Below, piece after piece: positions 1-64,000 of a stretch of DNA of 64,000 nucleotides (the first letter of the stretch is position 1; the number at the start of each line of letters is the position of its first letter). A program made the translations under genes and the position numbers. Source of the DNA: a virus; IMG/VR virus record IMGVR_UViG_3300025110_000002, positions 4,124-68,123 of that record. One strand, 5' to 3'. The notes under the pieces are model-generated. The model was not told the origin of the DNA. It did no database searches and saw only the letters and a list, made by a program, of their open reading frames with translations.

Positions 1-955
1 TTAAAGACTTTTGTATTAAAATAAGCCCTCCACCTGAAGTAGAATCAAAAATATCAACTGCAGGAGCATTCATTGGAGCTTTTTTAGCTACAGAAATATC
101 ATCCTCATTAAAGTCTCTTGTTTGTATTTGTATAATTCCCGATGCATTTTTTATTTTATATTCTATTTTAGTGTCAGACCCAGGGTTGTTTAAAGAATAT
201 TTTTTAAATTTTGGTATATAAATACGCCTAGGAGGATTTATATTATCCGTCCAAAACAGCATATCATCTATAATATTTATACCTGTTATTTTATTTTGTT
301 TTGAAAAGTTTAAAACGCCACCTGACGAGTAAGTAACACTTGGCGAAATATTTCCTAATTTTGGAAAATCATAAATAATATTTTTAAATACCATTTCATC
401 ATTTTCTTTTCTTAAAACAGTATTTTTAGGAATAGAAATATTAACGTATGGGTCAGAAAGAGTTATATCAACATTATTATTAATTAATACCTCCTCATCA
501 TTTACAATTGGTAAATTATTAACACCTAAAATTTGTATTAAATTTGCTTCATTATAATTTTTAATCACTAATTCGGAATCAACATTACCGCTAAGAACTA
601 TTTGATCTAAAGTTGTTATTACACTATTTTTAGCATCATGTATTACAATACTTACAGCTTCTGTTTTTTCATCATATTCATAAATACAATCTGCTGTATC
701 AGAAGAAACAAACCAATATATTTTATTTTTTAAAGGATAGGCAATACTACCTATTGTAACAGCATTATCAGTACTAGAAAATAAAGTAGATAATCTTTCA
801 TTACCTAATAAATTTTCAATAGCCCCTACATCAGACGCCTCAGATGATGCTATTTTGATGTTTAAAGCATCAATATATTCACCATTTGGTACAAGCCTAT
901 CATCGAGGTCTTTATTCATTCTCCCCGATGTAAAAGTACGCTTAAGTTCCGCCAT
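1..955 (-). CDS. Tail stabilization (muzzle, P22 gp10-like) protein, 3' end beyond the window edge
   Basis: Not in the ORF track because it runs off the edge. ATG at 955 overlaps the upstream TAA. It reads MAELKRTFTSGRMNKDLDDRLVPNGEYIDALNI...ITGINIIDDMLFWTDN, an N-terminus typical of crAss-like tail stabilization proteins, and follows the ring protein genes. Confidence 0.75.
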   Translation of the reverse strand, partial: MAELKRTFTSGRMNKDLDDRLVPNGEYIDALNIKIASSEASDVGAIENLLGNERLSTLFSSTDNAVTIGSIAYPLKNKIYWFVSSDTADCIYEYDEKTEAVSIVIHDAKNSVITTLDQIVLSGNVDSELVIKNYNEANLIQILGVNNLPIVNDEEVLINNNVDITLSDPYVNISIPKNTVLRKENDEMVFKNIIYDFPKLGNISPSVTYSSGGVLNFSKQNKITGINIIDDMLFWTDNINPPRRIYIPKFKKYSLNNPGSDTKIEYKIKNASGIIQIQTRDFNEDDISVAKKAPMNAPAVDIFDSTSGGGLILIQKSL

Positions 956-1848
956 TAGTGTTTAATTTGTTTTGATTTGCCCCTCATTGTTTGAGTGAGG
1001 TCTTCCATATTAATATTAGCTAGTCGTAGTTTTGCAGATCGCATTGTAGCTTTCCTTTCTCTTTTAAGTCTATTTATTTGATATTCAGGTATATTTGATT
1101 TAGCTGACATAATAGCCAAAGCTATTGATTTATACATTGCTTCTTCCGCAAATTTATGTATTTTCATATCATCATCTACATTAAGTCCGTCTGAAACATA
1201 TTTTATAATTATTATTTTACTTTTTACGCCACTGCTAAACGATATAACACCTCTTGGCTGATCAATAATAAATGTATCATTTTTATTAGCATCTTGAGGA
1301 TTAATTCCATAGCGCTTGCCAAAATCTACATTATAACCATAACCTTCTTCTAAATAGTTTACGTCAGAAGCGTCTGGTGTGTTTGTTGAATTATCCCTTT
1401 GATTTTTAAATCTTTTAGCCGCTTCAGATTCTTTACCTATCAATACATTACCGGCATCATCATATAAATAATTATAATCTTTATCTTGTAAATAAGGAAC
1501 AGGTGCAGTGGTATTGTTATTAGGTTTTAAAGGTCTTTCTAAACCATTATCATCTAAACAAGTTATTCTCACGTAGCTAACAAAATCATGTGGTAGCGGT
1601 ATTGATAAAGAAGGAGGAATTTCTACTTCAATTGATTTTACATTATCTATAGTATCATAGCTTAATTCCTGTAGTGTACGTTGCGCATGATATGCAACTT
1701 CAGTTCTTTTAACAGATTTAATTATTTTATCATCACCTACATAAGAAACTAAAAAATTACTTATAATATCATCAACTGTAACAAACTGATAATAACCTTG
1801 ATTCTTACTATTGTAGTAGTCTTTTGGAGTGTATTGTGCTAAGGCCAT
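955..1848 (-). CDS. Tail ring/adaptor (tail tubular) protein
   Basis: 297 aa with an LPHDFVSYVRI motif typical of ring proteins, located between the capsid and muzzle genes. Confidence 0.65.
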   Translation of the reverse strand: MALAQYTPKDYYNSKNQGYYQFVTVDDIISNFLVSYVGDDKIIKSVKRTEVAYHAQRTLQELSYDTIDNVKSIEVEIPPSLSIPLPHDFVSYVRITCLDDNGLERPLKPNNNTTAPVPYLQDKDYNYLYDDAGNVLIGKESEAAKRFKNQRDNSTNTPDASDVNYLEEGYGYNVDFGKRYGINPQDANKNDTFIIDQPRGVISFSSGVKSKIIIIKYVSDGLNVDDDMKIHKFAEEAMYKSIALAIMSAKSNIPEYQINRLKRERKATMRSAKLRLANINMEDLTQTMRGKSKQIKH

Positions 1849-1851
1849 TTA

Positions 1852-2532
1852 TTATGATTTTTCTTTTTGTACTTTTAAATTATCTTTTTGTTCTGCTACT
1901 TGACTTACTTCAGGCTGTTTTATAATTATTCCAGCATAACTTAGTATTTTATATACTACGGTGGTTTCATCAGATTCATGAAGTTCAAAATCAGTTGAAG
2001 ATGAAGAGTCAAATTTTGCTACATTACTTATGTCAACATAGCCCCAAACCGCTTGGGCAGGTTGTTTTATGTAAGTGCATGTTAATGAGGTAATTGTAGA
2101 AGGATAAACAGTTAGGTTATTTCCATTTCTTATATATACTGGTTTTTTAACATCAGGTTTTGTTAATTTAGAAGCATTTATATGCAAAAAATCATTTTGA
2201 TCAATTGCATCTAACTCAGTAGTATTGTTATAATAAACAGTACCAAGTCGATATAAACCAGAAGGAAGTGCAAATACGGAATTTGCTAATGAAAGAGAAG
2301 AAGTGGTTCTGAATAAATTAATTTTTTCTTTTATATTATTTACTATGTTAGCATACTCATTTGTTATTTCACCAGCACGGTTGAACTGATTAAGATCATA
2401 AAAGTACTGCTCAAACACCTCTAATTGTGCTTGATTTGCCAAAAGATTATATTCTTGTGGTGTCATATAACCTCTATTCTCTTTATTTAGAATGGCTTGT
2501 ACTCTTTGATATACTGTATCTATACTAATCAT
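1852..2532 (-). CDS. Tail ring/adaptor protein
   Basis: Likely start at 2532 (MISIDTVYQRV...NKENRGYMTPQEYNLLANQAQ). Contains FALPSGLY and YIKQP motifs. The longer start in the track crosses a hairpin. Confidence 0.65.
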   Translation of the reverse strand: MISIDTVYQRVQAILNKENRGYMTPQEYNLLANQAQLEVFEQYFYDLNQFNRAGEITNEYANIVNNIKEKINLFRTTSSLSLANSVFALPSGLYRLGTVYYNNTTELDAIDQNDFLHINASKLTKPDVKKPVYIRNGNNLTVYPSTITSLTCTYIKQPAQAVWGYVDISNVAKFDSSSSTDFELHESDETTVVYKILSYAGIIIKQPEVSQVAEQKDNLKVQKEKS

Positions 2533-2551
2533 ATCTTTATATTTATAATGA

Positions 2552-2572
2552 AGGGCCACACTAAGTGACCCT
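2552..2572 (-). terminator. Intergenic stem-loop (terminator or processing hairpin)
   Basis: AGGGTCAC-TTAGT-GTGGCCCT on the minus strand just after the stop at 2588, with only a weak U-tract. Confidence 0.5.
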
Positions 2573-2587
2573 ATCACTATAGTTTGG

Positions 2588-3361
2588 CTATTTAATTTTC
2601 TTTTCTATTGCCTTGTAAACCTCAGAGCCTTCATCTGTTTTTAAATATGCAGCAAATGCTGAATATGGATTTTCATCAAAAGGTACTGTCATTAACTTCT
2701 TGTTATTTCCATACCAATAAAAATTTCTTTGTTCTTGGTCTAAATATATTATTGAAGCTTCAGTAGCTTTTATTGTAAAATTTCTGAGCTGTACATTATC
2801 ATCATCTACTAAATTTAAAAATAACGCAGGGTCATTTTTTGCAAATACTAGTAAATCTCTTTTTATTTCTTGAGATGTCATCTTAGAAACTTTAGAACCC
2901 TGCTCCACTCTTAAAACAGCTTCTGCGTGGTCAATTTCTAATTGTTTAGCTAAGTTTAACGCCTCTATTTCCATTTCAATATCTGCAAGTTCATCTGTTG
3001 CTTCAGCAACTGTATCTACCTCGTAGTAAGTGTTATTGCGTTGAGGATGATATATTGATAATAATTTTTGCAAACATTGATCAGCTTTTGGCACAAATAA
3101 TGTACCATTTTTAAATACTATATGCTGTAACGTACTTCTACCTTTTTGTTCATCAACAAATGGCGATTTTTGATTAATAGCATATCTTAGTTCCCTTGAA
3201 TATCCAGCTTCTTCATCAAACCACATTAAAGGAGTTCTCCCGTGATGTCTAGATGCTAAAGTAAATGTTAAAGGTTCTTTATTGCCTGTTAGTACATAAG
3301 TTCTATCCTTTAGTTCCCATGATGGTTTAACCGGCACAGATTTTTTCTTTGTTGTTGTCAT
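2588..3361 (-). CDS. Conserved head-module protein downstream of the major capsid gene
   Basis: Likely start at MTTTKKK (3361) after an AT-rich leader. The position next to the capsid gene matches crAss-like head modules. Confidence 0.55.
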   Translation of the reverse strand: MTTTKKKSVPVKPSWELKDRTYVLTGNKEPLTFTLASRHHGRTPLMWFDEEAGYSRELRYAINQKSPFVDEQKGRSTLQHIVFKNGTLFVPKADQCLQKLLSIYHPQRNNTYYEVDTVAEATDELADIEMEIEALNLAKQLEIDHAEAVLRVEQGSKVSKMTSQEIKRDLLVFAKNDPALFLNLVDDDNVQLRNFTIKATEASIIYLDQEQRNFYWYGNNKKLMTVPFDENPYSAFAAYLKTDEGSEVYKAIEKKIK

Positions 3362-3397
3362 GATATAATATAATATAATTAATAAATGTAAAGGCCG

Positions 3398-3420
3398 GAG
3401 CACCCTTATATAGAGTGCCC
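3398..3420 (-). terminator. Stem-loop downstream of the major capsid gene
   Basis: GGGCACTC-TATATAA-GGGTGCTC on the minus strand, 18 nt after the capsid stop. Confidence 0.55.
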
Positions 3421-3438
3421 CAATCTTTACTTTGAATA

Positions 3439-4911
3439 TTAAGCCTGCTGAGCAGCAGTTTTAAATAATACGAAGTTATTAGCTCCTTGAACACACAAAC
3501 ATCTTTCTGATAAGAAGTGTACATTCATTTCGTCAACATCAGATGTATAAACTCCACCTACAGATCCAGTGATCCAAGATTTCATTTTTCTATCATCAGC
3601 TTCTGAAGCTCTATATCTTACGTGCAAGAAAGGTCTCTTGATATTTTTGCCAAGTGATTGATCATACACTGTGGAAGTTCCAGCAGGTACAAGTATTCCA
3701 TCAACATTGCCACCAAGTCCTCTTGTTGTAGCATCATTTAAATATTTCCAGTCAGTCTTATAAAAATCATAAGAACCTCTTCGGAAACCACTGAACCCAA
3801 GATTAAGTGCCATATCTTCACTATTATTAAATACTCCATAAGAAGTACCACCATTATAGTGAGCATTTACAGCACCTAGCATATCGTCAAATGTAAGAGC
3901 AGTAGCCCTATTAAGGAAAAGCATATTTTCTTCAATAGCACCTTGCTTATCTAGATTTTTAAGTATTTCATCAAAATCTTGTAATGCAGATCTTGAATTA
4001 CCATCAGAGTTATCTAATGCATCTTCGCCTGAATTAAAGTTTTGATAAATATTACCTCTTGATTCAACAGCAGCAAATAAACCTTCAGTTCCTTTATATC
4101 CATCGCCAATAGCGCCAGATCCAGAAGCAGCAAGTTCACCTTCTACCATAGCCATTTCAAGGTAATCCTCGAATCTAAGTCTTGTTTCATGCTCTGATTT
4201 TAAATACCATAGATAACCAGAAGCTCCGTTTTCTGTAGTAACCTCAACCCATCCAATTTGCGCAGTATCAGAACCAGAGATATTATATTTATCTTTGATA
4301 ATAATAGGCGAGTTAGAGAATTTTTGGAAACCAGCATCAACAGAACCGTCCATTCCTGCAGTACCTTTCTTAAATTCAGAACCATATACAAATACCTTAA
4401 CAGTTACACCAGTACCTGAAGTAAGTCCAGCATTAGTAAGTGTTGATCCACCGTAAGCTTTAACAGTAAATGTGTTAGTAGCTACTGCAGAAACAACCCC
4501 TTTAACTACTTTATCAGCAGTCCAAACAGCAGTCCCACTAGGGTATGTTCCAGCTTCAATAATAGCAACTGTTTGTCCAACTCTTACTGCGTGACCGTTT
4601 TCAGTAATCACACCTGTAGTTGTATTAGCAGAAGCTGCACTGTAGGCAATATGTAATCTTCCTTGTTCTGACCAAATAATTTGATCTGAAGCGGAAGGAA
4701 TTTCAGCACCAACCATACGAAGGAAAGAAGCTACAGATCTATTTCCATATCTTTCTACTTCTTTTTCGTATACGTCAGGTAAAAATTGTTGTGTAAACGT
4801 CCCTCCACCAGAAGAGTCGTCAAATGTTAGGTAGTTAGTACCAAACAATGTTTTAGTTGGGGTAGGCGTTAATCCCGCGGGAAACGATCCACCCGTTTTA
4901 AATAATCCCAT
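3439..4911 (-). CDS. Major capsid protein (HK97 fold)
   Basis: 490 aa with QFLPDVYEKEVERYGNRS...WSEQGRLH and GTEGLFAAVESRG motifs, in portal-scaffold-capsid order. Confidence 0.85.
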   Translation of the reverse strand: MGLFKTGGSFPAGLTPTPTKTLFGTNYLTFDDSSGGGTFTQQFLPDVYEKEVERYGNRSVASFLRMVGAEIPSASDQIIWSEQGRLHIAYSAASANTTTGVITENGHAVRVGQTVAIIEAGTYPSGTAVWTADKVVKGVVSAVATNTFTVKAYGGSTLTNAGLTSGTGVTVKVFVYGSEFKKGTAGMDGSVDAGFQKFSNSPIIIKDKYNISGSDTAQIGWVEVTTENGASGYLWYLKSEHETRLRFEDYLEMAMVEGELAASGSGAIGDGYKGTEGLFAAVESRGNIYQNFNSGEDALDNSDGNSRSALQDFDEILKNLDKQGAIEENMLFLNRATALTFDDMLGAVNAHYNGGTSYGVFNNSEDMALNLGFSGFRRGSYDFYKTDWKYLNDATTRGLGGNVDGILVPAGTSTVYDQSLGKNIKRPFLHVRYRASEADDRKMKSWITGSVGGVYTSDVDEMNVHFLSERCLCVQGANNFVLFKTAAQQA

Positions 4912-4928
4912 TTTTTTTAAGTTTTAAG

Positions 4929-6197
4929 TTATTTTCTGATTTTAATTCTTAAACGTTCAAAATCATCTCCACTTACTGCTTTAACCTGCATTCCACTATT
5001 AGTAGTTACATTTTCATGTGTACCTCTAGGGTTCATATCTATGTTTTTAGATTTCGCCATGCTTTCTTTAACTGCATCGGCTTTACCTTGTTCATAAAAA
5101 TGATTAGCAACGGCATCGGCATTCATAGCTGTAAATAATGCTTTGTGATAACCTCCAGCATCTTTCATATTATTTTTATTGTCAACAAATTTGCTAACTA
5201 ATGAATTGATGTCAGATTGCTTTTCTTTTACATTATTTACATCTTTTACTTTAAATCTATATCTGTTATCGCCTACTTTATATTCAAAACCTTTGAAATC
5301 ACGGGAAAACAAATCATTTGTTTTTTGTTCAAATATAGATCGCTGTTGTTTCGATGTTTCTTGCGTTTGTTTATAATTGTCGAAAAACTTAACCGCCTCT
5401 TGTTGATCCGGAGATAGATTAGAACTTAACTTAAGTTCATCATAATATTTACTCTTTCTACTATTAAGATTTGATTTAGCCTCGGCAATTGATTCTTTTA
5501 AAGCAAGTTTTTTTCTTTTAATATCTCTTTCTTCATCACTTTCTTCGTCATAAGAAAAAGAATCTTCAATTAAAAAACTTATTTCGTCTTCTGATAAATG
5601 CGGTTTTGTTTGGCGATAATGCTCTTTTAATACTTGCATATCTTCCATACCCGCATAATCTTTATTAAGATTTACATAATCTTCAAGAGTCCCACCAGTT
5701 TCTTTCATAAAATCAACTAATTTATTGATATTTTCTGGTAACTCATTGGGTTCTTGTATATTATTTACGTCTTCTGTTTCCTCTTTAAGTTTATTAGGAA
5801 TATCTTTTATTTTTTCAGATAATGATTCTGCTGAATCAGTTTCTTCTTTTTCAGTTACTAATTCAAGTACCTCTTCCTCCTCAGCCGCATTTTCTTCTTT
5901 TTCCGAAGTTTGTTCAACCACCACTTCTGTTTCTTGTTCGGGCTCTTTAACGGCCTCCACAATTTTTTCTTCAGAAACTTCTTCTACTTTTTCTTCTGTA
6001 GAAGCTTTAGTTTCTTCTTCTTTAAATTTACGTAAATCTAATTTTAAAGTCCCGTCTTCGTCTGTTGGCGTTTTATACGGAGCTTCTTCTTTTTTCTCTT
6101 CTTTTGAAACTGGTGCTTTTTCTTTGGTTTCCTTTGTTTCTTTTTCTACAGGTTCAACCTTTTCTTTTTGCACAGCCTCTTTTTCTTTTTTTGCCAT
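4929..6197 (-). CDS. Putative capsid scaffolding protein
   Basis: Highly acidic E/K-rich N-terminal half and coiled coils, between portal and capsid genes. Confidence 0.65.
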   Translation of the reverse strand: MAKKEKEAVQKEKVEPVEKETKETKEKAPVSKEEKKEEAPYKTPTDEDGTLKLDLRKFKEEETKASTEEKVEEVSEEKIVEAVKEPEQETEVVVEQTSEKEENAAEEEEVLELVTEKEETDSAESLSEKIKDIPNKLKEETEDVNNIQEPNELPENINKLVDFMKETGGTLEDYVNLNKDYAGMEDMQVLKEHYRQTKPHLSEDEISFLIEDSFSYDEESDEERDIKRKKLALKESIAEAKSNLNSRKSKYYDELKLSSNLSPDQQEAVKFFDNYKQTQETSKQQRSIFEQKTNDLFSRDFKGFEYKVGDNRYRFKVKDVNNVKEKQSDINSLVSKFVDNKNNMKDAGGYHKALFTAMNADAVANHFYEQGKADAVKESMAKSKNIDMNPRGTHENVTTNSGMQVKAVSGDDFERLRIKIRK

Positions 6198-6227
6198 GAT
6201 AAAATATTATATAATTATTAAAAATTT

Positions 6228-8651
6228 TTAGCGGGGATCAAATTGTTCTAAGTTAAACCCACTCCCCATGGTATCATTACCGGCGGATTCAAACTCTTGC
6301 TCTCCTGTTTTGTCTTTTCTTTGTTCTATTAATTTAGATTGCTGACTAGCTTGTATTCTAGTTCTTTCGTCTTTTCTGTCCTCTTTAAACGTTTCTTTAT
6401 TTTTAAAAACATTAGCTTCTTTATCTTTTAAAGCTATATTTAAATCAAATTCAAATCGCATTAATTCTTTTTTATATTCTTTTTCTTGCGATAGCTTTTT
6501 CATTTCAAGGTCAGCCTCTATTTGAGCTAATTGTCCTTTTTGCGTTATAATTGCTTGATTTTTTTGAATTTCGGCTTGCGCTGCGGCTTGAGTTGTTTGA
6601 GTATTAGCATCAGCTTGAGCTTTAATATTTTCTTGCTGTCTTTTTTGATCTGAATCTAATTTTTTTCTTCTTCTAACCTTTAAAAGCTGATTAGCTAATT
6701 TTATATTTTTAATTTCTCTTACATCAATAGCATCTTCTAAATATATTTGATCTTTTGCTAAAGCTTGCTGAATGTTATTTTCTAATTTTTGTTTTTCTTC
6801 TTCATCAGGAGCAAGTTCTATAAATATTCCAAAATCATGCAAATGCATATTTCTTATATCATCTAAAGTCGCAACATTGAATCTTCCAATGCTTGATATA
6901 AAAGCCTCCCTTGTTGGAGAAAATTCTAAAACATCTGATATTCTTAAACTAATAGCTTCTGCCGCTTTAGCCACAAGATACAGACTAGATTGTAATATAT
7001 GTCTTGTAGCTGTATTTGAATTTGCAGCTGCAAGTTTTTGTACACCAACTAAAGAATTTGGATCCGGCATACTACCGTCTCTTGCCTCATTAAGCCCGGT
7101 CACGTCTCTAATCATTTGTAAATAATAATTATAAGTATTAATAAGAGAACTTATTTTATTATTACCACCGTTAGAAGTTAATTCTTGTATAGGAACTTTT
7201 CCAGGATTCATATCCCCCTCTTGTGTCATTGATCTACCTATAACAGAACCTGTTTGAAAAAACATATTTAATGCCTCTTGCGGATTATAATTAGTTCCAT
7301 TACCTAAATCAATTTCAGCTAACCCGTCAGCGTCTAAATAAACCCCATCAGGTATCATTCTTGCTAATACTTGTTGTAGTTTTAAATGAGTAAGTTGAAT
7401 CATATCAGCAAAACCAGTTATTCTACTAACAAGAGATTCAATACGCCCTTTGTATATACGAGGGGCCACTATATTATAATTCATCATAACTTTTGAAGTA
7501 TCACCCTTAGGACGAATCATATTTTTAGCAACTTCCCATTTTAATAATTTTTTTGTACCTAATACAAATGCTCCGTCATAAACAGTTTCTACAGATCTAG
7601 CTTCTTTAGTAAATAGTATTGTTTCTTCAGCAGGAGGATTAAATTGATCGTTTTTAGCAATTGCCTTATCAGCCCCTGTAGCAGTTTGTTTTATTTTATA
7701 TACTTCGTTATTATATGTTTTATAATTAAAATATAAAATTTGAATAGTATTTGCATCTAAAACTGAGTCTTCGTTTACATATCTATTATGTGAGGCTGCT
7801 GTTTGAACACCTTGTTTTGTTAATTCTGCTAAATCTTCATCAGATAATTCAGGGAATTGTAATTTTAATTCATTTATTGTAACGGATTTAATTTCTCCTA
7901 TATAATATACATCATCAAAATAAGGGGAATGAGTATAAGAATAAACTAAATTTGCAGGATCTACATAATCCAATTTAATTCCTTCCGAATTTGTAAACTC
8001 GTTTTTAATGGCTCCAATACCAATAACAGCTAAATCATAATTAACTCTTTTTTGGATTAAATTATAATTATTAGAATTAAATATAGAATTTATTGCTTGC
8101 TCTTCAGCAATTTCAATAGACTGTTTATATTCAAGTTGCATATGTAATGATAATTCATCTTTATTTTCAGGTAAACTATCTTTATCATTATTATATACAT
8201 TTATACCTAATTGTTGCTGAATTTGATCTGATACTTCTTTGGTTTTCATATCAGCTTCAATTGATTCAACATAATCAGTTCGCTCTTTTATTGATGCTGG
8301 GTCTTGAGAGAATGCTTTTATATCATATAATCTGTCAGACATACCATTAACAACAATATCAACAAATTTAGGTATTATTGGAACAGGTTTCCAATCTAAA
8401 TTAAGGTATGACAAATCACCATTTATAGATAATTCATCTTTATACTTTTTTACAGATTGTTCTCCTCTTGCATACAATCTAAGTCTATGATACTCATCTC
8501 TATTAGAATAAAATCTAGTTGCACCGCTGTCTCTTTTAAACCATTCATGCTCTATAGCACGAGCAACTTTTAAACCGTACTCTAGGCTAGCCTTTTCAAT
8601 ATCAGACGCTATTTGACTAGGAAATGAACTTTTTAGTAATGTTTCTGCCAT
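6228..8651 (-). CDS. Portal protein
   Basis: 807 aa with PIIPKFVDIVVNG and TGLNEARDG motifs and a Q-rich C-terminal helix, directly after the terminase. Confidence 0.85.
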   Translation of the reverse strand: MAETLLKSSFPSQIASDIEKASLEYGLKVARAIEHEWFKRDSGATRFYSNRDEYHRLRLYARGEQSVKKYKDELSINGDLSYLNLDWKPVPIIPKFVDIVVNGMSDRLYDIKAFSQDPASIKERTDYVESIEADMKTKEVSDQIQQQLGINVYNNDKDSLPENKDELSLHMQLEYKQSIEIAEEQAINSIFNSNNYNLIQKRVNYDLAVIGIGAIKNEFTNSEGIKLDYVDPANLVYSYTHSPYFDDVYYIGEIKSVTINELKLQFPELSDEDLAELTKQGVQTAASHNRYVNEDSVLDANTIQILYFNYKTYNNEVYKIKQTATGADKAIAKNDQFNPPAEETILFTKEARSVETVYDGAFVLGTKKLLKWEVAKNMIRPKGDTSKVMMNYNIVAPRIYKGRIESLVSRITGFADMIQLTHLKLQQVLARMIPDGVYLDADGLAEIDLGNGTNYNPQEALNMFFQTGSVIGRSMTQEGDMNPGKVPIQELTSNGGNNKISSLINTYNYYLQMIRDVTGLNEARDGSMPDPNSLVGVQKLAAANSNTATRHILQSSLYLVAKAAEAISLRISDVLEFSPTREAFISSIGRFNVATLDDIRNMHLHDFGIFIELAPDEEEKQKLENNIQQALAKDQIYLEDAIDVREIKNIKLANQLLKVRRRKKLDSDQKRQQENIKAQADANTQTTQAAAQAEIQKNQAIITQKGQLAQIEADLEMKKLSQEKEYKKELMRFEFDLNIALKDKEANVFKNKETFKEDRKDERTRIQASQQSKLIEQRKDKTGEQEFESAGNDTMGSGFNLEQFDPR

Positions 8652-8652
8652 G

Positions 8653-10866
8653 CTATTGTATTATTTGCGAATGCATTCCTTTATTATTAAATCTTGAAAA
8701 TTTTAAATCTAAACTTTGTTTTTCATATTTAGGTTTTGGATGATATAAATGTCTGTTACAAGCCATAATTGCCAACCCTGAACTTATAGTGGCATCAAAT
8801 TTTGTTCTTTTATTTATATCAAATCTTGCCCAATCATTGAGTGTTTTATTAAAATATATATTACCGAATCCCTCTTCTGTTATTCCTACATGCTTTTGTA
8901 TATATGTTTCTATAGCAGCCGCATGAGCTTGTTTAATATCTTCTGAAGAATTTGGTATTCCCCCAATTTCTTTTTCAGCGACAGATAATTTATTCCATAT
9001 TTTATCTGGTCTGTTCATTGCGTAACCTCTGTAACCCCTTCTTTTTAAATAATATAAAAGTCGCGGTTTATTATTTTCAGCTAATATTGGCATTCCATAA
9101 TATGCTAATGCTAATAAAACATCTTCAAAAAACATTTCAGCTGTTTGAGGTCTAGCTATATACTCTAAAAAAAATGTGTTTGCGGGAGCGTCTTCCATAC
9201 TAAATTTTGTTAGCCCGTGTAAAGATCCTTTAGATCCCACCCCATCTGTTGTACCTGATATATCATAAGAGTCACATCCAAAAGCGCCAATATGATCATT
9301 ACCAGGATATTTTATTCCATTTTTTATTATAGTATTATTTTCTAAATTTTTTGGTGGAGTCCAAGAAACTAAAAATCTTCCACTTTTGTTTGGTGAAAAC
9401 ATAACTTTAGTATCCTTTATTCCATTTTCCCACATAAAAGATCCTCTTGTAATAAAACCTTTTCTTTCTAAATCTTCATTATAATCTATTTGTTCGTATA
9501 TTTTACTTAAATTAAATATACTATTTTTTGCTTCATCTCTAAAAGCATGCTCTTCAGTCCTTGGAAATTGTCTATAATATTCATTTAACCCGTCTGAATC
9601 ATTTTTTAATCCATCTACTTCATTTTGCCAAAAATCTATAACGCCTGTTTCAATTTGTAACCCGTCAACTCCTTCTTTGGGTTTTTCCGGCGTAATAAAA
9701 ACAGGGTGTCCATAAGAATCAATGTATCCTTCGTAGTTCCATTCCATAGGTATGAACAAACTATATAATCCTGAATTAGTTTGTCCATTACGATTTCTTT
9801 TTGTGACATCTGAATCATTATATAATTTTTTAAAATTATCTCCTCCTTTATCTAATGAATTAGAAGTAGACCCCATTAAACATTTACCAATTATTCTACT
9901 CCCTAACCTTAACGTTGTTTTCGTGACCCTCCAGTTGTTGAGGATATTATCGGGCCTCTCCCATTTCCCTGATTCGTCGTGCGCAAGGAGTTGTAACTTC
10001 TCTCCATCGTAGGAGTTGTCCCCGGTATTCTTCCAATCGATGGTTGTATCCAACCCCTGTAATTCCTCTTTTGTGGATCCACTATTTTCCAATTTCTTTC
10101 TGGTAAGCTTCGAGGCAGGGACTCTATATGCGAGTTCGGTCTTGGGTCGGTCCATACCGTCCTGGATCGGTTTGAAAAAGAAGGGATAGTTAACTGATAT
10201 TGGTACCACCTTGTCAGTAAACATTTTTTTCGCATCAGCTCCAGTTTTAGATAATATTCCATATCGTGAATCTGAGGATATAGTGGCCTGGTGTACCAAT
10301 TCTGAGGATGCCATGAATGAAAATCCCGATCTACGATTCTTAAGGTAGCACATTCCGTAACACCTATTATCGGCCATACATGCTTCCCAAAAGATGAAGA
10401 AAAGTCTGTTTGCTTCTCGAAAGTCTGGCTGCCCAACATCAATCTTGGTCCACTGCAAGTACATATAATGAGAACCAGTAAGATAAGTAGGAATACCTTT
10501 ATTGTAAAACCAAAACCCTTCTTCCCGTTTTTTAAATTCATCATTGATATAATCATACCATTTATTTTTAAAAGTATCTGGATAACCTTCCCAATCAAAA
10601 ATAGTCCTTATTCTACTTAATTCTTTTGGGTATTCTCTAGGCACCCATCTATTGTTATTATTTTCAATATTTTTAGGGACCGATGGTAAAGCTACTATAA
10701 GATTTTGTATTTCTAAAATTTCTCCAATCGTACCGTCTTTACTTATAACAATTACATCGTACTCTTTGTTATATCCATACTCCCATTTTTTATATCTATT
10801 TAATCTTTTTATTATATTAGATTTTATAGGAGTGACACTTTTTACTAATGTTTGTTCATACATCAC
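8653..10866 (-). CDS. terL: Terminase large subunit
   Basis: Variant Walker A LKNRRSGFS, Walker B LLAHDESGK, coupling motif GSTSN, nuclease motifs FGCDSYD and FDATISSG. Confidence 0.92.
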   Translation of the reverse strand: MMYEQTLVKSVTPIKSNIIKRLNRYKKWEYGYNKEYDVIVISKDGTIGEILEIQNLIVALPSVPKNIENNNNRWVPREYPKELSRIRTIFDWEGYPDTFKNKWYDYINDEFKKREEGFWFYNKGIPTYLTGSHYMYLQWTKIDVGQPDFREANRLFFIFWEACMADNRCYGMCYLKNRRSGFSFMASSELVHQATISSDSRYGILSKTGADAKKMFTDKVVPISVNYPFFFKPIQDGMDRPKTELAYRVPASKLTRKKLENSGSTKEELQGLDTTIDWKNTGDNSYDGEKLQLLAHDESGKWERPDNILNNWRVTKTTLRLGSRIIGKCLMGSTSNSLDKGGDNFKKLYNDSDVTKRNRNGQTNSGLYSLFIPMEWNYEGYIDSYGHPVFITPEKPKEGVDGLQIETGVIDFWQNEVDGLKNDSDGLNEYYRQFPRTEEHAFRDEAKNSIFNLSKIYEQIDYNEDLERKGFITRGSFMWENGIKDTKVMFSPNKSGRFLVSWTPPKNLENNTIIKNGIKYPGNDHIGAFGCDSYDISGTTDGVGSKGSLHGLTKFSMEDAPANTFFLEYIARPQTAEMFFEDVLLALAYYGMPILAENNKPRLLYYLKRRGYRGYAMNRPDKIWNKLSVAEKEIGGIPNSSEDIKQAHAAAIETYIQKHVGITEEGFGNIYFNKTLNDWARFDINKRTKFDATISSGLAIMACNRHLYHPKPKYEKQSLDLKFSRFNNKGMHSQIIQ

Positions 10867-11138
10867 CTAGATCTTTTTTCCGCAAATCCTCCGAAGGATT
10901 GCTGCTGTTTTGTAGGTTTATCCTCCATGATGTTTTTTTCATTCTCAATTCGAGATAAAATCTCGAAAGCATCAAATATAGCCAATTTTTTTGTTGCTGC
11001 AGCATTTTTTAATCTATCTGCAGCAAGATCTTCATCAGGATCTGCTGTTATAATTTGTTCTTCAGCAACTCTTATTAATTCCTTAACCGCTTTATAGCCA
11101 GCTTGGATTATATTCGACTTCAGTTCCTTTTCTTTCAT
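10863..11138 (-). CDS. Putative terminase small subunit
   Basis: 91-aa helical protein overlapping the terL start. The call rests on position only. Confidence 0.45.
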   Translation of the reverse strand: MKEKELKSNIIQAGYKAVKELIRVAEEQIITADPDEDLAADRLKNAAATKKLAIFDAFEILSRIENEKNIMEDKPTKQQQSFGGFAEKRSR

Positions 11139-11685
11139 ATTTAATTGATATTGAATTTATAGGTACACGATACAGTCTTTCTTTATCAATTATGAATTCA
11201 TATTCACTATTTGGAGTAAATCCAACTATATCTTTATTTTTTAAATTAAAAGCTTTTAAATCGCGCCCTAAGTACTTTAAAACGCCAATTAAAGGCTTTT
11301 CTTTAGCATCTGATAATAAACTATCATTTTTTAAAGGCTTTACAAAACAATAACCGTTAGGCGTGTGCCATTTTCCATTTCTTTTATATAAAAAAATTTG
11401 ATCTATATAAACAAAAAAATTATTATTATCAAAATAATTACTGCTATCTTTTGCTTGTCCCCTAACATTATAAAATCTTCTAAATGTATTGTGGTGGACT
11501 ATTACTATATCACCTTTTTTTAAAAGTGAATTATTTATAGGTGTTTCAGTAATAATTCCTTGTCTATTAATAAATTTATGATTTTCAATAGTTGTATTTA
11601 ATATTAATTCTTTTTCACCCACTTTTTTATTATTAGTATATCGCCCATTTAAAGGGGCAACCATATAAGCATGAAGATGTTTCAT
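11092..11685 (-). CDS. Tandem GroES-like fold protein
   Basis: Two repeats of a GroES-like pattern (YMVAPL...GII...LKKGDIVIV...DQIF and YCFVKPL...GVL...LKNKDIVGF...YEFIID...LYRVPINSI). Confidence 0.55.
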   Translation of the reverse strand: MKHLHAYMVAPLNGRYTNNKKVGEKELILNTTIENHKFINRQGIITETPINNSLLKKGDIVIVHHNTFRRFYNVRGQAKDSSNYFDNNNFFVYIDQIFLYKRNGKWHTPNGYCFVKPLKNDSLLSDAKEKPLIGVLKYLGRDLKAFNLKNKDIVGFTPNSEYEFIIDKERLYRVPINSISIKYERKGTEVEYNPSWL

Positions 11686-11903
11686 TAATATTCTAAATTA
11701 TATTCTATTGCTATAGCCATATTTTTATTAAAAGTTTTCCAAGGTAACACTTCTTTGTTTTTTTCAATATATATATTATAGTTTTCATCTTCTTCTAAGA
11801 TTTCAACTATTTTATGCCCTCCAAAAACTTCTTGTCCAATACTATAATGCATTGCATCATTTTTATAGTCTCTACCAATACTAATTTTTCTTATTAGTTT
11901 CAT
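11685..11903 (-). CDS. Hypothetical protein
   Basis: 72-aa ORF coupled to its neighbours. Confidence 0.6.
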   Translation of the reverse strand: MKLIRKISIGRDYKNDAMHYSIGQEVFGGHKIVEILEEDENYNIYIEKNKEVLPWKTFNKNMAIAIEYNLEY

Positions 11904-12132
11904 TGTTTTTTATTTTAGTATATTTTCCTGATTTAAAATCAATATCAATATCACCATATGTTTCTTTTAACTCCGCTTTAAATTCATTTAATTTTTGTCC
12001 AATAATATCGTATTGATGCAATAAAATATGTTTTTGAGTTTCAAGTTTACCTATTTGACTTTCTATTGTTTGAATTGTAGTTACTAAATTTTGTAGTTTA
12101 CTCAATTCTTCTGTTTTAATTTGATTTTTCAT
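11881..12132 (-). CDS. Coiled-coil hypothetical protein (possible fibre assembly chaperone)
   Basis: 83 aa with heptad repeats ending in YGDIDIDFKSG, following the adhesin gene. Confidence 0.55.
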   Translation of the reverse strand: MKNQIKTEELSKLQNLVTTIQTIESQIGKLETQKHILLHQYDIIGQKLNEFKAELKETYGDIDIDFKSGKYTKIKNNETNKKN

Positions 12133-12163
12133 TATATAAAATTTAAGTTATTAAAATATAGTT

Positions 12164-12180
12164 AATTATTACGTATTTAA
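12164..12180 (-). promoter_or_regulatory. Putative late promoter motif TTAAATACGTAATAATT
   Basis: Intergenic and similar to motifs at 32305-32321 (-) and 39830-39846 (+). Confidence 0.45.
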
Positions 12181-12184
12181 TACG

Positions 12185-15100
12185 TTATGCAAATGCCATA
12201 TATATATATTTAACACCATTTTCATTTAACATTGCATCAGCAGTATTTTGATGCGGAAATGAAAAGCTTGTGGGTGATGTTGTAAATGTATTTAATGCAC
12301 TATCGCCTTCAGCATTAGTTCTGTTTGGGTTTATAACTTTTTCGCTACCTCTTGCCGCATCAAGAATAGCCCAATGTTCATCATAAGATCCTTCAAATGC
12401 CTTAATCATTATAAATCTAGGTTGAAACCCAGTGTAAATAGTAACTCCCGCTGTTTTGCCGGTGTACTCGCCTATTTTGCTATAACCCAAGATCGATGTC
12501 CAACAGTATGCTATGTATTGTCCACCACTTGTATTTATTTCAGCATAATTTCCAATTGAAAAAACTGTTGAAGTTGGAGCTGTATCATTCCAAACATTAC
12601 TAACAGTATAAGCTCGGTCATCAACGTTCATTATCAGATATTTTGTTGCGCCAAGAGAACTATGATAAACAAGCCAATCCCCTGTGGAATCCAGTCTTTT
12701 TGTTATTATTAAGTTCGGCGCGGCTGAAAGACCGTGAGAAATTGTTGCTCCTGAAGTAGCATTTCCAGTATATTTTACTATTGAGAAACCTGCTTTTTCA
12801 TTTACTGAAACTAGACTATGTGTAAGAGCTGTAAAGAATTGTGGTCTTGTTGCATCATAATTAGCTTTTATTTGTGCACGTGTTAATGCGCTTGTATAAG
12901 ATCTAAATTGTGCAATTTCCCCTTGAAAACTTGCTACTGTACTGCCTCTAAAAGAACCAAGTGATCCACCATAAGCTGAATTATTAACTTTTGTATCTGA
13001 AAAAGTTTTACTAATAGCTAATTTACCATTTATATATATTGTTTTTGTACCACCTGAAATAGTATAAGCAACGTGAACCCATTCGTTTTCATGTAATATT
13101 AAATTATCAGCAGGTGTTGAAAGTCCATCACCATTATTAAGACCGTTAGTGCTAGAGTTGCCCGCTCTTTCTTGATATTGTAATGTACCATCTGGGCGTA
13201 CGGCTATAGTTTCATAATATTGGTTAGCACTCATATCTCCACAATAGAAAAGAGTATCTTTATCACCACTTCCTGGATAATCATCTACTTTAACCCAAAA
13301 TTCTCTTGTCACATCTTGCGTTGCTGTTCTACCTAAACCTATAGGCAAAGTTACATAATCTCCTGTACCATCATACTTAAGACTTGTACCCCAAGAATTA
13401 CTTTCATTTATGGTTGTATTGACTAAAGAACCCAAAGATAAATTATTAGATGTTTGATCTTTAATTCTATGGCTTGTTGTGTTATCTTCCTCAAATGTAA
13501 CATTAGATGCAGTTCCATCGAAATTTGTTGATACATCATCAACAGCTGTTCCGCTATCACTATTAAAATTATATAAAGCAATACAATTACTGATACCAGT
13601 AGGATTTAATGTACCAGTAGTAGAGGAAGTTTCATTGTATAAAATTTTTGCTTGGTCCGCTGTAAGAACTGATGAAAACATTCTTAAAGTATCTATACTA
13701 CCGTCAAAAAATGGGCCAGATGTACTTCTAAAAGATCCTATTACAGTTGTAGAATTATTTACAGAACTCCCGGTTGTTGACATTGCTACATTTGAATCAA
13801 TAGCTACACCATTTAAAAAAGTAGATAATTGTCTACCTGTTGCGTCGTAAGACCATACAACATGATACCAAACATCAGGGAGAATTGTAACATTGTTAAG
13901 ACCGCTTGTACCTGCCAGGTAATAAGTACCTCCAACTTGTCTTAAAGCAAATAGTTTAAATGTGTTAGATGACACGTAACTTAAAGTAGCTCTAAAAGGT
14001 GCTTCTGATAGTGCGGTTGTAACTCCTGTTCCTGTAATATGCATATGAGAACTAACTCCAGAATCTAACCTTACCCAAGCTGAAATTGCTGTGTCTGTGT
14101 CTGTATTTGGAATTGGACTGCCTATTGCTATTAAGCTACTACTACCATTAAATACTGCAACTTTATTTGTTATACCAAAACTATTTGGATCATATGAACT
14201 AAATGAATCTACATCTATGTTATTAAGTAAACCTGTTTGTAATACATTACCTGTTGTACCAACACCTTGATATAATGTTCTTGTAGCATCATAGTTAGCT
14301 CTAATTTGTGATTGTGTTAATTCTGCTGTATATATACGCACCTGCCCAACTGCTCCTTTATAATAATATCCGTTATAAGCATCATCAGCCCAAGTTCCTA
14401 TATGAAAATCATTTGGGAATGTACCCCTGTTAGTAGCGGCTGAAGAATCAATTAATATACCATCTAAATATAGACTCTTAGCGCTTGAAGTCATTGTCAT
14501 AACTGCATGATGCCACTTGTTATCTCTTATATCATATCCAACTCCATAAGATCCAGATCCTTGCGATATATAAAGTAAACCTGTCGAAGGTTTTACCCCT
14601 ATATCCATACCCGCATCACCATAACTACCACCAAATCCGCATATTATGCCCTCACCAGATTGGCTAGAACTACATTTAAACCAAACCTCCATGCTAACAC
14701 TTTGTCCATCATCAACATCATCTTTTATTGTAGTACATTCTATAAAATCATTAGAGCCATCTAAATCAAAATAATTACCGTTTTCTTTATCTACCCATGA
14801 AGGACTATTATTTAATGTAGCATCATTGTCATTAGATGTAAGATCATAAACAGTAGTTCCTGATCCTGAATAAGTATTAGAATCAGCAAAGTTATAATGC
14901 AATGCTAAATTAGATGTTAATATTCCAGATGAAGTATATGTTGGTTTTTTAGTTACTTGAGTATCACCTGCTTTCCAATTCCAAGAAATATAATTATGAG
15001 AACTATTATTAATATAGTTTTCAGACCCACTAATAGTAAATCCGTCTGCATCAAAAGAATTTATATAAGCAGAATCCCATTGAGCTGAATTACTATCACT

Positions 15101-18100
15101 TTGTAAAACTCTTGCCGAACTTCCATTAAATCCTCTAACACTATCAACTAAACTATGCGTTCTTGCGTCTGATAAAGCTTTAAACCACGTAAGTCCTGGT
15201 GAAAAATTTAACTCAATTTTTTGTTTTGCATTAGTACCAGTGTATCTAGCAATTTGAAAATGGTTTGCAGGATATTCAGTTGAACCTGTACCTTTTTCTA
15301 AAAACTTTTCTACATCCCTTAATTCTTGCCCAAAACCTTGTGAATATTTAGCTGGGTCTTCTGCAATTGCCATATAAATATAAGTGCCACCACTAGCATT
15401 ATAACTAGTATCACTGTTTACTATTTGAAAACCGTTACTTAAAAAATTAACAGCATTGTAATCTCCCTCTGTATTTGTTAAATTAGGATATAATTCTCCA
15501 CTTAAAATATTAGTTTCTGATCTTTTATTATCTAATATTCTCCAGTTAGCACTTGAATCTGCTCTTTTTATCATAAGAAAAGCAGGTTTAAACCCTGTAT
15601 AAACTACGGGACCAACCGATGAGCCATTGCCTCTGTACGAATATATTTTGCTATAACCATCAACATTTCTCCAACAATAAGCCACGTATCTTAAATTATT
15701 ATCATTACCAATTCCTGATGTCCCAAAAGTTAAAAGGTTTGCATCAGGAGCAGCAGAAAATCCTGTTCCAACAGAATCTGTTTGCTGATCACCTGTATTT
15801 AAAGTTAAATAATAATCAAAATCTGTTAAGCCTTGATGAAACCAAACCATCCAAGCTGCAGGGTTTGCATCACGTTTTTTCACCATTACCATAGCAGGAG
15901 CAGCTGAAAGCCCGTGTCGAATTTTCATTCCACTTGAACCTGTTCCTTCATATTTTAAAATTGAAAATCCTGCATCATCATTTACACTTGCTATTACGCT
16001 ATTATTTGATCCTGATCCTGTTAATGTTTCTTCACTACCACTTGCCTTCCAACACCACGCTACATAATTTTCTGCAGCATTAAGTGCGGTTCCATTACCA
16101 ACTTTAAATCCATCTTCTTCAAAGCCCAACAAACCATACTGGCCTGAATAATCTGTTTCAGCAGCATTTGTGTTAGGGTGTAGCCATAGATTTTCACCTC
16201 TTATAGAATCAAAAATAGCATGGTTCTCTGTATCGTCCCGATCCTTTATCCATACTAAATCCGGTTGAAATCCAACACCTGTTATTGATTTTGTGGTACC
16301 ACCATTACCATTATATAAAACCGTACTAAAATAATCACTTGGTTTTTTCTTATTTACTGGATCTACATTATTAGCGGTTGGTATATTATCACTTGAAAGT
16401 GCTAAATAACCCGAAGGTGGAGTATGTGCAAAACCTCTAGCTCCAAAATTAAAAGTAGCATTATCATGAGTGCTACTCCATTTAGAATAAAAAACAACAT
16501 ATTCATCAGCTGTTAAAGTAACAGCGCTACCTAAAGCACTACCATTTTTATAAATTTGTACAGCACCTGTATCTGCATTTAAAGCAATACCCAGCACATC
16601 ATTAAGAGCAAATACAGAACCTCCATTAATATTTGAAGTACCGTAATGGGGACTAGTACCACTAGAAATAATCCCAAAAGAGCCACTACCAAATACAACT
16701 ATAACATTGTTATATGTACTATAGGGACTATCATCCCAATCACCTACCGCCTCTGCTTTTTGCCAACCAGCCATAAAGTAAGCAGAATTAGCTGTTGCCC
16801 CAGAAGTATTTACTGATGTTATTTTAACTTCATAATACCATTTACCACTACTAACTGCTCTAGTTCCTACACCACCTCTCCAACCACTAACAGTATGGGT
16901 TAAAGCATGTCCTCCATCAGATAATGTAACAGAAGTACTTTTAGCGTTTTCCGATAGTGTAGCATAGCTTACATTTGATTTGTCTCCTGTATGATCTGCA
17001 CCAGTAAGATTAGTACCATTTGCAATACCACCTTTGGCATTACCAGATATATCTGCTAAGCTAAGAACACCATAATGTCCTTGTGTAGCTCTAAAGTTTT
17101 GTACAACTTCTTGTGCAGTTAAAGCTTTATCATAACATCTTATTTGAGCTATATCACCTGCCCAACCATTATTACTATACCCACTTCCATACATTCCAAT
17201 AGAGGTTTCATTAACTGTTGTTTGAGAATTAACAGTATTTAAATTATATGAAGAGCCTATTTGTGAACCATTTATATAAATAGTGGCATTATTTGTTGAC
17301 GCATCGTAAACAATAGTTTGATGATACCAAGTATCAACGGCATAAGTATATAAACCAGCAGATGTACCATAAACAGATGCATAACGCTGAGTATTATTAT
17401 AATATCTTTCTAAACTTGTAGTAATTCCACTACCTGTTCCATACATATTTATAGCAATTGCCCCTCTATAGCCATTACTCGCGGTAGAACCTACTGGGGA
17501 TCTAAAACCACTTGTCCAAGTACTATCAAGTCTTAACCAACAACTCCAAGTTATATCTGTATCTGATGAATTATTAAATATTGAATCATTAATTTTAACA
17601 TAATGACTACTCCCATTAAAACTAAAACAGCCCCCATTATCAGTAGAATATGTAGCGCCTGAAACTGTTCCATTATTGCTATTTCCACTTTTATCACTCC
17701 AGGCTGTTCCACTAAAACTTGTTTCATCTGTGCCATCTGCATCCCAATCCCCTGCATCTAAATGTAATTTTAAATCAGAACCTGGTGTAATTACTGACCC
17801 TGTATCAGTATTATTTAAATTAAAATGCCAACCATTAAGACCATAAAAATATTTATGTTTTGTAGCATTATAATTTTGTAAAACATTAGCAGCTGTAAGT
17901 GCAGAAGTATAGATTTGTACCTCCCCAAATTTAGAAGTATCTGTATATCCGGTTTGATGATCCCAATCACCAATATAAAGAGTATTACTTGTATCTAACC
18001 AATTTCCTGTACCCCCGGAGCCAGTATTATTAAAATGATAGAAATCTCCTCCATTAATGTAGATTTTTGTTTTATCTGCTTCCGCACTTTGTGAGCTATC

Positions 18101-19330
18101 AAAAACGATTGTAACCTGCGTCCAAATGTTCATTTTAATCGCATCAGGTGCGGTTTTTCTATACCAAGTACCGCTGCTACCAGCACTCACTCCTATTTCT
18201 AATGAATGATCTGCGTTTCTTGACATGTTAAAATTAGGTGAACCGGTAGTGTAATTAGAAAATACTATTTTATAGCCACCTCCCGTAGCTGCTGTTGGCA
18301 TATACCAAAAACTAAGGGTGAGTGCAGTACCTGCAAATTGATTTGAAGCCCCAAGAGATATTCTACTAGCACTTCCACCAGTAAAAGTTGCAACACCATA
18401 ATTATTTTGTTTAAAAGTAACATTAGATGCTGTGCCGTTATAAGTTGTACTACTTCCTGATGTATCATTAGAATTTCCTTGAAATTGATAATCCGCAACA
18501 AGATTAGTAGTAATTAAAGTGTCAGAACTTTGTTTATTTACTGCTTTTGGTACCCATATACCGTGAACTAATTCGCCAAATTCATTAGGAAGTAGTGCAC
18601 TTCCATCTACAAATATAAAATTACCATATGTAGCATCAGCACCGTAACCAGGACTAAATGCCCAATCATTAATTCTTTGATTAGTACCAAACTGAAAAGC
18701 TTGATTATCAGTTAAATTACCTACACTTTCCCAGTGCAGTGGTATGCCGTTCGCATAGGCTTTTATTTTTTCTCTATCCATTAGAATACTACTGTCTAAA
18801 GAAATAACAAAATTATACCACCCTGCTTTATCTATAAATGTGGCTTGTGAAGTAAAGTATACTCCATCAATCCTAATATATAATTTATGGTTAGTACCGG
18901 AGGAATGTAAAAGTATTGCAACTAGGCTATTTGAGGAGGAAGTTCCTGATGTATATAAATACCTGTTTGAAGAAGTAGTTTTATGTATTTTAACCCAAAG
19001 GCTAAAAGTGCCTTTTGTATTTGTAAACACCGGAGCTGTAGTTAAACCAGGTTCAAGTACTTTAACACTGTTATGGTTAGATGTTATTCCATCCATGTGC
19101 AACGATTCCCCTAACCATCCTGTCTCTTCCGTGGTGGGATTTATTTGAAATAATGTTTGTCCTCTAAGTTCTGACATAGATCTACCCGATACGGTATCAC
19201 CATCACCAACAGCGGTAAATTTTACAGTATTGTTATCCCCTAAAGATACATTCGATTCGTTTGAATCTGCCTGTAACGTTGCATTTACGTCATCATTTAA
19301 ACTTATTTGACCGGAATTAGGAATTGGCAT
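12185..19330 (-). CDS. Giant receptor-binding adhesin with multiple LamG/concanavalin A-like domains, a SPRY domain and two copies of a YTGNG/GFQP beta-module
   Basis: 2381 aa. Repeated WYH/WHH-V...YING...G-I-Q-R-Y...LT...NY LamG signatures and the SPRY motif SGKWYYEV. N-terminus is MPIPNSGQISL, and it overlaps the fibre gene stop. Confidence 0.8.
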   Translation of the reverse strand: MPIPNSGQISLNDDVNATLQADSNESNVSLGDNNTVKFTAVGDGDTVSGRSMSELRGQTLFQINPTTEETGWLGESLHMDGITSNHNSVKVLEPGLTTAPVFTNTKGTFSLWVKIHKTTSSNRYLYTSGTSSSNSLVAILLHSSGTNHKLYIRIDGVYFTSQATFIDKAGWYNFVISLDSSILMDREKIKAYANGIPLHWESVGNLTDNQAFQFGTNQRINDWAFSPGYGADATYGNFIFVDGSALLPNEFGELVHGIWVPKAVNKQSSDTLITTNLVADYQFQGNSNDTSGSSTTYNGTASNVTFKQNNYGVATFTGGSASRISLGASNQFAGTALTLSFWYMPTAATGGGYKIVFSNYTTGSPNFNMSRNADHSLEIGVSAGSSGTWYRKTAPDAIKMNIWTQVTIVFDSSQSAEADKTKIYINGGDFYHFNNTGSGGTGNWLDTSNTLYIGDWDHQTGYTDTSKFGEVQIYTSALTAANVLQNYNATKHKYFYGLNGWHFNLNNTDTGSVITPGSDLKLHLDAGDWDADGTDETSFSGTAWSDKSGNSNNGTVSGATYSTDNGGCFSFNGSSHYVKINDSIFNNSSDTDITWSCWLRLDSTWTSGFRSPVGSTASNGYRGAIAINMYGTGSGITTSLERYYNNTQRYASVYGTSAGLYTYAVDTWYHQTIVYDASTNNATIYINGSQIGSSYNLNTVNSQTTVNETSIGMYGSGYSNNGWAGDIAQIRCYDKALTAQEVVQNFRATQGHYGVLSLADISGNAKGGIANGTNLTGADHTGDKSNVSYATLSENAKSTSVTLSDGGHALTHTVSGWRGGVGTRAVSSGKWYYEVKITSVNTSGATANSAYFMAGWQKAEAVGDWDDSPYSTYNNVIVVFGSGSFGIISSGTSPHYGTSNINGGSVFALNDVLGIALNADTGAVQIYKNGSALGSAVTLTADEYVVFYSKWSSTHDNATFNFGARGFAHTPPSGYLALSSDNIPTANNVDPVNKKKPSDYFSTVLYNGNGGTTKSITGVGFQPDLVWIKDRDDTENHAIFDSIRGENLWLHPNTNAAETDYSGQYGLLGFEEDGFKVGNGTALNAAENYVAWCWKASGSEETLTGSGSNNSVIASVNDDAGFSILKYEGTGSSGMKIRHGLSAAPAMVMVKKRDANPAAWMVWFHQGLTDFDYYLTLNTGDQQTDSVGTGFSAAPDANLLTFGTSGIGNDNNLRYVAYCWRNVDGYSKIYSYRGNGSSVGPVVYTGFKPAFLMIKRADSSANWRILDNKRSETNILSGELYPNLTNTEGDYNAVNFLSNGFQIVNSDTSYNASGGTYIYMAIAEDPAKYSQGFGQELRDVEKFLEKGTGSTEYPANHFQIARYTGTNAKQKIELNFSPGLTWFKALSDARTHSLVDSVRGFNGSSARVLQSDSNSAQWDSAYINSFDADGFTISGSENYINNSSHNYISWNWKAGDTQVTKKPTYTSSGILTSNLALHYNFADSNTYSGSGTTVYDLTSNDNDATLNNSPSWVDKENGNYFDLDGSNDFIECTTIKDDVDDGQSVSMEVWFKCSSSQSGEGIICGFGGSYGDAGMDIGVKPSTGLLYISQGSGSYGVGYDIRDNKWHHAVMTMTSSAKSLYLDGILIDSSAATNRGTFPNDFHIGTWADDAYNGYYYKGAVGQVRIYTAELTQSQIRANYDATRTLYQGVGTTGNVLQTGLLNNIDVDSFSSYDPNSFGITNKVAVFNGSSSLIAIGSPIPNTDTDTAISAWVRLDSGVSSHMHITGTGVTTALSEAPFRATLSYVSSNTFKLFALRQVGGTYYLAGTSGLNNVTILPDVWYHVVWSYDATGRQLSTFLNGVAIDSNVAMSTTGSSVNNSTTVIGSFRSTSGPFFDGSIDTLRMFSSVLTADQAKILYNETSSTTGTLNPTGISNCIALYNFNSDSGTAVDDVSTNFDGTASNVTFEEDNTTSHRIKDQTSNNLSLGSLVNTTINESNSWGTSLKYDGTGDYVTLPIGLGRTATQDVTREFWVKVDDYPGSGDKDTLFYCGDMSANQYYETIAVRPDGTLQYQERAGNSSTNGLNNGDGLSTPADNLILHENEWVHVAYTISGGTKTIYINGKLAISKTFSDTKVNNSAYGGSLGSFRGSTVASFQGEIAQFRSYTSALTRAQIKANYDATRPQFFTALTHSLVSVNEKAGFSIVKYTGNATSGATISHGLSAAPNLIITKRLDSTGDWLVYHSSLGATKYLIMNVDDRAYTVSNVWNDTAPTSTVFSIGNYAEINTSGGQYIAYCWTSILGYSKIGEYTGKTAGVTIYTGFQPRFIMIKAFEGSYDEHWAILDAARGSEKVINPNRTNAEGDSALNTFTTSPTSFSFPHQNTADAMLNENGVKYIYMAFA

Positions 19331-22300
19331 CTTTCATCTGTTTTTCAAGGTTATTAACTTTTTGTGTAAGTTCTTTTACAGCTTCAATTAAAACTGCATT
19401 TAACTTTTCATAATCCACTGTCTTAACTTTTTTACCACCTAATAATTCTTTTTCATAAACTATATGTGGTATTACTTCTTCTACTTCTTGTGCTACAACA
19501 CCTAAATCGTGTTTCCCTTTTCTACTTCCATCATTCCAATCATATTCAACACCTCTTAACTTATTAACTGTTTCAAGTGCATTTGGTATTGTTTCTATGT
19601 TGTCTTTAAGAGAAACATCTGAAACCCCTGTTGAAAATGCTACTACATCGCCGTCAACTAATAAATCTTTATTTGTAGAATCAATTTCCATTACAACTGT
19701 AGCACTACTACTACCAAACGCCCACTGATGTTTAGTTGATGTAGATGCATAATAGTTATTACTATCATAACCTATTTGTTGTATATCAGCCCTACAATCG
19801 GCATCCACATCTAATGTATTTGAAGTAAGAGTTAATCCCTTACCAGCTATAATATTTGTGGCTGTAATAAAGTTAGCTTTAGTAATTGTTTTGTGAGCGC
19901 TTGCTGTAGCATCATAGAATAATATTTCATCTGCGTCGGCTATAGTTGTTTCAACAGTTAAATCATTTATTGCAAGGCCAATATTACCAGTTTCTGTAAT
20001 TGTACCACTTAAACCCGTAGAAGTACCAACAGATCTAACACCAGCACCTACATATATAGTACCGCCCATACCTGAATGAGAAGAACAGTAATAATACAAT
20101 GTCTTAGGTGTATCTTGTTCAACTGTAATTTCTGTAACTCCTGATACAGAAGTGTCTACACCTGTAGCATAAGCACTTCCAGAATTATGTGTTCCATCAC
20201 TTGTAGTGGAAAATCTAAAAGGGTGACCAGTAGGGTGTGTAAATCTATATTTAAATCCAGGCATTAAAGTTACATCAGCTTGTTGCGTGCCGTCTATAAA
20301 ATATTTATTAGAACCACCTACGTTTTGAACTGTAACTGCTATATCATTTCTAAAATATTTAAGTGATATTTCGTCTGCTGCTTTTCTTGATTCAGTTGCA
20401 CTATTTTGTAATATAAATTCTGTTGTTCCAGATATATCAGCAGTCATATCGGTTAATTCAGAAAAATCTAAAGCAAATGTTATTGTTTCATTTGAACTTT
20501 GATCTGTTGTAAATGCATCACCACCTGATAATCCAGTACCTGCTGTAAGTGTTATTGTGGCATTATTTGCTGCTGAAGGTATTGTAGGGGTGCCTGTAAA
20601 GTTTCCATAAGCTAAATAATATGAACCTTCTTGACCATCTAAAGTATCAGAGTCAATACCGTTACCCGTACCCTCATCTGCTGTTGTAAGTATTTTTACT
20701 TCTGCTCCAGCTAAACCAGCATACCATCTGTCTTGTGATTCATTCCATATCAGTGATGCATCATCGCCAGTACTTCCTCTTTCCACATGAATACCCCCAT
20801 CTGTTCCAGTTGAAGCATTTTTATTAAGTAATATAATATTATCATTAATAGTAACTGTTTCTGTATTTACACTGGTTGTAGTACCACTAACTGTTAAATC
20901 ACCTGTTACAGTCAAATTACCTGATGTAGTTATAGTAACATCCGTAGCATCACCTATCGTTAAACTTTCTGTTATTTGTGGTAACCTAGCTGTCAAGTTA
21001 GCAACATTAACATCAACATCTGAATTAGTTGTAAAGCTAAGATTACTTTGTAAATACGATTGAAGAACACTAACAGCCATTTTCTTAACAACCCCATCAT
21101 CACTTATTGCAAATTCATCACTACTAGCTAAACCAGATGTTAATGCTGCTTGACCTGAAATAATATCATCACTTAACATTGCATGATGAACCGTACCAGC
21201 ACCTATAGTTGTAGTAATATTCGTTGTGCCACTACCGGATACATCACCTGAGAGTGTAATGCTCTGATTACCAGTTATATAGTTTAATCCTGTTACAAAA
21301 GTATGTATTTGGTCTGCAGTAGCTAAATTAGTGCCTCCATCGGCTATAGCACCTGTATTTATAGCGGTTGATGTGATACCTGTTACATGTCCGTTACTAT
21401 CTACGGTTAAATCTTGAATATATGTAAGACCTGAATTATCAGCCGAAGATGCTGCAGAAATATTTGGATGAGCTGAAGCTAATGTAAAGTTAGGATATGT
21501 ACCCGTAATAGTCATATTACCTCCATTACTAAATGCAACTGTTTGATCGTATTTATTGGTACTGCCTTGTGCTATATTATCAGTTGTTATAGTTGCATTT
21601 TCAAATACACCTGTACTGCTATTATATTTTAACAATTGATTATTAGAAGCACTTGAAACAGTAACATCTGATAAATCACTAAGTTGTGCAGCAGCAGCAG
21701 CGCCCCCCAAAGCTATAGCAGAAACACTTCTATGTATTCCACCTGTTAAAAATTTTGCTTCAGTTGCAGACGATAAGTTTGTAGCATTACCTCTTACTAT
21801 AAGAGCACCTAAATAGATAGCCTGATCTGTTGTATTACTTGACTCTGTAAAACTTTCAAGCTGATATTGTTCTTCTGCTACAGAAAGAGATATATATTCT
21901 TCTTTACCATAATAAGCAACAATAGTATTTATTTCATTTGGAAAATAATATAATCTTTGTACAGAAAATTTAGTTGCTGTCATAGAGGCAAGTGTTCCTG
22001 AACTGTCATCATATTTAGTAGGATCAATAGCTGTATAACCAGCACCATCATTTGTATCTAGTGTATGTCCTGTAGAACTATCTGCATAATATCTATGTAT
22101 AACTGCGTCTGTTTTTGCAGCATCTGAAACAAGAGATGGATTATTAGGATCTGAAGCGTAGTTTCTACCAAATGCCCATGCAACCCCCGCTGCTCTATTA
22201 AGTTTTAAATTAGATCCATTTGCAGTAACTTTATGACCAGATTTTTTCATCGGCCCAAAAATTCTTGAAAATTCTTGTAATTGAGGAATTGCTCCATATG

Positions 22301-24191
22301 CAGTTACAGGGAATGTTTTTACAAAATCTATAGTTCCGCTTGTATGAATTATTGATCCTATAATAATATTATGCGCTATTAACGCGTCTGTAAATGGAGT
22401 TGTTTGTTGGTTAACACTTCCTGCTGAATCTATATATACCCAAGTATTTAACTGCTTATCGCTACCGCTATTTAAACCGGAGCATGTAAATGTTTGTTGA
22501 GACCAAGCTACGTGTTTTATTTCTGGGTGTGGTTCCCCTGAGCCTCCCTCTTTATTTAAATCATTAACTATACCAGTCCCCGCTGCAATTGTAACTTGGG
22601 TGTTATTAGCTTTAGTAAGTGCACCACCACTTGTAATACCAGACGGAATATTTTCAGTAACATCATCTATAGATAATTCTTTATCATCATATCTAAAATG
22701 TAACACATTAGTAGAATCTTTAGCTTTTAAAAATATTGCGTTATCATTGGATGTTGTGCTAGCTGAATTAAAAGTTAATACATTATCTACTGTCATATTA
22801 TCAGCAGAAGCATCTGCTGTAACAGTTAAATTATTAGCAACATTTAAGTTATTACTTATAGTTACATCATTTGGTAATCCAATTGTCCATGTTCTGTTTG
22901 TGGTTAAATTTTGCGCCGAAGTAGGTGACGTTTCTATTTCATTTGTAGTACCCGAAATAGTTAGTGTAGTATTTTGATCAAGTATTGTTGGTTTGTTTTT
23001 TATAAAAGCATCATCATTTGTGTCTGATTCATTCCAATCAACTTGTACGTTTTGCTCTGCATTAGCGGCTATATTTGTAAGTTTTGTTCTTTCAGCTCCA
23101 GTAATTATAGCTCCTGATCCAGCACTTGTTACGTCAGCAAGATCTGTAACATCGTGATTACTAAGTACCGTTAAATCTGTTGGTTTATTTTGTATAAATG
23201 CATCTGAACTGTTGCTGCTTTCATTCCAGTTAGCTTGAACGTTAACCTCGGCACTTGCCGCAATACCGTTTAATTTTGCTAATAATGTATCTGTAAAATC
23301 ATTTGCAGATAATCCTTTACCAGATACTGTAGCAACTTTACCATCTAATGCCGTTTGTAAACCAGCTATGTTAGATATAGCTAAATTGTCTAGTGTTGAT
23401 TTATTTGCTTCAATAAAATCAACAACTTCTTGTAAAGAGTCTAAATCTACATTATCTGATGTTAATAAAGTATTTATTGTATCAATTAATGCTTTTAATG
23501 TTTTGCCTTGTTCTGCAGACAATGGTTTTCCAGTTCCACCAGTTGTTAGATCATTTACAATATCTGTATATAATATTCTATCATTAATAGTTGCAACAGA
23601 GATCCTTTCTGCGTCGGTTATAATAGCACCTGAGCCGGCTGAAGTTACATCGTTTAACTCAGTTACAGAAAAAGAATTTAAATTTTTAAGGTTATTACCT
23701 AAAGTTGAAATATAATATTCTGAATCTTTTATTAGTTTTCCACTTGCATCTTGATTTGAAACGCTCAATACTTTATAAGTTCCAGATGTTGAATCAGTAA
23801 CAGAGTTAACTCTATATATACCAAAATTATTAGTATCTCCTTTTTTTGTTATTCTAACATCATATCCAGCAAGTACATCTATGTAATTTGATACATCACT
23901 GTTTTGTAAATTTTTATCACTTAAGTATATAGTTTGTATGTCTGAAAAATTAGTAGAGGAATAACTTCCGGTACCTGTTGTAATAATACCAAATTGATCT
24001 CTGTCTACATTATAATCTAATGCTTTAAATACAATACCATCAAATTGCTTAATAAAGTTTTCGCTATTAGCAAGATCTAATAAACTTTGTACTGAAAAGT
24101 TTTTTGTTATGTTATCGCCAGAATTGGACCCGATAACTTTGTCGTTAAGATTTAGATCAACGTCTTGATCGTATGTAAATATTCTTGCCAT
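19317..24191 (-). CDS. Long tail fibre with C-terminal peptidase S74 intramolecular chaperone
   Basis: 1624 aa, T/S/G-rich, with repeats (DVTSAGSGAIIT.AER x2, NVQ..WNE...DAFI.NKPT x2). C-terminus SDVSLKDNI...GVVAQEVEEV...VDYEKL. Confidence 0.85.
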   Translation of the reverse strand: MARIFTYDQDVDLNLNDKVIGSNSGDNITKNFSVQSLLDLANSENFIKQFDGIVFKALDYNVDRDQFGIITTGTGSYSSTNFSDIQTIYLSDKNLQNSDVSNYIDVLAGYDVRITKKGDTNNFGIYRVNSVTDSTSGTYKVLSVSNQDASGKLIKDSEYYISTLGNNLKNLNSFSVTELNDVTSAGSGAIITDAERISVATINDRILYTDIVNDLTTGGTGKPLSAEQGKTLKALIDTINTLLTSDNVDLDSLQEVVDFIEANKSTLDNLAISNIAGLQTALDGKVATVSGKGLSANDFTDTLLAKLNGIAASAEVNVQANWNESSNSSDAFIQNKPTDLTVLSNHDVTDLADVTSAGSGAIITGAERTKLTNIAANAEQNVQVDWNESDTNDDAFIKNKPTILDQNTTLTISGTTNEIETSPTSAQNLTTNRTWTIGLPNDVTISNNLNVANNLTVTADASADNMTVDNVLTFNSASTTSNDNAIFLKAKDSTNVLHFRYDDKELSIDDVTENIPSGITSGGALTKANNTQVTIAAGTGIVNDLNKEGGSGEPHPEIKHVAWSQQTFTCSGLNSGSDKQLNTWVYIDSAGSVNQQTTPFTDALIAHNIIIGSIIHTSGTIDFVKTFPVTAYGAIPQLQEFSRIFGPMKKSGHKVTANGSNLKLNRAAGVAWAFGRNYASDPNNPSLVSDAAKTDAVIHRYYADSSTGHTLDTNDGAGYTAIDPTKYDDSSGTLASMTATKFSVQRLYYFPNEINTIVAYYGKEEYISLSVAEEQYQLESFTESSNTTDQAIYLGALIVRGNATNLSSATEAKFLTGGIHRSVSAIALGGAAAAAQLSDLSDVTVSSASNNQLLKYNSSTGVFENATITTDNIAQGSTNKYDQTVAFSNGGNMTITGTYPNFTLASAHPNISAASSADNSGLTYIQDLTVDSNGHVTGITSTAINTGAIADGGTNLATADQIHTFVTGLNYITGNQSITLSGDVSGSGTTNITTTIGAGTVHHAMLSDDIISGQAALTSGLASSDEFAISDDGVVKKMAVSVLQSYLQSNLSFTTNSDVDVNVANLTARLPQITESLTIGDATDVTITTSGNLTVTGDLTVSGTTTSVNTETVTINDNIILLNKNASTGTDGGIHVERGSTGDDASLIWNESQDRWYAGLAGAEVKILTTADEGTGNGIDSDTLDGQEGSYYLAYGNFTGTPTIPSAANNATITLTAGTGLSGGDAFTTDQSSNETITFALDFSELTDMTADISGTTEFILQNSATESRKAADEISLKYFRNDIAVTVQNVGGSNKYFIDGTQQADVTLMPGFKYRFTHPTGHPFRFSTTSDGTHNSGSAYATGVDTSVSGVTEITVEQDTPKTLYYYCSSHSGMGGTIYVGAGVRSVGTSTGLSGTITETGNIGLAINDLTVETTIADADEILFYDATASAHKTITKANFITATNIIAGKGLTLTSNTLDVDADCRADIQQIGYDSNNYYASTSTKHQWAFGSSSATVVMEIDSTNKDLLVDGDVVAFSTGVSDVSLKDNIETIPNALETVNKLRGVEYDWNDGSRKGKHDLGVVAQEVEEVIPHIVYEKELLGGKKVKTVDYEKLNAVLIEAVKELTQKVNNLEKQMKDANS

Positions 24192-24193
24192 TT

Positions 24194-24610
24194 TTATTTA
24201 TGTTTATTATTTCCAAATACTTTTTCCACACCTCTCGAACCGAAATAGCCTCCGATTACAATAGTGAGAAGGCCAGTAATTGAATCAAGTGGATAGCCCA
24301 TATACCAGCCAGCCACATAACTTATTGTTAAAAATACGAGTACTAGAGGCCGAACATTTGAAGCAAGCCAACTTCCTGATCTGGCATCCGCCACCCAACG
24401 TTTTGTTGTGCCATCTATTTCAGCTCTTTCTATTTCTAATTTTTTAAGAGCTATAGCTTTATCGCCCTCGGACATATCACTACCACCAATTATTGCTTTT
24501 ATAACAGAGCCCACTGGAGTGTCACCAGCAATTGCTCCAACAACATTAGGAATTTTATTTAATAAAAATTTTCCAACCCCGGTGTCTTTAAATTTTTTTT
24601 TATTGCTCAT
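24194..24610 (-). CDS. Putative holin (3TM family)
   Basis: WLASNVRPL, two TM helices and GGYFGSRGVEK, near the endolysin. Confidence 0.7.
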   Translation of the reverse strand: MSNKKKFKDTGVGKFLLNKIPNVVGAIAGDTPVGSVIKAIIGGSDMSEGDKAIALKKLEIERAEIDGTTKRWVADARSGSWLASNVRPLVLVFLTISYVAGWYMGYPLDSITGLLTIVIGGYFGSRGVEKVFGNNKHK

Positions 24611-24616
24611 TTAATT

Positions 24617-24751
24617 TTATTTTTTTCTTTTTACGCAGTTATTAACCATTTTGGTTTTACCGCTTTTAGTTTTTCTACCACTAGGTGATTTTTTTTTGCC
24701 TTTAGCTACGTAACCTTTCCAACAAGATGCAGCTTTTTTTCTTTTAGCCAT
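24617..24751 (-). CDS. Small basic protein with CWKGY...NCV motif
   Basis: Manually translated 44 aa: MAKRKKAASCWKGYVAKGKKKSPSGRKTKSGKTKMVNNCVKRKK. Confidence 0.6.
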   Translation of the reverse strand: MAKRKKAASCWKGYVAKGKKKSPSGRKTKSGKTKMVNNCVKRKK

Positions 24752-24762
24752 ATTTTATAATA

Positions 24763-25083
24763 TTAACAGTTCCACCTTCTTCTAGCAGCTTTACCTCTTT
24801 CCCCGGTCCAGCCTCTAGATCTAGCACAAAATGATTTTCTTCTATTAGCAGCTTTACTACCTGGCTTTAATTTACTAGGAGGTGTTGTTACTGCTGTTTT
24901 TAATTTAGAACCAGGATTGTCAGCTTTATATTTATTTACACCTTTTTGTGACATACCACCACCTGCAGCCGCACCTGTTCCTGTTGGATTAGCTTTATTA
25001 TAATATCCTAAAGATTTTTTCTTTGACGGTGCTGGGGGTTTTTTCATTAAAGGTGAAACCCTTTTAGTTATTGGTTTATACAT
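24763..25083 (-). CDS. Small basic protein, probably virion-internal
   Basis: K/R-rich, with an NPGSKLKTAVT...RRKSFCAR motif seen in other marine phages. Confidence 0.6.
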   Translation of the reverse strand: MYKPITKRVSPLMKKPPAPSKKKSLGYYNKANPTGTGAAAGGGMSQKGVNKYKADNPGSKLKTAVTTPPSKLKPGSKAANRRKSFCARSRGWTGERGKAARRRWNC

Positions 25084-25546
25084 TTGTAATATCTTTATAT
25101 ATTGTTTTGCCTTTTTCTTTTATAGCTTTTAATATTCTTTTACGCCCTTTTCCACCACTTACATAACTAACATGCACCCAAGAAGGGTTCACATCATCTC
25201 CAAATTCCCATATAAGCTGATCAAAAGGTAAATTTTCTTTTATATAATTAAAGTAATCAGCATTTGTATATTTGTTGCTATACACGTCGTCTATATCAAT
25301 TGCTTCCCCTTTACAATGTTGTGAGTTTTTTGACCCTCCGATTTTTGTATTTAATTTAGGTGAACGATAAAATGAGGATATGTAAATAGGTTCCCCTACA
25401 AATTTTCTTAAAGGCTCAAAAATATTATTAGCCGTTTCCTGCATCTTTGCTAAAATAGCACCATCTGGAAAATTATCAATCCCTAATCGTTCTGCTGTAT
25501 TTGATTTAGTAGCCTCTGTGAGACTTATATGATCTGTTAATTTCAT
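25076..25546 (-). CDS. Peptidase M15-family endolysin
   Basis: SSFYRSPKLN, SQHCKGEAIDI and WVHVS Zn-binding motifs. Confidence 0.85.
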   Translation of the reverse strand: MKLTDHISLTEATKSNTAERLGIDNFPDGAILAKMQETANNIFEPLRKFVGEPIYISSFYRSPKLNTKIGGSKNSQHCKGEAIDIDDVYSNKYTNADYFNYIKENLPFDQLIWEFGDDVNPSWVHVSYVSGGKGRKRILKAIKEKGKTIYKDITNV

Positions 25547-25677
25547 TAGTCATTATCACAATCACATATCTCTTTCCCAACTTTAGTAGTGCAGGATGAA
25601 CATGATTTAGTTTGCTGCTTTTTTTGTGCGTGTGCTTTTGTTGTAATTGGTATTGCCGTAGGCCCTGATTTTCCCAT
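25546..25677 (-). CDS. Small Cys-containing protein
   Basis: Manually translated 43 aa, MGKSGPTAIPITTKAHAQKKQQTKSCSSCTTKVGKEICDCDND. Fills the gap and is coupled to the endolysin by TAATG. Confidence 0.55.
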   Translation of the reverse strand: MGKSGPTAIPITTKAHAQKKQQTKSCSSCTTKVGKEICDCDND

Positions 25678-25679
25678 AA

Positions 25680-25979
25680 CTATGCTTTTTTTATTTGTTT
25701 TTTATATGCTTCCGCCTCCCATCCGTAATGTTTGGCGCCTTCTTTCATATTTTTTCTAGAATATTTTTTTCCATTCCAATAGACATAATCTGTATCGTAC
25801 CATAATCTACCGTCTTTTATTTGTTGCCTGTGTGTTTTTTCGTGAGATAACGCAATTTTTTGTTGAACAGGTGAAAGATTTTTATTAATTACTATCCTTC
25901 CGCTATTATAAGTTTCTCCATGAATTTCTTTGGGTAATTTTTTATACTCAACTTTATTTGTTACCTTTTTCTTTTTCAT
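25680..25979 (-). CDS. Small zincin-like metallopeptidase
   Basis: HEKTH (HExxH) preceded by GRIVIN, with a downstream WEAEAY third-ligand motif. Confidence 0.65.
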   Translation of the reverse strand: MKKKKVTNKVEYKKLPKEIHGETYNSGRIVINKNLSPVQQKIALSHEKTHRQQIKDGRLWYDTDYVYWNGKKYSRKNMKEGAKHYGWEAEAYKKQIKKA

Positions 25980-26416
25980 CTTGTTAGATCTTTATTCATC
26001 TTATTAATAGCAGAATTATATACTTTATCTCTGTAGCTGTTGTTTTTATTAAATATACTGCGTCTAGAAAATGGCAAATCTTCTTGTCCTAATAATACTC
26101 TATAAATCCTGCTAATTAAATATTTACATTTTGTTGAAACATTATATACAGTATATTTTATAGTAGTTCTATTTCTATTTGTGTATACTTCAATCCACCC
26201 GTTTTTTCTTAATTTTTCCCAACGATTTTTATCCCAAGAATAAATATAGGTGCCATTGATATAATCATTACGCGTAAATTTACCAAGACAATCAAAATGA
26301 ATAAGTAATTCTAAATCACTATCAGTTAAATTATATGTTTTACAAGCCCATTTTCTAACAAGCCTGTAATATTTAAACAGCCCTATCTTCCTAATAACAG
26401 AAGAATCAAGTTTCAT
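25976..26416 (-). CDS. Hypothetical protein, possibly winged-helix
   Basis: LTDSDLELL...LRKNGWIEV...Y.VSTK pattern resembles MarR-type winged HTH. Confidence 0.5.
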   Translation of the reverse strand: MKLDSSVIRKIGLFKYYRLVRKWACKTYNLTDSDLELLIHFDCLGKFTRNDYINGTYIYSWDKNRWEKLRKNGWIEVYTNRNRTTIKYTVYNVSTKCKYLISRIYRVLLGQEDLPFSRRSIFNKNNSYRDKVYNSAINKMNKDLTR

Positions 26417-26673
26417 AATACGGCAATAACGTCTTGTTCTTTAATTACAAAAAACAACTCATCATTAAATTCGATCCCATATCCGGCATGTTTATCATAA
26501 TATATCATGTCTTTACCAGATAGCCCTTCTACTAAATTGCCTACAGATACAACAGAGGCCTTTTGGTATCTTACATCGTTTTGATGTTGCTCAGCTAAAA
26601 TTAAACCGCTTTTGTTGGGTTTTGGTTTTTCTTTTAGCTTTTTAATTATTATGTATCTATTTACAGCTCTCAT
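26413..26673 (-). CDS. groES: Co-chaperonin GroES
   Basis: Start MRAVNRYIII overlaps the GroEL stop (ATGA). Contains KSGLILA, VVSVG and IKEQDVIAVL. Confidence 0.88.
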   Translation of the reverse strand: MRAVNRYIIIKKLKEKPKPNKSGLILAEQHQNDVRYQKASVVSVGNLVEGLSGKDMIYYDKHAGYGIEFNDELFFVIKEQDVIAVL

Positions 26674-28220
26674 TGTTCTCTCACATTTGCGATTACACAA
26701 TTAGCTGACATTATAGTTGTGGCAACTGAAGTGGCATTTTTTAAGGCTGTTTTTGTGACAAGCACTGGATCAATAATACCCTCCTTAACTAAATCACAAG
26801 ATTTACCAGTAACTACATTTATCCCTTTACCTTCTTCGTGATATGGGCCATATTTTATACTTGCGTTTTCTAATATTGTTTTATAAGGAGATTTTATAGC
26901 TTTAAATAAAATTTCCTCCCCTATATTTGTAGCTTCAAAATTATCAGATGCGTTGTGCAGCGCAATACCAGCTCCTGGAACAATTCCTTCTTTAAGAGCT
27001 GCTTTAACAGCATATATTGCGTCTTCTACTCTATCTTTCTTTTCTTTTAATTCTACTTTACTATTGGCACCCACATATATTATTCCTACTCCACCGGATA
27101 GCATTGCTTTCCTATCTGTTAATTTTTTTAATAAATAAGGATTTTTTTCTTCTTTAGCTCTTTTTTCAATTGCTTGTATCCTTTCTTTAGTTGAATCATT
27201 TATAGCATTAGTTGTAATTACAGTATCTTTTTCATCAGTAACAACCTTAATTGCTTCTCCTAAAACAGATTCATCAATCAAATCTAAATCATCACCTAAT
27301 TCTTCATTAATTACTTTAGCCCCTGTAACAGCAGCTAAATCATCTAACATTTCTTTTCTTAAATTAGCAAAACCAGGAGGATCTATTACATTGGCTTTAA
27401 TATTACCTTTTACTTTATTCATTATTAAAGCGGATAAAGGTTGTGCACCAACAGGTCCTATAATTAAAATAGATCTTTTATTTTTTATAGCATACTCTAA
27501 AACCGATTGAATTTTTCTTATAGTTTCAATTTCAGTATCTACAAGAAGAATTAAAGGATTTTCAAGAATAATTTTATTTTTTTCTTTATCGGTTATAAAG
27601 TGTTGAGATTTTATACCAGAATCAAATTTTACACCATCTACAATTTCGACATAAGTTTGTTCATCGTCTGATTCCTCCATTAATACAACACCTTCATTAC
27701 CTACTTTTTTATAGGCATCAGCGATTAAGTCGCCTAAAACTGTGTCGCTATTAGTAGAAATATTAGCCACATGCTTTAACATATTTCCTTTAACTTTTAC
27801 AGCAACTTTATCAAGATATTTTATTACTTTTTTAGTAGCATTATTTATACCTTCTTTTATTAATCTTACATCATTAATTTTGCTGTCCCAATATTCTTTT
27901 AATATGGAGTGTGCCAGTACGGTCGAAGTTGTCGTACCGTCACCGGCCTCTTTAACTGTTTGCTGTGCTGCCTCTTTTATGAGGGTTGCTCCAATATTTT
28001 CTGTGGCATCCATAAGGATTACGCTGTTTGCAACAGTAACTCCATCTTTTGTTACTATAGGTCTTCCAGTGCCGTCTTCATATATAACGCATTTACCGGA
28101 AGCGCCAAGCGTTGAAGAAACTGCTTTAGACAGCTTCTCCACACCGGCCATGACTTTTTGTTGTGCAAGATCACCAAAATGAAGATCTTTTACAATTTCA
28201 CTAGGATTATTAAATTCCAT
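26670..28220 (-). CDS. groEL: Phage-type chaperonin GroEL
   Basis: VTKDGVTVA, AGDGTTT, DRVEDA, GIVPGAG and GIIDP motifs. No C-terminal GGM tail. Confidence 0.95.
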   Translation of the reverse strand: MEFNNPSEIVKDLHFGDLAQQKVMAGVEKLSKAVSSTLGASGKCVIYEDGTGRPIVTKDGVTVANSVILMDATENIGATLIKEAAQQTVKEAGDGTTTSTVLAHSILKEYWDSKINDVRLIKEGINNATKKVIKYLDKVAVKVKGNMLKHVANISTNSDTVLGDLIADAYKKVGNEGVVLMEESDDEQTYVEIVDGVKFDSGIKSQHFITDKEKNKIILENPLILLVDTEIETIRKIQSVLEYAIKNKRSILIIGPVGAQPLSALIMNKVKGNIKANVIDPPGFANLRKEMLDDLAAVTGAKVINEELGDDLDLIDESVLGEAIKVVTDEKDTVITTNAINDSTKERIQAIEKRAKEEKNPYLLKKLTDRKAMLSGGVGIIYVGANSKVELKEKKDRVEDAIYAVKAALKEGIVPGAGIALHNASDNFEATNIGEEILFKAIKSPYKTILENASIKYGPYHEEGKGINVVTGKSCDLVKEGIIDPVLVTKTALKNATSVATTIMSANCVIANVREQ

Positions 28221-28242
28221 TAGATTTGATTTTTATTATTTA

Positions 28243-28527
28243 TTATTTAAATGTTTTCACTACAATAGGTCCTTCTGATAATTTAAGTTTTCTTTTATAG
28301 TGTTCAATTGAAGAATCGATAGCTTTTTCTGCACCATCTATTGTTTCCCTTCTGGTAACTCCATTCCAAGAATCATTATTTTTAAATTCTGTTTGATAGT
28401 ATCCATTAGGTAATTCTGTTATTCTCCAGTTGCTTTTTTCAGCATAATTTTTCCAAAGCTCTTTGGTTTCTTCGGATAATTGTGGTTCTGAAGTCCATGT
28501 ATTGGACTTGTAATAAAAATAGGTCAT
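28243..28527 (-). CDS. Hypothetical protein
   Basis: 94-aa ORF upstream of groEL. Confidence 0.6.
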   Translation of the reverse strand: MTYFYYKSNTWTSEPQLSEETKELWKNYAEKSNWRITELPNGYYQTEFKNNDSWNGVTRRETIDGAEKAIDSSIEHYKRKLKLSEGPIVVKTFK

Positions 28528-28564
28528 AATTAAGGTTTTTTGGTTAAAAAAAAATTTTCTGCAT

Positions 28565-30793
28565 TTATCCCTGCAGTTGGGATTTTAGGTCATCTATTTG
28601 GGTTTGTTGTTCTTTTACTGTTTCAATCAGCAGCCCAATTATACCATTATAATCAACTGCTAAGTGTGAAGATTCGTCTTCTAAATCGTTTACTTTAGAA
28701 ACGAGCGAAGGCATAACACCATCCACGTCTTGTGCTATAACACCCCCGCTTTGTTTACCGTTTCTTTTCCAATCAAAGGTAACCCCGTTTAGTTGTTTAA
28801 CTTTTTCAATTGGGTTATCAATATTTTTAATATTTTCTTTTAAATTTTCGTCAGATGCTATTGTCGTTGAAAAAGCAACAACATCTCCATCAACTTGCAA
28901 ATCCCCATCAGCTTCCAGCCTCATTTCATTATTACTATTAACAAAGAAATCAATTTTAGTATTATCTGTTGGCCAAGATGTATATGTGTTGGCTTGTCCT
29001 CCTTTTGTTATAGTTCCAAGTTGTGTATCACCCACACAATCATTAGCTAATTTAGCAGAAGTTACCGCATTTGCAGCAATTTTAGCTGTTGTAACGTTAT
29101 TATCTAAAATTTTTACTGTTGTAACCGCATTGCTAGCTATTTTAGTATCAGTTATAGCAGAATTCACTATTTGAGAAGTTCCTGCAGCATTATCAGCTAA
29201 AAGTGCATTTGTAATTGCATCATCAGCTATAAGTGCAGTTGTTATTGCATCATCTGCAATCATTGCAGTTACTATAATATCATTGACAAGATGGTTTGCA
29301 TCCAGGGCCCTAAATTCTAATGCATTTCCTGCAGCGTTAACAGTTAATATTTGATGAGCACTACCTATAGAGCCAGGTGTGTCATTAAGTGCTGTAAATG
29401 TAGTAGAACCTACTTGATCAGTATCAATCCATTTTAATCCTTTGTGAGCTGTACTTCCTTGATTGTTTACATCTACCGCTAAAACTTTACCAGATGTACC
29501 TGTATTTACTGTTGTAAAATGATTGACATTGGCAACTTTAAAATCTTGAAATTGTAAAGCATTTGTTCCAGCATTTACCGCAAGCATTTGTCCAGCTGAC
29601 CCAAAAGAACTGGGAGTATCAGACATTGCTATAAAAGTACTAGCACCTGATCCTGCTGTAGTCCAAACTAATGCTCCACTACTATTTAAAGAAAGCACTT
29701 GTCCATTTGTACCAACAGATGGCGATAATTTTGCAGCAGTTACTGCACTGTTTGAAATATTAGAAGTACCAACAGCACTGAGTGTTGCTAGCGAGCCCGC
29801 ATCTGTAATATGAGACATTACATGCGTATGATTTGCTTTAGCTACCCTCGCCGCATTTCTATCTGTGGTAGATGTTTGCAAATCTGCAAATGCAGAACTA
29901 CCGAAAGTGAACGTAGGGTCTGTTCCTGAAAACCCGCCACCTAAATCAAAAGTAAGTGTATTACTATTTTGTGTAACAGCCGATAAATAATAATTAGCTG
30001 TTGAGTTGGCGGCCCATGAGAATCCATCAGCACCATCTGAAACTAAAGCATGTCCTGAAGTGGGTGAATTTGAAATTTTTAATTTTTCTTCTGTTATAGC
30101 TCCTTCAGCAACCTTAAGTGTTGTTATTGAGTCGTTAACTATTTCATTTGTATCAACTTCACTTTTCCATGCCAATGTGCCTAAAGCCGTTGTGTCTATA
30201 TCGCTAATCGATAATCCCGATGCTAGTTGTGTTTTAATAGATGCAACACTTTCAAATGCAGCCGATCCAAATGTAAAAGCTTGATTTGCGGCCCCATTTA
30301 CTGAAAATGTTAATACATTACCATCTCTTGTTATACCATTTAAATAAAAGTTTGTATCGGATAGGTTTGCAGCATTTACCCATGAAAATGAACCATCCCC
30401 ATCGGATTGTAATAATTGTCCTGATGTACCATTACCTGAAACATTTAAATAATATGCGGTAATATCATTTTCTGATACAACCGCAGCGGTATTAAAAGTT
30501 TTATCTGATGCCATAAAGGCACTAGAAGCTGAAAAAGCTGCTGTACCTAGTGTTAATTCTTGATTATCTGTACCATTTACATTAAAAGTGACTACACCTG
30601 TTGTAGAATTTACTGTTATAGCACTTAAATAATAATTTGTATCTACAACACCTCCTGAAGATAAAGATATAAAGTCTATTAAAGAGCCTACAGAAAAATT
30701 TCTTGTAACATTTGTGTTCTCAGCGTCCGATCCTATAAGAATGTCGTCCCTGGACAGCACTAAATCTCTGTCATATGTAGATATTCTAGCCAT
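28565..30793 (-). CDS. Second tail fibre with C-terminal peptidase S74 chaperone
   Basis: N-terminus paralogous to 19317-24191, IADDAIT-type 10-aa repeats, and SDENLKENI...GGVIAQDV...VDYNGI. Confidence 0.85.
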   Translation of the reverse strand: MARISTYDRDLVLSRDDILIGSDAENTNVTRNFSVGSLIDFISLSSGGVVDTNYYLSAITVNSTTGVVTFNVNGTDNQELTLGTAAFSASSAFMASDKTFNTAAVVSENDITAYYLNVSGNGTSGQLLQSDGDGSFSWVNAANLSDTNFYLNGITRDGNVLTFSVNGAANQAFTFGSAAFESVASIKTQLASGLSISDIDTTALGTLAWKSEVDTNEIVNDSITTLKVAEGAITEEKLKISNSPTSGHALVSDGADGFSWAANSTANYYLSAVTQNSNTLTFDLGGGFSGTDPTFTFGSSAFADLQTSTTDRNAARVAKANHTHVMSHITDAGSLATLSAVGTSNISNSAVTAAKLSPSVGTNGQVLSLNSSGALVWTTAGSGASTFIAMSDTPSSFGSAGQMLAVNAGTNALQFQDFKVANVNHFTTVNTGTSGKVLAVDVNNQGSTAHKGLKWIDTDQVGSTTFTALNDTPGSIGSAHQILTVNAAGNALEFRALDANHLVNDIIVTAMIADDAITTALIADDAITNALLADNAAGTSQIVNSAITDTKIASNAVTTVKILDNNVTTAKIAANAVTSAKLANDCVGDTQLGTITKGGQANTYTSWPTDNTKIDFFVNSNNEMRLEADGDLQVDGDVVAFSTTIASDENLKENIKNIDNPIEKVKQLNGVTFDWKRNGKQSGGVIAQDVDGVMPSLVSKVNDLEDESSHLAVDYNGIIGLLIETVKEQQTQIDDLKSQLQG

Positions 30794-31149
30794 TATTTTT
30801 TAGTTTTAATAAGTGAAGTGACGGGTTTCATTTGAAGAGGAGTTTCCATTGAACTAATAAATTCATCGGTTTTTTGCGCATCAACATTAGCCTTTTTCTT
30901 TCTTTCTTCTTGCAAAGCTTTATATTTCCCAGACAAATCCATTTTTTCTGTAACTACTCTATCTTGGCCTTCATTATCAAGCCCAACGCCCATTCTTATA
31001 AATTCTTTAGTTCTTTGCTTTCTATTAGCTAATTTTTCTTTTATAAGAGCTTTAGCCTCTGGGGAATCGTCACCAAGTTTACGTCTAGCTTTTCGCGCAA
31101 GTCTAGCGTCTTGACGTTCTATTTGAGTTTTCCTTTCTTTTTTTGCCAT
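30793..31149 (-). CDS. Basic hypothetical protein
   Basis: K/R-rich, ending in TPLQMKPVTSLIKTKK. Confidence 0.6.
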   Translation of the reverse strand: MAKKERKTQIERQDARLARKARRKLGDDSPEAKALIKEKLANRKQRTKEFIRMGVGLDNEGQDRVVTEKMDLSGKYKALQEERKKKANVDAQKTDEFISSMETPLQMKPVTSLIKTKK

Positions 31150-31156
31150 GAGTATT

Positions 31157-31711
31157 TTATCTTCTGACCCTTGAAGTAATGGGTCTCATTTTTAAAGGTG
31201 CAGTTTCTTTTTCCTTAAGTTTTGGAGCTGTACCCTCTGCGCTGGGCTTCCCAGCTGTAGTTTTTTCTCTAGGTTTAACTCTTTCAAGACCCGACAGATC
31301 AGCTTTTGGTTTAGCTGAAGTTAATCTTTTTTTCTTAATTTCTGAAACAGAACCTTCTACTACGACTTTAGAGCCGTCTTTTAATGTTCTTTTCATGGTT
31401 CTTCCATCTGGGCCTGTTTTAGTCCCTGCAATTGTAGAGCCATACATAGCACCTTCGCCACCGGTACCTTTCATTTTAACATAGGTTTTTGTTCCTATTC
31501 TTCCAGCCCCTTCTCTCTTTGCCATTGTGCTTTGTTTTCTAGCTTCATCAAAATCTTTATTTTCTAATGATTTTTTTAGTTTTGCTGCTCTTGAAGCACT
31601 CCTGCCTTTTTCAACAGTTTTTGTAGTAATAACATTTTTACCACCTCTTTTTCTTTTTTTTTCTTTTGTACTGGTGTCTAGTACAACATCCCCGTATTTA
31701 TTTTTTGGCAT
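31157..31711 (-). CDS. Basic low-complexity protein, possibly internal virion protein
   Basis: K/G/T-rich, ending in APLKMRPITSRVRR. Confidence 0.6.
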   Translation of the reverse strand: MPKNKYGDVVLDTSTKEKKRKRGGKNVITTKTVEKGRSASRAAKLKKSLENKDFDEARKQSTMAKREGAGRIGTKTYVKMKGTGGEGAMYGSTIAGTKTGPDGRTMKRTLKDGSKVVVEGSVSEIKKKRLTSAKPKADLSGLERVKPREKTTAGKPSAEGTAPKLKEKETAPLKMRPITSRVRR

Positions 31712-31713
31712 GA

Positions 31714-31953
31714 TTATGTATTTTTTGTGTTATTAATGGATTTTGTTGCGCTTCTGTTTGTTTTTACACTAACAAACCGGTTTCTATTGTGATCATAGTC
31801 CATGCCGTCTAAATTTTTACCGGCTTTAAGGGCTTTTCGTCGCAACTTTTGATTTTCTGCTTTCATTGCTCGACGCCGCGGAGTCATCGCGGTCTTTTTA
31901 TCTCGCAGTGCTTTACGGCGTTTTGCATATATTGAAAGAGCTTGTTTAGACAT
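31714..31953 (-). CDS. Basic protein with a partial HNH-like motif
   Basis: GMDYDH...SVKTNR, 79 aa. Confidence 0.5.
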   Translation of the reverse strand: MSKQALSIYAKRRKALRDKKTAMTPRRRAMKAENQKLRRKALKAGKNLDGMDYDHNRNRFVSVKTNRSATKSINNTKNT

Positions 31954-32264
31954 TAGTCCATACCTAGTTTACCTTTTATGTACTTTTTAGCTTTATTGTA
32001 AGCTTTAGGTATTTCTACAGCTAAATCAGTGGCACCCCTTTGTTTACCAACGTTTGCTTTAATTTTTCCACCAGCAAATTTTCTTTGTCCTGCGCTTGCT
32101 TGCATTCCAGATCCTGCTTTTCCAACAGATAGTCTGTCTCTTCTTTCAGCATCTGTTTCTTTACCTTTAGTTTCTTTCTTTTTTTGTGTAGTTTGCTTGA
32201 TAGGAGAACCTTTCCAAGCCTTCATTACTCCAGATTTGGGAGTCATTTTAAATGGTGAGCTCAT
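31953..32264 (-). CDS. Basic hypothetical protein, first gene of the late block
   Basis: Begins MSSPFKMTPK...GSPIKQ. Confidence 0.6.
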   Translation of the reverse strand: MSSPFKMTPKSGVMKAWKGSPIKQTTQKKKETKGKETDAERRDRLSVGKAGSGMQASAGQRKFAGGKIKANVGKQRGATDLAVEIPKAYNKAKKYIKGKLGMD

Positions 32265-32304
32265 TGTTTTATATTTTTAAAGTTTAACATACATGTATAC
32301 AGTC

Positions 32305-32321
32305 TATTATTACGCGTTTAA
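32305..32321 (-). promoter_or_regulatory. Putative late promoter motif TTAAACGCGTAATAATA
   Basis: About 40 nt upstream of the first late gene, sharing the CGTAAT core with 12164-12180 and 39830-39846. Confidence 0.5.
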
Positions 32322-32405
32322 TTCATTTTTTATATTTAGAGTAAAAACCTACTATATATTATATTATAGTGCAATTTTTCTAAAAAGGGACAGTTTTATG
32401 AAAAT

Positions 32406-32453
32406 AGTGACGTTTGCCTGCTATTATTATATATATAACTACCTTTTGTCACA
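32406..32453 (-). promoter_or_regulatory. Dyad element A (GTGAC-N36-GTCAC containing TAATAGCAGGC)
   Basis: Its reverse complement closely matches 38434-38479. Confidence 0.6.
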
Positions 32454-32555
32454 CTGCTTCAAAAAATTTTATTAGATATAATGAGGTGAAATGTAACGCC
32501 TAACGTATTGGGTACCAGCCCGTTACAGAAAACCCTTTTTCCGAACCCACCCCCC

Positions 32556-32580
32556 TAAGTTACTGATTGTCAACTAGTTG
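32556..32580. promoter_or_regulatory. Back-to-back IHF-consensus sites
   Basis: AATCAGTAACTTA (-) is a full WATCARNNNNTTR match and TGTCAACTAGTTG (+) has one mismatch. Both lie in the divergent intergenic region. Confidence 0.4.
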
Positions 32581-32720
32581 GTTTTACCTTTTCCGTACTT
32601 GTTTTGTACACACTAAATACGAAACTAATCGGATAATATAAATAAAAAACCTCCCGTTCGTTTTAGCTTTTGTGTATAGCAAATGTACACACCAAATACG
32701 AATCCTTTCGGATAATAAAT

Positions 32721-33486
32721 ATGAATGATAAAAATATAATTATGTATAATATAAATAAACACACAATAAAAAATATAATAAGTCAAGAGTTATTAATGTT
32801 ACATTCTAAAGATTTTAATTATCACGGTACGAAAACTCAAATAAAAAACATGAAAGATATTTATGAATATATTTTATGTACACACTAAATACGAGTTGAT
32901 TTGGATAATATATATGAACTTAAAATAATAATACTATGACTATTAAAATTTATGACCAAGACACTAATAATTATATAGATGAAATATATCTAACTAATAT
33001 TAATAATAAAAAAGAGATAGAACAAAATATAGAAGAATACTATAATTTAAATAAAATATATTATTCAATAGTTTAAGACCTCGACCAATACCTAACTAAT
33101 AAAATATAATAATAAACAAAATACATACTTTTATGGATATTAAATTAATAAGAAGAATAGAAAGACAAAATAAAAACACAAATAAGAAAATGACAATGTA
33201 TAGTCTTGGACAAAAGAGTGTTACACGAATAAGTTTTAGTAAAAATGCCTTATGGAATTATTTAGATTATACTAAAGAATATTATGCACATACAAGATTA
33301 CATACCTAATACGACTAAAATTGGATAATATAATTGAATATAAATAATAATAAAATGACAAAACTACATAAAATAATAAACAGTTACAAAAATAATAATA
33401 TGAACAAAATTAGATTAAGTTATAATTTAAAGAACTATTATAATTTAACTGAAGAAGAAAGACTAACTATAGTAAAAAATATTTAA
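32721..33486 (+). CDS. Cluster of four tiny early ORFs (32721-32888, 32936-33076, 33133-33309, 33355-33486)
   Basis: Manually translated 43-58 aa ORFs lying between the promoter-like repeats. Confidence 0.5.
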
Positions 33487-33487
33487 A

Positions 33488-33697
33488 ATGACCAATAGAG
33501 AAATAATTAGAAAAAATTTAATGTTAACAAACAATATTATGGGCAAAAGATTTAGAATAGAATTAGGAATATTTCTACACGAATATTCAAAGAATTTATG
33601 GGACTGTGATGGTTTTGATTTATTACCTGAACAGAATAAAGAATGGATACGAAATAGTGTCTTAAACGAAATGGATAAACAATTAAGATTAAAATAA
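33488..33697 (+). CDS. Early hypothetical protein
   Basis: 69-aa ORF in a co-directional array. Confidence 0.6.
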   Translation: MTNREIIRKNLMLTNNIMGKRFRIELGIFLHEYSKNLWDCDGFDLLPEQNKEWIRNSVLNEMDKQLRLK

Positions 33698-33703
33698 TAT
33701 AAA

Positions 33704-33901
33704 ATGAGCAACGCATATAATATAGGCAGAATTTTAGGACTAGTAAGAACTTTAGAAACAGACTTACATTTAATAGAAAACCTTTGTATAAATGAAGAAT
33801 CTATGGAATATAGAGAAAAGACTGGAAAAAGATTAGTTAAAGAAGCTAATGAAAGACTAAGTGAAATATATAAAATCGCGGACGAATTAGAATTAATTTA
33901 A
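33704..33901 (+). CDS. Early hypothetical protein
   Basis: 65-aa ORF. Confidence 0.6.
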   Translation: MSNAYNIGRILGLVRTLETDLHLIENLCINEESMEYREKTGKRLVKEANERLSEIYKIADELELI

Positions 33902-34219
33902 ATGCTATACACAATGGAAAATAATAATAAATATGAGGGGTGGACAAATTATGCCACATGGAGAATAAACCTAGAATTATTAGGAGATTATGATTGGGCT
34001 AATGAAGTTTTAGAAAGTGATAATGAAAGCTGGAGACCAGATGTTGACTATTTAAAAGATTTAGTTGAAAACTGGGTTTTTGAGAATCATACAGGAAGTT
34101 TAGGCTTGGTTGAAGATTATGCGAGAGCTTTTGTTGATCAAGTAAATTACTATGAAATATTAGAACATATTTTAGAAGATATAGACAATGAATTAAAAGC
34201 AAGAGGAGATGAAAGTTGA
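33902..34219 (+). CDS. Early acidic protein with YEGWTNYATW motif
   Basis: A Y.GWTNY.TW N-terminal motif is common in phage early regions. The start could be 33914. Confidence 0.65.
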   Translation: MLYTMENNNKYEGWTNYATWRINLELLGDYDWANEVLESDNESWRPDVDYLKDLVENWVFENHTGSLGLVEDYARAFVDQVNYYEILEHILEDIDNELKARGDES

Positions 34220-34448
34220 TAATAATAATTATGCAGGTGGAAAAACTGTAAAAGAAATGGAAGAACAACTAAAAAGATGTTTGGACTTTGAAGAAAAATA
34301 TGGAAAATCTATAAGAACCACTTCTTGGATCAAATGGTGCACGAGTGAAAAATATAGAAAAAGATCTCAGGATTTTAATCAATCAATTGCCAGAACAATG
34401 AGGAGTATGAATCCTGTTAAACTATATAATATAATAAATAACAAATAA
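34209..34448 (+). CDS. Early hypothetical protein
   Basis: 79-aa ORF. Confidence 0.6.
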   Translation: MKVDNNNYAGGKTVKEMEEQLKRCLDFEEKYGKSIRTTSWIKWCTSEKYRKRSQDFNQSIARTMRSMNPVKLYNIINNK

Positions 34449-34459
34449 AATTAAATAAA

Positions 34460-34816
34460 ATGGAAAAAACTAAACAAAGATTAAGAGACACTTATCCTCA
34501 AGTAGAAAAATTAGAGGATTATTTAAATATAGAAATTACCGACAATGACTGGACAAATAAAGACTTAGAAATCACTGAATGGAATACAGCTGATGGATAT
34601 GAAATATATGTAATGAGTGAAGACTCTTCACAATTAAATTGGGAAAATGATGTTTATTATTATAAACCTGACACGGAAACAGTACTGGAACGTATTGAAC
34701 AAGCAAGTTTAGATTTTGGTGAAGGTGCTAGAATTTTAATATATGATATTGAAGAGCATTTACCTGAAGACGAAGTTGAAGATTGGATAAATAGTAAAAC
34801 AGAAGAAGATGAGTAA
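34460..34816 (+). CDS. Very acidic early protein
   Basis: 118 aa, strongly D/E-rich. Confidence 0.65.
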   Translation: MEKTKQRLRDTYPQVEKLEDYLNIEITDNDWTNKDLEITEWNTADGYEIYVMSEDSSQLNWENDVYYYKPDTETVLERIEQASLDFGEGARILIYDIEEHLPEDEVEDWINSKTEEDE

Positions 34817-34986
34817 AACAAAAGAACTTAGAGTTTTAATTGATAAAATTAAACTACAAACTAAAACAGAATTAGATAGAATTGTTCACTGGGAAGTTAC
34901 AGACTGGTCAGAAGATAAAGAAAGTTATATAAAAAAAATTATCTCTGAAGAATTATTCCATGAATATAATAAAGAAAATAAATAAT

Positions 34987-35130
34987 ATGAAAATGCTATA
35001 CACACACAGAAAATATTCAAATTGCTGTGACGCTTGGCCTTTAAGTGAGGTTGACGAATACAACACGGGGAGATGTTCTGCGTGTTTAGAAGGAGCAGTG
35101 TTTATTGATGAACACATCAAATACGAATAA
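34987..35130 (+). CDS. Small Zn-ribbon-like protein
   Basis: Manually translated 47 aa with SNCC...GRCSAC. Confidence 0.5.
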   Translation: MKMLYTHRKYSNCCDAWPLSEVDEYNTGRCSACLEGAVFIDEHIKYE

Positions 35131-35150
35131 AACTGGATAATATAATTGAA

Positions 35151-35420
35151 ATGAAAACATTTGATAGATATAAAATAAATTTAAAACAAGTAGGTAACGA
35201 CATATATTCATATGATACTCACGTTGCTGAAATAATTGGGGATTACCTTTACAAACTTAAATGGAATGTAGGAAGTATGACATCAAGCCCAACTACAAGC
35301 AAGCATATTAATTATGCAGCAAATGAGCTTGGTTTAACAGTAATTGAAAACGGCCAATGGAAAGATGAATACTGGCCAACTTTAAGTTCTGACGAAAAAT
35401 TAAAATTTAGAATAAAATAA
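35151..35420 (+). CDS. Early hypothetical protein
   Basis: IYSYDTHVA...SPTTSKHIN, immediately after repeat copy 5. Confidence 0.65.
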   Translation: MKTFDRYKINLKQVGNDIYSYDTHVAEIIGDYLYKLKWNVGSMTSSPTTSKHINYAANELGLTVIENGQWKDEYWPTLSSDEKLKFRIK

Positions 35421-35701
35421 ATAATATGAACAAAAAACAATTGCCAGATAATTGGTGGGATCTAGGTATCAACCCAATTGTAGGATATAAATTACCAAAA
35501 GTAAGTTTTAAAAAACAACATAAAAGAAATAAATGGGAATATCCTCCTGAAGAAGATATAAAACTATGAAAACAAAAATACAATTTACAATTAATAATCA
35601 ATTTAGAGTTATTTGGAAAAATGGAGAAATTTTTGGAGGATATAAAGACTTTAGCAGTAAAGAACTGGCTGAAAAATTTATTAAAAAATTAAACACAGAA
35701 T

Positions 35702-36172
35702 ATGAACAGTAAAATAATTAAAAAAACAGTAGAAAATACTTTTAATACTAAAATAGACACACGTTCAAGAGAAAGAGATTTAGTATATATAAGAAGTATT
35801 TATTATAAGCTTTGTAGAGATTTCACAAGGGAATCATTATACTTAATTGGAAAAAATGTTAATAGAGATCATGCTACAGTATTACATGGCCTTAAAGTTT
35901 TTGATCATATTATTGATAATTTTTGGGAAAAAGAATTAATGGATAAATATTTAGGTATTAAAAAAAGGATACAAGGTAAAGTTAAAATAGAGGTTAAAAG
36001 TTATGACCCTGATAAATTTTATAGAGATAAATATAGAATTAAATTATTACAAAATATAAATATGTATCGTTTTACAAAAAATTGTATTAACATACTTGAA
36101 CAAAGAGAATTTAAATATTCAAATAAGTTAAAAAAAGAACTTAATGATATAATTAATGATAATCAATACTAA
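35702..36172 (+). CDS. Stand-alone DnaA domain IV (C-terminal HTH) protein
   Basis: SRERDLVYIRSIYYKLCRDFTRESLYLIGKNVNRDHATVLHG matches the DnaA signature R...R....YL......SL..IG..F.RDHTTV.H. There is no AAA+ domain. Confidence 0.85.
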   Translation: MNSKIIKKTVENTFNTKIDTRSRERDLVYIRSIYYKLCRDFTRESLYLIGKNVNRDHATVLHGLKVFDHIIDNFWEKELMDKYLGIKKRIQGKVKIEVKSYDPDKFYRDKYRIKLLQNINMYRFTKNCINILEQREFKYSNKLKKELNDIINDNQY

Positions 36173-36178
36173 ATTAAA

Positions 36179-36385
36179 ATGGGAAATTTAGAACAAATAA
36201 GAAGAATAGAAGGATTAAGTAATGCAACAGAATTAATTGAATCTACATTTAAAGAAATCTATAATGATTTAATAGAAGATGGATTTGAAACAGATGAGAT
36301 AATACATTATATAGAAGCTAAAGCAAACAAAACCCTTCTAAATATGCATTTAAAAGAAATAGAAGTAGAAGCAATAATAGTTTAA
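36179..36385 (+). CDS. Early hypothetical protein
   Basis: 68-aa acidic ORF. Confidence 0.55.
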   Translation: MGNLEQIRRIEGLSNATELIESTFKEIYNDLIEDGFETDEIIHYIEAKANKTLLNMHLKEIEVEAIIV

Positions 36386-36396
36386 TTGCTATACAC

Positions 36397-36500
36397 AGGG
36401 AAAAGTCTGGAAGCCGAAAGGTAGAAAGGTGATATAAACAGATAAAAGAGTATAAGACTATCATAGAGCATCTCTAACATTCCAGTTTCACCCGTTCCCT
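36397..36500 (+). ncRNA. Candidate structured ncRNA with a pseudoknot, family unknown
   Basis: Non-coding gap with pairings AGGGAA/TTCCCT, CTGGAA/TTCCAG, GCC-GAAA-GGT, GGTGA/TCACC and TAGAG/CTCTA. Confidence 0.5.
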
Positions 36501-36512
36501 AACTTATACAAG

Positions 36513-36584
<72 letters not shown>

Positions 36585-36599
36585 CTAAATATATAAATT

Positions 36600-36869
36600 A
36601 TGAAAAATAAATATGATATGAAATATATTGATGAAAGAATAGAAGGAATGATTATTGCTAAACTTTCTTATTATAGATTAAGAGTTAGAGATTTAGTAAA
36701 TAAACGTCATGCTGCTAATTATCCTGATTTACATTATATTTCTGTTACAGGAGCAATAAGAGACCTTAGGGTGTGGATGCAAATGGCTAAATTAATTGAA
36801 AAAGCTTATGATGGATTTGTTCCATCAGAACCTTACGCGATTTATATGGCCAAAAAGCTTACAAATTAA
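36600..36869 (+). CDS. Hypothetical protein
   Basis: 89-aa ORF whose stop lies within repeat copy 6. Confidence 0.55.
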   Translation: MKNKYDMKYIDERIEGMIIAKLSYYRLRVRDLVNKRHAANYPDLHYISVTGAIRDLRVWMQMAKLIEKAYDGFVPSEPYAIYMAKKLTN

Positions 36870-36896
36870 ATACAAACAATTAAAGATAATATCAAC

Positions 36897-37097
36897 ATGA
36901 GCATAAAAGATTTAAAAGAATACGTAATAAATAAACGCAAGGCCCAACAAAAAAAATGGGAAGAAGACGTCAAAACGTATGGCGCATGCCAGCCTCTAAC
37001 ACTAAAAGAGTATCTTAAATATAAAGACATTATAATAGCTGGTAAAAAAAATCATAAAATAAAATTCGTGCATAACAGATTATGGAAAAGAAAATAA
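36897..37097 (+). CDS. Hypothetical protein
   Basis: 66-aa ORF just after repeat copy 6. Confidence 0.55.
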   Translation: MSIKDLKEYVINKRKAQQKKWEEDVKTYGACQPLTLKEYLKYKDIIIAGKKNHKIKFVHNRLWKRK

Positions 37098-37270
37098 AAC
37101 CTGAAGAACTTGCTTCTACTATGTGGGATTTTGTGCACGATATAAATTGTGGCTATTACGACGGTGGTAATCCTCTTGACAAGGATTTAATGGCTATTAA
37201 TGAAATAATTGAAGCTGCCGAAGAGATTATTACAAATAAAGAACATATAATTAAAGATATAATTAAATGA
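37082..37270 (+). CDS. Hypothetical protein
   Basis: 62-aa ORF. Confidence 0.55.
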   Translation: MEKKIKPEELASTMWDFVHDINCGYYDGGNPLDKDLMAINEIIEAAEEIITNKEHIIKDIIK

Positions 37271-37536
37271 CAAACGCGGAAATAGATAAGTTGGCTGATG
37301 CAATATTAAATAAATTAGTAGAGCATTGGAAAAAGGAAGAGAATCAACAACACCATTATGTAGTAACTGATGAATTTGGAAATTCTAGAAATGTAACTGA
37401 ATATGAATATTTACAATATGAATTACATAAATTAGAACAACTAGAAAAAAGGTATGCTAAAAATGAGGAATTTGAAAAAGCAAATATAATAAAGAATAAA
37501 ATAAATAGACTAGTAAATAAAATTAAAAAATTATGA
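37267..37536 (+). CDS. Protein with C-terminal UVR (UvrB/C) coiled-coil motif
   Basis: YAKNEEFEKANIIKNKI matches the A...E.FE.AA..RD.I pattern. Confidence 0.6.
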   Translation: MTNAEIDKLADAILNKLVEHWKKEENQQHHYVVTDEFGNSRNVTEYEYLQYELHKLEQLEKRYAKNEEFEKANIIKNKINRLVNKIKKL

Positions 37537-37751
37537 CAAATTTAATCACGGAAAAATTAAAAGTAGATTCAAGGGCCATAAAATATATGGTATATAACTA
37601 CGACCTTAGCACATTAAAGGTTAAGTTTAATTATGGTGGGGAATATACATATTTTAAAGTATCAACAGATGAATTTATATCTATGAAATATGCCCCCTCT
37701 ATTGGAAAACACTTTAATGAAAAAGTAAAAGCTAAATATCAATTTATATAA
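37533..37751 (+). CDS. KTSC-domain protein
   Basis: VDSRAI...Y....L.VKF..G.EY.YF.V...APSIGKHFNEKVK. Confidence 0.85.
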   Translation: MTNLITEKLKVDSRAIKYMVYNYDLSTLKVKFNYGGEYTYFKVSTDEFISMKYAPSIGKHFNEKVKAKYQFI

Positions 37752-37996
37752 TGGGTAGTTTTTTACTAGGAATTGTAATGATGCTAAGTGGATGGATAGT
37801 AGCTATATTTGAAGAACAATTTGGCAAATATAGTATGGCTATTCTATTACCAATAATGTTTATTATAGATAGCGCAGTTATATTTTTTTATTGGAGTATA
37901 GGGCTAGATAAGTTGACAATAGGATCCGGTGTAATTATAGGAACGTTATTAAAACTTATTATATTTGCTTTATATAACAAATACAACGACGTATAA
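37751..37996 (+). CDS. Small membrane protein
   Basis: Three hydrophobic segments in 81 aa. Confidence 0.6.
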   Translation: MGSFLLGIVMMLSGWIVAIFEEQFGKYSMAILLPIMFIIDSAVIFFYWSIGLDKLTIGSGVIIGTLLKLIIFALYNKYNDV

Positions 37997-38014
37997 ATTA
38001 ATTGCTATACACGG

Positions 38015-38146
38015 TTGAAAACTAATAAAAGAAATACGATAAAATGCAGTCAATGCAATATGCAATTCCCAGGTGGTTTTGAGTACAGAATTCATTGGGA
38101 AAAAATGCATTTAAAAGAAGCTATTAAAAATAAAGATAAAAAATAA
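38015..38146 (+). CDS. Tiny C2H2 zinc-finger protein
   Basis: TTG start, 43 aa, with C-x2-C-x12-H-x4-H (CSQCNMQFPGGFEYRIHWEKMH). Confidence 0.6.
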   Translation: MKTNKRNTIKCSQCNMQFPGGFEYRIHWEKMHLKEAIKNKDKK

Positions 38147-38228
38147 TATAACATATTGGTTATGAGCAGATTAAAATTATATAGACACTTTTTAATTACT
38201 AATTACAGTAACATAAAAACAAAAATAG

Positions 38229-38438
38229 ATGATTTTCGAAAAGCTAAAAACAAGAAAAACAAAACACGTAGAGATAGTAGGTGACCATATATATTCTTTA
38301 CACTCAAAATTAATGAGAGAAGTATTAGATTTATATGGCCTGAAAGGGCATGATCTTACTATTAAAGCAAAAGAAATGCAGTGTAAAGTTACAAGAATAA
38401 AAAAGTATAAAAAATATTTAGATCTTGTAAGACTGTGA
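38229..38438 (+). CDS. Hypothetical protein
   Basis: 69-aa ORF, start uncertain. Confidence 0.55.
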   Translation: MIFEKLKTRKTKHVEIVGDHIYSLHSKLMREVLDLYGLKGHDLTIKAKEMQCKVTRIKKYKKYLDLVRL

Positions 38439-38479
38439 CGATAGTAAATTAATATAATATAATAGCAGGCTAATGTCAT
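38434..38479 (+). promoter_or_regulatory. Dyad element B (GTGAC-N35-GTCAT containing TAATAGCAGGC)
   Basis: Inverted copy of element A, overlapping the ATG of the HTH gene at 38473. Confidence 0.6.
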
Positions 38480-39090
38480 ATAGAAATTTAGCATATTTAA
38501 ACAGCCGTCGACTAATTTATAGACGAGGACCCTTAACTGACACCCCATCTGAAAAATTTATTTGGGGTGACTTTTATAAGGATGGAACTTATCAATGTTA
38601 TGAGTTGTTTAAAAGTAAAGCCAAAATAACATCGTATAAATCATTTAAATGGCATATCTTAGTGCTGTGGTATTTAAATGCTAATATGAATTTGAAAGAA
38701 ATTACTGAATTAGCTATGTTTCTTGCAAATAAAGAAAATGGGTTTGTAAGCATAACTTTATCTCCCACAACAATACAATACATTGTAAATGAGGTTGATA
38801 AAATAGATCTTGAAAGGCCACCTAAAAATAAATTAAGAAAAATAATTTTTAAAGATCGATCAGGATTAGATAAATTAGAAAAATTAAGAATTGTAGGAAA
38901 ATTAATTGGTAAAAAGAAGAAAGCAGAGCCCAATGATATATATGAAGCTATGATGTATATTAACCATGCTGAACAAAAAATTACTATCAATTCAATAGCT
39001 AAAGTATTAAGTGTATCAACTAGAACAATATATAGGAATATAACTAAGGAAATTAGAGAAGAAAAAATATTGTTAAATGAAGAAATATAA
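38473..39090 (+). CDS. HTH DNA-binding protein (regulator or replication initiator)
   Basis: C-terminal HTH ITINSIAKVLSVSTRTIYRNI. First gene of the replication block. Confidence 0.7.
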   Translation: MSYRNLAYLNSRRLIYRRGPLTDTPSEKFIWGDFYKDGTYQCYELFKSKAKITSYKSFKWHILVLWYLNANMNLKEITELAMFLANKENGFVSITLSPTTIQYIVNEVDKIDLERPPKNKLRKIIFKDRSGLDKLEKLRIVGKLIGKKKKAEPNDIYEAMMYINHAEQKITINSIAKVLSVSTRTIYRNITKEIREEKILLNEEI

Positions 39091-39820
39091 TATACAAAAC
39101 TATATAAGACTAAAAAACGAATTATATGTTTATGAAAATTCCTCTAAAAAACAAAATGAAAGAGAGATACTAATTATATCAAATATAAAAATGGTAGAAA
39201 ATATAGCAAGAAAATTTTCAACATCACAGCAAGCTTCCGGCGTTTTAGATATTACAGATCTAATACAAGAGGGAAGTATAGGATTAATACAAGCTGTTGA
39301 TAAAATTGATTGGGAAAGAATAGACACATCTGATGACCCAAAAAGATCACTTAATAGTTTTTTAAGTAAAAGAATTAAAGGGGCTATACGGCGCGCTATA
39401 GATATAAATAGAGGTAATATACGTATACCTGAACATAAATTAAATGATATAAGAAAAAATTCAGCTAAAGAACAAGCAATGGTGCAAGCATTTTTTAATA
39501 GTATTTTTTTAAGTATTGATAATCCTTCACCAGATACTAGTATGGTATATGAAATACCAGATAAAGCAAAAGAGTATAATTTAGATATTTTAAATAAATA
39601 TTTATTATCTATAATGGAAACACATCTAAATATAAAAGAATATGATGTGTTAAGAATGAGCTATGGTTTAGACTGTGATAAAATGACCGCTAAAGAAATA
39701 GCCGCTAAATTAAATGTAAAAGGGATAGCCTCTTATGTAAGAATATCCCAAATAAAAAGAGAGGCAATAAATAAATTAATAGAAACCGTAGATCCAGCGC
39801 AAGTAGCTGATTTACTTTAA
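39077..39820 (+). CDS. Sigma70-family RNA polymerase sigma factor
   Basis: Region 2 DLIQEGSIGLIQAVDK...RIKGAIRRAI..IRIP and region 4 VLRMSYGL...EIA...RISQIKREAINKL. Confidence 0.92.
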   Translation: MKKYNIQNYIRLKNELYVYENSSKKQNEREILIISNIKMVENIARKFSTSQQASGVLDITDLIQEGSIGLIQAVDKIDWERIDTSDDPKRSLNSFLSKRIKGAIRRAIDINRGNIRIPEHKLNDIRKNSAKEQAMVQAFFNSIFLSIDNPSPDTSMVYEIPDKAKEYNLDILNKYLLSIMETHLNIKEYDVLRMSYGLDCDKMTAKEIAAKLNVKGIASYVRISQIKREAINKLIETVDPAQVADLL

Positions 39821-39850
39821 CTTTAATCATTAACACGTAATATATATAAT

Positions 39851-40429
39851 ATGACAATCCACGAAAAATTAAGTTTAATTCAAAAAGAATTTAAGGCGAA
39901 AAAATCGCGTTATAATTCATTCGGCAAATATAACTTCAGATCAGCCGAAGACATTCTCGAAGCATTAAAACCCGTAAATGAAAAACACGGAGTTTATTTT
40001 ACAGTAACTGAAGAGTTAATTGAAAATACACCTATGCCTATTATCAGAAGTATTGCAACTATTTTTGATAATGAAGGGGCTAATTTTATATCTGCAGCTG
40101 CAATTGTAGGGGTTGATTTAAATCAAAAGGGTATGCAAGCACCTCAACAGTTTGGTAGTGCGTCGAGCTATGCAAAGAAATATGCACTTGGCAATTTATT
40201 ACTAATTGACGACACGGCAGATGCGGATGCAACTAATGACCATGGGAGATTTTTTAAAAGAGAAACATTAAAACCAGACAATACTACTTCTAAAAATACA
40301 AAACCGCTTATAGATATGAATAATATAGATCAAGCTAAAAAGTATTTATCAAATGGAGGGAAGTTAAAAACATTAGAAAATAAATATACAATAACTAAAG
40401 AAGTAAGAGAATCATTAATTAATGGATAA
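39851..40429 (+). CDS. ERF-family single-strand annealing protein
   Basis: YNFRSAEDIL and QQFGSASSYAKKYALGNLL.IDD..DAD. Confidence 0.88.
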   Translation: MTIHEKLSLIQKEFKAKKSRYNSFGKYNFRSAEDILEALKPVNEKHGVYFTVTEELIENTPMPIIRSIATIFDNEGANFISAAAIVGVDLNQKGMQAPQQFGSASSYAKKYALGNLLLIDDTADADATNDHGRFFKRETLKPDNTTSKNTKPLIDMNNIDQAKKYLSNGGKLKTLENKYTITKEVRESLING

Positions 40430-41153
40430 TAAAGAAATTATTGATAAGCTTAAAATAGATGAACATTATTACGGAAAATTTGGAAATCAATATTTAAGCA
40501 ATTCAGATATTTCCGTATTATTAGCCAATCCTCTTGACTTTAAGCAGCCTTCAGAAAATTCAACGAACTTTTTAATCGGTGGTTATTTTCATACAGCAAT
40601 ACTTGAACCAGATAAACTGAAAAAGTATAAAGTAATTGAGAGTACAACTAGAAACACAAAGAAGTATAAGGAAATTTCTGGGGGAGAGCTATGCTTATTA
40701 CAGCGAGAAGTTGATATGATTGAAATAATGCGAGACAAGTTATTTGAAAATAGAATTTGTAGAGATTTAATAGAACAAAAAAATAACGAATATGAAAAAC
40801 CGGGTATTATCGAATTAGAAGGTAATATGTGGAAAGGTAAAGGAGATATTATTAATCACAATGAAAAATTAATAGTTGATCTGAAAACAACAAGCAATGT
40901 TTTAAAATTTAAAGCCAGTGCTTATCGATATAATTATGATAGCCAAGCTTATATTTATAAACATATATTTGGATATGACTTTTTATTTATAGTAATAGAT
41001 AAAACTACGCACCAAATAGGTTTGTTTGATTGTTCTGAAAGCTTTTATGCTTCAGGCAAAGACAAGGTGAAAAAAGCTACAGACGTTTATGAATTATTTT
41101 ATAAGACTGAAGGTTTTGATCCTAAGCAATATTTTATAACTAAAACACTTTAA
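40422..41153 (+). CDS. PD-(D/E)xK exonuclease (RecE/ExoVIII-like)
   Basis: LSNS, G..FHTAILEP, KGKGD...IVDLKTT and YDSQAYIY. Confidence 0.85.
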   Translation: MDNKEIIDKLKIDEHYYGKFGNQYLSNSDISVLLANPLDFKQPSENSTNFLIGGYFHTAILEPDKLKKYKVIESTTRNTKKYKEISGGELCLLQREVDMIEIMRDKLFENRICRDLIEQKNNEYEKPGIIELEGNMWKGKGDIINHNEKLIVDLKTTSNVLKFKASAYRYNYDSQAYIYKHIFGYDFLFIVIDKTTHQIGLFDCSESFYASGKDKVKKATDVYELFYKTEGFDPKQYFITKTL

Positions 41154-41169
41154 TTTAAATTTTAATATT

Positions 41170-41337
41170 ATGGCACGAACAAAAAAAAGAACTTGCAGTG
41201 TAACAGGTATTACTACTAATGAAAGAAATTTTTATAGTAATCAACCACATGTTAAAGCTGTAGACAATTTAAGACGCGCAACCGGAGCTAATAAAGCTCA
41301 ACTGACTAGAATGTTTAATCAATTATCAACATATTAA
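41170..41337 (+). CDS. Hypothetical protein
   Basis: Manually translated 55 aa starting MARTKKRTCSVTG. Confidence 0.55.
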   Translation: MARTKKRTCSVTGITTNERNFYSNQPHVKAVDNLRRATGANKAQLTRMFNQLSTY

Positions 41338-41339
41338 TT

Positions 41340-41660
41340 ATGGCAAGCATAATAGCAACGAGTATCGACCTTACCAAGATACCAAAAGAAAAAATAATAA
41401 CTGGTAAGAAAGGTAAATATTTACCTATAACTGTTACAATAAATGATGAACTAGATCAATTTAACAATAATGGGCCTGTAATTGTTCAACAAACAAAAGA
41501 GGAACGTGATGCTAAAACTGAAAAAGTTTATTTAGGGAATGTAAAAGTAGTATGGACTAACGGCAATAATGTTGATGTAGCCCCAAGGGAAGATCAACCC
41601 CAGCAATCAAACGCTGCGCCAGTAGAACCAGTAATTAAAGACGACGATTTACCATTTTAA
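41340..41660 (+). CDS. Single-stranded DNA-binding protein
   Basis: Small beta-rich protein with an acidic DDDLPF tail, adjacent to the helicase. Confidence 0.75.
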   Translation: MASIIATSIDLTKIPKEKIITGKKGKYLPITVTINDELDQFNNNGPVIVQQTKEERDAKTEKVYLGNVKVVWTNGNNVDVAPREDQPQQSNAAPVEPVIKDDDLPF

Positions 41661-41668
41661 AAACAACT

Positions 41669-43378
41669 ATGAACACTACGGAGATCAATGGATTTTTGAT
41701 TGATACATTCAATCAATATGATCTGCCAGAAGGGAAAAAAGAGGGCACTTGTCCTCTTTGTTCTTCTAGTAGAAGACCTGAAAATAAGAAAAAGAAGTGT
41801 GCTTCTTATGATTGGGAACGGGGTCTCGGTACTTGTCATAATTGTAATCAAACTTTTCAACTTCACTCTTATCAAAGAAAGGGTGATAAAGATAAAGTAT
41901 ATCTATTGCCTGAAGTACATTATAATCCCGTTAGTACTAAGGTTCAGAAATGGTTTAAAAGTCGCGGTATATCTCAGCAGACCCTTGATGCTTTAAAAGT
42001 TTCTGAGGGTCTGGAGTATATGCCACAAACGAACAAAAAAGAAAATGCTATACATTTCAATTATTATACGGGTGGAGAATTAGTAAACATAAAATATAGA
42101 GATGGTAGGAAAAATTTTAAATTATATAAAGGAGCAGAAAAGATATTTTATAATATTGATAATACCGTAGGACATAAAGACTGTATTATTGTAGAAGGAG
42201 AAATGGATGCTTTATCTTTTTATGAAGTTGGAGTGCCTAATGTTATATCTGTACCTAATGGGGCTACATTAAATTCTAATAACCTAGATTATTTAGATAA
42301 TTGTATTGATTATTTTTCAGATAAAGAAAAAATTATTATTGCAGTTGATCAAGATGAACCAGGTCAAGCTCTACAACAAGAGTTAATTAGAAGATTAGGA
42401 GCTGAAATTTGTTATGTAGCTTCTTTTGAAGATTGTAAAGACGCAAATGAATATTTATTAAAATATGGATCTGAAAGATTATCAAAGTGTATTGAACAAG
42501 CAAAACCGGTACCACTCGAAAATGTTACAACATTTAAAGAAATTGAGTCTGAAATTACTGACTTTGTTAAACATGGCTTTAAAAAAGGTTATCAAGTTGG
42601 TTTATCAAATTTTGATGAAATTTTTTCAACTTACACCGGACAGTTTATTACTGTTACTGGCATACCTTCTTCTGGGAAGTCTGATTTTGTGGATCAAATG
42701 GTTGTCGGATATAATGTAAATTATAAATGGAAAACAGCTTTTGCATCACCCGAAAATGCACCTACATATTTACATGCACATAAATTAATGCGAAAAGTAT
42801 GGCAAGGAATGCCAACACCAGGAGATATTGGCAGTAAAAAATGGCAAGAAGTGGCAGACCATGTAAATGATAATTTCTTTTTTATTGATATGGAAAGGTA
42901 TACTTTAGAATCAGTATTAAGAAAAGGAGCTGAGCTTGTTAAGCGTAAAGGAATTAAATGTTTGGTTATTGACCCATTTAATAAAATAAGAGATATAGAT
43001 TCTAAATTAGAAGATGTAAATAGATACACAATGGAATACCTTACTAAAATTGAAATATTTGCTAAAAAATATGATGTTTTAGTTATAATAGTGGCTCATC
43101 CTACAAAAATGTATAGAGATGGTAATGGAAAAATAGAAGAGCCTAATATGTATAATATAAAAGGGGGAGGAGAATGGTATGATGCTTCTTATCATGGGCT
43201 TTTAGTTCATAGAGATTATGAAAATAAAACAGTAAAGGCTAAAGTATTAAAAGTTAAATTTCAAAACTTAGGAGAAAATGGGGCTGAGGCTCATTTTAAG
43301 TGGGATCCAATGTCTGGCTGTTTTATTCCTCAAGAAAATTTTAATACAAAAAATGAGTTAATGCCCTGGGAAAATTAA
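41669..43378 (+). CDS. Twinkle/T7 gp4-type primase-helicase
   Basis: Zn finger CPLC..CHNC, TOPRIM IVEGEMDALS and DQDEPG/KDANE, helicase TGIPSSGKS, LVIDP and VAHP. Confidence 0.93.
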   Translation: MNTTEINGFLIDTFNQYDLPEGKKEGTCPLCSSSRRPENKKKKCASYDWERGLGTCHNCNQTFQLHSYQRKGDKDKVYLLPEVHYNPVSTKVQKWFKSRGISQQTLDALKVSEGLEYMPQTNKKENAIHFNYYTGGELVNIKYRDGRKNFKLYKGAEKIFYNIDNTVGHKDCIIVEGEMDALSFYEVGVPNVISVPNGATLNSNNLDYLDNCIDYFSDKEKIIIAVDQDEPGQALQQELIRRLGAEICYVASFEDCKDANEYLLKYGSERLSKCIEQAKPVPLENVTTFKEIESEITDFVKHGFKKGYQVGLSNFDEIFSTYTGQFITVTGIPSSGKSDFVDQMVVGYNVNYKWKTAFASPENAPTYLHAHKLMRKVWQGMPTPGDIGSKKWQEVADHVNDNFFFIDMERYTLESVLRKGAELVKRKGIKCLVIDPFNKIRDIDSKLEDVNRYTMEYLTKIEIFAKKYDVLVIIVAHPTKMYRDGNGKIEEPNMYNIKGGGEWYDASYHGLLVHRDYENKTVKAKVLKVKFQNLGENGAEAHFKWDPMSGCFIPQENFNTKNELMPWEN

Positions 43379-43382
43379 TATT

Positions 43383-43679
43383 ATGAAATCATTATATGCA
43401 AAAAAAAGAACTAATTATAAAGGATTATCAAGTACAAAATGGTTCCCAACAAAAGAATATGATAAATGGAATTCATATTGTGTAGACAATAATATAAGAA
43501 TTTTTCCAATTCCTACAACTAAAGGTATGTATCCTGAAGAATGGAAAATTGGTATTTGTTTAGGGCCTTATAAAAAAGGCGAAAAACCTCATATATCTCC
43601 TAATGTTTATACGGTAGATAATATTTATGAAGAAATGGCTAAAATGAAAAAATATTATTATGATAAATATAGAAAATGA
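43383..43679 (+). CDS. Hypothetical protein
   Basis: 98-aa ORF. Confidence 0.6.
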   Translation: MKSLYAKKRTNYKGLSSTKWFPTKEYDKWNSYCVDNNIRIFPIPTTKGMYPEEWKIGICLGPYKKGEKPHISPNVYTVDNIYEEMAKMKKYYYDKYRK

Positions 43680-44475
43680 ATACTTGCAATTAATGGCAGG
43701 GGTTCTTTATGGGGGTAAAGAAAAAGAAGACAGAACAGGAACCGGCACAAGATCAGTGTTTGGCAGAATGATAAGACACGATATGAAATGTGGGTTTCCA
43801 ATATTAACAACAAAAAAAATATATTTTGAAAAAGCACTTGCAGAAATTTTATGGATTATTAACGGAAGAACCGATCTTAAGTATCTCCATGACAACAATA
43901 TTAAGTATTGGGATTATGATTATAAAAGATCTAAACGCACAGATGGAACTCTGGGTAAAATATACGGCCATCAGTGGCGTAATTTTAATTCTGTTGATCA
44001 GTTTAAGGAGGTCATTAATGAAATTAAAAATAATCCAAATTCGCGGAGACTTATGGTTTCGGCTTGGAATCCTTTTGACATGGGTGATATGGTTTTGCCT
44101 CCCTGTCATTATGGCTTTCAAATTTATATAAACAAAGGTAAGATGAGTTTAATGTGGCAACAAAGATCTGCTGATATATTCTTAGGATTACCTTACGATA
44201 TAACCATGTACGGCTTACTACTAGAAATGTTGTGTGCTGGACTTGGTTACGTTCCGGACCAATTGATAGGCAGTTTGGGCGATTGTCATTTATATAACAA
44301 TCATTTAGATCAAGCTAAACTTCAATTAGGAAGAACACCCTATATCCTACCTAAAATAAAAATAAAAAAGGGTATTGATATAAAAAATGGTGCATTATTT
44401 GTACCAACTAAAACTATGATTAATTTAATTAAATACAAACACTATGAAACAATTAAAGCTAACCTTTCTTATTAG
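43660..44475 (+). CDS. thyA: Thymidylate synthase
   Basis: DRTGTGT, YGHQWR, SRRL, LPPCH, QRSADIFLGLPYD and DCHLYNNH. Confidence 0.95.
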   Translation: MINIENEYLQLMAGVLYGGKEKEDRTGTGTRSVFGRMIRHDMKCGFPILTTKKIYFEKALAEILWIINGRTDLKYLHDNNIKYWDYDYKRSKRTDGTLGKIYGHQWRNFNSVDQFKEVINEIKNNPNSRRLMVSAWNPFDMGDMVLPPCHYGFQIYINKGKMSLMWQQRSADIFLGLPYDITMYGLLLEMLCAGLGYVPDQLIGSLGDCHLYNNHLDQAKLQLGRTPYILPKIKIKKGIDIKNGALFVPTKTMINLIKYKHYETIKANLSY

Positions 44476-44878
44476 TGTATTTGCTATTTTTATGGCCAAT
44501 GCTCAATGGCTTTCGTTTTCAAAAAACAAAGCTGTAAAATATCAAAACGCTGTAAGAAGTTATTATGAATTAAATCTACTATCTTTGGATAGAGAATTAA
44601 GCAGATCTGCTCAATTATGGGCAGAAGAAATGGCGGAAACAGATGATTTTTTATTTTCACCCTATGAATTTGGTGAAACTATATATAGATTAAATAAAAA
44701 AGAATTTTTTGAGCCAAAAAACAGTTATTTAGATGCTGCTGTAGCATGGATTCAGGCTTACGAAGAACCTGAATATTATCAAACTTTATGTGTAGATTGT
44801 GCTTTTGTAGGATACGGAAAAGCAGAAAACGAATCCTATATTTATATAGTAGCAAAATACGATAAATTATATAAATAA
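44444..44878 (+). CDS. Secreted CAP/SCP-domain protein
   Basis: Signal peptide, then LDRELSRSAQLWAEEMA...GETI...A..W...VGYG...YIVAKY. Confidence 0.65.
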   Translation: MKQLKLTFLISVFAIFMANAQWLSFSKNKAVKYQNAVRSYYELNLLSLDRELSRSAQLWAEEMAETDDFLFSPYEFGETIYRLNKKEFFEPKNSYLDAAVAWIQAYEEPEYYQTLCVDCAFVGYGKAENESYIYIVAKYDKLYK

Positions 44879-44881
44879 AAA

Positions 44882-45637
44882 ATGTATTATATTTATCACA
44901 TCCCGGGTAAAAAAATAGGTGTCACACGTGATTTAAATAAGCGTGTGACAAATGCCCAGGGCTATAAACCCGGAGAATATGAGGTTTTAGATGCATCAAC
45001 AGATATTGATTATATATCTAATAAAGAATTAGCCCTTCAAAGAAGGTTTGGTTATAAAGTTGATTTAAGGCCTTATAAAGAATTAGGAAAATCAAATTAT
45101 ATGAAAACACATACGTCTTCAGAAGCTACTACAACATTTAAAATTCCTTTAAATGAAATAAACGCAAAATTTTTAACAGATTTAGTTATTGAAACAAATT
45201 TAGGAACGTTTAAATTAGATGCTAAAGATAAAATTGAATGGATACTAAGTAATATTCACCCTAGCCAATATGGCCCAGAAACCTGTTATATATATAATAA
45301 GGCTATGGCAGAAGAAGGTGCATTTCAGAAATACATAAAAGATGTAAGTTTTGAAGAAATAAGAGAATGGGCTGCTTCTAGAAATATAACTTCAAAGGGA
45401 GATAGTAAAACTCAATTTGCAAAACTTGTAGAAGAGATTGGTGAACTTGCACAAGGTTTATTAAAAAATAATAAAGCAGAAACAAAAGATGCTATAGGGG
45501 ATATTATAGTTGTATTAACCAATCTTTCTACTTTAGAGGGTTTTAAAATTGAAGATTGTATGAATCATGCTTATAATGAAATCCAAAATAGAACAGGAAA
45601 AATAATAAATGGTACATTTGTAAAAGACACATTATGA
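44882..45637 (+). CDS. MazG-like NTP pyrophosphohydrolase with N-terminal GIY-YIG-like region
   Basis: C-terminal KLVEEIGELA...KDAIGDIIVVL...AYNEIQNRTG and N-terminal YYIYHI..KKIGVT.DL..R. Confidence 0.75.
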   Translation: MYYIYHIPGKKIGVTRDLNKRVTNAQGYKPGEYEVLDASTDIDYISNKELALQRRFGYKVDLRPYKELGKSNYMKTHTSSEATTTFKIPLNEINAKFLTDLVIETNLGTFKLDAKDKIEWILSNIHPSQYGPETCYIYNKAMAEEGAFQKYIKDVSFEEIREWAASRNITSKGDSKTQFAKLVEEIGELAQGLLKNNKAETKDAIGDIIVVLTNLSTLEGFKIEDCMNHAYNEIQNRTGKIINGTFVKDTL

Positions 45638-45864
45638 TAAGAGATCAAATAATAAAACAAGTAATAAATAAAATTAAATCAAGATCTGACGTTGGATTTA
45701 AAAAATATGGTGTTACTTTGCATCAAGATGATCAGCCTTTAGATGTATGGTTACAACATATACAAGAAGAATTAATGGACGCTGTAAATTATCTTGAAAA
45801 AGCAAGAGCTGTTTTGCGTGAAGAAATAGAGGAGTGCTATATTAGAGATGCGAAGAAAGATTAG
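45634..45864 (+). CDS. Small all-alpha nucleotide pyrophosphohydrolase-like protein
   Basis: G..KYG.TL...WLQHIQEELMDAVNY. Confidence 0.6.
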   Translation: MIRDQIIKQVINKIKSRSDVGFKKYGVTLHQDDQPLDVWLQHIQEELMDAVNYLEKARAVLREEIEECYIRDAKKD

Positions 45865-46297
45865 AAGAAAAAAGGGACCTGTTCAAGCAAAAAAAATAAC
45901 TTATAATAATATTAATTTTGCTTCAGGATTAGAGAAATATATGTATGTTTCTTTAAGAAAAAATAAAATCAAAGCCAAATATGAGGGGGAAACTTTTGTG
46001 CTTATAAATGGTTTTCATTTTGCTAACGATTCCTATGAAAGACAATCTAATGGTAAAGGGAGCTTTTCTAATAGAGGCGCTAAAAGAATATTACCTATAA
46101 AATACACACCAGATTTTATAGGAGATAATTTTATAATAGAAACAAAAGGAAGGGCTAATGAATCTTTTCCAATAAGATGGAAGTTGTTTAAAAAACTAGT
46201 TTCTGAACAATTTCCAGAGTATGTTCTATTTAAACCCCAAAATCAAAAAGAATGCGACAAGGTAATAGAAATAATAAAGGAGATGCGAAAGCGTTAG
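45848..46297 (+). CDS. T7 endonuclease I-like Holliday junction resolvase
   Basis: FASGLE...YTPDF...IIETKG. Confidence 0.8.
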   Translation: MRRKIRRKKGPVQAKKITYNNINFASGLEKYMYVSLRKNKIKAKYEGETFVLINGFHFANDSYERQSNGKGSFSNRGAKRILPIKYTPDFIGDNFIIETKGRANESFPIRWKLFKKLVSEQFPEYVLFKPQNQKECDKVIEIIKEMRKR

Positions 46298-46711
46298 CCA
46301 GAAAAAAATACGCAGAAAGGCAAATAAACCATTGGATTAAATGGTCTATGGAAAGCAGAGGTTATATTAAATATAAAGAATTAGTTGAAATTCAAAACCG
46401 CTATAAAATAAAATGCTATGGCTAAGAAAATTATTGGACACAATTATAATAAAAAACATAAAATAAAACGAAAAGGAGTTCATGCAAAAAGTAAAACAAG
46501 TAAACTTAAAACTAGTAAACTATATCGCAAACCCTACAAATCACAAGGAAGATGATACCACGAATGATACCCGATAATTGGGAAATTACTTTAGGCCTTT
46601 ATCCTGGAATATTAATAGGAGTAAGGTCTTATATAGAACAAACTTATGTGCAACATGTAATATATTTACCTTTTGTGGATATATGTATTGAAATAGATAA
46701 AGAAAATTAAT

Positions 46712-47680
46712 ATGGGCTTATTTGATGAAAGAATACCGTATAAACCTTTTGAATATCCTGAATATTATTCAGAAGGGTGGTTAAAACAAGCACAAGCTTT
46801 TTGGCTTCATACAGAAATTCCAATGTCTGGAGACGTCAAAGACTGGAATGAAAAGCTGACTAAAGCAGAAAAAAACTTAGTTGGTAATATTTTATTAGGA
46901 TTCGCACAAACAGAGTGTGCGGTGTCGGATTATTGGACACAAAAAGTAGTGTCGTGGTTTCCTAAACACGAAATTCAACAAATGGCTATGATGTTTGGAT
47001 CACAGGAAACAATACATGCAGTAGCCTATTCATATTTAAACGAAACCCTTGGATTGGAAAATTTTGAAGCGTTCCTTCAAGACAGGGCAACAATGGAGCG
47101 CTTCGATAACTTAATCACTTATAATGGAAAAAACCCTATTGGAATTGCTAAAAGTCTTGCAATATTTAGTGCATTCGCAGAAGGAGTTAGCTTGTATTCT
47201 GCTTTCGCTGTTCTTTATAGCTTTCAATTACGTAATCTCCTTAAGGGAGTGGGGCAACAAATGAAATGGAGTGTAAGAGATGAATCTTTACATTCAAAAA
47301 TGGGTTGCCAGCTATTTAGACATATGTGTGAAGAAATACCTAATTTAAAAGAGCAGTGTTATGACGAAGTCTTTGAGGCAGCTAAAACCATGCTTAAAGC
47401 AGAAGAAAAATATATCGATAAAATGTTTGAACTGGGAGACATCGAAAACCTTAAGTCCAACGACCTCAAAAATTTTATTAGAAAAAGACTTAATGAAAAA
47501 ATCGTTGAACTTGGTTACAGCAACAAACGGCGATACTTTGAATTTGATAAAGAATCAGCAGGTTCCCTTGATTGGTTTTACCACCTTACAGGAGGTCATA
47601 CCCATACTGATTTTTTTGCTATTCGCCCAACTGATTATTCAAAGGCTAATGAAGGTGAAGATTTTGAAGATATTTGGTAA
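46712..47680 (+). CDS. nrdB: Ribonucleotide reductase class Ia beta subunit
   Basis: ETIH..AY, EGVSLYSAF, RDESLH and DFFA.RPTDYSK. Confidence 0.95.
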   Translation: MGLFDERIPYKPFEYPEYYSEGWLKQAQAFWLHTEIPMSGDVKDWNEKLTKAEKNLVGNILLGFAQTECAVSDYWTQKVVSWFPKHEIQQMAMMFGSQETIHAVAYSYLNETLGLENFEAFLQDRATMERFDNLITYNGKNPIGIAKSLAIFSAFAEGVSLYSAFAVLYSFQLRNLLKGVGQQMKWSVRDESLHSKMGCQLFRHMCEEIPNLKEQCYDEVFEAAKTMLKAEEKYIDKMFELGDIENLKSNDLKNFIRKRLNEKIVELGYSNKRRYFEFDKESAGSLDWFYHLTGGHTHTDFFAIRPTDYSKANEGEDFEDIW

Positions 47681-47859
47681 TTATGAAAAAACTATACAAC
47701 AAATTTTTAGAAAAAATAAGTAAAAATAAATTTAGACAGTGGAAATTAAAACAACCTTTATGGATACAACTTTTAATTGAAATACCTATTTTTATATTTA
47801 TATTTTGGCTATTAAATTTAATATTTAATCCTTTTGGATACAGAATAACCCCTTGGTGA
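47674..47859 (+). CDS. Small membrane protein
   Basis: One TM segment in 61 aa. Confidence 0.5.
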   Translation: MVIMKKLYNKFLEKISKNKFRQWKLKQPLWIQLLIEIPIFIFIFWLLNLIFNPFGYRITPW

Positions 47860-48245
47860 TGGTTAAAGTATTTAAAAGTAAAAATGAAAATATTAGAACT
47901 TGTAATATTTGTAAAAAAAAGAAAAAAAGTTCTAAATTTAAACATGACTATAAAAAAACTTGTATAAGGTGTGAATTTAGATGGAAAAGAAGTTTTTTAA
48001 GGTTATTAATCCATGATAGAAGACTATCTGCTAAAGAAAGATTAGCTAATAGACTGGGATATATGGGCACAGCATTTATAATGATGTCACCATATTTATT
48101 AAATTATGGAAATATAGGGGCTATAACATACGTTATTGGAGGTATTGTTTGTATACCACAAGTATGGGTAGCTAAACAATGGAATTTAGTTGCAGTTAAT
48201 ATTAATGTAAGTATAGGCTATTTAATTTATTTAATTTATATATAA
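47853..48245 (+). CDS. Zn-ribbon plus membrane-domain protein
   Basis: CNIC...CIRC followed by three hydrophobic helices. Confidence 0.55.
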   Translation: MVMVKVFKSKNENIRTCNICKKKKKSSKFKHDYKKTCIRCEFRWKRSFLRLLIHDRRLSAKERLANRLGYMGTAFIMMSPYLLNYGNIGAITYVIGGIVCIPQVWVAKQWNLVAVNINVSIGYLIYLIYI

Positions 48246-48249
48246 AAAA

Positions 48250-48471
48250 ATGAAAGAAAGCAAATTGATTGAAATGTGGAATAGAATTGAAGTTTTAGGA
48301 AGCAATGTTCAACAAATAATTCAAGAATTGCATAATTTAAAAGATTTATCTATAGGTACTATGCAATTAATAAAAAATTTTTCTGAATATGATAAAGCTG
48401 TAGAAAAATTAAAAAAAGATTTAAAAGAAAAAACCGAAAAAGAAAAAAAAGAAAAAGAAAATGTGGAATAA
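48250..48471 (+). CDS. Hypothetical coiled-coil protein
   Basis: 73-aa ORF. Confidence 0.55.
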   Translation: MKESKLIEMWNRIEVLGSNVQQIIQELHNLKDLSIGTMQLIKNFSEYDKAVEKLKKDLKEKTEKEKKEKENVE

Positions 48472-50203
48472 CAACTGGATAAAAGGTAAAGATTATCCAT
48501 CTTGGGGTGATACCGACGTATATAAAAAAACAATATCTGGTGGTTATTTAATTAATGGAGAATCACCTCGTGATGCTTATATGCGTGTTGCAAAAACTGT
48601 AGCAAAGCGTTTATATAAGCCAGAACTAGCTGAAAAGTTTTTTGAATACATATGGAAGGGTTGGTTGTGTTTAGCCTCACCAGTGCTCTCTAATACAGGT
48701 TCTGACAGAGGTTTACCTATTAGTTGTTTTGGAATTGATGTTGCAGATAGTATACAGGATATAGGTAATAAAAATTTAGAAATGATGTTACTTGCAAAAC
48801 ACGGTGGGGGTGTGGGTATCGGAGTTAATATGATTCGTCCTGCCGGAGCTAAAATTACAGGTAATGGAACTTCAGACGGTGTTGTCCCTTTTTGCAAAAT
48901 TTACGACTCAACTATATTGGCGACCAATCAGGGTTCCGTTAGAAGAGGAGCTGCAAGCGTTAATATCAATATTGAACACAATGATTTCCTCGAATGGTTG
49001 GAAATTAGAGAGCCTAAAGGAGATGTCAATAGACAATCTCTTAACTTGCACCAGTGTGTTGTCATTGGTGATAAGTTTATGCGAAGACTTGAACAAGGAG
49101 ATCCAGAAGCTAGGAAAAAATGGGGGAAAGTACTCCAAAAACGCAAAGCAACTGGAGAACCATATATCCTCTTTAAAGGAAATACAAATAAAGCTAATCC
49201 AGAAGCATATAAGAAAAATAGCTTAAAAGTACATATGACTAATATATGTAGTGAAATTATATTACACACAGATGAGTCGCATAGTTTTGTATGTTGTTTA
49301 TCATCTGTTAATTTAGACAAATACGACGAATGGAAAAATACAAATTTAATTTACGACGCGACATGGTTTTTGGACGGTGTGCTAGAAGAATTTATTCAGC
49401 GGGCAAAGAATATGAAAGGATTCGAGAACTCTGTACGCAGTGCGGAGAAAGGGAGGGCGCTTGGGCTTGGTGTCCTTGGGTGGCACAGCCTGCTTCAGAA
49501 AAATGGTATAGCATTCGAGGGATTATTAGCACAATTCAAAACGCGAGAAATATTCTCAAAACTAAAATTAGAAACAGAAAGAGCTTCTAGAGCTTTAGCT
49601 GAAATATATGGGGAACCTTTATGGTGTGTAGGTACTGGATTTAGAAATACACATTTACGTGCAATAGCCCCAACTGTATCTAATAGTAAATTAGCAGGTA
49701 ATGTTTCCCCTGGTATTGAACCTTGGGCCGCTAATGTTTTTACAGAACAATCTGCTAAAGGTACTTTTATTAGAAAAAATAATGAACTTAAAAAAATACT
49801 TAGAAGATTAGGTATTGATAATAAAGAAACTTGGGATAAAATTTTAGAAGATGGAGGATCTGTTCAAGGACTCAAAAAGCTTGATGGATGGTTTTATGAT
49901 GAAAGAGGAAGATTAAACCAAGAAGGAGGTGAATCGGTAAAAGATGTTTTTAAGACTTTTAAAGAAATAAATCAACTTGAGCTTGCTAGACAAGCGGGTA
50001 TTCGCCAAGATTATATAGATCAGTCTGTTTCACTGAATTTGGCATTTCCAGCAGAGGCTACGCCCCGATGGATAAATCAAGTTCATGTAGAAGCATGGAA
50101 ACGCGGAATTAAAACTTTATATTATATGAGGACTGAATCCGTATTGAGGGGAGATATAGCAGCAGCAGCTATGGATCCTAATTGTTTAAGCTGCGATGGA
50201 TAA
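48461..50203 (+). CDS. nrdA: Ribonucleotide reductase class Ia alpha subunit (short, no ATP cone)
   Basis: PISCF, GGGVG, TNICSEI, LGLGVLG, APTVSNS, KTLYY and C-terminal CLSCDG. Confidence 0.95.
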   Translation: MWNNNWIKGKDYPSWGDTDVYKKTISGGYLINGESPRDAYMRVAKTVAKRLYKPELAEKFFEYIWKGWLCLASPVLSNTGSDRGLPISCFGIDVADSIQDIGNKNLEMMLLAKHGGGVGIGVNMIRPAGAKITGNGTSDGVVPFCKIYDSTILATNQGSVRRGAASVNINIEHNDFLEWLEIREPKGDVNRQSLNLHQCVVIGDKFMRRLEQGDPEARKKWGKVLQKRKATGEPYILFKGNTNKANPEAYKKNSLKVHMTNICSEIILHTDESHSFVCCLSSVNLDKYDEWKNTNLIYDATWFLDGVLEEFIQRAKNMKGFENSVRSAEKGRALGLGVLGWHSLLQKNGIAFEGLLAQFKTREIFSKLKLETERASRALAEIYGEPLWCVGTGFRNTHLRAIAPTVSNSKLAGNVSPGIEPWAANVFTEQSAKGTFIRKNNELKKILRRLGIDNKETWDKILEDGGSVQGLKKLDGWFYDERGRLNQEGGESVKDVFKTFKEINQLELARQAGIRQDYIDQSVSLNLAFPAEATPRWINQVHVEAWKRGIKTLYYMRTESVLRGDIAAAAMDPNCLSCDG

Positions 50204-50217
50204 CTTAAATTAATATT

Positions 50218-50451
50218 ATGTCACAGAAATTTACTTTTGCGGATGCAAAAAAGAAAATCAAAGAGTTGGAGTCTCAATTAAAAACTGCCAATAAAAAAAT
50301 GGCAACTTTTGCTGGAGATTTAATTTTGGATACAAAAGATAATGTATTTACACAAAAAGAACTCAAGAAAATTCGATTTCTAGAAATGTGGGCAATTGTT
50401 GGCCCAATAGCTGGAATAATAATAGGTGTTATAATTAGCCTATTCGTTTAA
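50218..50451 (+). CDS. Coiled-coil protein with C-terminal TM anchor
   Basis: 77 aa, last gene on the plus strand. Confidence 0.55.
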   Translation: MSQKFTFADAKKKIKELESQLKTANKKMATFAGDLILDTKDNVFTQKELKKIRFLEMWAIVGPIAGIIIGVIISLFV

Positions 50452-50493
50452 AAAAAAAGATAGGGTAGCTATTTATTTAGTTACCCTTTTTTT
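50451..50493. terminator. Bidirectional intrinsic terminator at the convergence point
   Basis: A-tract, then AGGGTAGCTA-TTTATT-TAGTTACCCT, then a T-tract, between convergent genes. Confidence 0.85.
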
Positions 50494-50837
50494 TATTTAA
50501 TAATTTTTTTTATTACTTTTATTATTTCGTCTTCAGAAACTTTCAATTTAAAAGAAAGATCAGCGGTCCATTGGTATCTCATCTTGCCGTTTATTTTTAA
50601 AATTAATATAGGTAACGGTTTTCCTGCAAAACTTTTTTGAAATATAGGTCCTTGATTTTCTAAAGTAGCGTGATCTATTATAATTTTATGTGCTAAATAA
50701 CTATTTGGCAATTCACTTCTTTTTATATCATTTTTTAAATTCCATTTAGAATTTATTTGCAGTAGTTGGATACTTTCAACTTGGGAATAAATACCATGTG
50801 TAAATAGTAGTAGTATTAGAATAAATAAATTTTTCAT
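50493..50837 (-). CDS. Secreted protein, possibly thioredoxin-like fold without CxxC
   Basis: Signal peptide, QINSKWN and PLPILILKING pattern. Confidence 0.5.
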   Translation of the reverse strand: MKNLFILILLLFTHGIYSQVESIQLLQINSKWNLKNDIKRSELPNSYLAHKIIIDHATLENQGPIFQKSFAGKPLPILILKINGKMRYQWTADLSFKLKVSEDEIIKVIKKIIK

Positions 50838-50841
50838 CTTA

Positions 50842-51120
50842 TTATTTTTTGATTATTTCATATAATTTTTCGTCTATTTTATCGAGTTTTTCTGAATTTT
50901 CCTGCACTTTTTCTTCCGTATTCATAATAGACTTACGAACTAATTCATCTTTCAAATCATATTCTGTTCTCGAAACTGGAGGTTCGGGTAAAAGTTTTGC
51001 TTCTTCTATCTCTTCCTGTAAAGTATAATACATGCCTATTAAAGTAGCTAAAGCTATTCCAATACCAATCATTGTTTTAATACTTACTTGAAATTTAGTG
51101 TCTTCACTAAGTTCTGCCAT
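50842..51120 (-). CDS. Membrane-anchored coiled-coil protein
   Basis: One TM segment followed by a coiled coil. Confidence 0.55.
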   Translation of the reverse strand: MAELSEDTKFQVSIKTMIGIGIALATLIGMYYTLQEEIEEAKLLPEPPVSRTEYDLKDELVRKSIMNTEEKVQENSEKLDKIDEKLYEIIKK

Positions 51121-51536
51121 TATATATCTTTTAGTTTGTTGTTTGCATAATTTTTATCATCATAATCCATTGCAGATTTTAACATAAATTGATCAATTAA
51201 ATCAATTTGATTTTTTAACATTTTTTCCTGCAAATTAATAATGAGTTTTTCGTATTCGTCTTTTGATTTATTTAAAAGCTCAATTTGATTCTCTTTTTTA
51301 TCTAATGCTGTTTTTAAAGCTGTAATATCATCTGGTTTTGTTCCAGTGATACTCGAAATTATAATAGGAATAGATGCTGCAATAGTACCTATTAACATCA
51401 TAACAACTTCTTTATTGCTGTCTAAAACAGGAAATTGTAACAATGTTATAATAATTCCTACGACAAAAAGGAAAATAAATAATGATCCGCTATAATGGCG
51501 AATTTCTTTTGCTACGCCGTTTGAGGGAAGTGCCAT
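51120..51536 (-). CDS. Two-TM membrane protein with coiled-coil tail
   Basis: Two hydrophobic helices. Confidence 0.55.
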   Translation of the reverse strand: MALPSNGVAKEIRHYSGSLFIFLFVVGIIITLLQFPVLDSNKEVVMMLIGTIAASIPIIISSITGTKPDDITALKTALDKKENQIELLNKSKDEYEKLIINLQEKMLKNQIDLIDQFMLKSAMDYDDKNYANNKLKDI

Positions 51537-51560
51537 AAGTTATGTTTTTAAAGTTTATAA

Positions 51561-54500
51561 TTAATATTTTTTAATTATTCGATCTACTTTTCTTAAAAGT
51601 TTATCTATATCGGGAGCCGCTTTTGGCTCTTTTATATTTAAGTCCCATTCGCTATATCCTAAAGCTAGAAAAATTGATTGCCATAGTTCTGTTTCGGGTT
51701 TCATAGCAGTATTTAAATGATCCATTTTTAATATTACTCTATCAAGAGGTAAATTGGTGCCAGCAGATACAATTTGTCCAAAAGCTAAAAATCCTGGATT
51801 TTCTAAACTAAATCCTTCTGTATATACTTTTTCTTTGCTTTGTTTATAAGTAAAAGTTCTACTAGCAGCTAATAATTTTCTTAATTTTGAATCTATAGGA
51901 GGAGAAAGTGAAACAGACTTTAACGCAACTCTAGTATAGTCTGATCTTTTTGCTTTAGACTGTCTAATTCCTTCTAATACCATATTTTTTATAACTGTTG
52001 CAACAGCCCCATATACCCCTGTACCCCTAACAAAACTATCAATACTACCGTTAAGTAATTTAGAATACCTTCTTTTTTCATCATCTTCTGTTGTATCATC
52101 AAACATCAATGCAAATAATGCAGATTGTAACGAGTTAAATATAATATTCTGTATTACGCTATAATATACAATTTTACTAATATTTGCCTTCCAATCTCCG
52201 CGTTTATTAATTAAATCTAAAAATGCTTTTTTAGTTAATCTAGTATACTGCATAGGGGTGTTAGCGAAGGCTAATATAAGGCGCCCTAAACTACCAGCTT
52301 GTTGCATTGAAATACGGTCTGGACGTGCAGACTGTTGTGTCTCTTCAGCAATTTCCATAAAGTCTGTAAAAGCTTTTTCTTGTGCTTCTTTTTGAGACAT
52401 ACCTTGTTTTACATAAGTATCTATCCTATTTCTATAAAATGATGCACCACCAGAAGCAATTGCAAATGAATCCGCAATTTGTGTAGGTGTAAAACCAAAT
52501 TGAAGTATTGCACTCAACATTGCTCTTACTTTATTTTTTGATGTTTTAGCCGAGTTAGCAATTTCATCTGCATTGACATCTATTTGTAATCCAGAACGTC
52601 TTTGTTTTAAAAAGTCTGAATTAAATAAAAATGTAAAGTCTTTTACAAATTGTGGGAAATTAGCTAATGCCATTCCAGCTTTTAATGGATTATTATCACT
52701 CCAATTTATAAAGTTCACAGCTGATATAGTCTGTAATAAAGCTGATCTAGTATTAAAGAACATAATTGTTCCTACAGAATCATTAGTCCAATCTAAAAAT
52801 ATTTTTTCATTTTGACTAGCACTTGATCTTCTATTCCTACCAGTTTTCATCCTAGTAATAATATCTTCTAACGCTACAACATATCCATTACCATATAAAG
52901 CTCTTAATTTATCTTTATTTTGATCACTAAATACTGTGTCTATATTTTCTTTCCATTCTTCTAAAAATTCTGCTCTTCTTACATCATTTACATAACCAAC
53001 AAGATCTGTTGTTATATCTCCACTATTCCAATTTTCAGTAGGTGATGGATAACCTTCAGGATTTAAAACCATTAATCTTTCTGCAAAAGCTTTTAATAAA
53101 GGATCATTTCTAACAATTTTTAAATTTTCATTTATTTCTTTTTTAAGGATACCTTCTATTTCCATGCCTTGTTTAGTCCACATGTATATTCTTATAGAGT
53201 CTTGGTTTGTAAACCCAGATTCATTTACTTTGGTTAATCCTATAGGAACATCTTTTGATGCCTCTTTTTTAAGAAGCGACCACTCCCTAAGCGAATTTTC
53301 TTTTTCTCTTTGCCAAGCTTGTATACCTTTAGAGAAAGGTCTTATTAAGTTATCTTCGTACCACTGTCTTTGTTGGTCCCCTACTTTTCCTTTCCCAAGT
53401 GTTACATATAATAATCCTAAAAAGTCTTCTGCAGAATATGGAACAAAAAATTTGTTTCTTCCTTTAGATTGGCCTACAAGTTTAGCTTTAACAGGAGAAA
53501 ACTTTTGATACCAAGGTGTACCAGTAGTACCTTGTATTAATTCGTTAAATTGTCTACTTAATCCTTTTGACGCTTTAGAAGTAAGTTTTTCTTTTAATAT
53601 TTCTGCATCAATTTTATTTTCTATATTAAATCTAGAAGGCTTTACTTTTTTTGGGTCAAAAACAGACATTTCATTTCTAAGAGCAGTATATATTAAATTG
53701 TTTTCTCTATTCTTACTAGTCCCACTCCCACTCGATTTTAAATAAAAATCCATTTTCAATTCAATATCAAATCTATCAGCCTTTTCAATATTTAAAATAT
53801 TTCGACCTATAAAATAAGTTCCATAGCCATCTCCGATATGTATATAAAAATTATCTTTATTATTATAATGATTTTCAAGGCTTATAACAGTAATTTTTAT
53901 ACCTTTCCCAAACGCTTTTTTATAAAATTCTTGTTTTTCTAACTCTTCTAAAGTTTCTCTTTTTATAGTTCCTTTTAATGGAAATTGAGTTTGTGGCCCT
54001 TTAAAATCTGGATTAATTTTTTCTTCCATTTCATTAATAAAATTCAATGCTTCACGAACAGCTGGCATGTTCCTTTCAAAAAAAGCTTCAAATAATCCAA
54101 CATTTGGCAAATCTTTTCTATCAACTATTTTTTTGTTACGTATAAAGTCTATTCTAGGGTCTTTAAGATCTGTGCCAGAAAAATAAACCCGAGAACTACC
54201 ACCCCCCATTCTAGCTGTTATACTTTTTTTAGCTTCTAAATAAAGAGGTTTTTCTTTCCCTTCTTGTTTAAATTGTAAATCTGGACTGTTATTATCATAT
54301 CCAGCACCTCCGCCTAATACAGGTAACCCGTATTCTCGCATTTGTTTCCCGAGCACTTCTTCAAAAATTAATCCACCAAAAGTTTCTCCTTTAATAATAC
54401 CATCTTCCCATAATTTAATAGTAAAATCTTTTACAAAATCAAGCTGATCTTCAGCGAATCCTTTAGGTTTATAGTTATTAAAACGATCAGAAATTATTTC

Positions 54501-57500
54501 GTCTTCTTTTAATATTTTTGCAAATTCAAAAGCGATATTTGAAAATTCTGATGAGGTTAATCCTTTCGATGCTTTAGATCTATATCCTCTGTCTATTTTT
54601 CTTGCAATTTCCTGTATATAAGATTCTGCAACGCCGATACCCGATAATTCTTGAATTTCTCTAAATCTATTCATGATAGATTCATTTTTCAAAATTTCAT
54701 TGGTAGCATCAAACGCAAGTTCAACTCCTATCTCTTCTGTAAGTGCTATTTTACGGTTTCCTAATGCAGATTTTTTATATGCAGTTTTATCTGTAAAATA
54801 TTCAACCCATTCTTTTTCACTAATTTTTCTTTTCTTAAATAAAGGTTTACCTTGCCCTAAAGTTTTTACATCTCTTCCTTTTTCAACGGGCAATTTTTCT
54901 CTCATTTGAACACCATCTTTATCAAGTAAAGGTTCTTTAAAAGCTTGAAATCTTTTATTAATAGTAGACAATGGTAAATTGTCATATATAGCTTCAAAAT
55001 TTTCAGTTAAAAAATTTTCATAGCCACCAGTATCATTAATAAACTTTACTATTTCGGGTTTTAACTTTGTTCTAAAAGTTTTAGTTAAAGCCGCATTGAA
55101 AGCTTTAACACTTATATTAGGTAATTTTGTACCAAAAGCCAATTCTACAGCCTCCAAAACTTTATCTGATAACTCAGGATCAACACCTAATTTACTAGCT
55201 AAATCATCTTTTTTAATTTCTACTGTTTTTTCTTCTAATTCAAATGCACTTTCTGTAGCTGTGTCTGGTGTTCCTTTAAGAGTATCAACATCTAACATAA
55301 ACTCTTTACCTAATAATTTTTGAGCTTGTTCAATAGCTCTTCTTCCTAAATATTTATTTATATAACCAGCCAGCGGAGCTCCTTGTGCTTTTGCTTTAGT
55401 ATAATCCATTATTAATCCTAACAAACCTCTTTCGTCAAAAGTAATTGCATCTTTTAATTCATTAAAATCAAAATTTGGTGTGTTTTTATAATTATTTGTA
55501 ATCTTATTTAAAATTGGATCAAATAATTCTATAATTTCCATTGCCCCTTCAGCTCCTTTTTCATTATATATATCTGTAACCTTTTGGGAATCTACTTCTC
55601 TTTTACTTGCTTTGGATATTATCCCATCTATTGCCTGAGATTCATTTAAAATTTCATCACTAATTTCAATACCTTCTTGCATTGCTTTTATAACAGCTCC
55701 ACTTGTTTTCCCCTTTCTTACAGCATGACTATAATCTTTTATAAAATTAAAAACATCAGCTCCGTCTTCAAATCTAATTTTTTTCCACCCTATATCTTGT
55801 AAAATTCTTCTTAAAATATCACCTAGTTTAGCTAAAAACCCTTCATTAGGTTTTTTTATAAGAGGATTATTATATATATCTGAAATAGCATTAAATAATT
55901 CTTCTGCTCTTGCTTGTTCAGTATAATTAGGGTCATTTTGATATTGTGTAAGAATTTGATTTAAAATAGACCCTTCTTTAAATAAATCTGGATCTATTTT
56001 CATTAAATGATCTTTTAACAAAGTAGATAATTCAACAACCGCTGTAGTTTTTCCGTTGTATAATGTTTTATATAAACCATTATGCAATATTTCATGGCCC
56101 GCTACAGTAACATTCCCTGTTTGTCCAGCTACTTCCATATTCATTACCATAACCGCACTGCCATCTGCTTTAGGATCAGATACCCTACCTGAATCGGTTT
56201 CTTGAGCATCTTTAATTCCAAATTTTTTGGCTGTTTCAACAAAATCTTTACTATTCTTTACTTCTATAATTTTTAATTTTTGATTTAAAGCACCTGCAAA
56301 TCTTCTGCCTTTAAGAACTTGATCTGTAAGTTCAGCTGTAACATAAATTTTTAATTTTTCTTGTCTAATTTCTTCTAATCTAGCTTCATTTCTTTTAGCA
56401 AAGGTTTTATCAACATTTTTATTTTCATTAATTATTTTAGATTCTTCTATTAATAAATTAATTAATTTTTGTTTAGCTCCACCAACAACCGAAGGAGGGA
56501 CTTTCATATTAGCATTATCAACATCACTTATAGTGGACAGTTGTTTTTCACCTTGTTCTTTGGTAATTTCACCTTTAATTACTGAAGCTTTTATATTTTT
56601 CTTTAAGTCTTTTAATATATATGATTGAGAATTAACATCGCCAAAAGATGCAACTCTATTAGCTAAAGCTGTTGTTTCTTTTATAGTATAAGAAGCAGCC
56701 TTAACACTAAAAGGTAAAAATCCACCAACTATACCTCCCTGTGCTCCAGCTTGTTTTATTTCATCTAAATCAATATATTTTCCTGAATCTCCAATAGAAA
56801 ATCCTTTAGATATTTGAGAAGTTAAAGTTTGAAAACTTTCTGTTAAATATTCAACCATATAACCCCTAGCCACAGCTTTACTAGACCCTTTTAATCCTCC
56901 TTGTTTTACAAATCTTCTAATACCATCTTTTACAATAGATCTAATAAGTGCTTTACCGGGTTTTGTTATCATTGTTCCTACAATTGTAGTCGCCCCTGTA
57001 AATTCTAAAGCAGATTGTATTGTGGCAGACGCCGCAGCAATTCCGCCATCTCCTTCCCCAGCTTCTAAATAATTTAAAAACCCTTCTTCTGAAAACTCTT
57101 CTCCGTTAGCTTCCATTTTTGCGATAATGGTATCAAAATATGCATTACCGTATTCTTGCGCAAAAATACCAGTACCGAAAGTAAGTACAGCTATAGGAAG
57201 CTGGATTGCTTGTTCTCCAACTAATAAAGCTAAATCTCCCCAACTCTCCGGCATTAATCCATCTAGTTTTGCTTTTTGAAAAGCTTTTAAATCTTGTTCT
57301 ATTTCTTTTAAATTAAGATATTTATTTAAAATTTTTTCTTTTTGTTTTATTATTTGAATTTTTGCTTGTTTTACAGTAACTGGCCTAGGTGGTCTTGTAT
57401 CATAAGTTTGAGTACCAGGTGTGCTAGACAATGTATACGCTACTTCGGCATCATCTTTATCTTTAATTGAATCATTTAGTCTTTTAAGTTCGCTTGCATC

Positions 57501-58364
57501 AAATGAAATGTCAGTTCTTCTTAAAGAGGCATTTACTTGTTTAAATCCTTTTTGCATGGCTTCCCATAGTTTGGAATCATCAGTTAAACCAAGTTCAGAT
57601 CTTTTTGCATCAACCCATTGTTGTCGTTGTATTTCTGATAATCTGTTAAATTTATTATCATAAGATTTAATTATAGCATCTTTAAAAGCGTCTATTCTTT
57701 TATTATATGTTCTATTGTTAGAAACAGTATCTAAATACAATTTTGTTGCGTAATTATTTAATTTAATATTAGCAGCATTTATTTGATCAATATCAGTTAA
57801 ATCTGTATTTTCTTTAAGTTTATTTTTAAAATTTTCAATTTTAGGCTCCAAAACCTTTTGAACATCTTTTAATAAATGATTTTGAAGATAACGATCCCCT
57901 TTAATCATAGATAGTAAAGAACTATTTAAAGATTCACTTATATCTTGTGTTTCTTTAAACACAGAAAAATCTAAAGTATTTACGAGTTTATCAGCGTAGT
58001 TAAGAGCACTTTCTTCGTCCATCTGAGGGGCATAAGGGTCTATACCCGCATCAGTTAACATTTTTAAGCGTAGCTCGCTGTTTTTATCTTTTGTAGACAG
58101 ATAAGTTTGGAATTGTTCTTCATATTTTGGAGGAGTGAATACCAAGGTGCCATTTCCCGAATTGGAAGCCATATCGGGCGCTTGTTTCCCTCCCGCAGCC
58201 GCACCCTGAGCATTGGGGTTTATCTTTACTGGTCCTTCATACAATACAGCATCTGGATGATCTAAAAGAAATTGAGATTTGCTTTTAGGTCCAACATTAT
58301 ATTTTTTACCATCAGGATCAATATAAATTTCATTTTTTACTTTTTGGTCCAATGTTGCTTCCAT
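51561..58364 (-). CDS. Large polyvalent ejection/cargo protein (zincin + sigma region-2-like + PD-(D/E)xK nuclease-like + C-terminal helical domain)
   Basis: 2267 aa with HEILH at aa 757-761 and a downstream EE, a sigma2-like segment at about aa 940-1016, E...PD...EAK, and three SKASK linkers. It is the largest gene of the ejection-protein trio. Confidence 0.7.
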   Translation of the reverse strand: MEATLDQKVKNEIYIDPDGKKYNVGPKSKSQFLLDHPDAVLYEGPVKINPNAQGAAAGGKQAPDMASNSGNGTLVFTPPKYEEQFQTYLSTKDKNSELRLKMLTDAGIDPYAPQMDEESALNYADKLVNTLDFSVFKETQDISESLNSSLLSMIKGDRYLQNHLLKDVQKVLEPKIENFKNKLKENTDLTDIDQINAANIKLNNYATKLYLDTVSNNRTYNKRIDAFKDAIIKSYDNKFNRLSEIQRQQWVDAKRSELGLTDDSKLWEAMQKGFKQVNASLRRTDISFDASELKRLNDSIKDKDDAEVAYTLSSTPGTQTYDTRPPRPVTVKQAKIQIIKQKEKILNKYLNLKEIEQDLKAFQKAKLDGLMPESWGDLALLVGEQAIQLPIAVLTFGTGIFAQEYGNAYFDTIIAKMEANGEEFSEEGFLNYLEAGEGDGGIAAASATIQSALEFTGATTIVGTMITKPGKALIRSIVKDGIRRFVKQGGLKGSSKAVARGYMVEYLTESFQTLTSQISKGFSIGDSGKYIDLDEIKQAGAQGGIVGGFLPFSVKAASYTIKETTALANRVASFGDVNSQSYILKDLKKNIKASVIKGEITKEQGEKQLSTISDVDNANMKVPPSVVGGAKQKLINLLIEESKIINENKNVDKTFAKRNEARLEEIRQEKLKIYVTAELTDQVLKGRRFAGALNQKLKIIEVKNSKDFVETAKKFGIKDAQETDSGRVSDPKADGSAVMVMNMEVAGQTGNVTVAGHEILHNGLYKTLYNGKTTAVVELSTLLKDHLMKIDPDLFKEGSILNQILTQYQNDPNYTEQARAEELFNAISDIYNNPLIKKPNEGFLAKLGDILRRILQDIGWKKIRFEDGADVFNFIKDYSHAVRKGKTSGAVIKAMQEGIEISDEILNESQAIDGIISKASKREVDSQKVTDIYNEKGAEGAMEIIELFDPILNKITNNYKNTPNFDFNELKDAITFDERGLLGLIMDYTKAKAQGAPLAGYINKYLGRRAIEQAQKLLGKEFMLDVDTLKGTPDTATESAFELEEKTVEIKKDDLASKLGVDPELSDKVLEAVELAFGTKLPNISVKAFNAALTKTFRTKLKPEIVKFINDTGGYENFLTENFEAIYDNLPLSTINKRFQAFKEPLLDKDGVQMREKLPVEKGRDVKTLGQGKPLFKKRKISEKEWVEYFTDKTAYKKSALGNRKIALTEEIGVELAFDATNEILKNESIMNRFREIQELSGIGVAESYIQEIARKIDRGYRSKASKGLTSSEFSNIAFEFAKILKEDEIISDRFNNYKPKGFAEDQLDFVKDFTIKLWEDGIIKGETFGGLIFEEVLGKQMREYGLPVLGGGAGYDNNSPDLQFKQEGKEKPLYLEAKKSITARMGGGSSRVYFSGTDLKDPRIDFIRNKKIVDRKDLPNVGLFEAFFERNMPAVREALNFINEMEEKINPDFKGPQTQFPLKGTIKRETLEELEKQEFYKKAFGKGIKITVISLENHYNNKDNFYIHIGDGYGTYFIGRNILNIEKADRFDIELKMDFYLKSSGSGTSKNRENNLIYTALRNEMSVFDPKKVKPSRFNIENKIDAEILKEKLTSKASKGLSRQFNELIQGTTGTPWYQKFSPVKAKLVGQSKGRNKFFVPYSAEDFLGLLYVTLGKGKVGDQQRQWYEDNLIRPFSKGIQAWQREKENSLREWSLLKKEASKDVPIGLTKVNESGFTNQDSIRIYMWTKQGMEIEGILKKEINENLKIVRNDPLLKAFAERLMVLNPEGYPSPTENWNSGDITTDLVGYVNDVRRAEFLEEWKENIDTVFSDQNKDKLRALYGNGYVVALEDIITRMKTGRNRRSSASQNEKIFLDWTNDSVGTIMFFNTRSALLQTISAVNFINWSDNNPLKAGMALANFPQFVKDFTFLFNSDFLKQRRSGLQIDVNADEIANSAKTSKNKVRAMLSAILQFGFTPTQIADSFAIASGGASFYRNRIDTYVKQGMSQKEAQEKAFTDFMEIAEETQQSARPDRISMQQAGSLGRLILAFANTPMQYTRLTKKAFLDLINKRGDWKANISKIVYYSVIQNIIFNSLQSALFALMFDDTTEDDEKRRYSKLLNGSIDSFVRGTGVYGAVATVIKNMVLEGIRQSKAKRSDYTRVALKSVSLSPPIDSKLRKLLAASRTFTYKQSKEKVYTEGFSLENPGFLAFGQIVSAGTNLPLDRVILKMDHLNTAMKPETELWQSIFLALGYSEWDLNIKEPKAAPDIDKLLRKVDRIIKKY

Positions 58365-58375
58365 TTATATAAATT

Positions 58376-59923
58376 TTAAATACTGTAATCTTCATTTACT
58401 TCACCATCTTCGTCTTTGACTATATTGTTTAAGATACTTTGCATTTCGCTATTATCAAGACGCATAGTTGATCTTTGCTTTAAGTTATAAACATTTAGTA
58501 ATGCATCTACATCATATATAGGATAATCGTCTATAAAGAATAAAGGGTCAGATGGGAATCTTTTTCTATATGCCTCTTCTGCTTGTTTTTGATTCATATT
58601 TAAATCTTTCATAAAAGCTTTTGTTATTAAAGATTTTTTAAGTGATGTAGTTTGAAATTTTGAAGTAGAAAAAATAGGTTGTTTTCGTATTGCCTCTATA
58701 ACATTATTCATAGCTTCTTCTTGCCTATCTATACGATCTTCTTCTTTAATTATTTCTCCAGCTGCATTAACTATTTCCCCGGCTTCGTTTTTATACTCTT
58801 TTTCTGTGTTTGCTAAAGCAGATTGCAAAGAGCTGTGGAAATTTTGCATTAATTCTATAGCGTCTTCTTTAACCTGAGCCCTATCTGAATCGGTTTGAGT
58901 TGGAGGAGTAACCTTTCTTTGATAAAATCCTTCATAATGTTCTTTAGCACTTTTTCTTATGTTTTCATGAACAAATTCTTTCAATGTTTCCAATATAAGA
59001 ATATCGCCGTCTCCATCTTCTTCATCAACAATACTGCCATCTTGAAGATCCCCAATTAAATATTGTTTAAATTCTAGAGAACTTAATTCATCACCTTCTT
59101 CAGATGCTAATTTTTGTAACAAAATTCCTGCTTCATCTCCTTTTAAATATCCTAAATGATCAACTGCAAGGGTAGCATATTGTGTATCTGTTAGCTTTAA
59201 TGCTTCTATTCCTTTTTGAACTTCAAAATCTAATCCTTTACTGCTATCCCCTTTAAGAGCTAATTTTTTAGCAGATTCATTTATTGATTTTAATAAATCT
59301 AAATATACTTTATGATCTTGTTCTATTAATCCAAAAGCATTAGGTAAATCTTTTATATCAATAGCAATTTGTTCTTCTTCCCCTTCTACTCCAGACATGT
59401 TAATATTAAATATAGCTTGGTTTTCAAATAATTCAAATTCACCTGCCATACGCATTTTATTTAGTTTTATAGATTTTGCATCATTTAAATTACTAAGCAT
59501 ATCGCTTTGCTCTAAAAAATCTTCTCCACTGGCTTTATATTGGTCGGCCCAATATTTTAATTCAGCAATTTTTTCTTTTTCTTCATTAACCAACATTGTT
59601 TTTTGTATATCAGATATTTCATCGCTCATTGCTATATTATAAACATTCATTTTAATAGCCGCAGCTTTTTCTGTTAAATATCTCATGCCTTGTGGTGGGA
59701 CTCCTTTAAAATCAGGATTTTGATACTGACTAATAAGTTTAGATGCAAAAGCTTCTCTTTCTTTCATAGCTTTAGCATAAGCTTGTCCCTCAAGAGCTCT
59801 TTGTTTTTTATATTCAAGAACTTTTTGGTCCATTGTATCTATTGCAGGTTGCACTGCCCCTGCTAAATCTAAGGGTCTTCCGCCCCCTTGTGCCATTCCT
59901 AATAGTCTTGCATTTATTGCCAT
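58376..59923 (-). CDS. Putative internal virion/ejection protein
   Basis: 515-aa helical acidic protein in the middle of the ejection trio. Confidence 0.55.
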   Translation of the reverse strand: MAINARLLGMAQGGGRPLDLAGAVQPAIDTMDQKVLEYKKQRALEGQAYAKAMKEREAFASKLISQYQNPDFKGVPPQGMRYLTEKAAAIKMNVYNIAMSDEISDIQKTMLVNEEKEKIAELKYWADQYKASGEDFLEQSDMLSNLNDAKSIKLNKMRMAGEFELFENQAIFNINMSGVEGEEEQIAIDIKDLPNAFGLIEQDHKVYLDLLKSINESAKKLALKGDSSKGLDFEVQKGIEALKLTDTQYATLAVDHLGYLKGDEAGILLQKLASEEGDELSSLEFKQYLIGDLQDGSIVDEEDGDGDILILETLKEFVHENIRKSAKEHYEGFYQRKVTPPTQTDSDRAQVKEDAIELMQNFHSSLQSALANTEKEYKNEAGEIVNAAGEIIKEEDRIDRQEEAMNNVIEAIRKQPIFSTSKFQTTSLKKSLITKAFMKDLNMNQKQAEEAYRKRFPSDPLFFIDDYPIYDVDALLNVYNLKQRSTMRLDNSEMQSILNNIVKDEDGEVNEDYSI

Positions 59924-59938
59924 AATTAAAATTTTATA

Positions 59939-60634
59939 TTACATACCACCGGCCATTAATCTTGCGCCGCCTGCAGCTACATTAGCTACACCCCCAATTA
60001 AACCTTCTGTTGCTTCTTTCCTTGCAGCGTCTGCTGCTAATTTTCTTTGTGAAGCTGCGTCTAATAGTTGCTCTGTTCTTCCGAATTCTTTTCCTTCTTT
60101 AGATGCTGCACCAGCTGCTCTAGCTCTTTCTAAATTTTGTTGTCCTCTAGCTCTAGCCATTTGGTTAGCTTTTTCTTGTTGCCCAATGCTAGCAGAAGAA
60201 GCTTGCAAATTTGAAGAAGCCTGCGAAGCCATAGTCTGTGCTAATGCTGCAATACCAGAACTTCCTGCTGCCCCTCTCATGCCAGCCATAGTGCCAGCTA
60301 AAGCTTGCTGTTGTTGTTGAGATTTAAATTGGGCTTCTTGTTGATTAACAGTCATATCCTCAAAAGGATTTGTAAGGTTCGCAGAATGATCTTTAAATTC
60401 AAAGTTTTCATACTCCCCTTTTCTTTGAGCCAACTCAGCTTTTGCTTCTCTTTGCTCTCTTCTACGGGCACGGCCGCCTATTATGCCACCAGCCATTCCG
60501 GCTAGTCCACTTGCTATTTGGCCAAAGGCACCACCGCCTCCGCCACCACCGCCCTCTGCGGCAGCCCCAGTAGCGGCTCCGCCACCTGCAGCGCCAGCTA
60601 TATCTGTTATCATTTTTAAAGGTGTATTTCTCAT
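59939..60634 (-). CDS. Gly/Ala/Gln-rich ejection (pilot) protein
   Basis: G/A-rich hydrophobic termini flanking a Q-rich coiled coil, typical of small podovirus ejection proteins. Confidence 0.7.
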   Translation of the reverse strand: MRNTPLKMITDIAGAAGGGAATGAAAEGGGGGGGGAFGQIASGLAGMAGGIIGGRARRREQREAKAELAQRKGEYENFEFKDHSANLTNPFEDMTVNQQEAQFKSQQQQQALAGTMAGMRGAAGSSGIAALAQTMASQASSNLQASSASIGQQEKANQMARARGQQNLERARAAGAASKEGKEFGRTEQLLDAASQRKLAADAARKEATEGLIGGVANVAAGGARLMAGGM

Positions 60635-60636
60635 AA

Positions 60637-60960
60637 TTAATTACTACTAAACATTGTTTCGCTATTTACAGCGTATAATTCACAAAATTCTGTGCTATCA
60701 TTCTCCATTTTTATAGTGGCTTGATAGCCAATAAGTCCACTACTATTTATTACGTTATTTTTGGCAAACATAAAGTAATCGCCTATAACAGGCCTTGGTG
60801 TTGTTGCGGCTACATCTACCACAAAGCTAAACCTATCACCTGCAACCGATTGACAAATGCCTAATTCAATTAAAGAATCGTTTTTCAAAAATAAAACAAT
60901 ATCTCCTTTTTGTAAAGAAGTATTTATTTTTTGATCAAAATTTATAGTTAAATTTGCCAT
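60637..60960 (-). CDS. Putative tail structural protein
   Basis: NTSLQKGD...YFMFAKN...SSGLIGY...ELYAVNSE. Confidence 0.55.
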   Translation of the reverse strand: MANLTINFDQKINTSLQKGDIVLFLKNDSLIELGICQSVAGDRFSFVVDVAATTPRPVIGDYFMFAKNNVINSSGLIGYQATIKMENDSTEFCELYAVNSETMFSSN

Positions 60961-60980
60961 AACATTACTTTAAATCTTTA

Positions 60981-63900
60981 TTATACGTACCATTCCCAAT
61001 AATTTGTTGTTTCTACTGCCGAGTTATCTCCATTCATTAATTCAGTTCTAGTTAGCCTAATTTTTGTTTTATATTCATTATATACCCAAAAATTTCCGCT
61101 ACCCTTTGTAAATGATGAACTTGATAATACTCTTGCACCAGTAGCTTTAATTTTTATAGGAATGCCATCAGAATCACATATCATTCCATATCCAGCAGTA
61201 CCTGGCCCAAAAGGCCAATCTCTATTATAATCAACACTATTTGGATTAGTTCCTACTATTGCAATGTTATCTGCTTTAGGACCCGCTAAAATTTTAATTG
61301 GCTTATAATTTGTTCCAAAACCGGTTGGTGCACTACCAATCCAGGATCTTTGCCCATTCGCCGTTGTTATATAATAGCCTGAGTTTAAAGAATTTTGGGA
61401 GAACCCTTCTCTATGATATACCCCTCCAATCAGCCCAGTAGTATTGGTAGGGTCTATGTGGGGTCGGTATAATGCGGGTGCATGTAAATTTAATCTAGGA
61501 AGAGCAGTCTCCGCGTCCCAACTAACAGGTGCTGTAGATGCTAAAGCTTTTGAATGAGAATCTGCAGTATTATAACCCATTATAGTATTAAAATGATAAA
61601 ACTTTTGATGGTAAGCCTTAGAATATATACCAGGAAGCACTACATTTATTTTATATCCTCTTTTCCCCCTATATGTTTCTAATGTATAATCAGCATACCC
61701 ATTTTTATCAAAATAAACTATATTTTCAATTATTCCTGGTGTTGTACCGCTTGGAGATGATTTTATAGTTACTTTATCTGAAATAAACAACTCAGATGCA
61801 TTATTAATACCTGCTTCACTAGATAATTGATTTTTAACAATATTATAATTTGTTAAAGAAGATGTGCTTGGAATTAGCCAAGGGCCTTTCCAATTAGTTT
61901 GCCATGGGGTATTTTTTAAATCATCAGGATAATCTTCTACCACCCATTCACCAGTAATTTTTACTAAAGTATCTTTATATAAAGGGCTATATAGCGGAAA
62001 ACTACAATGTGCCACATCATTATAAATAGCAGGCCAAGCAAACCCTTGATATTCACTATTTTGTCTAATACCAATTGGATCTGTTACAATGCCACTATTA
62101 TTTTTAACTACAACTTGACAATCTTTTACTTTAGTTATTATTCCTTCTTTTGCTTGATATAAACTTAAGTTTCCTTTTTGTATAAAATAAAAGTTACCTT
62201 TTGGAAAATATAATACACCAGGCTTAGTTGTCCCTTGTTCTTGGAAATATAATTTACTATTATCTGTTAAATTTTTATCTGTAGCCCAAATTTTTGGGAA
62301 AACAGCATCTGTTTCGCTGTTTGTTGTATATTGTTTAGTATTTTCGTTAGCATTGCCAGGCTGATGAGTACAATCAACATCAAATTTACCTGAAATTAAA
62401 TGGTACTTATCTACAAGGGTTGTACCATCCCATTTTTTATCTGAATGTAAAAGTCCCTCTACTTTAACTTCTAATTTAGCTGAAGTCGCGTCACTTTGTA
62501 AATTAACTAATATATTTATTGTTAATTCATGGGTTGATGTATCATACGAAAATTTACTGGTAATTGATTTAGTTGATGCCGGGGTTTCAAATAAATTATA
62601 ACTCCCAGCTGAAGGCTGCGCTAATTTTGTGCCTCCTAATACTTCGGTGTATTTAAATTTATTAGCATCAGTAAGTTCGCTAACATCTATAACCCCTATA
62701 TCTTTTATTAATCCAATAGGAATTACAGCTTGATATAAATAATTTGTATTATGTGGTAAATTAGTTGCGCTAGCTATAACCTTATGGCCAGATTGCCCAG
62801 GGGGAGTACTTATTAATTGATTTGTTAAATTAGCGGGGATGCTAACCATAGAACCATTTATATCATCAAGCTTACCTTCAAAAATTACTTGTAAACTTAC
62901 AAAGGGGGCACTTGTGGCTGGCTTTGTTTCTGTTAATGTTGTACTATTTTTAGGGCGAATTGTAAAAGTAGCATTTGCTGATGGCTGGGAGAATGGTCTT
63001 GAATTAAAACCAATTTCTAAATTATCATTTACTTTTCTAAGCAGCAATTCCCCTCCATCAGTATAAGTATCTATAACACTATTATTACTTGCATCTAAAA
63101 ATTCAAAATCGTCTGCATCGATTGAAGATTTAAATAAATATCCTGAAGATGGTGTTAATGTCCAATAATATTCAGAAGCAGCTGGAGTTGATTTTAATCC
63201 AGCACCCCCGGTTGTAGCATATGTAGTTGTTGCTGATGTATAATTACCTGAGCCACTCCCATCTTTTGAATTATTATCATAATCAAATGTAGTTGTAACA
63301 TTTTTGCCCACAAGAGCGCTTATATCTAAAGTATAAGTTTCATTTTCAATTAAATTATCAATTTTTAAATCACCCGAAACAGTAACTTTATGCGTATTAC
63401 TTCCTGTTCCAAATGTTAAAGAGTTTAAGCTTGTAGATGCACTATTTTGGTTAGAACCAAAATTAATATTATTATCACTTGGTTGTACACCTGCAGTATA
63501 AGTTCCAGATGGAAGAACTAATTCTATTGAAAAACTTCTTTTGTGTTTTGTATTAATATAGTCAGATATATCAAATCTATCAAGTATTGAAGAAGAATAA
63601 AACACAATAAGTGAAGCTGTTTTTCTAGATTTTATAGGTCTTAAAATTGTAACAGTATTACCTCCAAACCCAGAATCAATTTTTGATCCTTTTAAACTTT
63701 TAAATACTATAGTATAAGTTTCAGCTGTATTTCCTGCGGGAAAATCTAAAATTATTTCTTTTTTACCAGTATTATCTAATTTTATATTAATATCAGAAAT
63801 TGCACTTGAACTATTACTAAATAAAACATTAACCTCCGCATCTGGTTGTCCTGAAATTGTCAATGGTCTCTGTACTTGAGTATTTGGCAAAGCAGTAATA

Positions 63901-64000
63901 TCAATTTTTTTAGAATATATAAGTTTATCAAGTACTACTATTTTTGTTGGTATTATATTAACTGCGTAGTCTAATACACTATTTATATTATTAATAAATA
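60981..64000 (-). CDS. Large beta-rich tail/structural protein, 5' end beyond the window
   Basis: The frame of the 969-aa track ORF stays open from 63890 to the window edge (FINNINSVLDYAVN...ITALPN). S/T/N-rich. Confidence 0.6.
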   Translation of the reverse strand, partial: FINNINSVLDYAVNIIPTKIVVLDKLIYSKKIDITALPNTQVQRPLTISGQPDAEVNVLFSNSSSAISDINIKLDNTGKKEIILDFPAGNTAETYTIVFKSLKGSKIDSGFGGNTVTILRPIKSRKTASLIVFYSSSILDRFDISDYINTKHKRSFSIELVLPSGTYTAGVQPSDNNINFGSNQNSASTSLNSLTFGTGSNTHKVTVSGDLKIDNLIENETYTLDISALVGKNVTTTFDYDNNSKDGSGSGNYTSATTTYATTGGAGLKSTPAASEYYWTLTPSSGYLFKSSIDADDFEFLDASNNSVIDTYTDGGELLLRKVNDNLEIGFNSRPFSQPSANATFTIRPKNSTTLTETKPATSAPFVSLQVIFEGKLDDINGSMVSIPANLTNQLISTPPGQSGHKVIASATNLPHNTNYLYQAVIPIGLIKDIGVIDVSELTDANKFKYTEVLGGTKLAQPSAGSYNLFETPASTKSITSKFSYDTSTHELTINILVNLQSDATSAKLEVKVEGLLHSDKKWDGTTLVDKYHLISGKFDVDCTHQPGNANENTKQYTTNSETDAVFPKIWATDKNLTDNSKLYFQEQGTTKPGVLYFPKGNFYFIQKGNLSLYQAKEGIITKVKDCQVVVKNNSGIVTDPIGIRQNSEYQGFAWPAIYNDVAHCSFPLYSPLYKDTLVKITGEWVVEDYPDDLKNTPWQTNWKGPWLIPSTSSLTNYNIVKNQLSSEAGINNASELFISDKVTIKSSPSGTTPGIIENIVYFDKNGYADYTLETYRGKRGYKINVVLPGIYSKAYHQKFYHFNTIMGYNTADSHSKALASTAPVSWDAETALPRLNLHAPALYRPHIDPTNTTGLIGGVYHREGFSQNSLNSGYYITTANGQRSWIGSAPTGFGTNYKPIKILAGPKADNIAIVGTNPNSVDYNRDWPFGPGTAGYGMICDSDGIPIKIKATGARVLSSSSFTKGSGNFWVYNEYKTKIRLTRTELMNGDNSAVETTNYWEWYV

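What the first reader, a model, noticed from the sequence alone, without database searches (positions are those of the whole stretch)
36397..36500. Compact pseudoknotted ncRNA candidate 12 nt upstream of the initiator tRNA
Seen: a non-coding island, less AT-rich than its flanks. P1 is 36397-402/36495-500, P2 is 36407-412/36480-485, a GAAA-tetraloop hairpin spans 36413-422, then a purine linker AGAAA. A crossing helix GGTGA 36428-432/TCACC 36488-492 and a hairpin at 36464-476 follow. The strand order (P1, P2, hairpin, PK ... P2', PK', P1') matches the P1-P2-P3-P4 core of RNase P RNA, but the canonical P4 sequence is not in that position. Established: phage tRNA regions host structured RNAs such as theta (HDV-like) ribozymes, GOLLD and ROOL. 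By eye this fits none of them. Inference: a possibly new ribozyme or structural RNA linked to tRNA processing. The helices are short, so chance pairing is possible.
Basis: partly seen in the sequence, partly recalled or inferred. Interest (0 to 1): 0.72.

Follow-up and report, generated by a model that had tools for sequence, protein, structure and literature searches.

The report
New pseudoknotted RNA in phage tRNA islands
The stretch just upstream of the phage's initiator tRNA is a real, conserved, pseudoknotted small RNA that matches no described RNA family and whose function is still unknown.

Summary
Folding energy alone is not better than chance (z -0.69), but comparison with other sequences settles the question. 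I collected 30 distinct copies from 27 sources: viral contigs, metagenome contigs and the window.

- **Structure.** P1, P2 and the crossing helix are 95.1% paired, and 12 of 19 pairs show changes on both sides. The crossing helix is paired in all cells, in five compensatory versions. P3 closes in 29 of 30 copies.
- **Variable parts.** P3 ranges from 10 to about 75 nt. The smallest copies are 73 nt.
- **Known families.** Rfam 15 gives no match. The resemblance to RNase P is in strand order only.
- **Context.** The element sits in tRNA/RNA-gene islands of one clade of marine crAss-like phages, plus one unrelated phage where it lies ahead of an ORF. 21 of 30 copies lie 3-12 nt upstream of a tRNA, 7 directly follow a mini tmRNA-like domain, and 2 pairs are tandem.
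- **Distribution.** The nearest complete relative lacks both the element and the tRNA.

My best reading is an independent stable small RNA matured with the tRNAs. A ribozyme role or a cis-acting role remains open.

The parts
36397..36402 (+). P1, 5' strand (AGGGAA)
   Evidence: Pairs with 36495-36500. 7 of 8 P1 pairs show changes on both sides across 30 copies. Examples are GGAGG/CCTCC, GGAAGTG/CACTTCC, GATTAAG/CTTAATC and GCAGAAA/TTTCTGC.
36403..36406 (+). J1/2 (AAGT). G36405 may pair with C36493, and T36406 is then unpaired.
   Evidence: G-T-C before P2 is invariant in 30 of 30 copies. The G/C pair is GC in all 30, so it never varies and is not tested by covariation.
36407..36412 (+). P2, 5' strand (CTGGAA)
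   Evidence: Pairs with 36480-36485. The helix is 98.3% paired. The second pair is UA in 20 copies and AU in 7, and one A-U is C-G in L109b.
36413..36422 (+). P3 hairpin (GCC-GAAA-GGT), variable in length
   Evidence: 29 of 30 copies have at least 3 closing pairs, with 9 different helix sequences. Segment length ranges from 10 to 75 nt.
36423..36427 (+). A-rich junction (AGAAA)
   Evidence: GAAA is invariant, but the search patterns partly required it.
36428..36432 (+). Pseudoknot helix, 5' strand (GGTGA)
   Evidence: Pairs with 36488-36492. 100% of cells are paired in 30 copies, and 3 of 5 pairs covary: GGTGA/TCACC, GATGA/TCATC, AGTGA/TCACT, GGAGA/TCTCC and GGCGA/TCGCC. This helix was not part of model R1.
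36433..36442 (+). Conserved single-stranded junction (TATAAACAGA)
   Evidence: Identical in 29 of 30 copies; L109b has TATAAAAAGG. This conservation is partly forced by the search patterns.
36443..36477 (+). Variable, optional insertion ('P4').
   Evidence: Absent in L036, L043, L058, L091, L098 and L182. At least three unrelated insert types occur.
36478..36485 (+). CA, then P2 3' strand (TTCCAG, 36480-36485)
36486..36492 (+). TT linker, then pseudoknot 3' strand (TCACC, 36488-36492)
   Evidence: GTTTC is invariant.
36493..36500 (+). CG, then P1 3' strand (TTCCCT, 36495-36500)
36501..36512 (+). 12-nt spacer, the leader of the tRNA
   Evidence: The spacer is 3-7 nt in the other 20 copies that are followed by a tRNA.
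36513..36585 (+). Initiator-type tRNA-Met(CAT)
   Evidence: ARAGORN. Rfam tRNA at 70.1 bits.

Best explanation
Window 36397-36500 (+) is one member of an undescribed family of small pseudoknotted RNAs, 73 to about 160 nt long.

**Shown**
- The RNA folds into a closing helix P1, then P2, then a hairpin P3 of variable length.
- A 5-bp long-range helix follows. Its 3' strand lies between the 3' strands of P2 and P1.
- Conserved single-stranded junctions hold these helices together.
- Selection acts on the RNA of the + strand. G-U intermediates and compensatory changes occur, and the core is far better conserved than the neighbouring proteins.
- The element is a separable cassette in the tRNA/RNA-gene islands of one clade of marine crAss-like phages.
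- It also occurs ahead of an ORF in one unrelated phage.

**Inferred**
- The element is transcribed with its neighbours.
- It is set free as a discrete stable RNA by the cuts that mature the flanking tRNAs: RNase P a few nucleotides downstream, and 3' processing of the upstream tRNA or tmRNA-like domain.
- P1 seals both ends.
- It then acts by itself through the invariant junction pocket, most likely by binding a host or phage factor as a decoy or regulator.
- The partner is unknown.
For: **Structure.** Searches support the fold by covariation.

**Selection on the RNA.**
- Core columns are 80% identical on average across copies (minimum 53%), with 28 of 75 core columns invariant.
- Flanking proteins of the same contigs are only 30-92% identical in amino acids.

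**Independence from any one neighbour (30 copies).**
- Followed by tRNA-Met in 18 copies.
- Followed by tRNA-Gly in 3.
- Followed by another copy of the element in 2.
- Followed by a short ORF-like region in 2.
- Followed by an ORF in 5.
- It stands between a tmRNA-like domain and a tRNA in L022, L047 and L098. There nothing but the element itself would remain after processing.
- It persists where tRNA-Met is missing (L005, L045, L101, L086, L182).
- Two pairs are tandem, and the two copies of each pair are each internally compensated (L079, L175).

**Accessory cassette.** The closest complete relative, G155 (68,154 bp), has neither the element nor a tRNA in the syntenic 6.5 kb. Its sequence diverges from the window's right at the element's 5' edge.

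**No expression platform.** No terminator-like site was found after the element in the window or in L182.
Against: - No transcript data exist. Discrete processing and stability are inferred from context only.
- All but one of the contigs belong to one phage clade. The context tallies are therefore largely shared synteny, not 30 independent observations.
- A core this conserved is also typical of ribozymes and ligand-binding RNAs.
- In L182 the element lies in what looks like a 5' leader ahead of an ORF. That fits a cis role as well.
- No candidate partner protein was found among the neighbouring genes.
Confidence: 0.4

Rival explanations
1. It is a new class of small self-cleaving or processing ribozyme. 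It would cut the polycistronic tRNA-island transcript next to tRNAs, as theta ribozymes do at tRNA 3' trailers.
For: - The fold is a compact pseudoknot with variable peripheral hairpins around a strongly conserved unpaired core.
- It sits 2-5 nt after a tRNA or tmRNA-like domain in 8 of 30 copies, and 3-12 nt before a tRNA in 21 of 30.
- Tandem copies and a 5'-leader copy occur, as they do for known small ribozymes.
- Precedent: theta ribozymes lie next to tRNAs in phages of Bacteroidota (PMC10879173; abstract and passages read).
Against: - There is no match to any ribozyme family in Rfam 15, even at E <= 10.
- The strand order differs from HDV-like, hammerhead, twister and pistol folds. That comparison was made by eye from recalled architectures.
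- No cleavage site can be named.
- A 5'-OH leader on a tRNA would still need RNase P.
- Part of the core's invariance was forced by my search patterns.
Confidence: 0.2
2. It is a cis-acting RNA element of the transcript. It could be an exonuclease-blocking end structure left after tRNA excision, a processive antitermination or leader element, or a ligand-sensing domain.
For: - It always lies a few nucleotides upstream of the next gene.
- After an RNase P cut, the 3' strand, which runs through P2', the pseudoknot and P1' in one stretch, would be the 3' end of the upstream RNA with only a 3-12 nt tail.
- In L182 it follows a promoter-like site and precedes a Shine-Dalgarno sequence and an ORF.
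Against: - Where a tmRNA-like domain or a tRNA lies directly upstream (8 of 30 copies), there is no upstream mRNA to protect.
- No terminator or alternative-pairing platform is conserved.
- The one alternative helix that RNAalifold proposes (AGGTG/CATCT) exists in one insert type only. It is broken in L094, where the pseudoknot is compensated.
- The L182 promoter match is 9 of 12, and such matches are no more frequent than in shuffles (2 found, 3.1 expected).
- Simple hairpins would be enough for end protection.
Confidence: 0.25
3. It is a miniature RNase P-like RNA that helps to cut the leader of the adjacent tRNA.
For: - It has the same strand order as the RNase P core: P1, P2, P3 hairpin, A-rich junction, then a long-range helix whose 3' strand lies between P2' and P1'.
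- It is adjacent to tRNA 5' ends in 21 of 30 copies.
Against: - No RNase P family scores, even at E <= 10 in a 351-nt search.
- The CR-I-like string is the P1 strand and is replaced in other members.
- The long-range helix is 5 bp, has no bulge, and covaries freely.
- Nothing corresponds to the specificity domain, and members can be as short as 73 nt.
- 9 of 30 copies have no tRNA downstream.
Confidence: 0.03
4. The pairing is chance, or the element is a DNA-level repeat (a mobile element or a protein-binding site) with no RNA function.
For: - Folding energy is not better than that of shuffles.
- The helices are short.
- The element behaves as an insertion relative to a close relative.
Against: - Compensatory changes occur in all four helices, with G-U intermediates that pair only on the + strand.
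- Hairpins vary in length at fixed positions.
- The core is much better conserved than the flanking genes.
Confidence: 0.01

Closest known systems
RNase P RNA catalytic core (P1-P4)
   Same: The order of strands is the same: P1, P2, P3 hairpin, A-rich junction, then a long-range helix whose 3' strand lies between P2' and P1'. It also lies next to tRNA genes.
   Different: - No Rfam RNase P match.
- The conserved CR blocks are absent.
- The look-alike of CR-I is the covarying P1 strand.
- The long-range helix is 5 bp and has no bulged U.
- There is no specificity domain.
- Members are 73 to about 160 nt long, far below RNase P RNA sizes (recalled).
Theta (HDV-like) ribozymes of gut phages (PMC10879173; abstract and passages read)
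   Same: They are small pseudoknotted RNAs lying directly beside phage tRNA genes, in phages that infect Bacteroidota.
   Different: - Theta ribozymes have the HDV nested double pseudoknot and act on tRNA 3' trailers.
- This element has another strand order and lies mostly 5' of tRNAs.
- It is marine, not from gut.
- It has no HDV-family match in Rfam.
- Self-cleavage has not been tested.
Stable RNAs of unknown function in the phage T4 tRNA cluster (species 1 and 2; recalled, no call)
   Same: They are non-tRNA small RNAs encoded among phage tRNA genes and presumably matured with them.
   Different: No sequence or structure relation was tested. T4 infects E. coli, whereas this family is in marine crAss-like phages.
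THF-I riboswitch (architecture recalled)
   Same: In both, P1 and P2 are separated by a short junction, and the 3' strand of a pseudoknot fills the junction between P2' and P1'.
   Different: - No Rfam THF match.
- The pseudoknot's 5' strand is a junction here, not a hairpin loop.
- There is no expression platform.
- It usually sits before tRNAs rather than folate genes.
Unnamed candidate structured RNAs of IMG/VR (PMC10690425; abstract and passages read, supplements closed)
   Same: That catalogue was mined from the collection that holds 10 of the contigs used here (L005, L006, L170-L172, L174-L176, L182 and the window's own record). It lists 8,495 candidates, some of them tRNA-like or near tRNAs.
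   Different: I could not check whether this motif is among them. Nothing in the text I read describes a pseudoknot upstream of tRNA-Met.

Membership tests
RNase P RNA | Match to an RNase P covariance model | tested here: not met
   No RNase P family appears at gathering score or at E <= 10 over 36300-36650. None appears in L005, L006 or L109 at E <= 1.
RNase P RNA | P4 helix built from conserved CR-I and CR-V sequences, with a bulged U | tested here: not met
   The long-range helix is 5 bp with no bulge, and 3 of its 5 pairs covary. The CR-I-like string is the P1 strand and is replaced in L170-L176, L182 and L109b.
RNase P RNA | P1-P2-P3-P4 strand order | tested here: met
RNase P RNA | Specificity domain and CR-II to CR-IV | tested here: not met
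   Members of 73 nt have only 16 nt between the pseudoknot's 5' strand and P2'.
RNase P RNA | Cleaves pre-tRNA leaders | not testable with these tools
   This needs an in vitro assay.
HDV-like / theta ribozymes | Nested double pseudoknot in the order P1, P2, P3, P1', P4, P2', and a family model match | tested here: not met
   The covariation-supported order is P1, P2, P3, PK, (P4), P2', PK', P1'. No HDV-family match was found.
HDV-like / theta ribozymes | Self-cleavage at the 5' edge | not testable with these tools
   This needs an in vitro assay.
tRNA / tRNA-like structure | Cloverleaf recognised by ARAGORN or by the Rfam tRNA model | tested here: not met
   Only 36513-36585 is called as tRNA.
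Riboswitch (any Rfam class) | Aptamer model match plus an expression platform | tested here: not met
   No aptamer family matches. No terminator-like site follows the element in the window or in L182.
tmRNA | tRNA-like domain with a tag reading frame | tested here: not met
   The Rfam tmRNA matches cover the neighbouring 79-96 nt domain in L005 and L109 (31.4 and 37.4 bits, below the gathering score of 47). They do not cover the element. Reading frames after the AGTC block are not conserved between members, judged by eye on the sequences.

The most novel reading that the evidence does not exclude
The element is a new class of small natural ribozyme. It would either cleave itself or act on the adjoining tRNA precursor, and marine phages would use it to mature or regulate their own tRNA islands without the host's processing enzymes.
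Probability: 0.17. Interest if true: 0.9.

Novelty: categorically new. Interest (0 to 1): 0.7.

Why it matters
- **New fold, strong support.** Very few new, strongly covarying, pseudoknotted RNA folds of tRNA size are still being found. Each earlier one turned out to be a ribozyme, a riboswitch or a specific protein or RNA binder.
- **An unexplained setting.** This one sits in the tRNA islands of marine crAss-like phages. It lies beside an initiator tRNA, a tRNA-Gly and a mini tmRNA-like domain. The role of phage-borne translation RNAs in that setting (codon supply, or defence and counter-defence) is unresolved.
- **Directly testable.** A 73-nt natural minimal form and five compensatory versions of the pseudoknot give ready-made constructs for cleavage assays, probing, structure work and pull-downs.
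- **Catalogue value.** Even if it proves to be only a stable RNA, it adds a defined family to the largely uncatalogued non-coding RNAs of phages.

The label 'categorically new' means only that it meets the defining features of no described family. The function is not known. An unnamed entry in a published catalogue cannot be excluded.

Tried and rejected
**Tests that gave no support**
- Folding energy: z -0.69 on the + strand and 0.23 on the - strand. It does not discriminate.
- Rfam: five searches found only tRNA, sub-threshold tmRNA next door, and noise (miRNA, CRISPR-DR19 on the - strand at E 6.3).
- RNase P homology: rejected, as set out in the membership test.
- HDV-like, hammerhead, twister, pistol and hairpin ribozyme folds: compared by eye from recalled architectures. 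Strand orders do not fit.
- tmRNA tag reading after the AGTC block: the frames are not conserved, judged by eye.
- Alternative nested helix AGGTG/CATCT from RNAalifold: it exists in one insert type only, and it is broken in L094, where the pseudoknot is compensated.
- Promoter ahead of the L182 copy: a 9-of-12 match, no more frequent than in shuffles.

**Searches that found nothing or led nowhere**
- One search was a wasted viral scan because my pattern was off by one base. L008-L010 are chance hits.
- Metagenome scan: 20 of 110 loci are true members.
- Viral scan: 8 of 10 are true.
- Viral scan: 5 of 11 are true.
- Species-representative genomes: 0 of 49 pattern hits are true.
- Model R1 in 4 genomes reached through my loci: 0 matches.
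- Model R1 in 151 genomes of the family of G001: 1 match at 30.6 bits. On inspection it lies in an ORF-like stretch without the conserved blocks.
- Cultured phages: blastn finds only the tRNA. The 73-nt member finds nothing. The L182 member gives one chance 29-nt hit.
- R1 finds nothing in Cellulophaga phages phi4:1 and phi14:2 or in Flavobacterium phage immuto, apart from an 18.3-bit partial hit at E 0.09 that I discount. It also finds nothing in the relatives G155 and G156.
- Neighbouring proteins gave no RNA-related partner.
- RNA runs: no RNA holder was listed.
- Papers: four searches found no description of this motif. The supplements of PMC10690425, which may list it, were closed.

**Caveat on conservation**
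- Every homologue was found with a pattern that fixed part of the junction.
- The invariance of GAAA..GATATAAA.AG is therefore partly by construction. For L182, the same holds for C.GTTTC.

Full report
**Observation**

- P1: AGGGAA 36397-402 with TTCCCT 36495-500.
- P2: CTGGAA 36407-412 with TTCCAG 36480-485.
- Hairpin: GCC-GAAA-GGT 36413-422, followed by the linker AGAAA.
- Crossing helix: GGTGA 36428-432 with TCACC 36488-492.
- Local hairpin: 36464-476.

The stretch lies between the stop codon of a 68-codon ORF at 36383-85 and tRNA-Met(CAT) at 36513-36585. That tRNA has initiator marks: a 1:72 mismatch and GGG/CCC in the anticodon stem. The stretch is richer in G+C than the DNA upstream of it, 0.39-0.45 against 0.16-0.26.

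Folding energy alone is not beyond chance. The + strand gives z -0.69, and 46 of 200 shuffles fold as well. The - strand gives z 0.23. The case therefore rests on comparison.

**Homologues**
- Exact blocks from the element found L005 and L006 in viral contigs.
- A pattern that fixed only junction bases and left P2, P3 and the pseudoknot's 5' strand free returned 110 metagenome loci. 20 of them are true members.
- A 19-nt junction pattern found 8 true members among 10 viral contigs. Six were new, with different P1 sequences.
- The same pattern found 0 true members among 49 hits in species-representative genomes.
- A last viral scan added L182.
- A covariance model (R1) also picked up a diverged second copy in L109 (24.7 bits).
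- In all I have 30 distinct copies from 27 sources.
- Caveat: all were reached through patterns that fix part of the junction. Conservation there is partly by construction, and the family is surely wider than sampled.

**Structure**
- MAFFT alignment of 28 copies, not fitted to any structure:
  - 92.2% of cells pair.
  - 39 cells show changes on both sides.
  - 0 of 500 shuffles reach the covariation score.
  - The crossing helix is paired in every cell.
- Model-fitted alignment of 30 copies:
  - P1, P2 and the crossing helix are 95.1% paired.
  - 12 of 19 pairs change on both sides (54 cells).
  - 0 of 500 shuffles reach any of the five measures.
  - Slid controls reach at most 64.2% paired.
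- The crossing helix was not in the model, so its columns are not biased towards pairing. It occurs as GGTGA/TCACC, GATGA/TCATC, AGTGA/TCACT, GGAGA/TCTCC and GGCGA/TCGCC, with G-U intermediates in 7 copies.
- P1 occurs as AGGGAA/TTCCCT, GGAGG/CCTCC, GGAGA/TCTCC, GGAAGTG/CACTTCC, AGAAGTG/CACTTCT, GATTAAG/CTTAATC and GCAGAAA/TTTCTGC.
- P3 closes with at least 3 pairs in 29 of 30 copies, using 9 helix sequences. Its segment length runs from 10 to 75 nt.
- G-U pairs exist only on the + strand, so the functional molecule is the + strand RNA.
- The segment 36443-36477 is an optional insertion. It is missing in six members and of at least three unrelated kinds in the others.
- The minimal natural form is 73 nt.
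- 28 of 75 core columns are invariant. They include G-T-C before P2, GAAA before the pseudoknot, GATATAAA.AG after it, and GTTTC.

**Context**
- Of the 30 copies, 18 are followed within 12 nt by tRNA-Met and 3 by tRNA-Gly(TCC). 2 are followed by another copy, 2 by a short ORF-like region and 5 by an ORF.
- Seven copies directly follow a 79-96 nt tmRNA-like tRNA-like domain, and one follows a tRNA-Met by 2 nt.
- Tandem pairs occur in L079 and L175. The two copies of each pair carry different, internally compensated helices.
- 26 of the 27 loci compared (the window apart) share proteins with the window, at 30-92% amino-acid identity. L182 shares none.
- L182 carries the element between an exonuclease gene and an ORF with a Shine-Dalgarno sequence. 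It has no tRNA in its 5.8 kb.
- The window's phage looks like a marine crAss-like phage of Bacteroidota:
  - It has a crAss muzzle-protein match.
  - Its GroEL is nearest to those of Flavobacterium and Cellulophaga phages.
  - It carries its own sigma factor and an Erf-like protein.
- The closest complete relative, G155 (68,154 bp, with a flanking protein 70% identical), has no element. It also has no tRNA in the syntenic stretch.
- The two genomes share the sequence up to the base before the element and then differ. The element with its tRNA therefore behaves as an accessory cassette.

**Known families**
- Rfam 15 has nothing for it.
- Theta ribozymes share the setting but not the fold.
- A riboswitch reading lacks an expression platform.
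- Four literature searches found no description.
- The IMG/VR catalogue of 8,495 unnamed candidates (PMC10690425) might list it, but its supplements were closed.

**Mechanism**

The fold, the strand and the cassette behaviour are shown. Everything about function is inferred.
- **Preferred reading (0.4): an independent stable small RNA.**
  - It would be released by the cuts that mature its tRNA neighbours and would act through its conserved junction.
  - The reason is that the element stands alone between tRNA-like genes, occurs in tandem, and survives where the tRNA is lost.
- **Self-cleaving or processing ribozyme (0.2).** This stays plausible because of the conserved core and the position next to tRNAs.
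- **Cis-acting end-protecting, leader or antitermination element (0.25).** This stays plausible for the same reasons and because of the L182 context.
- **Literal mini RNase P (0.03).** Unlikely.
- **Chance pairing (0.01).** Excluded by the covariation.

**Verdict**

This is a real RNA family that fits none described so far. Its structure is well supported and its function is open, and it is worth bench work.

Noticed in passing
L005:1042-1120 (-); L109:2097-2192 (+); also L022, L045, L047, L098, L101 just upstream of the element: A mini tmRNA-like tRNA-like domain of 79-96 nt. It has an acceptor stem with a G-U third pair and a T arm that covaries (GGAGG/CCTCC, AGAGG/CCTCT, AGTGG/CCACT), but no tag region. 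It scores 31.4 and 37.4 bits on Rfam tmRNA, below the gathering score of 47, and ARAGORN does not call it.
   Followed up: partly
L109:2570-2610 (+); middle of the tmRNA-like domain in L005, L045, L101: A hairpin with a conserved 20-nt loop (CAAAGTTCGAAAGTACACTA) and covarying stems (GCTGA/TCAGC, GCTAA/TTAGT). It occurs either inside the tmRNA-like domain or on its own. It looks like another RNA module of these islands.
   Followed up: no
L109:2330-2430 (+) and downstream of L079:429-531 (-): A conserved region of about 100 nt between the element and tRNA-Met. It is closed by TGGCTAGT/ACTAGCCA and can also be read as a 26-codon ORF. Whether it is an RNA or a small protein is undecided.
   Followed up: no
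L006:5624-5687 (+): A partial duplicate of the element (P1 5' strand, P2 5' strand and a 44-nt P3) sits directly in front of the complete copy, with no 3' half of its own.
   Followed up: partly
L025, L079 and L109, just upstream of element copies (sequences): Further hairpin-like modules recur in the islands. They have the form GGGNCC...GGTGAGGNCC, with a repeated CTGTGCA motif. The islands hold several uncharacterised RNAs.
   Followed up: no
window 36386-36397 and 35702-36172: The 12 bases before the element (TTGCTATACACA) are shared with relatives that lack the element (L001, L062). They loosely resemble a DnaA box (consensus recalled). Two genes upstream lies a 156-aa protein with a DnaA C-terminal helix-turn-helix domain (Pfam E 1e-11).
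   Followed up: no
window 2-955 (-), 26670-28220 (-), 39077-39820 (+), 12185-24191 (-), 51561-58364 (-): The phage has a crAss muzzle-protein match, its own GroEL, a sigma factor, and three giant ORFs of 1,624-2,381 aa. The 2,267-aa ORF has no Pfam match.
   Followed up: partly
long-P3 members (L006, L022, L079a, L093, L174-L176): The extended P3 arms share an internal loop with TGTAGATA on one strand and GTAG on the other. This may be a recurrent tertiary motif.
   Followed up: no

Follow-up and report, generated by a model that had tools for sequence, protein, structure and literature searches.

A module resembling domain 2 of sigma-70 factors (sigma2) lies embedded in a giant late protein of an uncultured marine podophage, here called P0001, and its predicted fold indicates that it is very probably a true sigma2 homolog. 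The best overall explanation, which we hold tentatively, is that P0001 is a cargo protein with a zincin-type peptidase, and that its sigma2 module would dock on host RNA polymerase for the first transcription.

The Phage Genome and P0001

The window, that is the whole stretch of DNA that was analysed, comprises 64,000 nucleotides of a genome that is complete at 68,123 bp (CheckV 100%); the 4.1 kb beyond it hold only the continuation of a muzzle-like structural ORF. The virion module of this podophage resembles those of Pervagoviridae and crassviruses, and its host group is probably the Bacteroidetes. No large gene follows P0001 in the late operon. The following parts were distinguished in its product:

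51561..58364, minus strand, P0001, 2267 aa, ~250 kDa (ORF and translation)
57177..57233, minus strand, hydrophobic segment, aa 378-396 (Kyte-Doolittle 19-residue window mean 1.65)
55899..56096, minus strand, zincin-type metallopeptidase motif HEILH (aa 757-761) plus E822 (motif only)
55311..55589, minus strand, sigma-70 domain-2-like module, regions 1.2-2.4, aa 926-1018 (profile, AF2 and fold searches)
55203..55310, minus strand, acidic linker, predicted disordered, aa 1019-1054 (pLDDT <50 in the two-domain model)
54597..55202, minus strand, domain 2, helical with a small beta element, aa 1055-1256 (AF2 pLDDT ~80-90)
53577..54554, minus strand, variable slot, aa 1271-1596 (Pfam scan of homologs)
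51627..53576, minus strand, conserved C-terminal module, aa 1597-2246, 650 aa (homolog alignment)

P0001 has 693 homologs at E<=0.001, none of them among 50,697 phage records, which leaves it without a relative in any cultured phage. A scan of viral contigs returned 218 relatives with an alignment as the query and none with the single P0001 sequence, and a search of PHROGs with P0001 gave no match. The rest of the protein is blank in Pfam, PHROGs, PADLOC, PDB (phmmer and a full-length profile) and the phage records.

Sequence Evidence for the Embedded Domain

A preliminary description made from the DNA letters alone had proposed a sigma-70 region-2-like domain within a virion ejection protein of this phage. 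The peptide that it quoted, AMEII...EQAQK, is real and corresponds to aa 941-1016 of P0001; its span in the window is 55317-55544 and not 55317-55547 as given there. The likeness to sigma region 2 is also beyond chance, and it is visible to profile and fold methods only. The search against Sigma70_r2 profiles that had been suggested as a check came out negative both on P0001 (E<=0.1) and on the excised segment (E<=10), and a six-frame scan of the genome with Pfam Sigma70_r2 (PF04542) found only the true sigma at window 39077 and missed the embedded domain. When a domain profile built from 39 sequences was compared with 177,635 PDB sequences, the top two matches were SigE (8b3z_A, E=0.011) and pro-sigmaK (8vjl_B, E=0.02), both aligned in register over regions 2.1-2.3; sigma factors, RpoS and FliA among them, made up five of the 14 rows at E<=10. 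Comparison of the single-domain alignment A3 with the phage's own sigma family by hhalign likewise produced a single match with region 2 in register (P=0.0025, probability 11.9%). The two-domain alignment A1 gave only a spurious 26-column match to that family, which was rejected. When an HMM was built from region 2 of the phage's own sigma and run against 121 proteins of the P0001 family, no signal emerged: the best match overlaps the domain in only 5 of 87 proteins, and the scores resemble those of reversed sequences.

The domain family comprises 325 representative clusters at E<=0.001. Among the best 150 of these 325, the proteins are mostly ~1,000-3,400 aa long, and the shorter ones are probably fragments. 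Within the domain, region 2.3-2.4 is the best conserved part (0.72 vs 0.60-0.65 elsewhere), as it is in true sigmas, and a region 2.2-like G..G and a region 2.3-like L..Y.N are nearly invariant. The positions that align to F419, F427 and Y430 of sigma70 show Y, L and Y, again with little variation; the W433-W434 pair of region 2.3 is not kept and reads K-Y/F in the HMMER alignment. There is no region 4: Sigma70_r4 from Pfam does not match P0001, and a profile of aa 910-1270 found no sigma4 in PDB.

These features bear on the possibility that the domain is an evolutionary remnant, or a helical bundle put to a new use, and no longer contacts RNA polymerase. It might then bind DNA, either single-stranded or that of the phage, or help with packing or spacing within the cargo protein. 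Its similarity to sigmas at the sequence level is marginal, the tryptophan pair and several region 2.2 residues are changed, and 34 of the 121 family members that were checked have no detectable copy, so the domain is dispensable for the core function of the family. We nevertheless consider a relic unlikely, given the near invariance of G..G and L..Y.N, the 325 cluster representatives and a structural match that is specific to sigma2 topology, as described below.

Predicted Fold of the Embedded Domain

The domain was modeled by AF2 without templates, which gave a pLDDT of 88.8 and a pTM of 0.79. In a Foldseek search of PDB with this model, sigma factors accounted for 49 of the 50 matches listed, with probabilities up to 0.98, TMq of 0.5-0.6 and an rmsd of ~3 A; none of the listed matches had an E below 0.57. 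VIA-align against 48,161 chains placed at ranks 1-30 only sigma domain-2 chains or a scaffold derived from one. These ranks draw on sigma groups 1 to 4, with 7d7d chain F from the late-transcription complex of T4 among them, and are headed by SigB (8x6g_H; Z 8.6, rmsd 3.3 A, 93 residues aligned), whereas the first unrelated chain appears at rank 31 with a Z of 5.5. An independent two-domain AF2 model gave the same sigma2 picture in VIA-align. Values of Z between 8 and 9 fall within the range that VIA-align itself calls common for helical models. A structural match to sigma2, whose absence the preliminary description had named as a ground for abandoning the idea, is present in both Foldseek and VIA-align, and in the predicted models it is the sigma2 topology specifically that is matched, not helical bundles in general.

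The embedded domain shares with the sigma-70 family the helical sigma2 topology over regions 1.2-2.4, its best structural matches being SigB, pro-sigmaK, RpoS, sigma32, 7d7d chain F and sigma28 and its best sequence matches SigE and SigK. It differs from that family in falling below every curated threshold and in lacking both region 4 and the tryptophan pair of region 2.3. Moreover, sigma-70 factors stand alone, whereas this domain lies within a late protein of 2267 aa, at aa 926-1018. Closest to it in that family are single-domain or minimal phage sigmas such as T4 gp55, which consists of sigma2 only.

Other Parts of P0001

The segment at aa 378-396 is a possible membrane-inserting helix, judged from its hydrophobicity. 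A second, weaker hydrophobic segment is found at aa 2070-2088 (mean 1.44). In the zincin motif, H757, E758, H761 and E822 are nearly invariant across 22 full-length homologs, and the region has no match in Pfam or PDB. The acidic linker that follows the sigma2-like module carries a conserved family motif, F.LDVTEAKGV.DT, in which D1025 and E1028 are nearly invariant, and it may serve as a cleavage site. Domain 2 usually follows the sigma2-like module in the family; no sigma region 3 or 4 was detected in it with Pfam or PDB, and it has no usable match in the Atlas.

For the part of the protein that holds the variable slot, Pfam scans of 18 homologs identified DUF6934 in five and a Zeta_toxin plus AAA_33 kinase in one, and recognised nothing in the slot of P0001 itself. 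A possible PD-(D/E)xK motif was noted by eye near aa 1350-1375. The C-terminal module is 68% identical to that of the homolog P0010 and has many invariant polar residues. Its nearest named Atlas clusters carry two domains of polyvalent proteins, LPD39 (in 28% of members) and LPD38 (in 63%). This is a lead only, and Pfam scans found no named LPD domain on P0001.

With this domain composition P0001 looks like a multidomain polyvalent or cargo protein. It resembles the phage polyvalent proteins in its giant multidomain make-up, its HExxH...E motif and its swappable inserts, as these proteins are portrayed in the survey by Iyer et al. (2017, PMC5512222), and it also has Atlas neighbors with LPD38 and LPD39. 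According to the same survey, zincin peptidases are the commonest domain of polyvalent proteins and are always fused to N4-like virion RNA polymerases (PMC5512222). The fusion of the N4 virion RNA polymerase to a zincin follows the same logic, the delivery of a transcription jump-starter; the difference is that polyvalent transcription cargo is a polymerase or a modifying enzyme, whereas P0001 would carry a sigma domain instead.

Genomic Position of P0001

The genes around P0001 were compared with the virion modules of related phages on the basis of the following features:

60981..64000, minus strand, C-terminal part of a muzzle-like structural ORF of 2658 aa (Pfam crAss_MUZ_C, E=5.3e-8, above the cut-off)
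1..955, minus strand, N-terminal part of the muzzle-like ORF (PHROG 14478 'virion structural protein', E=5.5e-32)
58376..59923, minus strand, 515-aa protein upstream of P0001 (synteny only)

When the genome is read as circularised, the muzzle-like ORF starts at window position 955, exits at the window start and re-enters over a 127-bp terminal repeat; it is homologous to gp097 of phage phi38:1 (E=4e-52). It is followed by genes for proteins of 107, 231 and 515 aa and then by P0001 (2267 aa). The order in Cellulophaga phage phi38:1 (Pervagoviridae), whose terminase is 37% identical to that of this phage, is gp097 and then proteins of 132, 200 and 549 aa followed by gp101 (1691 aa), all annotated as 'structural protein', so that the downstream genes match in number and size. 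In crAss001 the corresponding genes are gp44 (muzzle), gp45, gp46 (534 aa) and gp47 (2341 aa), and their products were found in virions by mass spectrometry. The 515-aa protein is the positional counterpart of phi38:1 gp100 (549 aa) and crAss001 gp46 (534 aa, cargo protein 2), with no sequence similarity to either. The crassvirus cargo and RNA-polymerase-associated proteins, crAss001 gp45-gp50 and phi14:2 gp66, occupy the same slot where the late operon closes, directly behind the muzzle gene; gp47 with 2341 aa is close in size to P0001 with 2267.

The likeness is one of position. No similarity was detectable between P0001 and either phi38:1 gp101 or crAss001 gp45-gp50, and phi38:1 gp098-gp101 likewise have no sequence match in this genome, which confines homology to the muzzle gene. 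Unlike P0001, phi38:1 gp101 has neither the sigma2-like domain nor an HExxH motif; with the A3 HMM, no sigma2-like domain was found in gp101 or in the giant protein (3859 aa) at the same position in MW202828.1. The annotation of phi38:1 includes no sigma factor, unlike this phage, and the module also departs from that of crassviruses in that a free sigma is present and a polymerase motif is absent here. The designation of P0001 as a virion ejection protein therefore holds in part: its position matches phi38:1 gp097-gp101 and crAss001 gp44-gp47, and sequence homology beyond the muzzle gene is absent.

By analogy with these phages P0001 is likely to be virion cargo. An alternative is that it remains unpackaged and acts late in the cell that makes it, for instance by tying up RNA polymerase so that early and middle transcription stop. 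Its location at the end of the late operon would suit such a role, which we judge to be improbable because its equivalents are annotated as structural in phi38:1 and were found in virions of crAss001, and because giant size, a zincin motif and variable inserts are what the main text of the polyvalent-protein survey describes for injected proteins (PMC5512222).

Search for an RNA Polymerase

The preliminary description had seen no RNA polymerase catalytic motif in the window, and we recognised none across the complete genome of 68,123 bp. PF00623 matched nothing in this genome, although it gave matches in 14 of 14 control genomes; PF00940 matched nothing either and was also silent in every control genome. 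A tblastn search with crAss001 gp47, gp49 and gp50 gave no match, and P0001 contains no D.D.D motif. A virion RNA polymerase in the part of the genome then unseen, which would have counted against an injected sigma, is absent from the 4.1 kb outside the window, which belong to the muzzle-like ORF. Could P0001 itself be an unrecognised virion RNA polymerase, with catalysis in the C-terminal module and the sigma-like domain built in? It does sit in the slot of crAss001 gp47, which is annotated as 'putative RNA-polymerase subunit', and the identity and invariant polar residues that its C-terminal 650 aa share with P0010 could be read that way. We regard this as highly improbable, however, in view of the missing D.D.D motif and of the lack of any polymerase match in Pfam, PDB or to crAss001 gp47, gp49 and gp50; furthermore, the phage retains a sigma-70-family factor, which implies use of the host polymerase.

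The Free Sigma Factor and the Early Motif

That factor and an array of promoter-like repeats lie on the opposite strand from P0001:

39077..39820, plus strand, free phage sigma factor, 247 aa, regions 2 and 4 (Pfam, PHROG 351)
32594..35157, plus strand, phage-specific promoter-like motif array, five strong copies of TTTACA-N5-AAATACGA-N8-GGATAATATA-N-ATG
32615-32638, 32694-32717, 32887-32910, 33307-33330 and 35119-35142, plus strand, motif cores

The separate sigma that had been placed at 39077 is borne out by Pfam, where both Sigma70_r2 (9.3e-8) and Sigma70_r4 (1.2e-5) match. A match to it is present in 18 of 18 related near-complete genomes, so the embedded domain does not replace the sigma. 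In two of these genomes the match is split by stops, which may be sequencing errors, and these two still have 5 and 7 copies of the motif. The motif consensus was derived from 21 sites in 5 genomes. With <=3 mismatches it has 9 matches in this genome against 1.77 expected, and 9 were reached in 0 of 100 shuffles. Of the 18 related near-complete genomes, 17 have the motif upstream of the free sigma gene; its copies share a strand and, in the genomes with listed coordinates, most lie within a few kb of that gene. A strict Bacteroidetes promoter pattern is not enriched (2 matches vs 4.4 expected), and the early motif does not fit it. The early repeat of the preliminary description is thus real, given its excess of matches and its retention in 17 of 18 genomes, and its departure from the strict pattern agrees with the earlier characterization as non-host-like.

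Which factor reads this motif bears directly on the role of the embedded domain. The mean column identity of region 2.3-2.4 in the same 17 genomes is 0.88 for the free sigma and 0.72 for the embedded domain. Because the free sigma occurs in every domain-bearing genome and its DNA-reading region is the better conserved, the motif needs no second reader, and the free sigma is a simpler candidate reader than the embedded domain. Region 2.3 of the embedded domain varies (YINKYL, YIQGQL, YVNKFA) while GGATAATA is invariant. Without phylogenetic correction, the groups with motif variants AAATACGA and AAACACGA are fully separated by five alignment columns in the free sigma and by two in the embedded domain. 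Genomes that encode the giant protein with no detectable domain do not have the motif above control counts, a comparison that is confounded by completeness and sigma distance, these genomes being only 59-83% complete and their sigmas distant (28-51% identity). In genome G005, which encodes the domain and a sigma that is 59% identical, the motif is missing. A stretch of G005 that was examined for a repeat of its own turned out to be fibre-like coding sequence.

It is possible, though on balance doubtful, that the free sigma (39077-39820) is the sole reader of the motif and that the embedded module attaches to host RNA polymerase but plays no part in promoter reading. The module might then outcompete host sigmas, as a ready-made shut-off of the host, or keep the polymerase tethered at the ejection channel. 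The universal presence and higher conservation of the free sigma, the variation of embedded region 2.3 against an invariant GGATAATA and the lack of a sigma4 partner for the embedded domain all favor this division of labor. Nevertheless, the motif array precedes the sigma gene and host-type promoters are not conspicuous, so something must transcribe this gene first; a pure clamp-helix competitor would hinder the phage's own sigma too; and the two genomes with a stop-split sigma keep their motif copies, unless the splits are sequencing errors.

Proposed Role of the Embedded Domain

P0001, which in the preferred reading is cargo that brings its sigma2 module to the host polymerase, is ordered as follows from the N- to the C-terminus: a region with the hydrophobic helix, the zincin HExxH...E, the sigma2 domain, the acidic linker, the helical domain, the variable effector slot and the conserved C-terminal module. 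Proteins at the position of P0001 in crAss001 and phi38:1-type phages are packed in the capsid and expelled into the cell. From its position, P0001 would likewise be made late and packed in the capsid, and it would enter the cell together with the DNA or ahead of it; its own zincin peptidase, to judge by the motif, may cut it into modules. The sigma2 of every known sigma docks on the beta-prime clamp helices of RNA polymerase, and the sigma2 module of P0001 would do so on the host enzyme. Since the phage has no recognisable polymerase of its own and has phage-specific promoters upstream of its own sigma, such docking would give it a pre-made hold for first transcription.

The steps of this reading differ in probability. 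By analogy with known sigmas, the chances that the embedded domain binds RNA polymerase appear evenly balanced. A complex prediction of the domain (A3) with residues 200-360 of RpoC from Flavobacterium johnsoniae, a stand-in host, scored 0.29 against a mark of 0.32, which speaks neither for nor against binding; the RpoC residues were chosen from E. coli numbering. That the domain acts as an initiation factor at the early motif is conceivable but rather questionable. Doubtful, too, is the full scenario, in which the sigma module has taken the place, in genome and virion, of the RNA polymerase that crassviruses inject, and a capsid-delivered sigma2 would seize host core RNA polymerase and fire the TTTACA-N5-AAyACGA-N8-GGATAATATA promoters, including that of the free sigma.

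Significance

Three routes by which phages set early transcription going are known: injection of a polymerase (N4, crassviruses, phiKZ), injection of a modifying enzyme that acts on the host polymerase (T4 Alt) and the use of host-type promoters. A sigma domain in an ejected cargo protein, if confirmed, would be a fourth route and the first virion-delivered initiation factor of the sigma type. Full-text literature searches turned up no description of virion, cargo or polyvalent proteins with a sigma domain. The main text of the polyvalent-protein survey never uses the word 'sigma', and its supplement might list the domain under an LPD name (PMC5512222).

The sigma2-like fragment of P0001 is small and expressible and lends itself to a clear binding test, and the family to which it belongs is large, with 693 protein homologs and 325 representative domain clusters. 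If the preferred reading is true, it would explain the start-up of a phage whose promoters need phage-type recognition, including the first transcription of its free sigma, and with it the early program of abundant marine phages, probably of Bacteroidetes, that have neither a recognisable polymerase nor host-like early promoters. Even under another mechanism, the embedded domain would extend the known contexts of the sigma2 fold.

A Sigma Region 2 Domain Embedded in a Giant Phage Protein

The preliminary description proposed a sigma70 region 2-like domain within P0001, a giant protein of 2267 aa encoded at window 51561-58364 on the minus strand. The peptide on which this was based corresponds to P0001 aa 941-1016 and maps to window 55317-55544 on the minus strand. 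The Pfam model Sigma70_r2 matched neither the whole of P0001 (E<=0.1) nor the excised segment (E<=10), and a six-frame genome scan with PF04542 found only the true sigma factor gene at window 39077-39820 (hereafter the free sigma) and missed the embedded domain. PHROGs, PADLOC, and phmmer against the PDB gave no match for the domain, nor did a plain HMM of region 2 of the free sigma match it in the family proteins searched. In contrast to the Pfam model, profiles built from the family itself ranked sigma factors highly in the PDB. With a 12-sequence profile of aa 910-1270, SigE (E=0.12) and pro-sigmaK (E=0.21) ranked second and third, and with a profile of the domain alone (alignment A3, 39 sequences from viral contigs), searched against 177,635 PDB sequences, they ranked first (E=0.011) and second (E=0.02), aligned in register on regions 2.1-2.3. 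Sigma factors made up 5 of the 14 rows in the latter search, including RpoS and two FliA chains. An hhalign comparison of A3 with 15 relatives of the free sigma gave a single match (P=0.0025, probability only 11.9%) that pairs domain positions 22-95 with sigma positions 30-107. The domain is conserved, as BLASTP finds it in 86 of 120 other homologs among the matches listed, and a later domain HMM detects it in 87 of 121 family proteins.

AlphaFold2 without templates modeled aa 910-1270 (pLDDT 72.7) as two domains separated by a disordered linker and the embedded domain alone with a pLDDT of 88.8 and a pTM of 0.79. In a Foldseek search of the PDB, 49 of the 50 rows listed were sigma factors (probability <=0.98, TMq 0.5-0.6, rmsd ~3 A), with E never below 0.57 in these rows. 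Using VIA-align against 48,161 representative chains, we found that ranks 1-30 were all sigma domain 2, led by SigB (Z 8.6), pro-sigmaK (8.1), RpoS (7.7), and sigma32 (7.6) and including chain F of the T4 late complex 7d7d (Z 7.5), sigma28, SigA, ECF sigmas, and a scaffold that we take to be a derivative of Taq sigma A; an unrelated chain appears for the first time at rank 31 (Z 5.5), and a search with the two-domain model led to the same result. VIA-align itself warns that Z values of 8-9 are ordinary for helical models, and our assignment is based not on Z itself but on the combination of the sequence matches with a match list made up almost entirely of sigma factors. Judged from the models and profiles, P0001 aa 926-1018 is a divergent but genuine sigma2 domain, which bears out the proposed region 2-like domain. 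In known sigma factors, sigma2 docks on the beta-prime clamp helices of RNA polymerase, and T4 gp55 is a factor with sigma2 only.

Family and Domain Architecture of P0001

At E<=0.001, 693 homologs of P0001 were recovered, all of them environmental and many from contigs of 58-71 kb; the phage record search found no relative among cultured phages. Identity to the homolog P0010 is 68% over the C-terminal 650 aa, whereas the N-terminal two-thirds are far more variable. H757, E758, H761, and E822, nearly invariant across 22 full-length homologs, constitute by sequence a zincin-type HExxH...E motif, and a hydrophobic segment at aa 378-396 (Kyte-Doolittle mean 1.65) is potentially membrane-inserting. 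The inserts of relatives differ between domain 2 (helical, aa 1055-1256) and the C-terminal module, with Pfam identifying DUF6934 in 5 of the 18 homologs scanned and a Zeta_toxin/AAA_33 kinase in one of the 18. Among named Atlas clusters, those closest to the C-terminal module contain LPD39 in 28% of members or LPD38 in 63%. Directly after the sigma2-like domain, within the linker predicted to be disordered (aa 1019-1054; window 55203-55310), lies the strongly conserved family motif F.LDVTEAKGV.DT, a candidate processing site or interaction motif.

Polyvalent proteins are giant injected phage proteins with zincin peptidases as their commonest domain, and N4-like virion RNA polymerases invariably have such a peptidase fused to them (Iyer et al., PMC5512222). 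The zincin motif and variable inserts of P0001 and the LPD38/LPD39 clusters near its C-terminal module fit this description; the word "sigma" is absent from the main text of that survey (PMC5512222). A sigma2 domain within a giant protein appears to be undescribed in the literature searched.

Placement of the Phage and Gene Position of P0001

The record (68,123 bp, 31.6% G+C, CheckV completeness 100%), of which the window represents bases 4124-68123, has a 127-bp terminal repeat that cuts through a muzzle-like ORF; the repeat therefore reflects an assembled circle rather than the physical genome ends. The terminase is 62% identical to that of an uncultured 60.8-kb podovirus, 46% to those of Flavobacterium "elemo" podophages, and 37% to those of Cellulophaga phages of the Pervagoviridae, for example, phi38:1. 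GroEL and GroES-like genes are also encoded by phi38:1 and by the uncultured podovirus MW202828.1, and the two further giant late proteins listed below (2381 and 1624 aa) are probably receptor-binding fibres.

Genes referred to in the text (window coordinates)
1-955 and 60981-64000, minus strand: muzzle-like ORF, 2658 aa, spanning the record junction (crAss_MUZ_C, E=5.3e-8)
11092-11685, minus strand: GroES-like protein (PHROG 13932)
12185-19330, minus strand: giant late protein, 2381 aa, with three DUF7483 and six Laminin_G_3 stretches and a weak SPRY match
19317-24191, minus strand: giant late protein, 1624 aa; phage fibre repeats plus a Peptidase_S74 chaperone domain
26670-28220, minus strand: GroEL (PHROG 5725)
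39077-39820, plus strand: free sigma, 247 aa, regions 2 and 4

The 2658-aa ORF that precedes the P0001 block shows homology to phi38:1 gp097 (E=4e-52), and its crAss_MUZ_C match thus places a crassvirus-type muzzle domain in the virion module of Pervagoviridae-like phages. Three ORFs (107, 231, and 515 aa) separate it from P0001, and the operon ends with three small ORFs and a convergent hairpin that resembles a terminator by eye. The order in phi38:1 is gp097, gp098 (132 aa), gp099 (200 aa), gp100 (549 aa), and gp101 (1691 aa), all five annotated "structural protein" through similarity to phi18:1, presumably going back to phi18:1 proteomics. In crAss001, gp44 (muzzle) is followed by gp45, gp46 (534 aa), and gp47 (2341 aa), and mass spectrometry has detected gp45-gp47 in virions, where they are described as cargo that is ejected into the host. 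Another crassvirus protein of the cargo/RNA-polymerase-associated kind is phi14:2 gp66. MW202828.1 has a 3859-aa gene at the position of P0001. These positional counterparts have no detectable similarity to P0001 and contain no sigma2-like domain, so the argument for packaging is positional. By analogy of gene order, it is reasonable to suppose that P0001 is packaged in the virion; the earlier label of virion ejection protein thus agrees with gene position but not with sequence similarity to virion proteins.

RNA Polymerase and the Free Sigma

The preliminary description saw no RNA polymerase catalytic motif in the window, and no polymerase is recognizable in the complete genome. PF00623, which matched in 14 of 14 control genomes, gave no match on the genome, nor did the polymerase proteins of crAss001, and P0001 has no D.D.D motif; the lack of a PF00940 match is uninformative, as this model matched in none of the control genomes. 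The separate sigma factor was correctly recognized, both regions being identified, and has a match in all 18 genomes with the embedded domain (54-73% identity). In two of the 18, this match is broken by stop codons (G004:C1:8520-9255 and G016:C1:65743-66500), and these genomes nevertheless keep 5 and 7 copies of the early motif, respectively; this may be due to sequencing error or may hint at a motif that works independently of the free sigma.

Early Promoter-Like Motif and Its Possible Readers

The rightward early region opens with five strong copies of a long promoter-like motif (array at window 32594-35157, plus strand). The consensus from 21 sites in five genomes is ttTACAaa.taAAyACGA-N8-GGATAATATA.ATGaA, and the core pattern has 9 matches in the window versus 1.77 expected. 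The motif is present in 5-7 copies in four of five related genomes and in 1-9 copies in each of 13 additional genomes with a completeness of at least 91%, with the copies nearly always confined to a single strand; a control pattern gave 0 or 1 matches in related genomes. In the genomes with coordinates listed, most copies precede the sigma gene by 2-8 kb. The Bacteroidetes promoter consensus is TTTG-N17-21-TAnnTTTG, and this strict pattern is not enriched in the window (2 matches versus 4.4 expected). The early repeat previously called non-host-like is therefore real and, with the motif enriched and the host-type pattern not, the early promoters look phage-specific.

A second conserved element, TGCTATACAC, occurs in the early region at 33903, 34994, 36387, and 38003 (plus), 32672 (minus), and 25276 (plus) and also adjoins early promoters in the related genomes L087 and L089; its count alone is not significant (7 matches versus 4.35 expected), and an operator or another class of promoter are possible roles. 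A G+C-rich island of ~120 nt (32480-32600) without an Rfam match at the gathering threshold lies in the AT-rich divergent control region, shortly before the first promoter copy, and a tRNA-Met (anticodon CAT; 36513-36585, plus strand) is located within the early gene region.

Because the free sigma gene lies behind these apparently phage-specific promoters, the question arises of who fires these promoters first. Across the same 17 genomes, mean column identity in regions 2.3-2.4 is 0.88 for the free sigma versus 0.72 for the embedded domain, whose region 2.3 varies while GGATAATA stays constant. The upstream promoter element has two variants, AAACACGA and AAATACGA, that differ by T/C and separate G001-G004, G011, and G017-G019 from the window, G012-G014, G016, G020, and G022. 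This split does not track the overall similarity of the free sigma (the sigma of the window is closest to those of C-variant genomes, yet its own motif is the T variant) and follows neither the free sigma nor the embedded domain in a clear way. Genomes whose giant protein has no detectable domain have no early motif, a comparison confounded by their being incomplete and distant. As a reader of the early motif, the free sigma is the simpler candidate.

Overall, the interpretation in which an injected sigma module redirects host polymerase is partly supported: the sigma2 domain in a giant protein, the lack of a recognizable polymerase, and apparently phage-specific early promoters hold, and from its position P0001 is probably virion cargo. 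The chances that the embedded domain binds host polymerase are about even, and it is rather unlikely to act as an injected initiation factor. Injection of P0001 into the host, binding of host polymerase by its sigma2 domain, and reading of the early promoters by that domain are at this point hypotheses.
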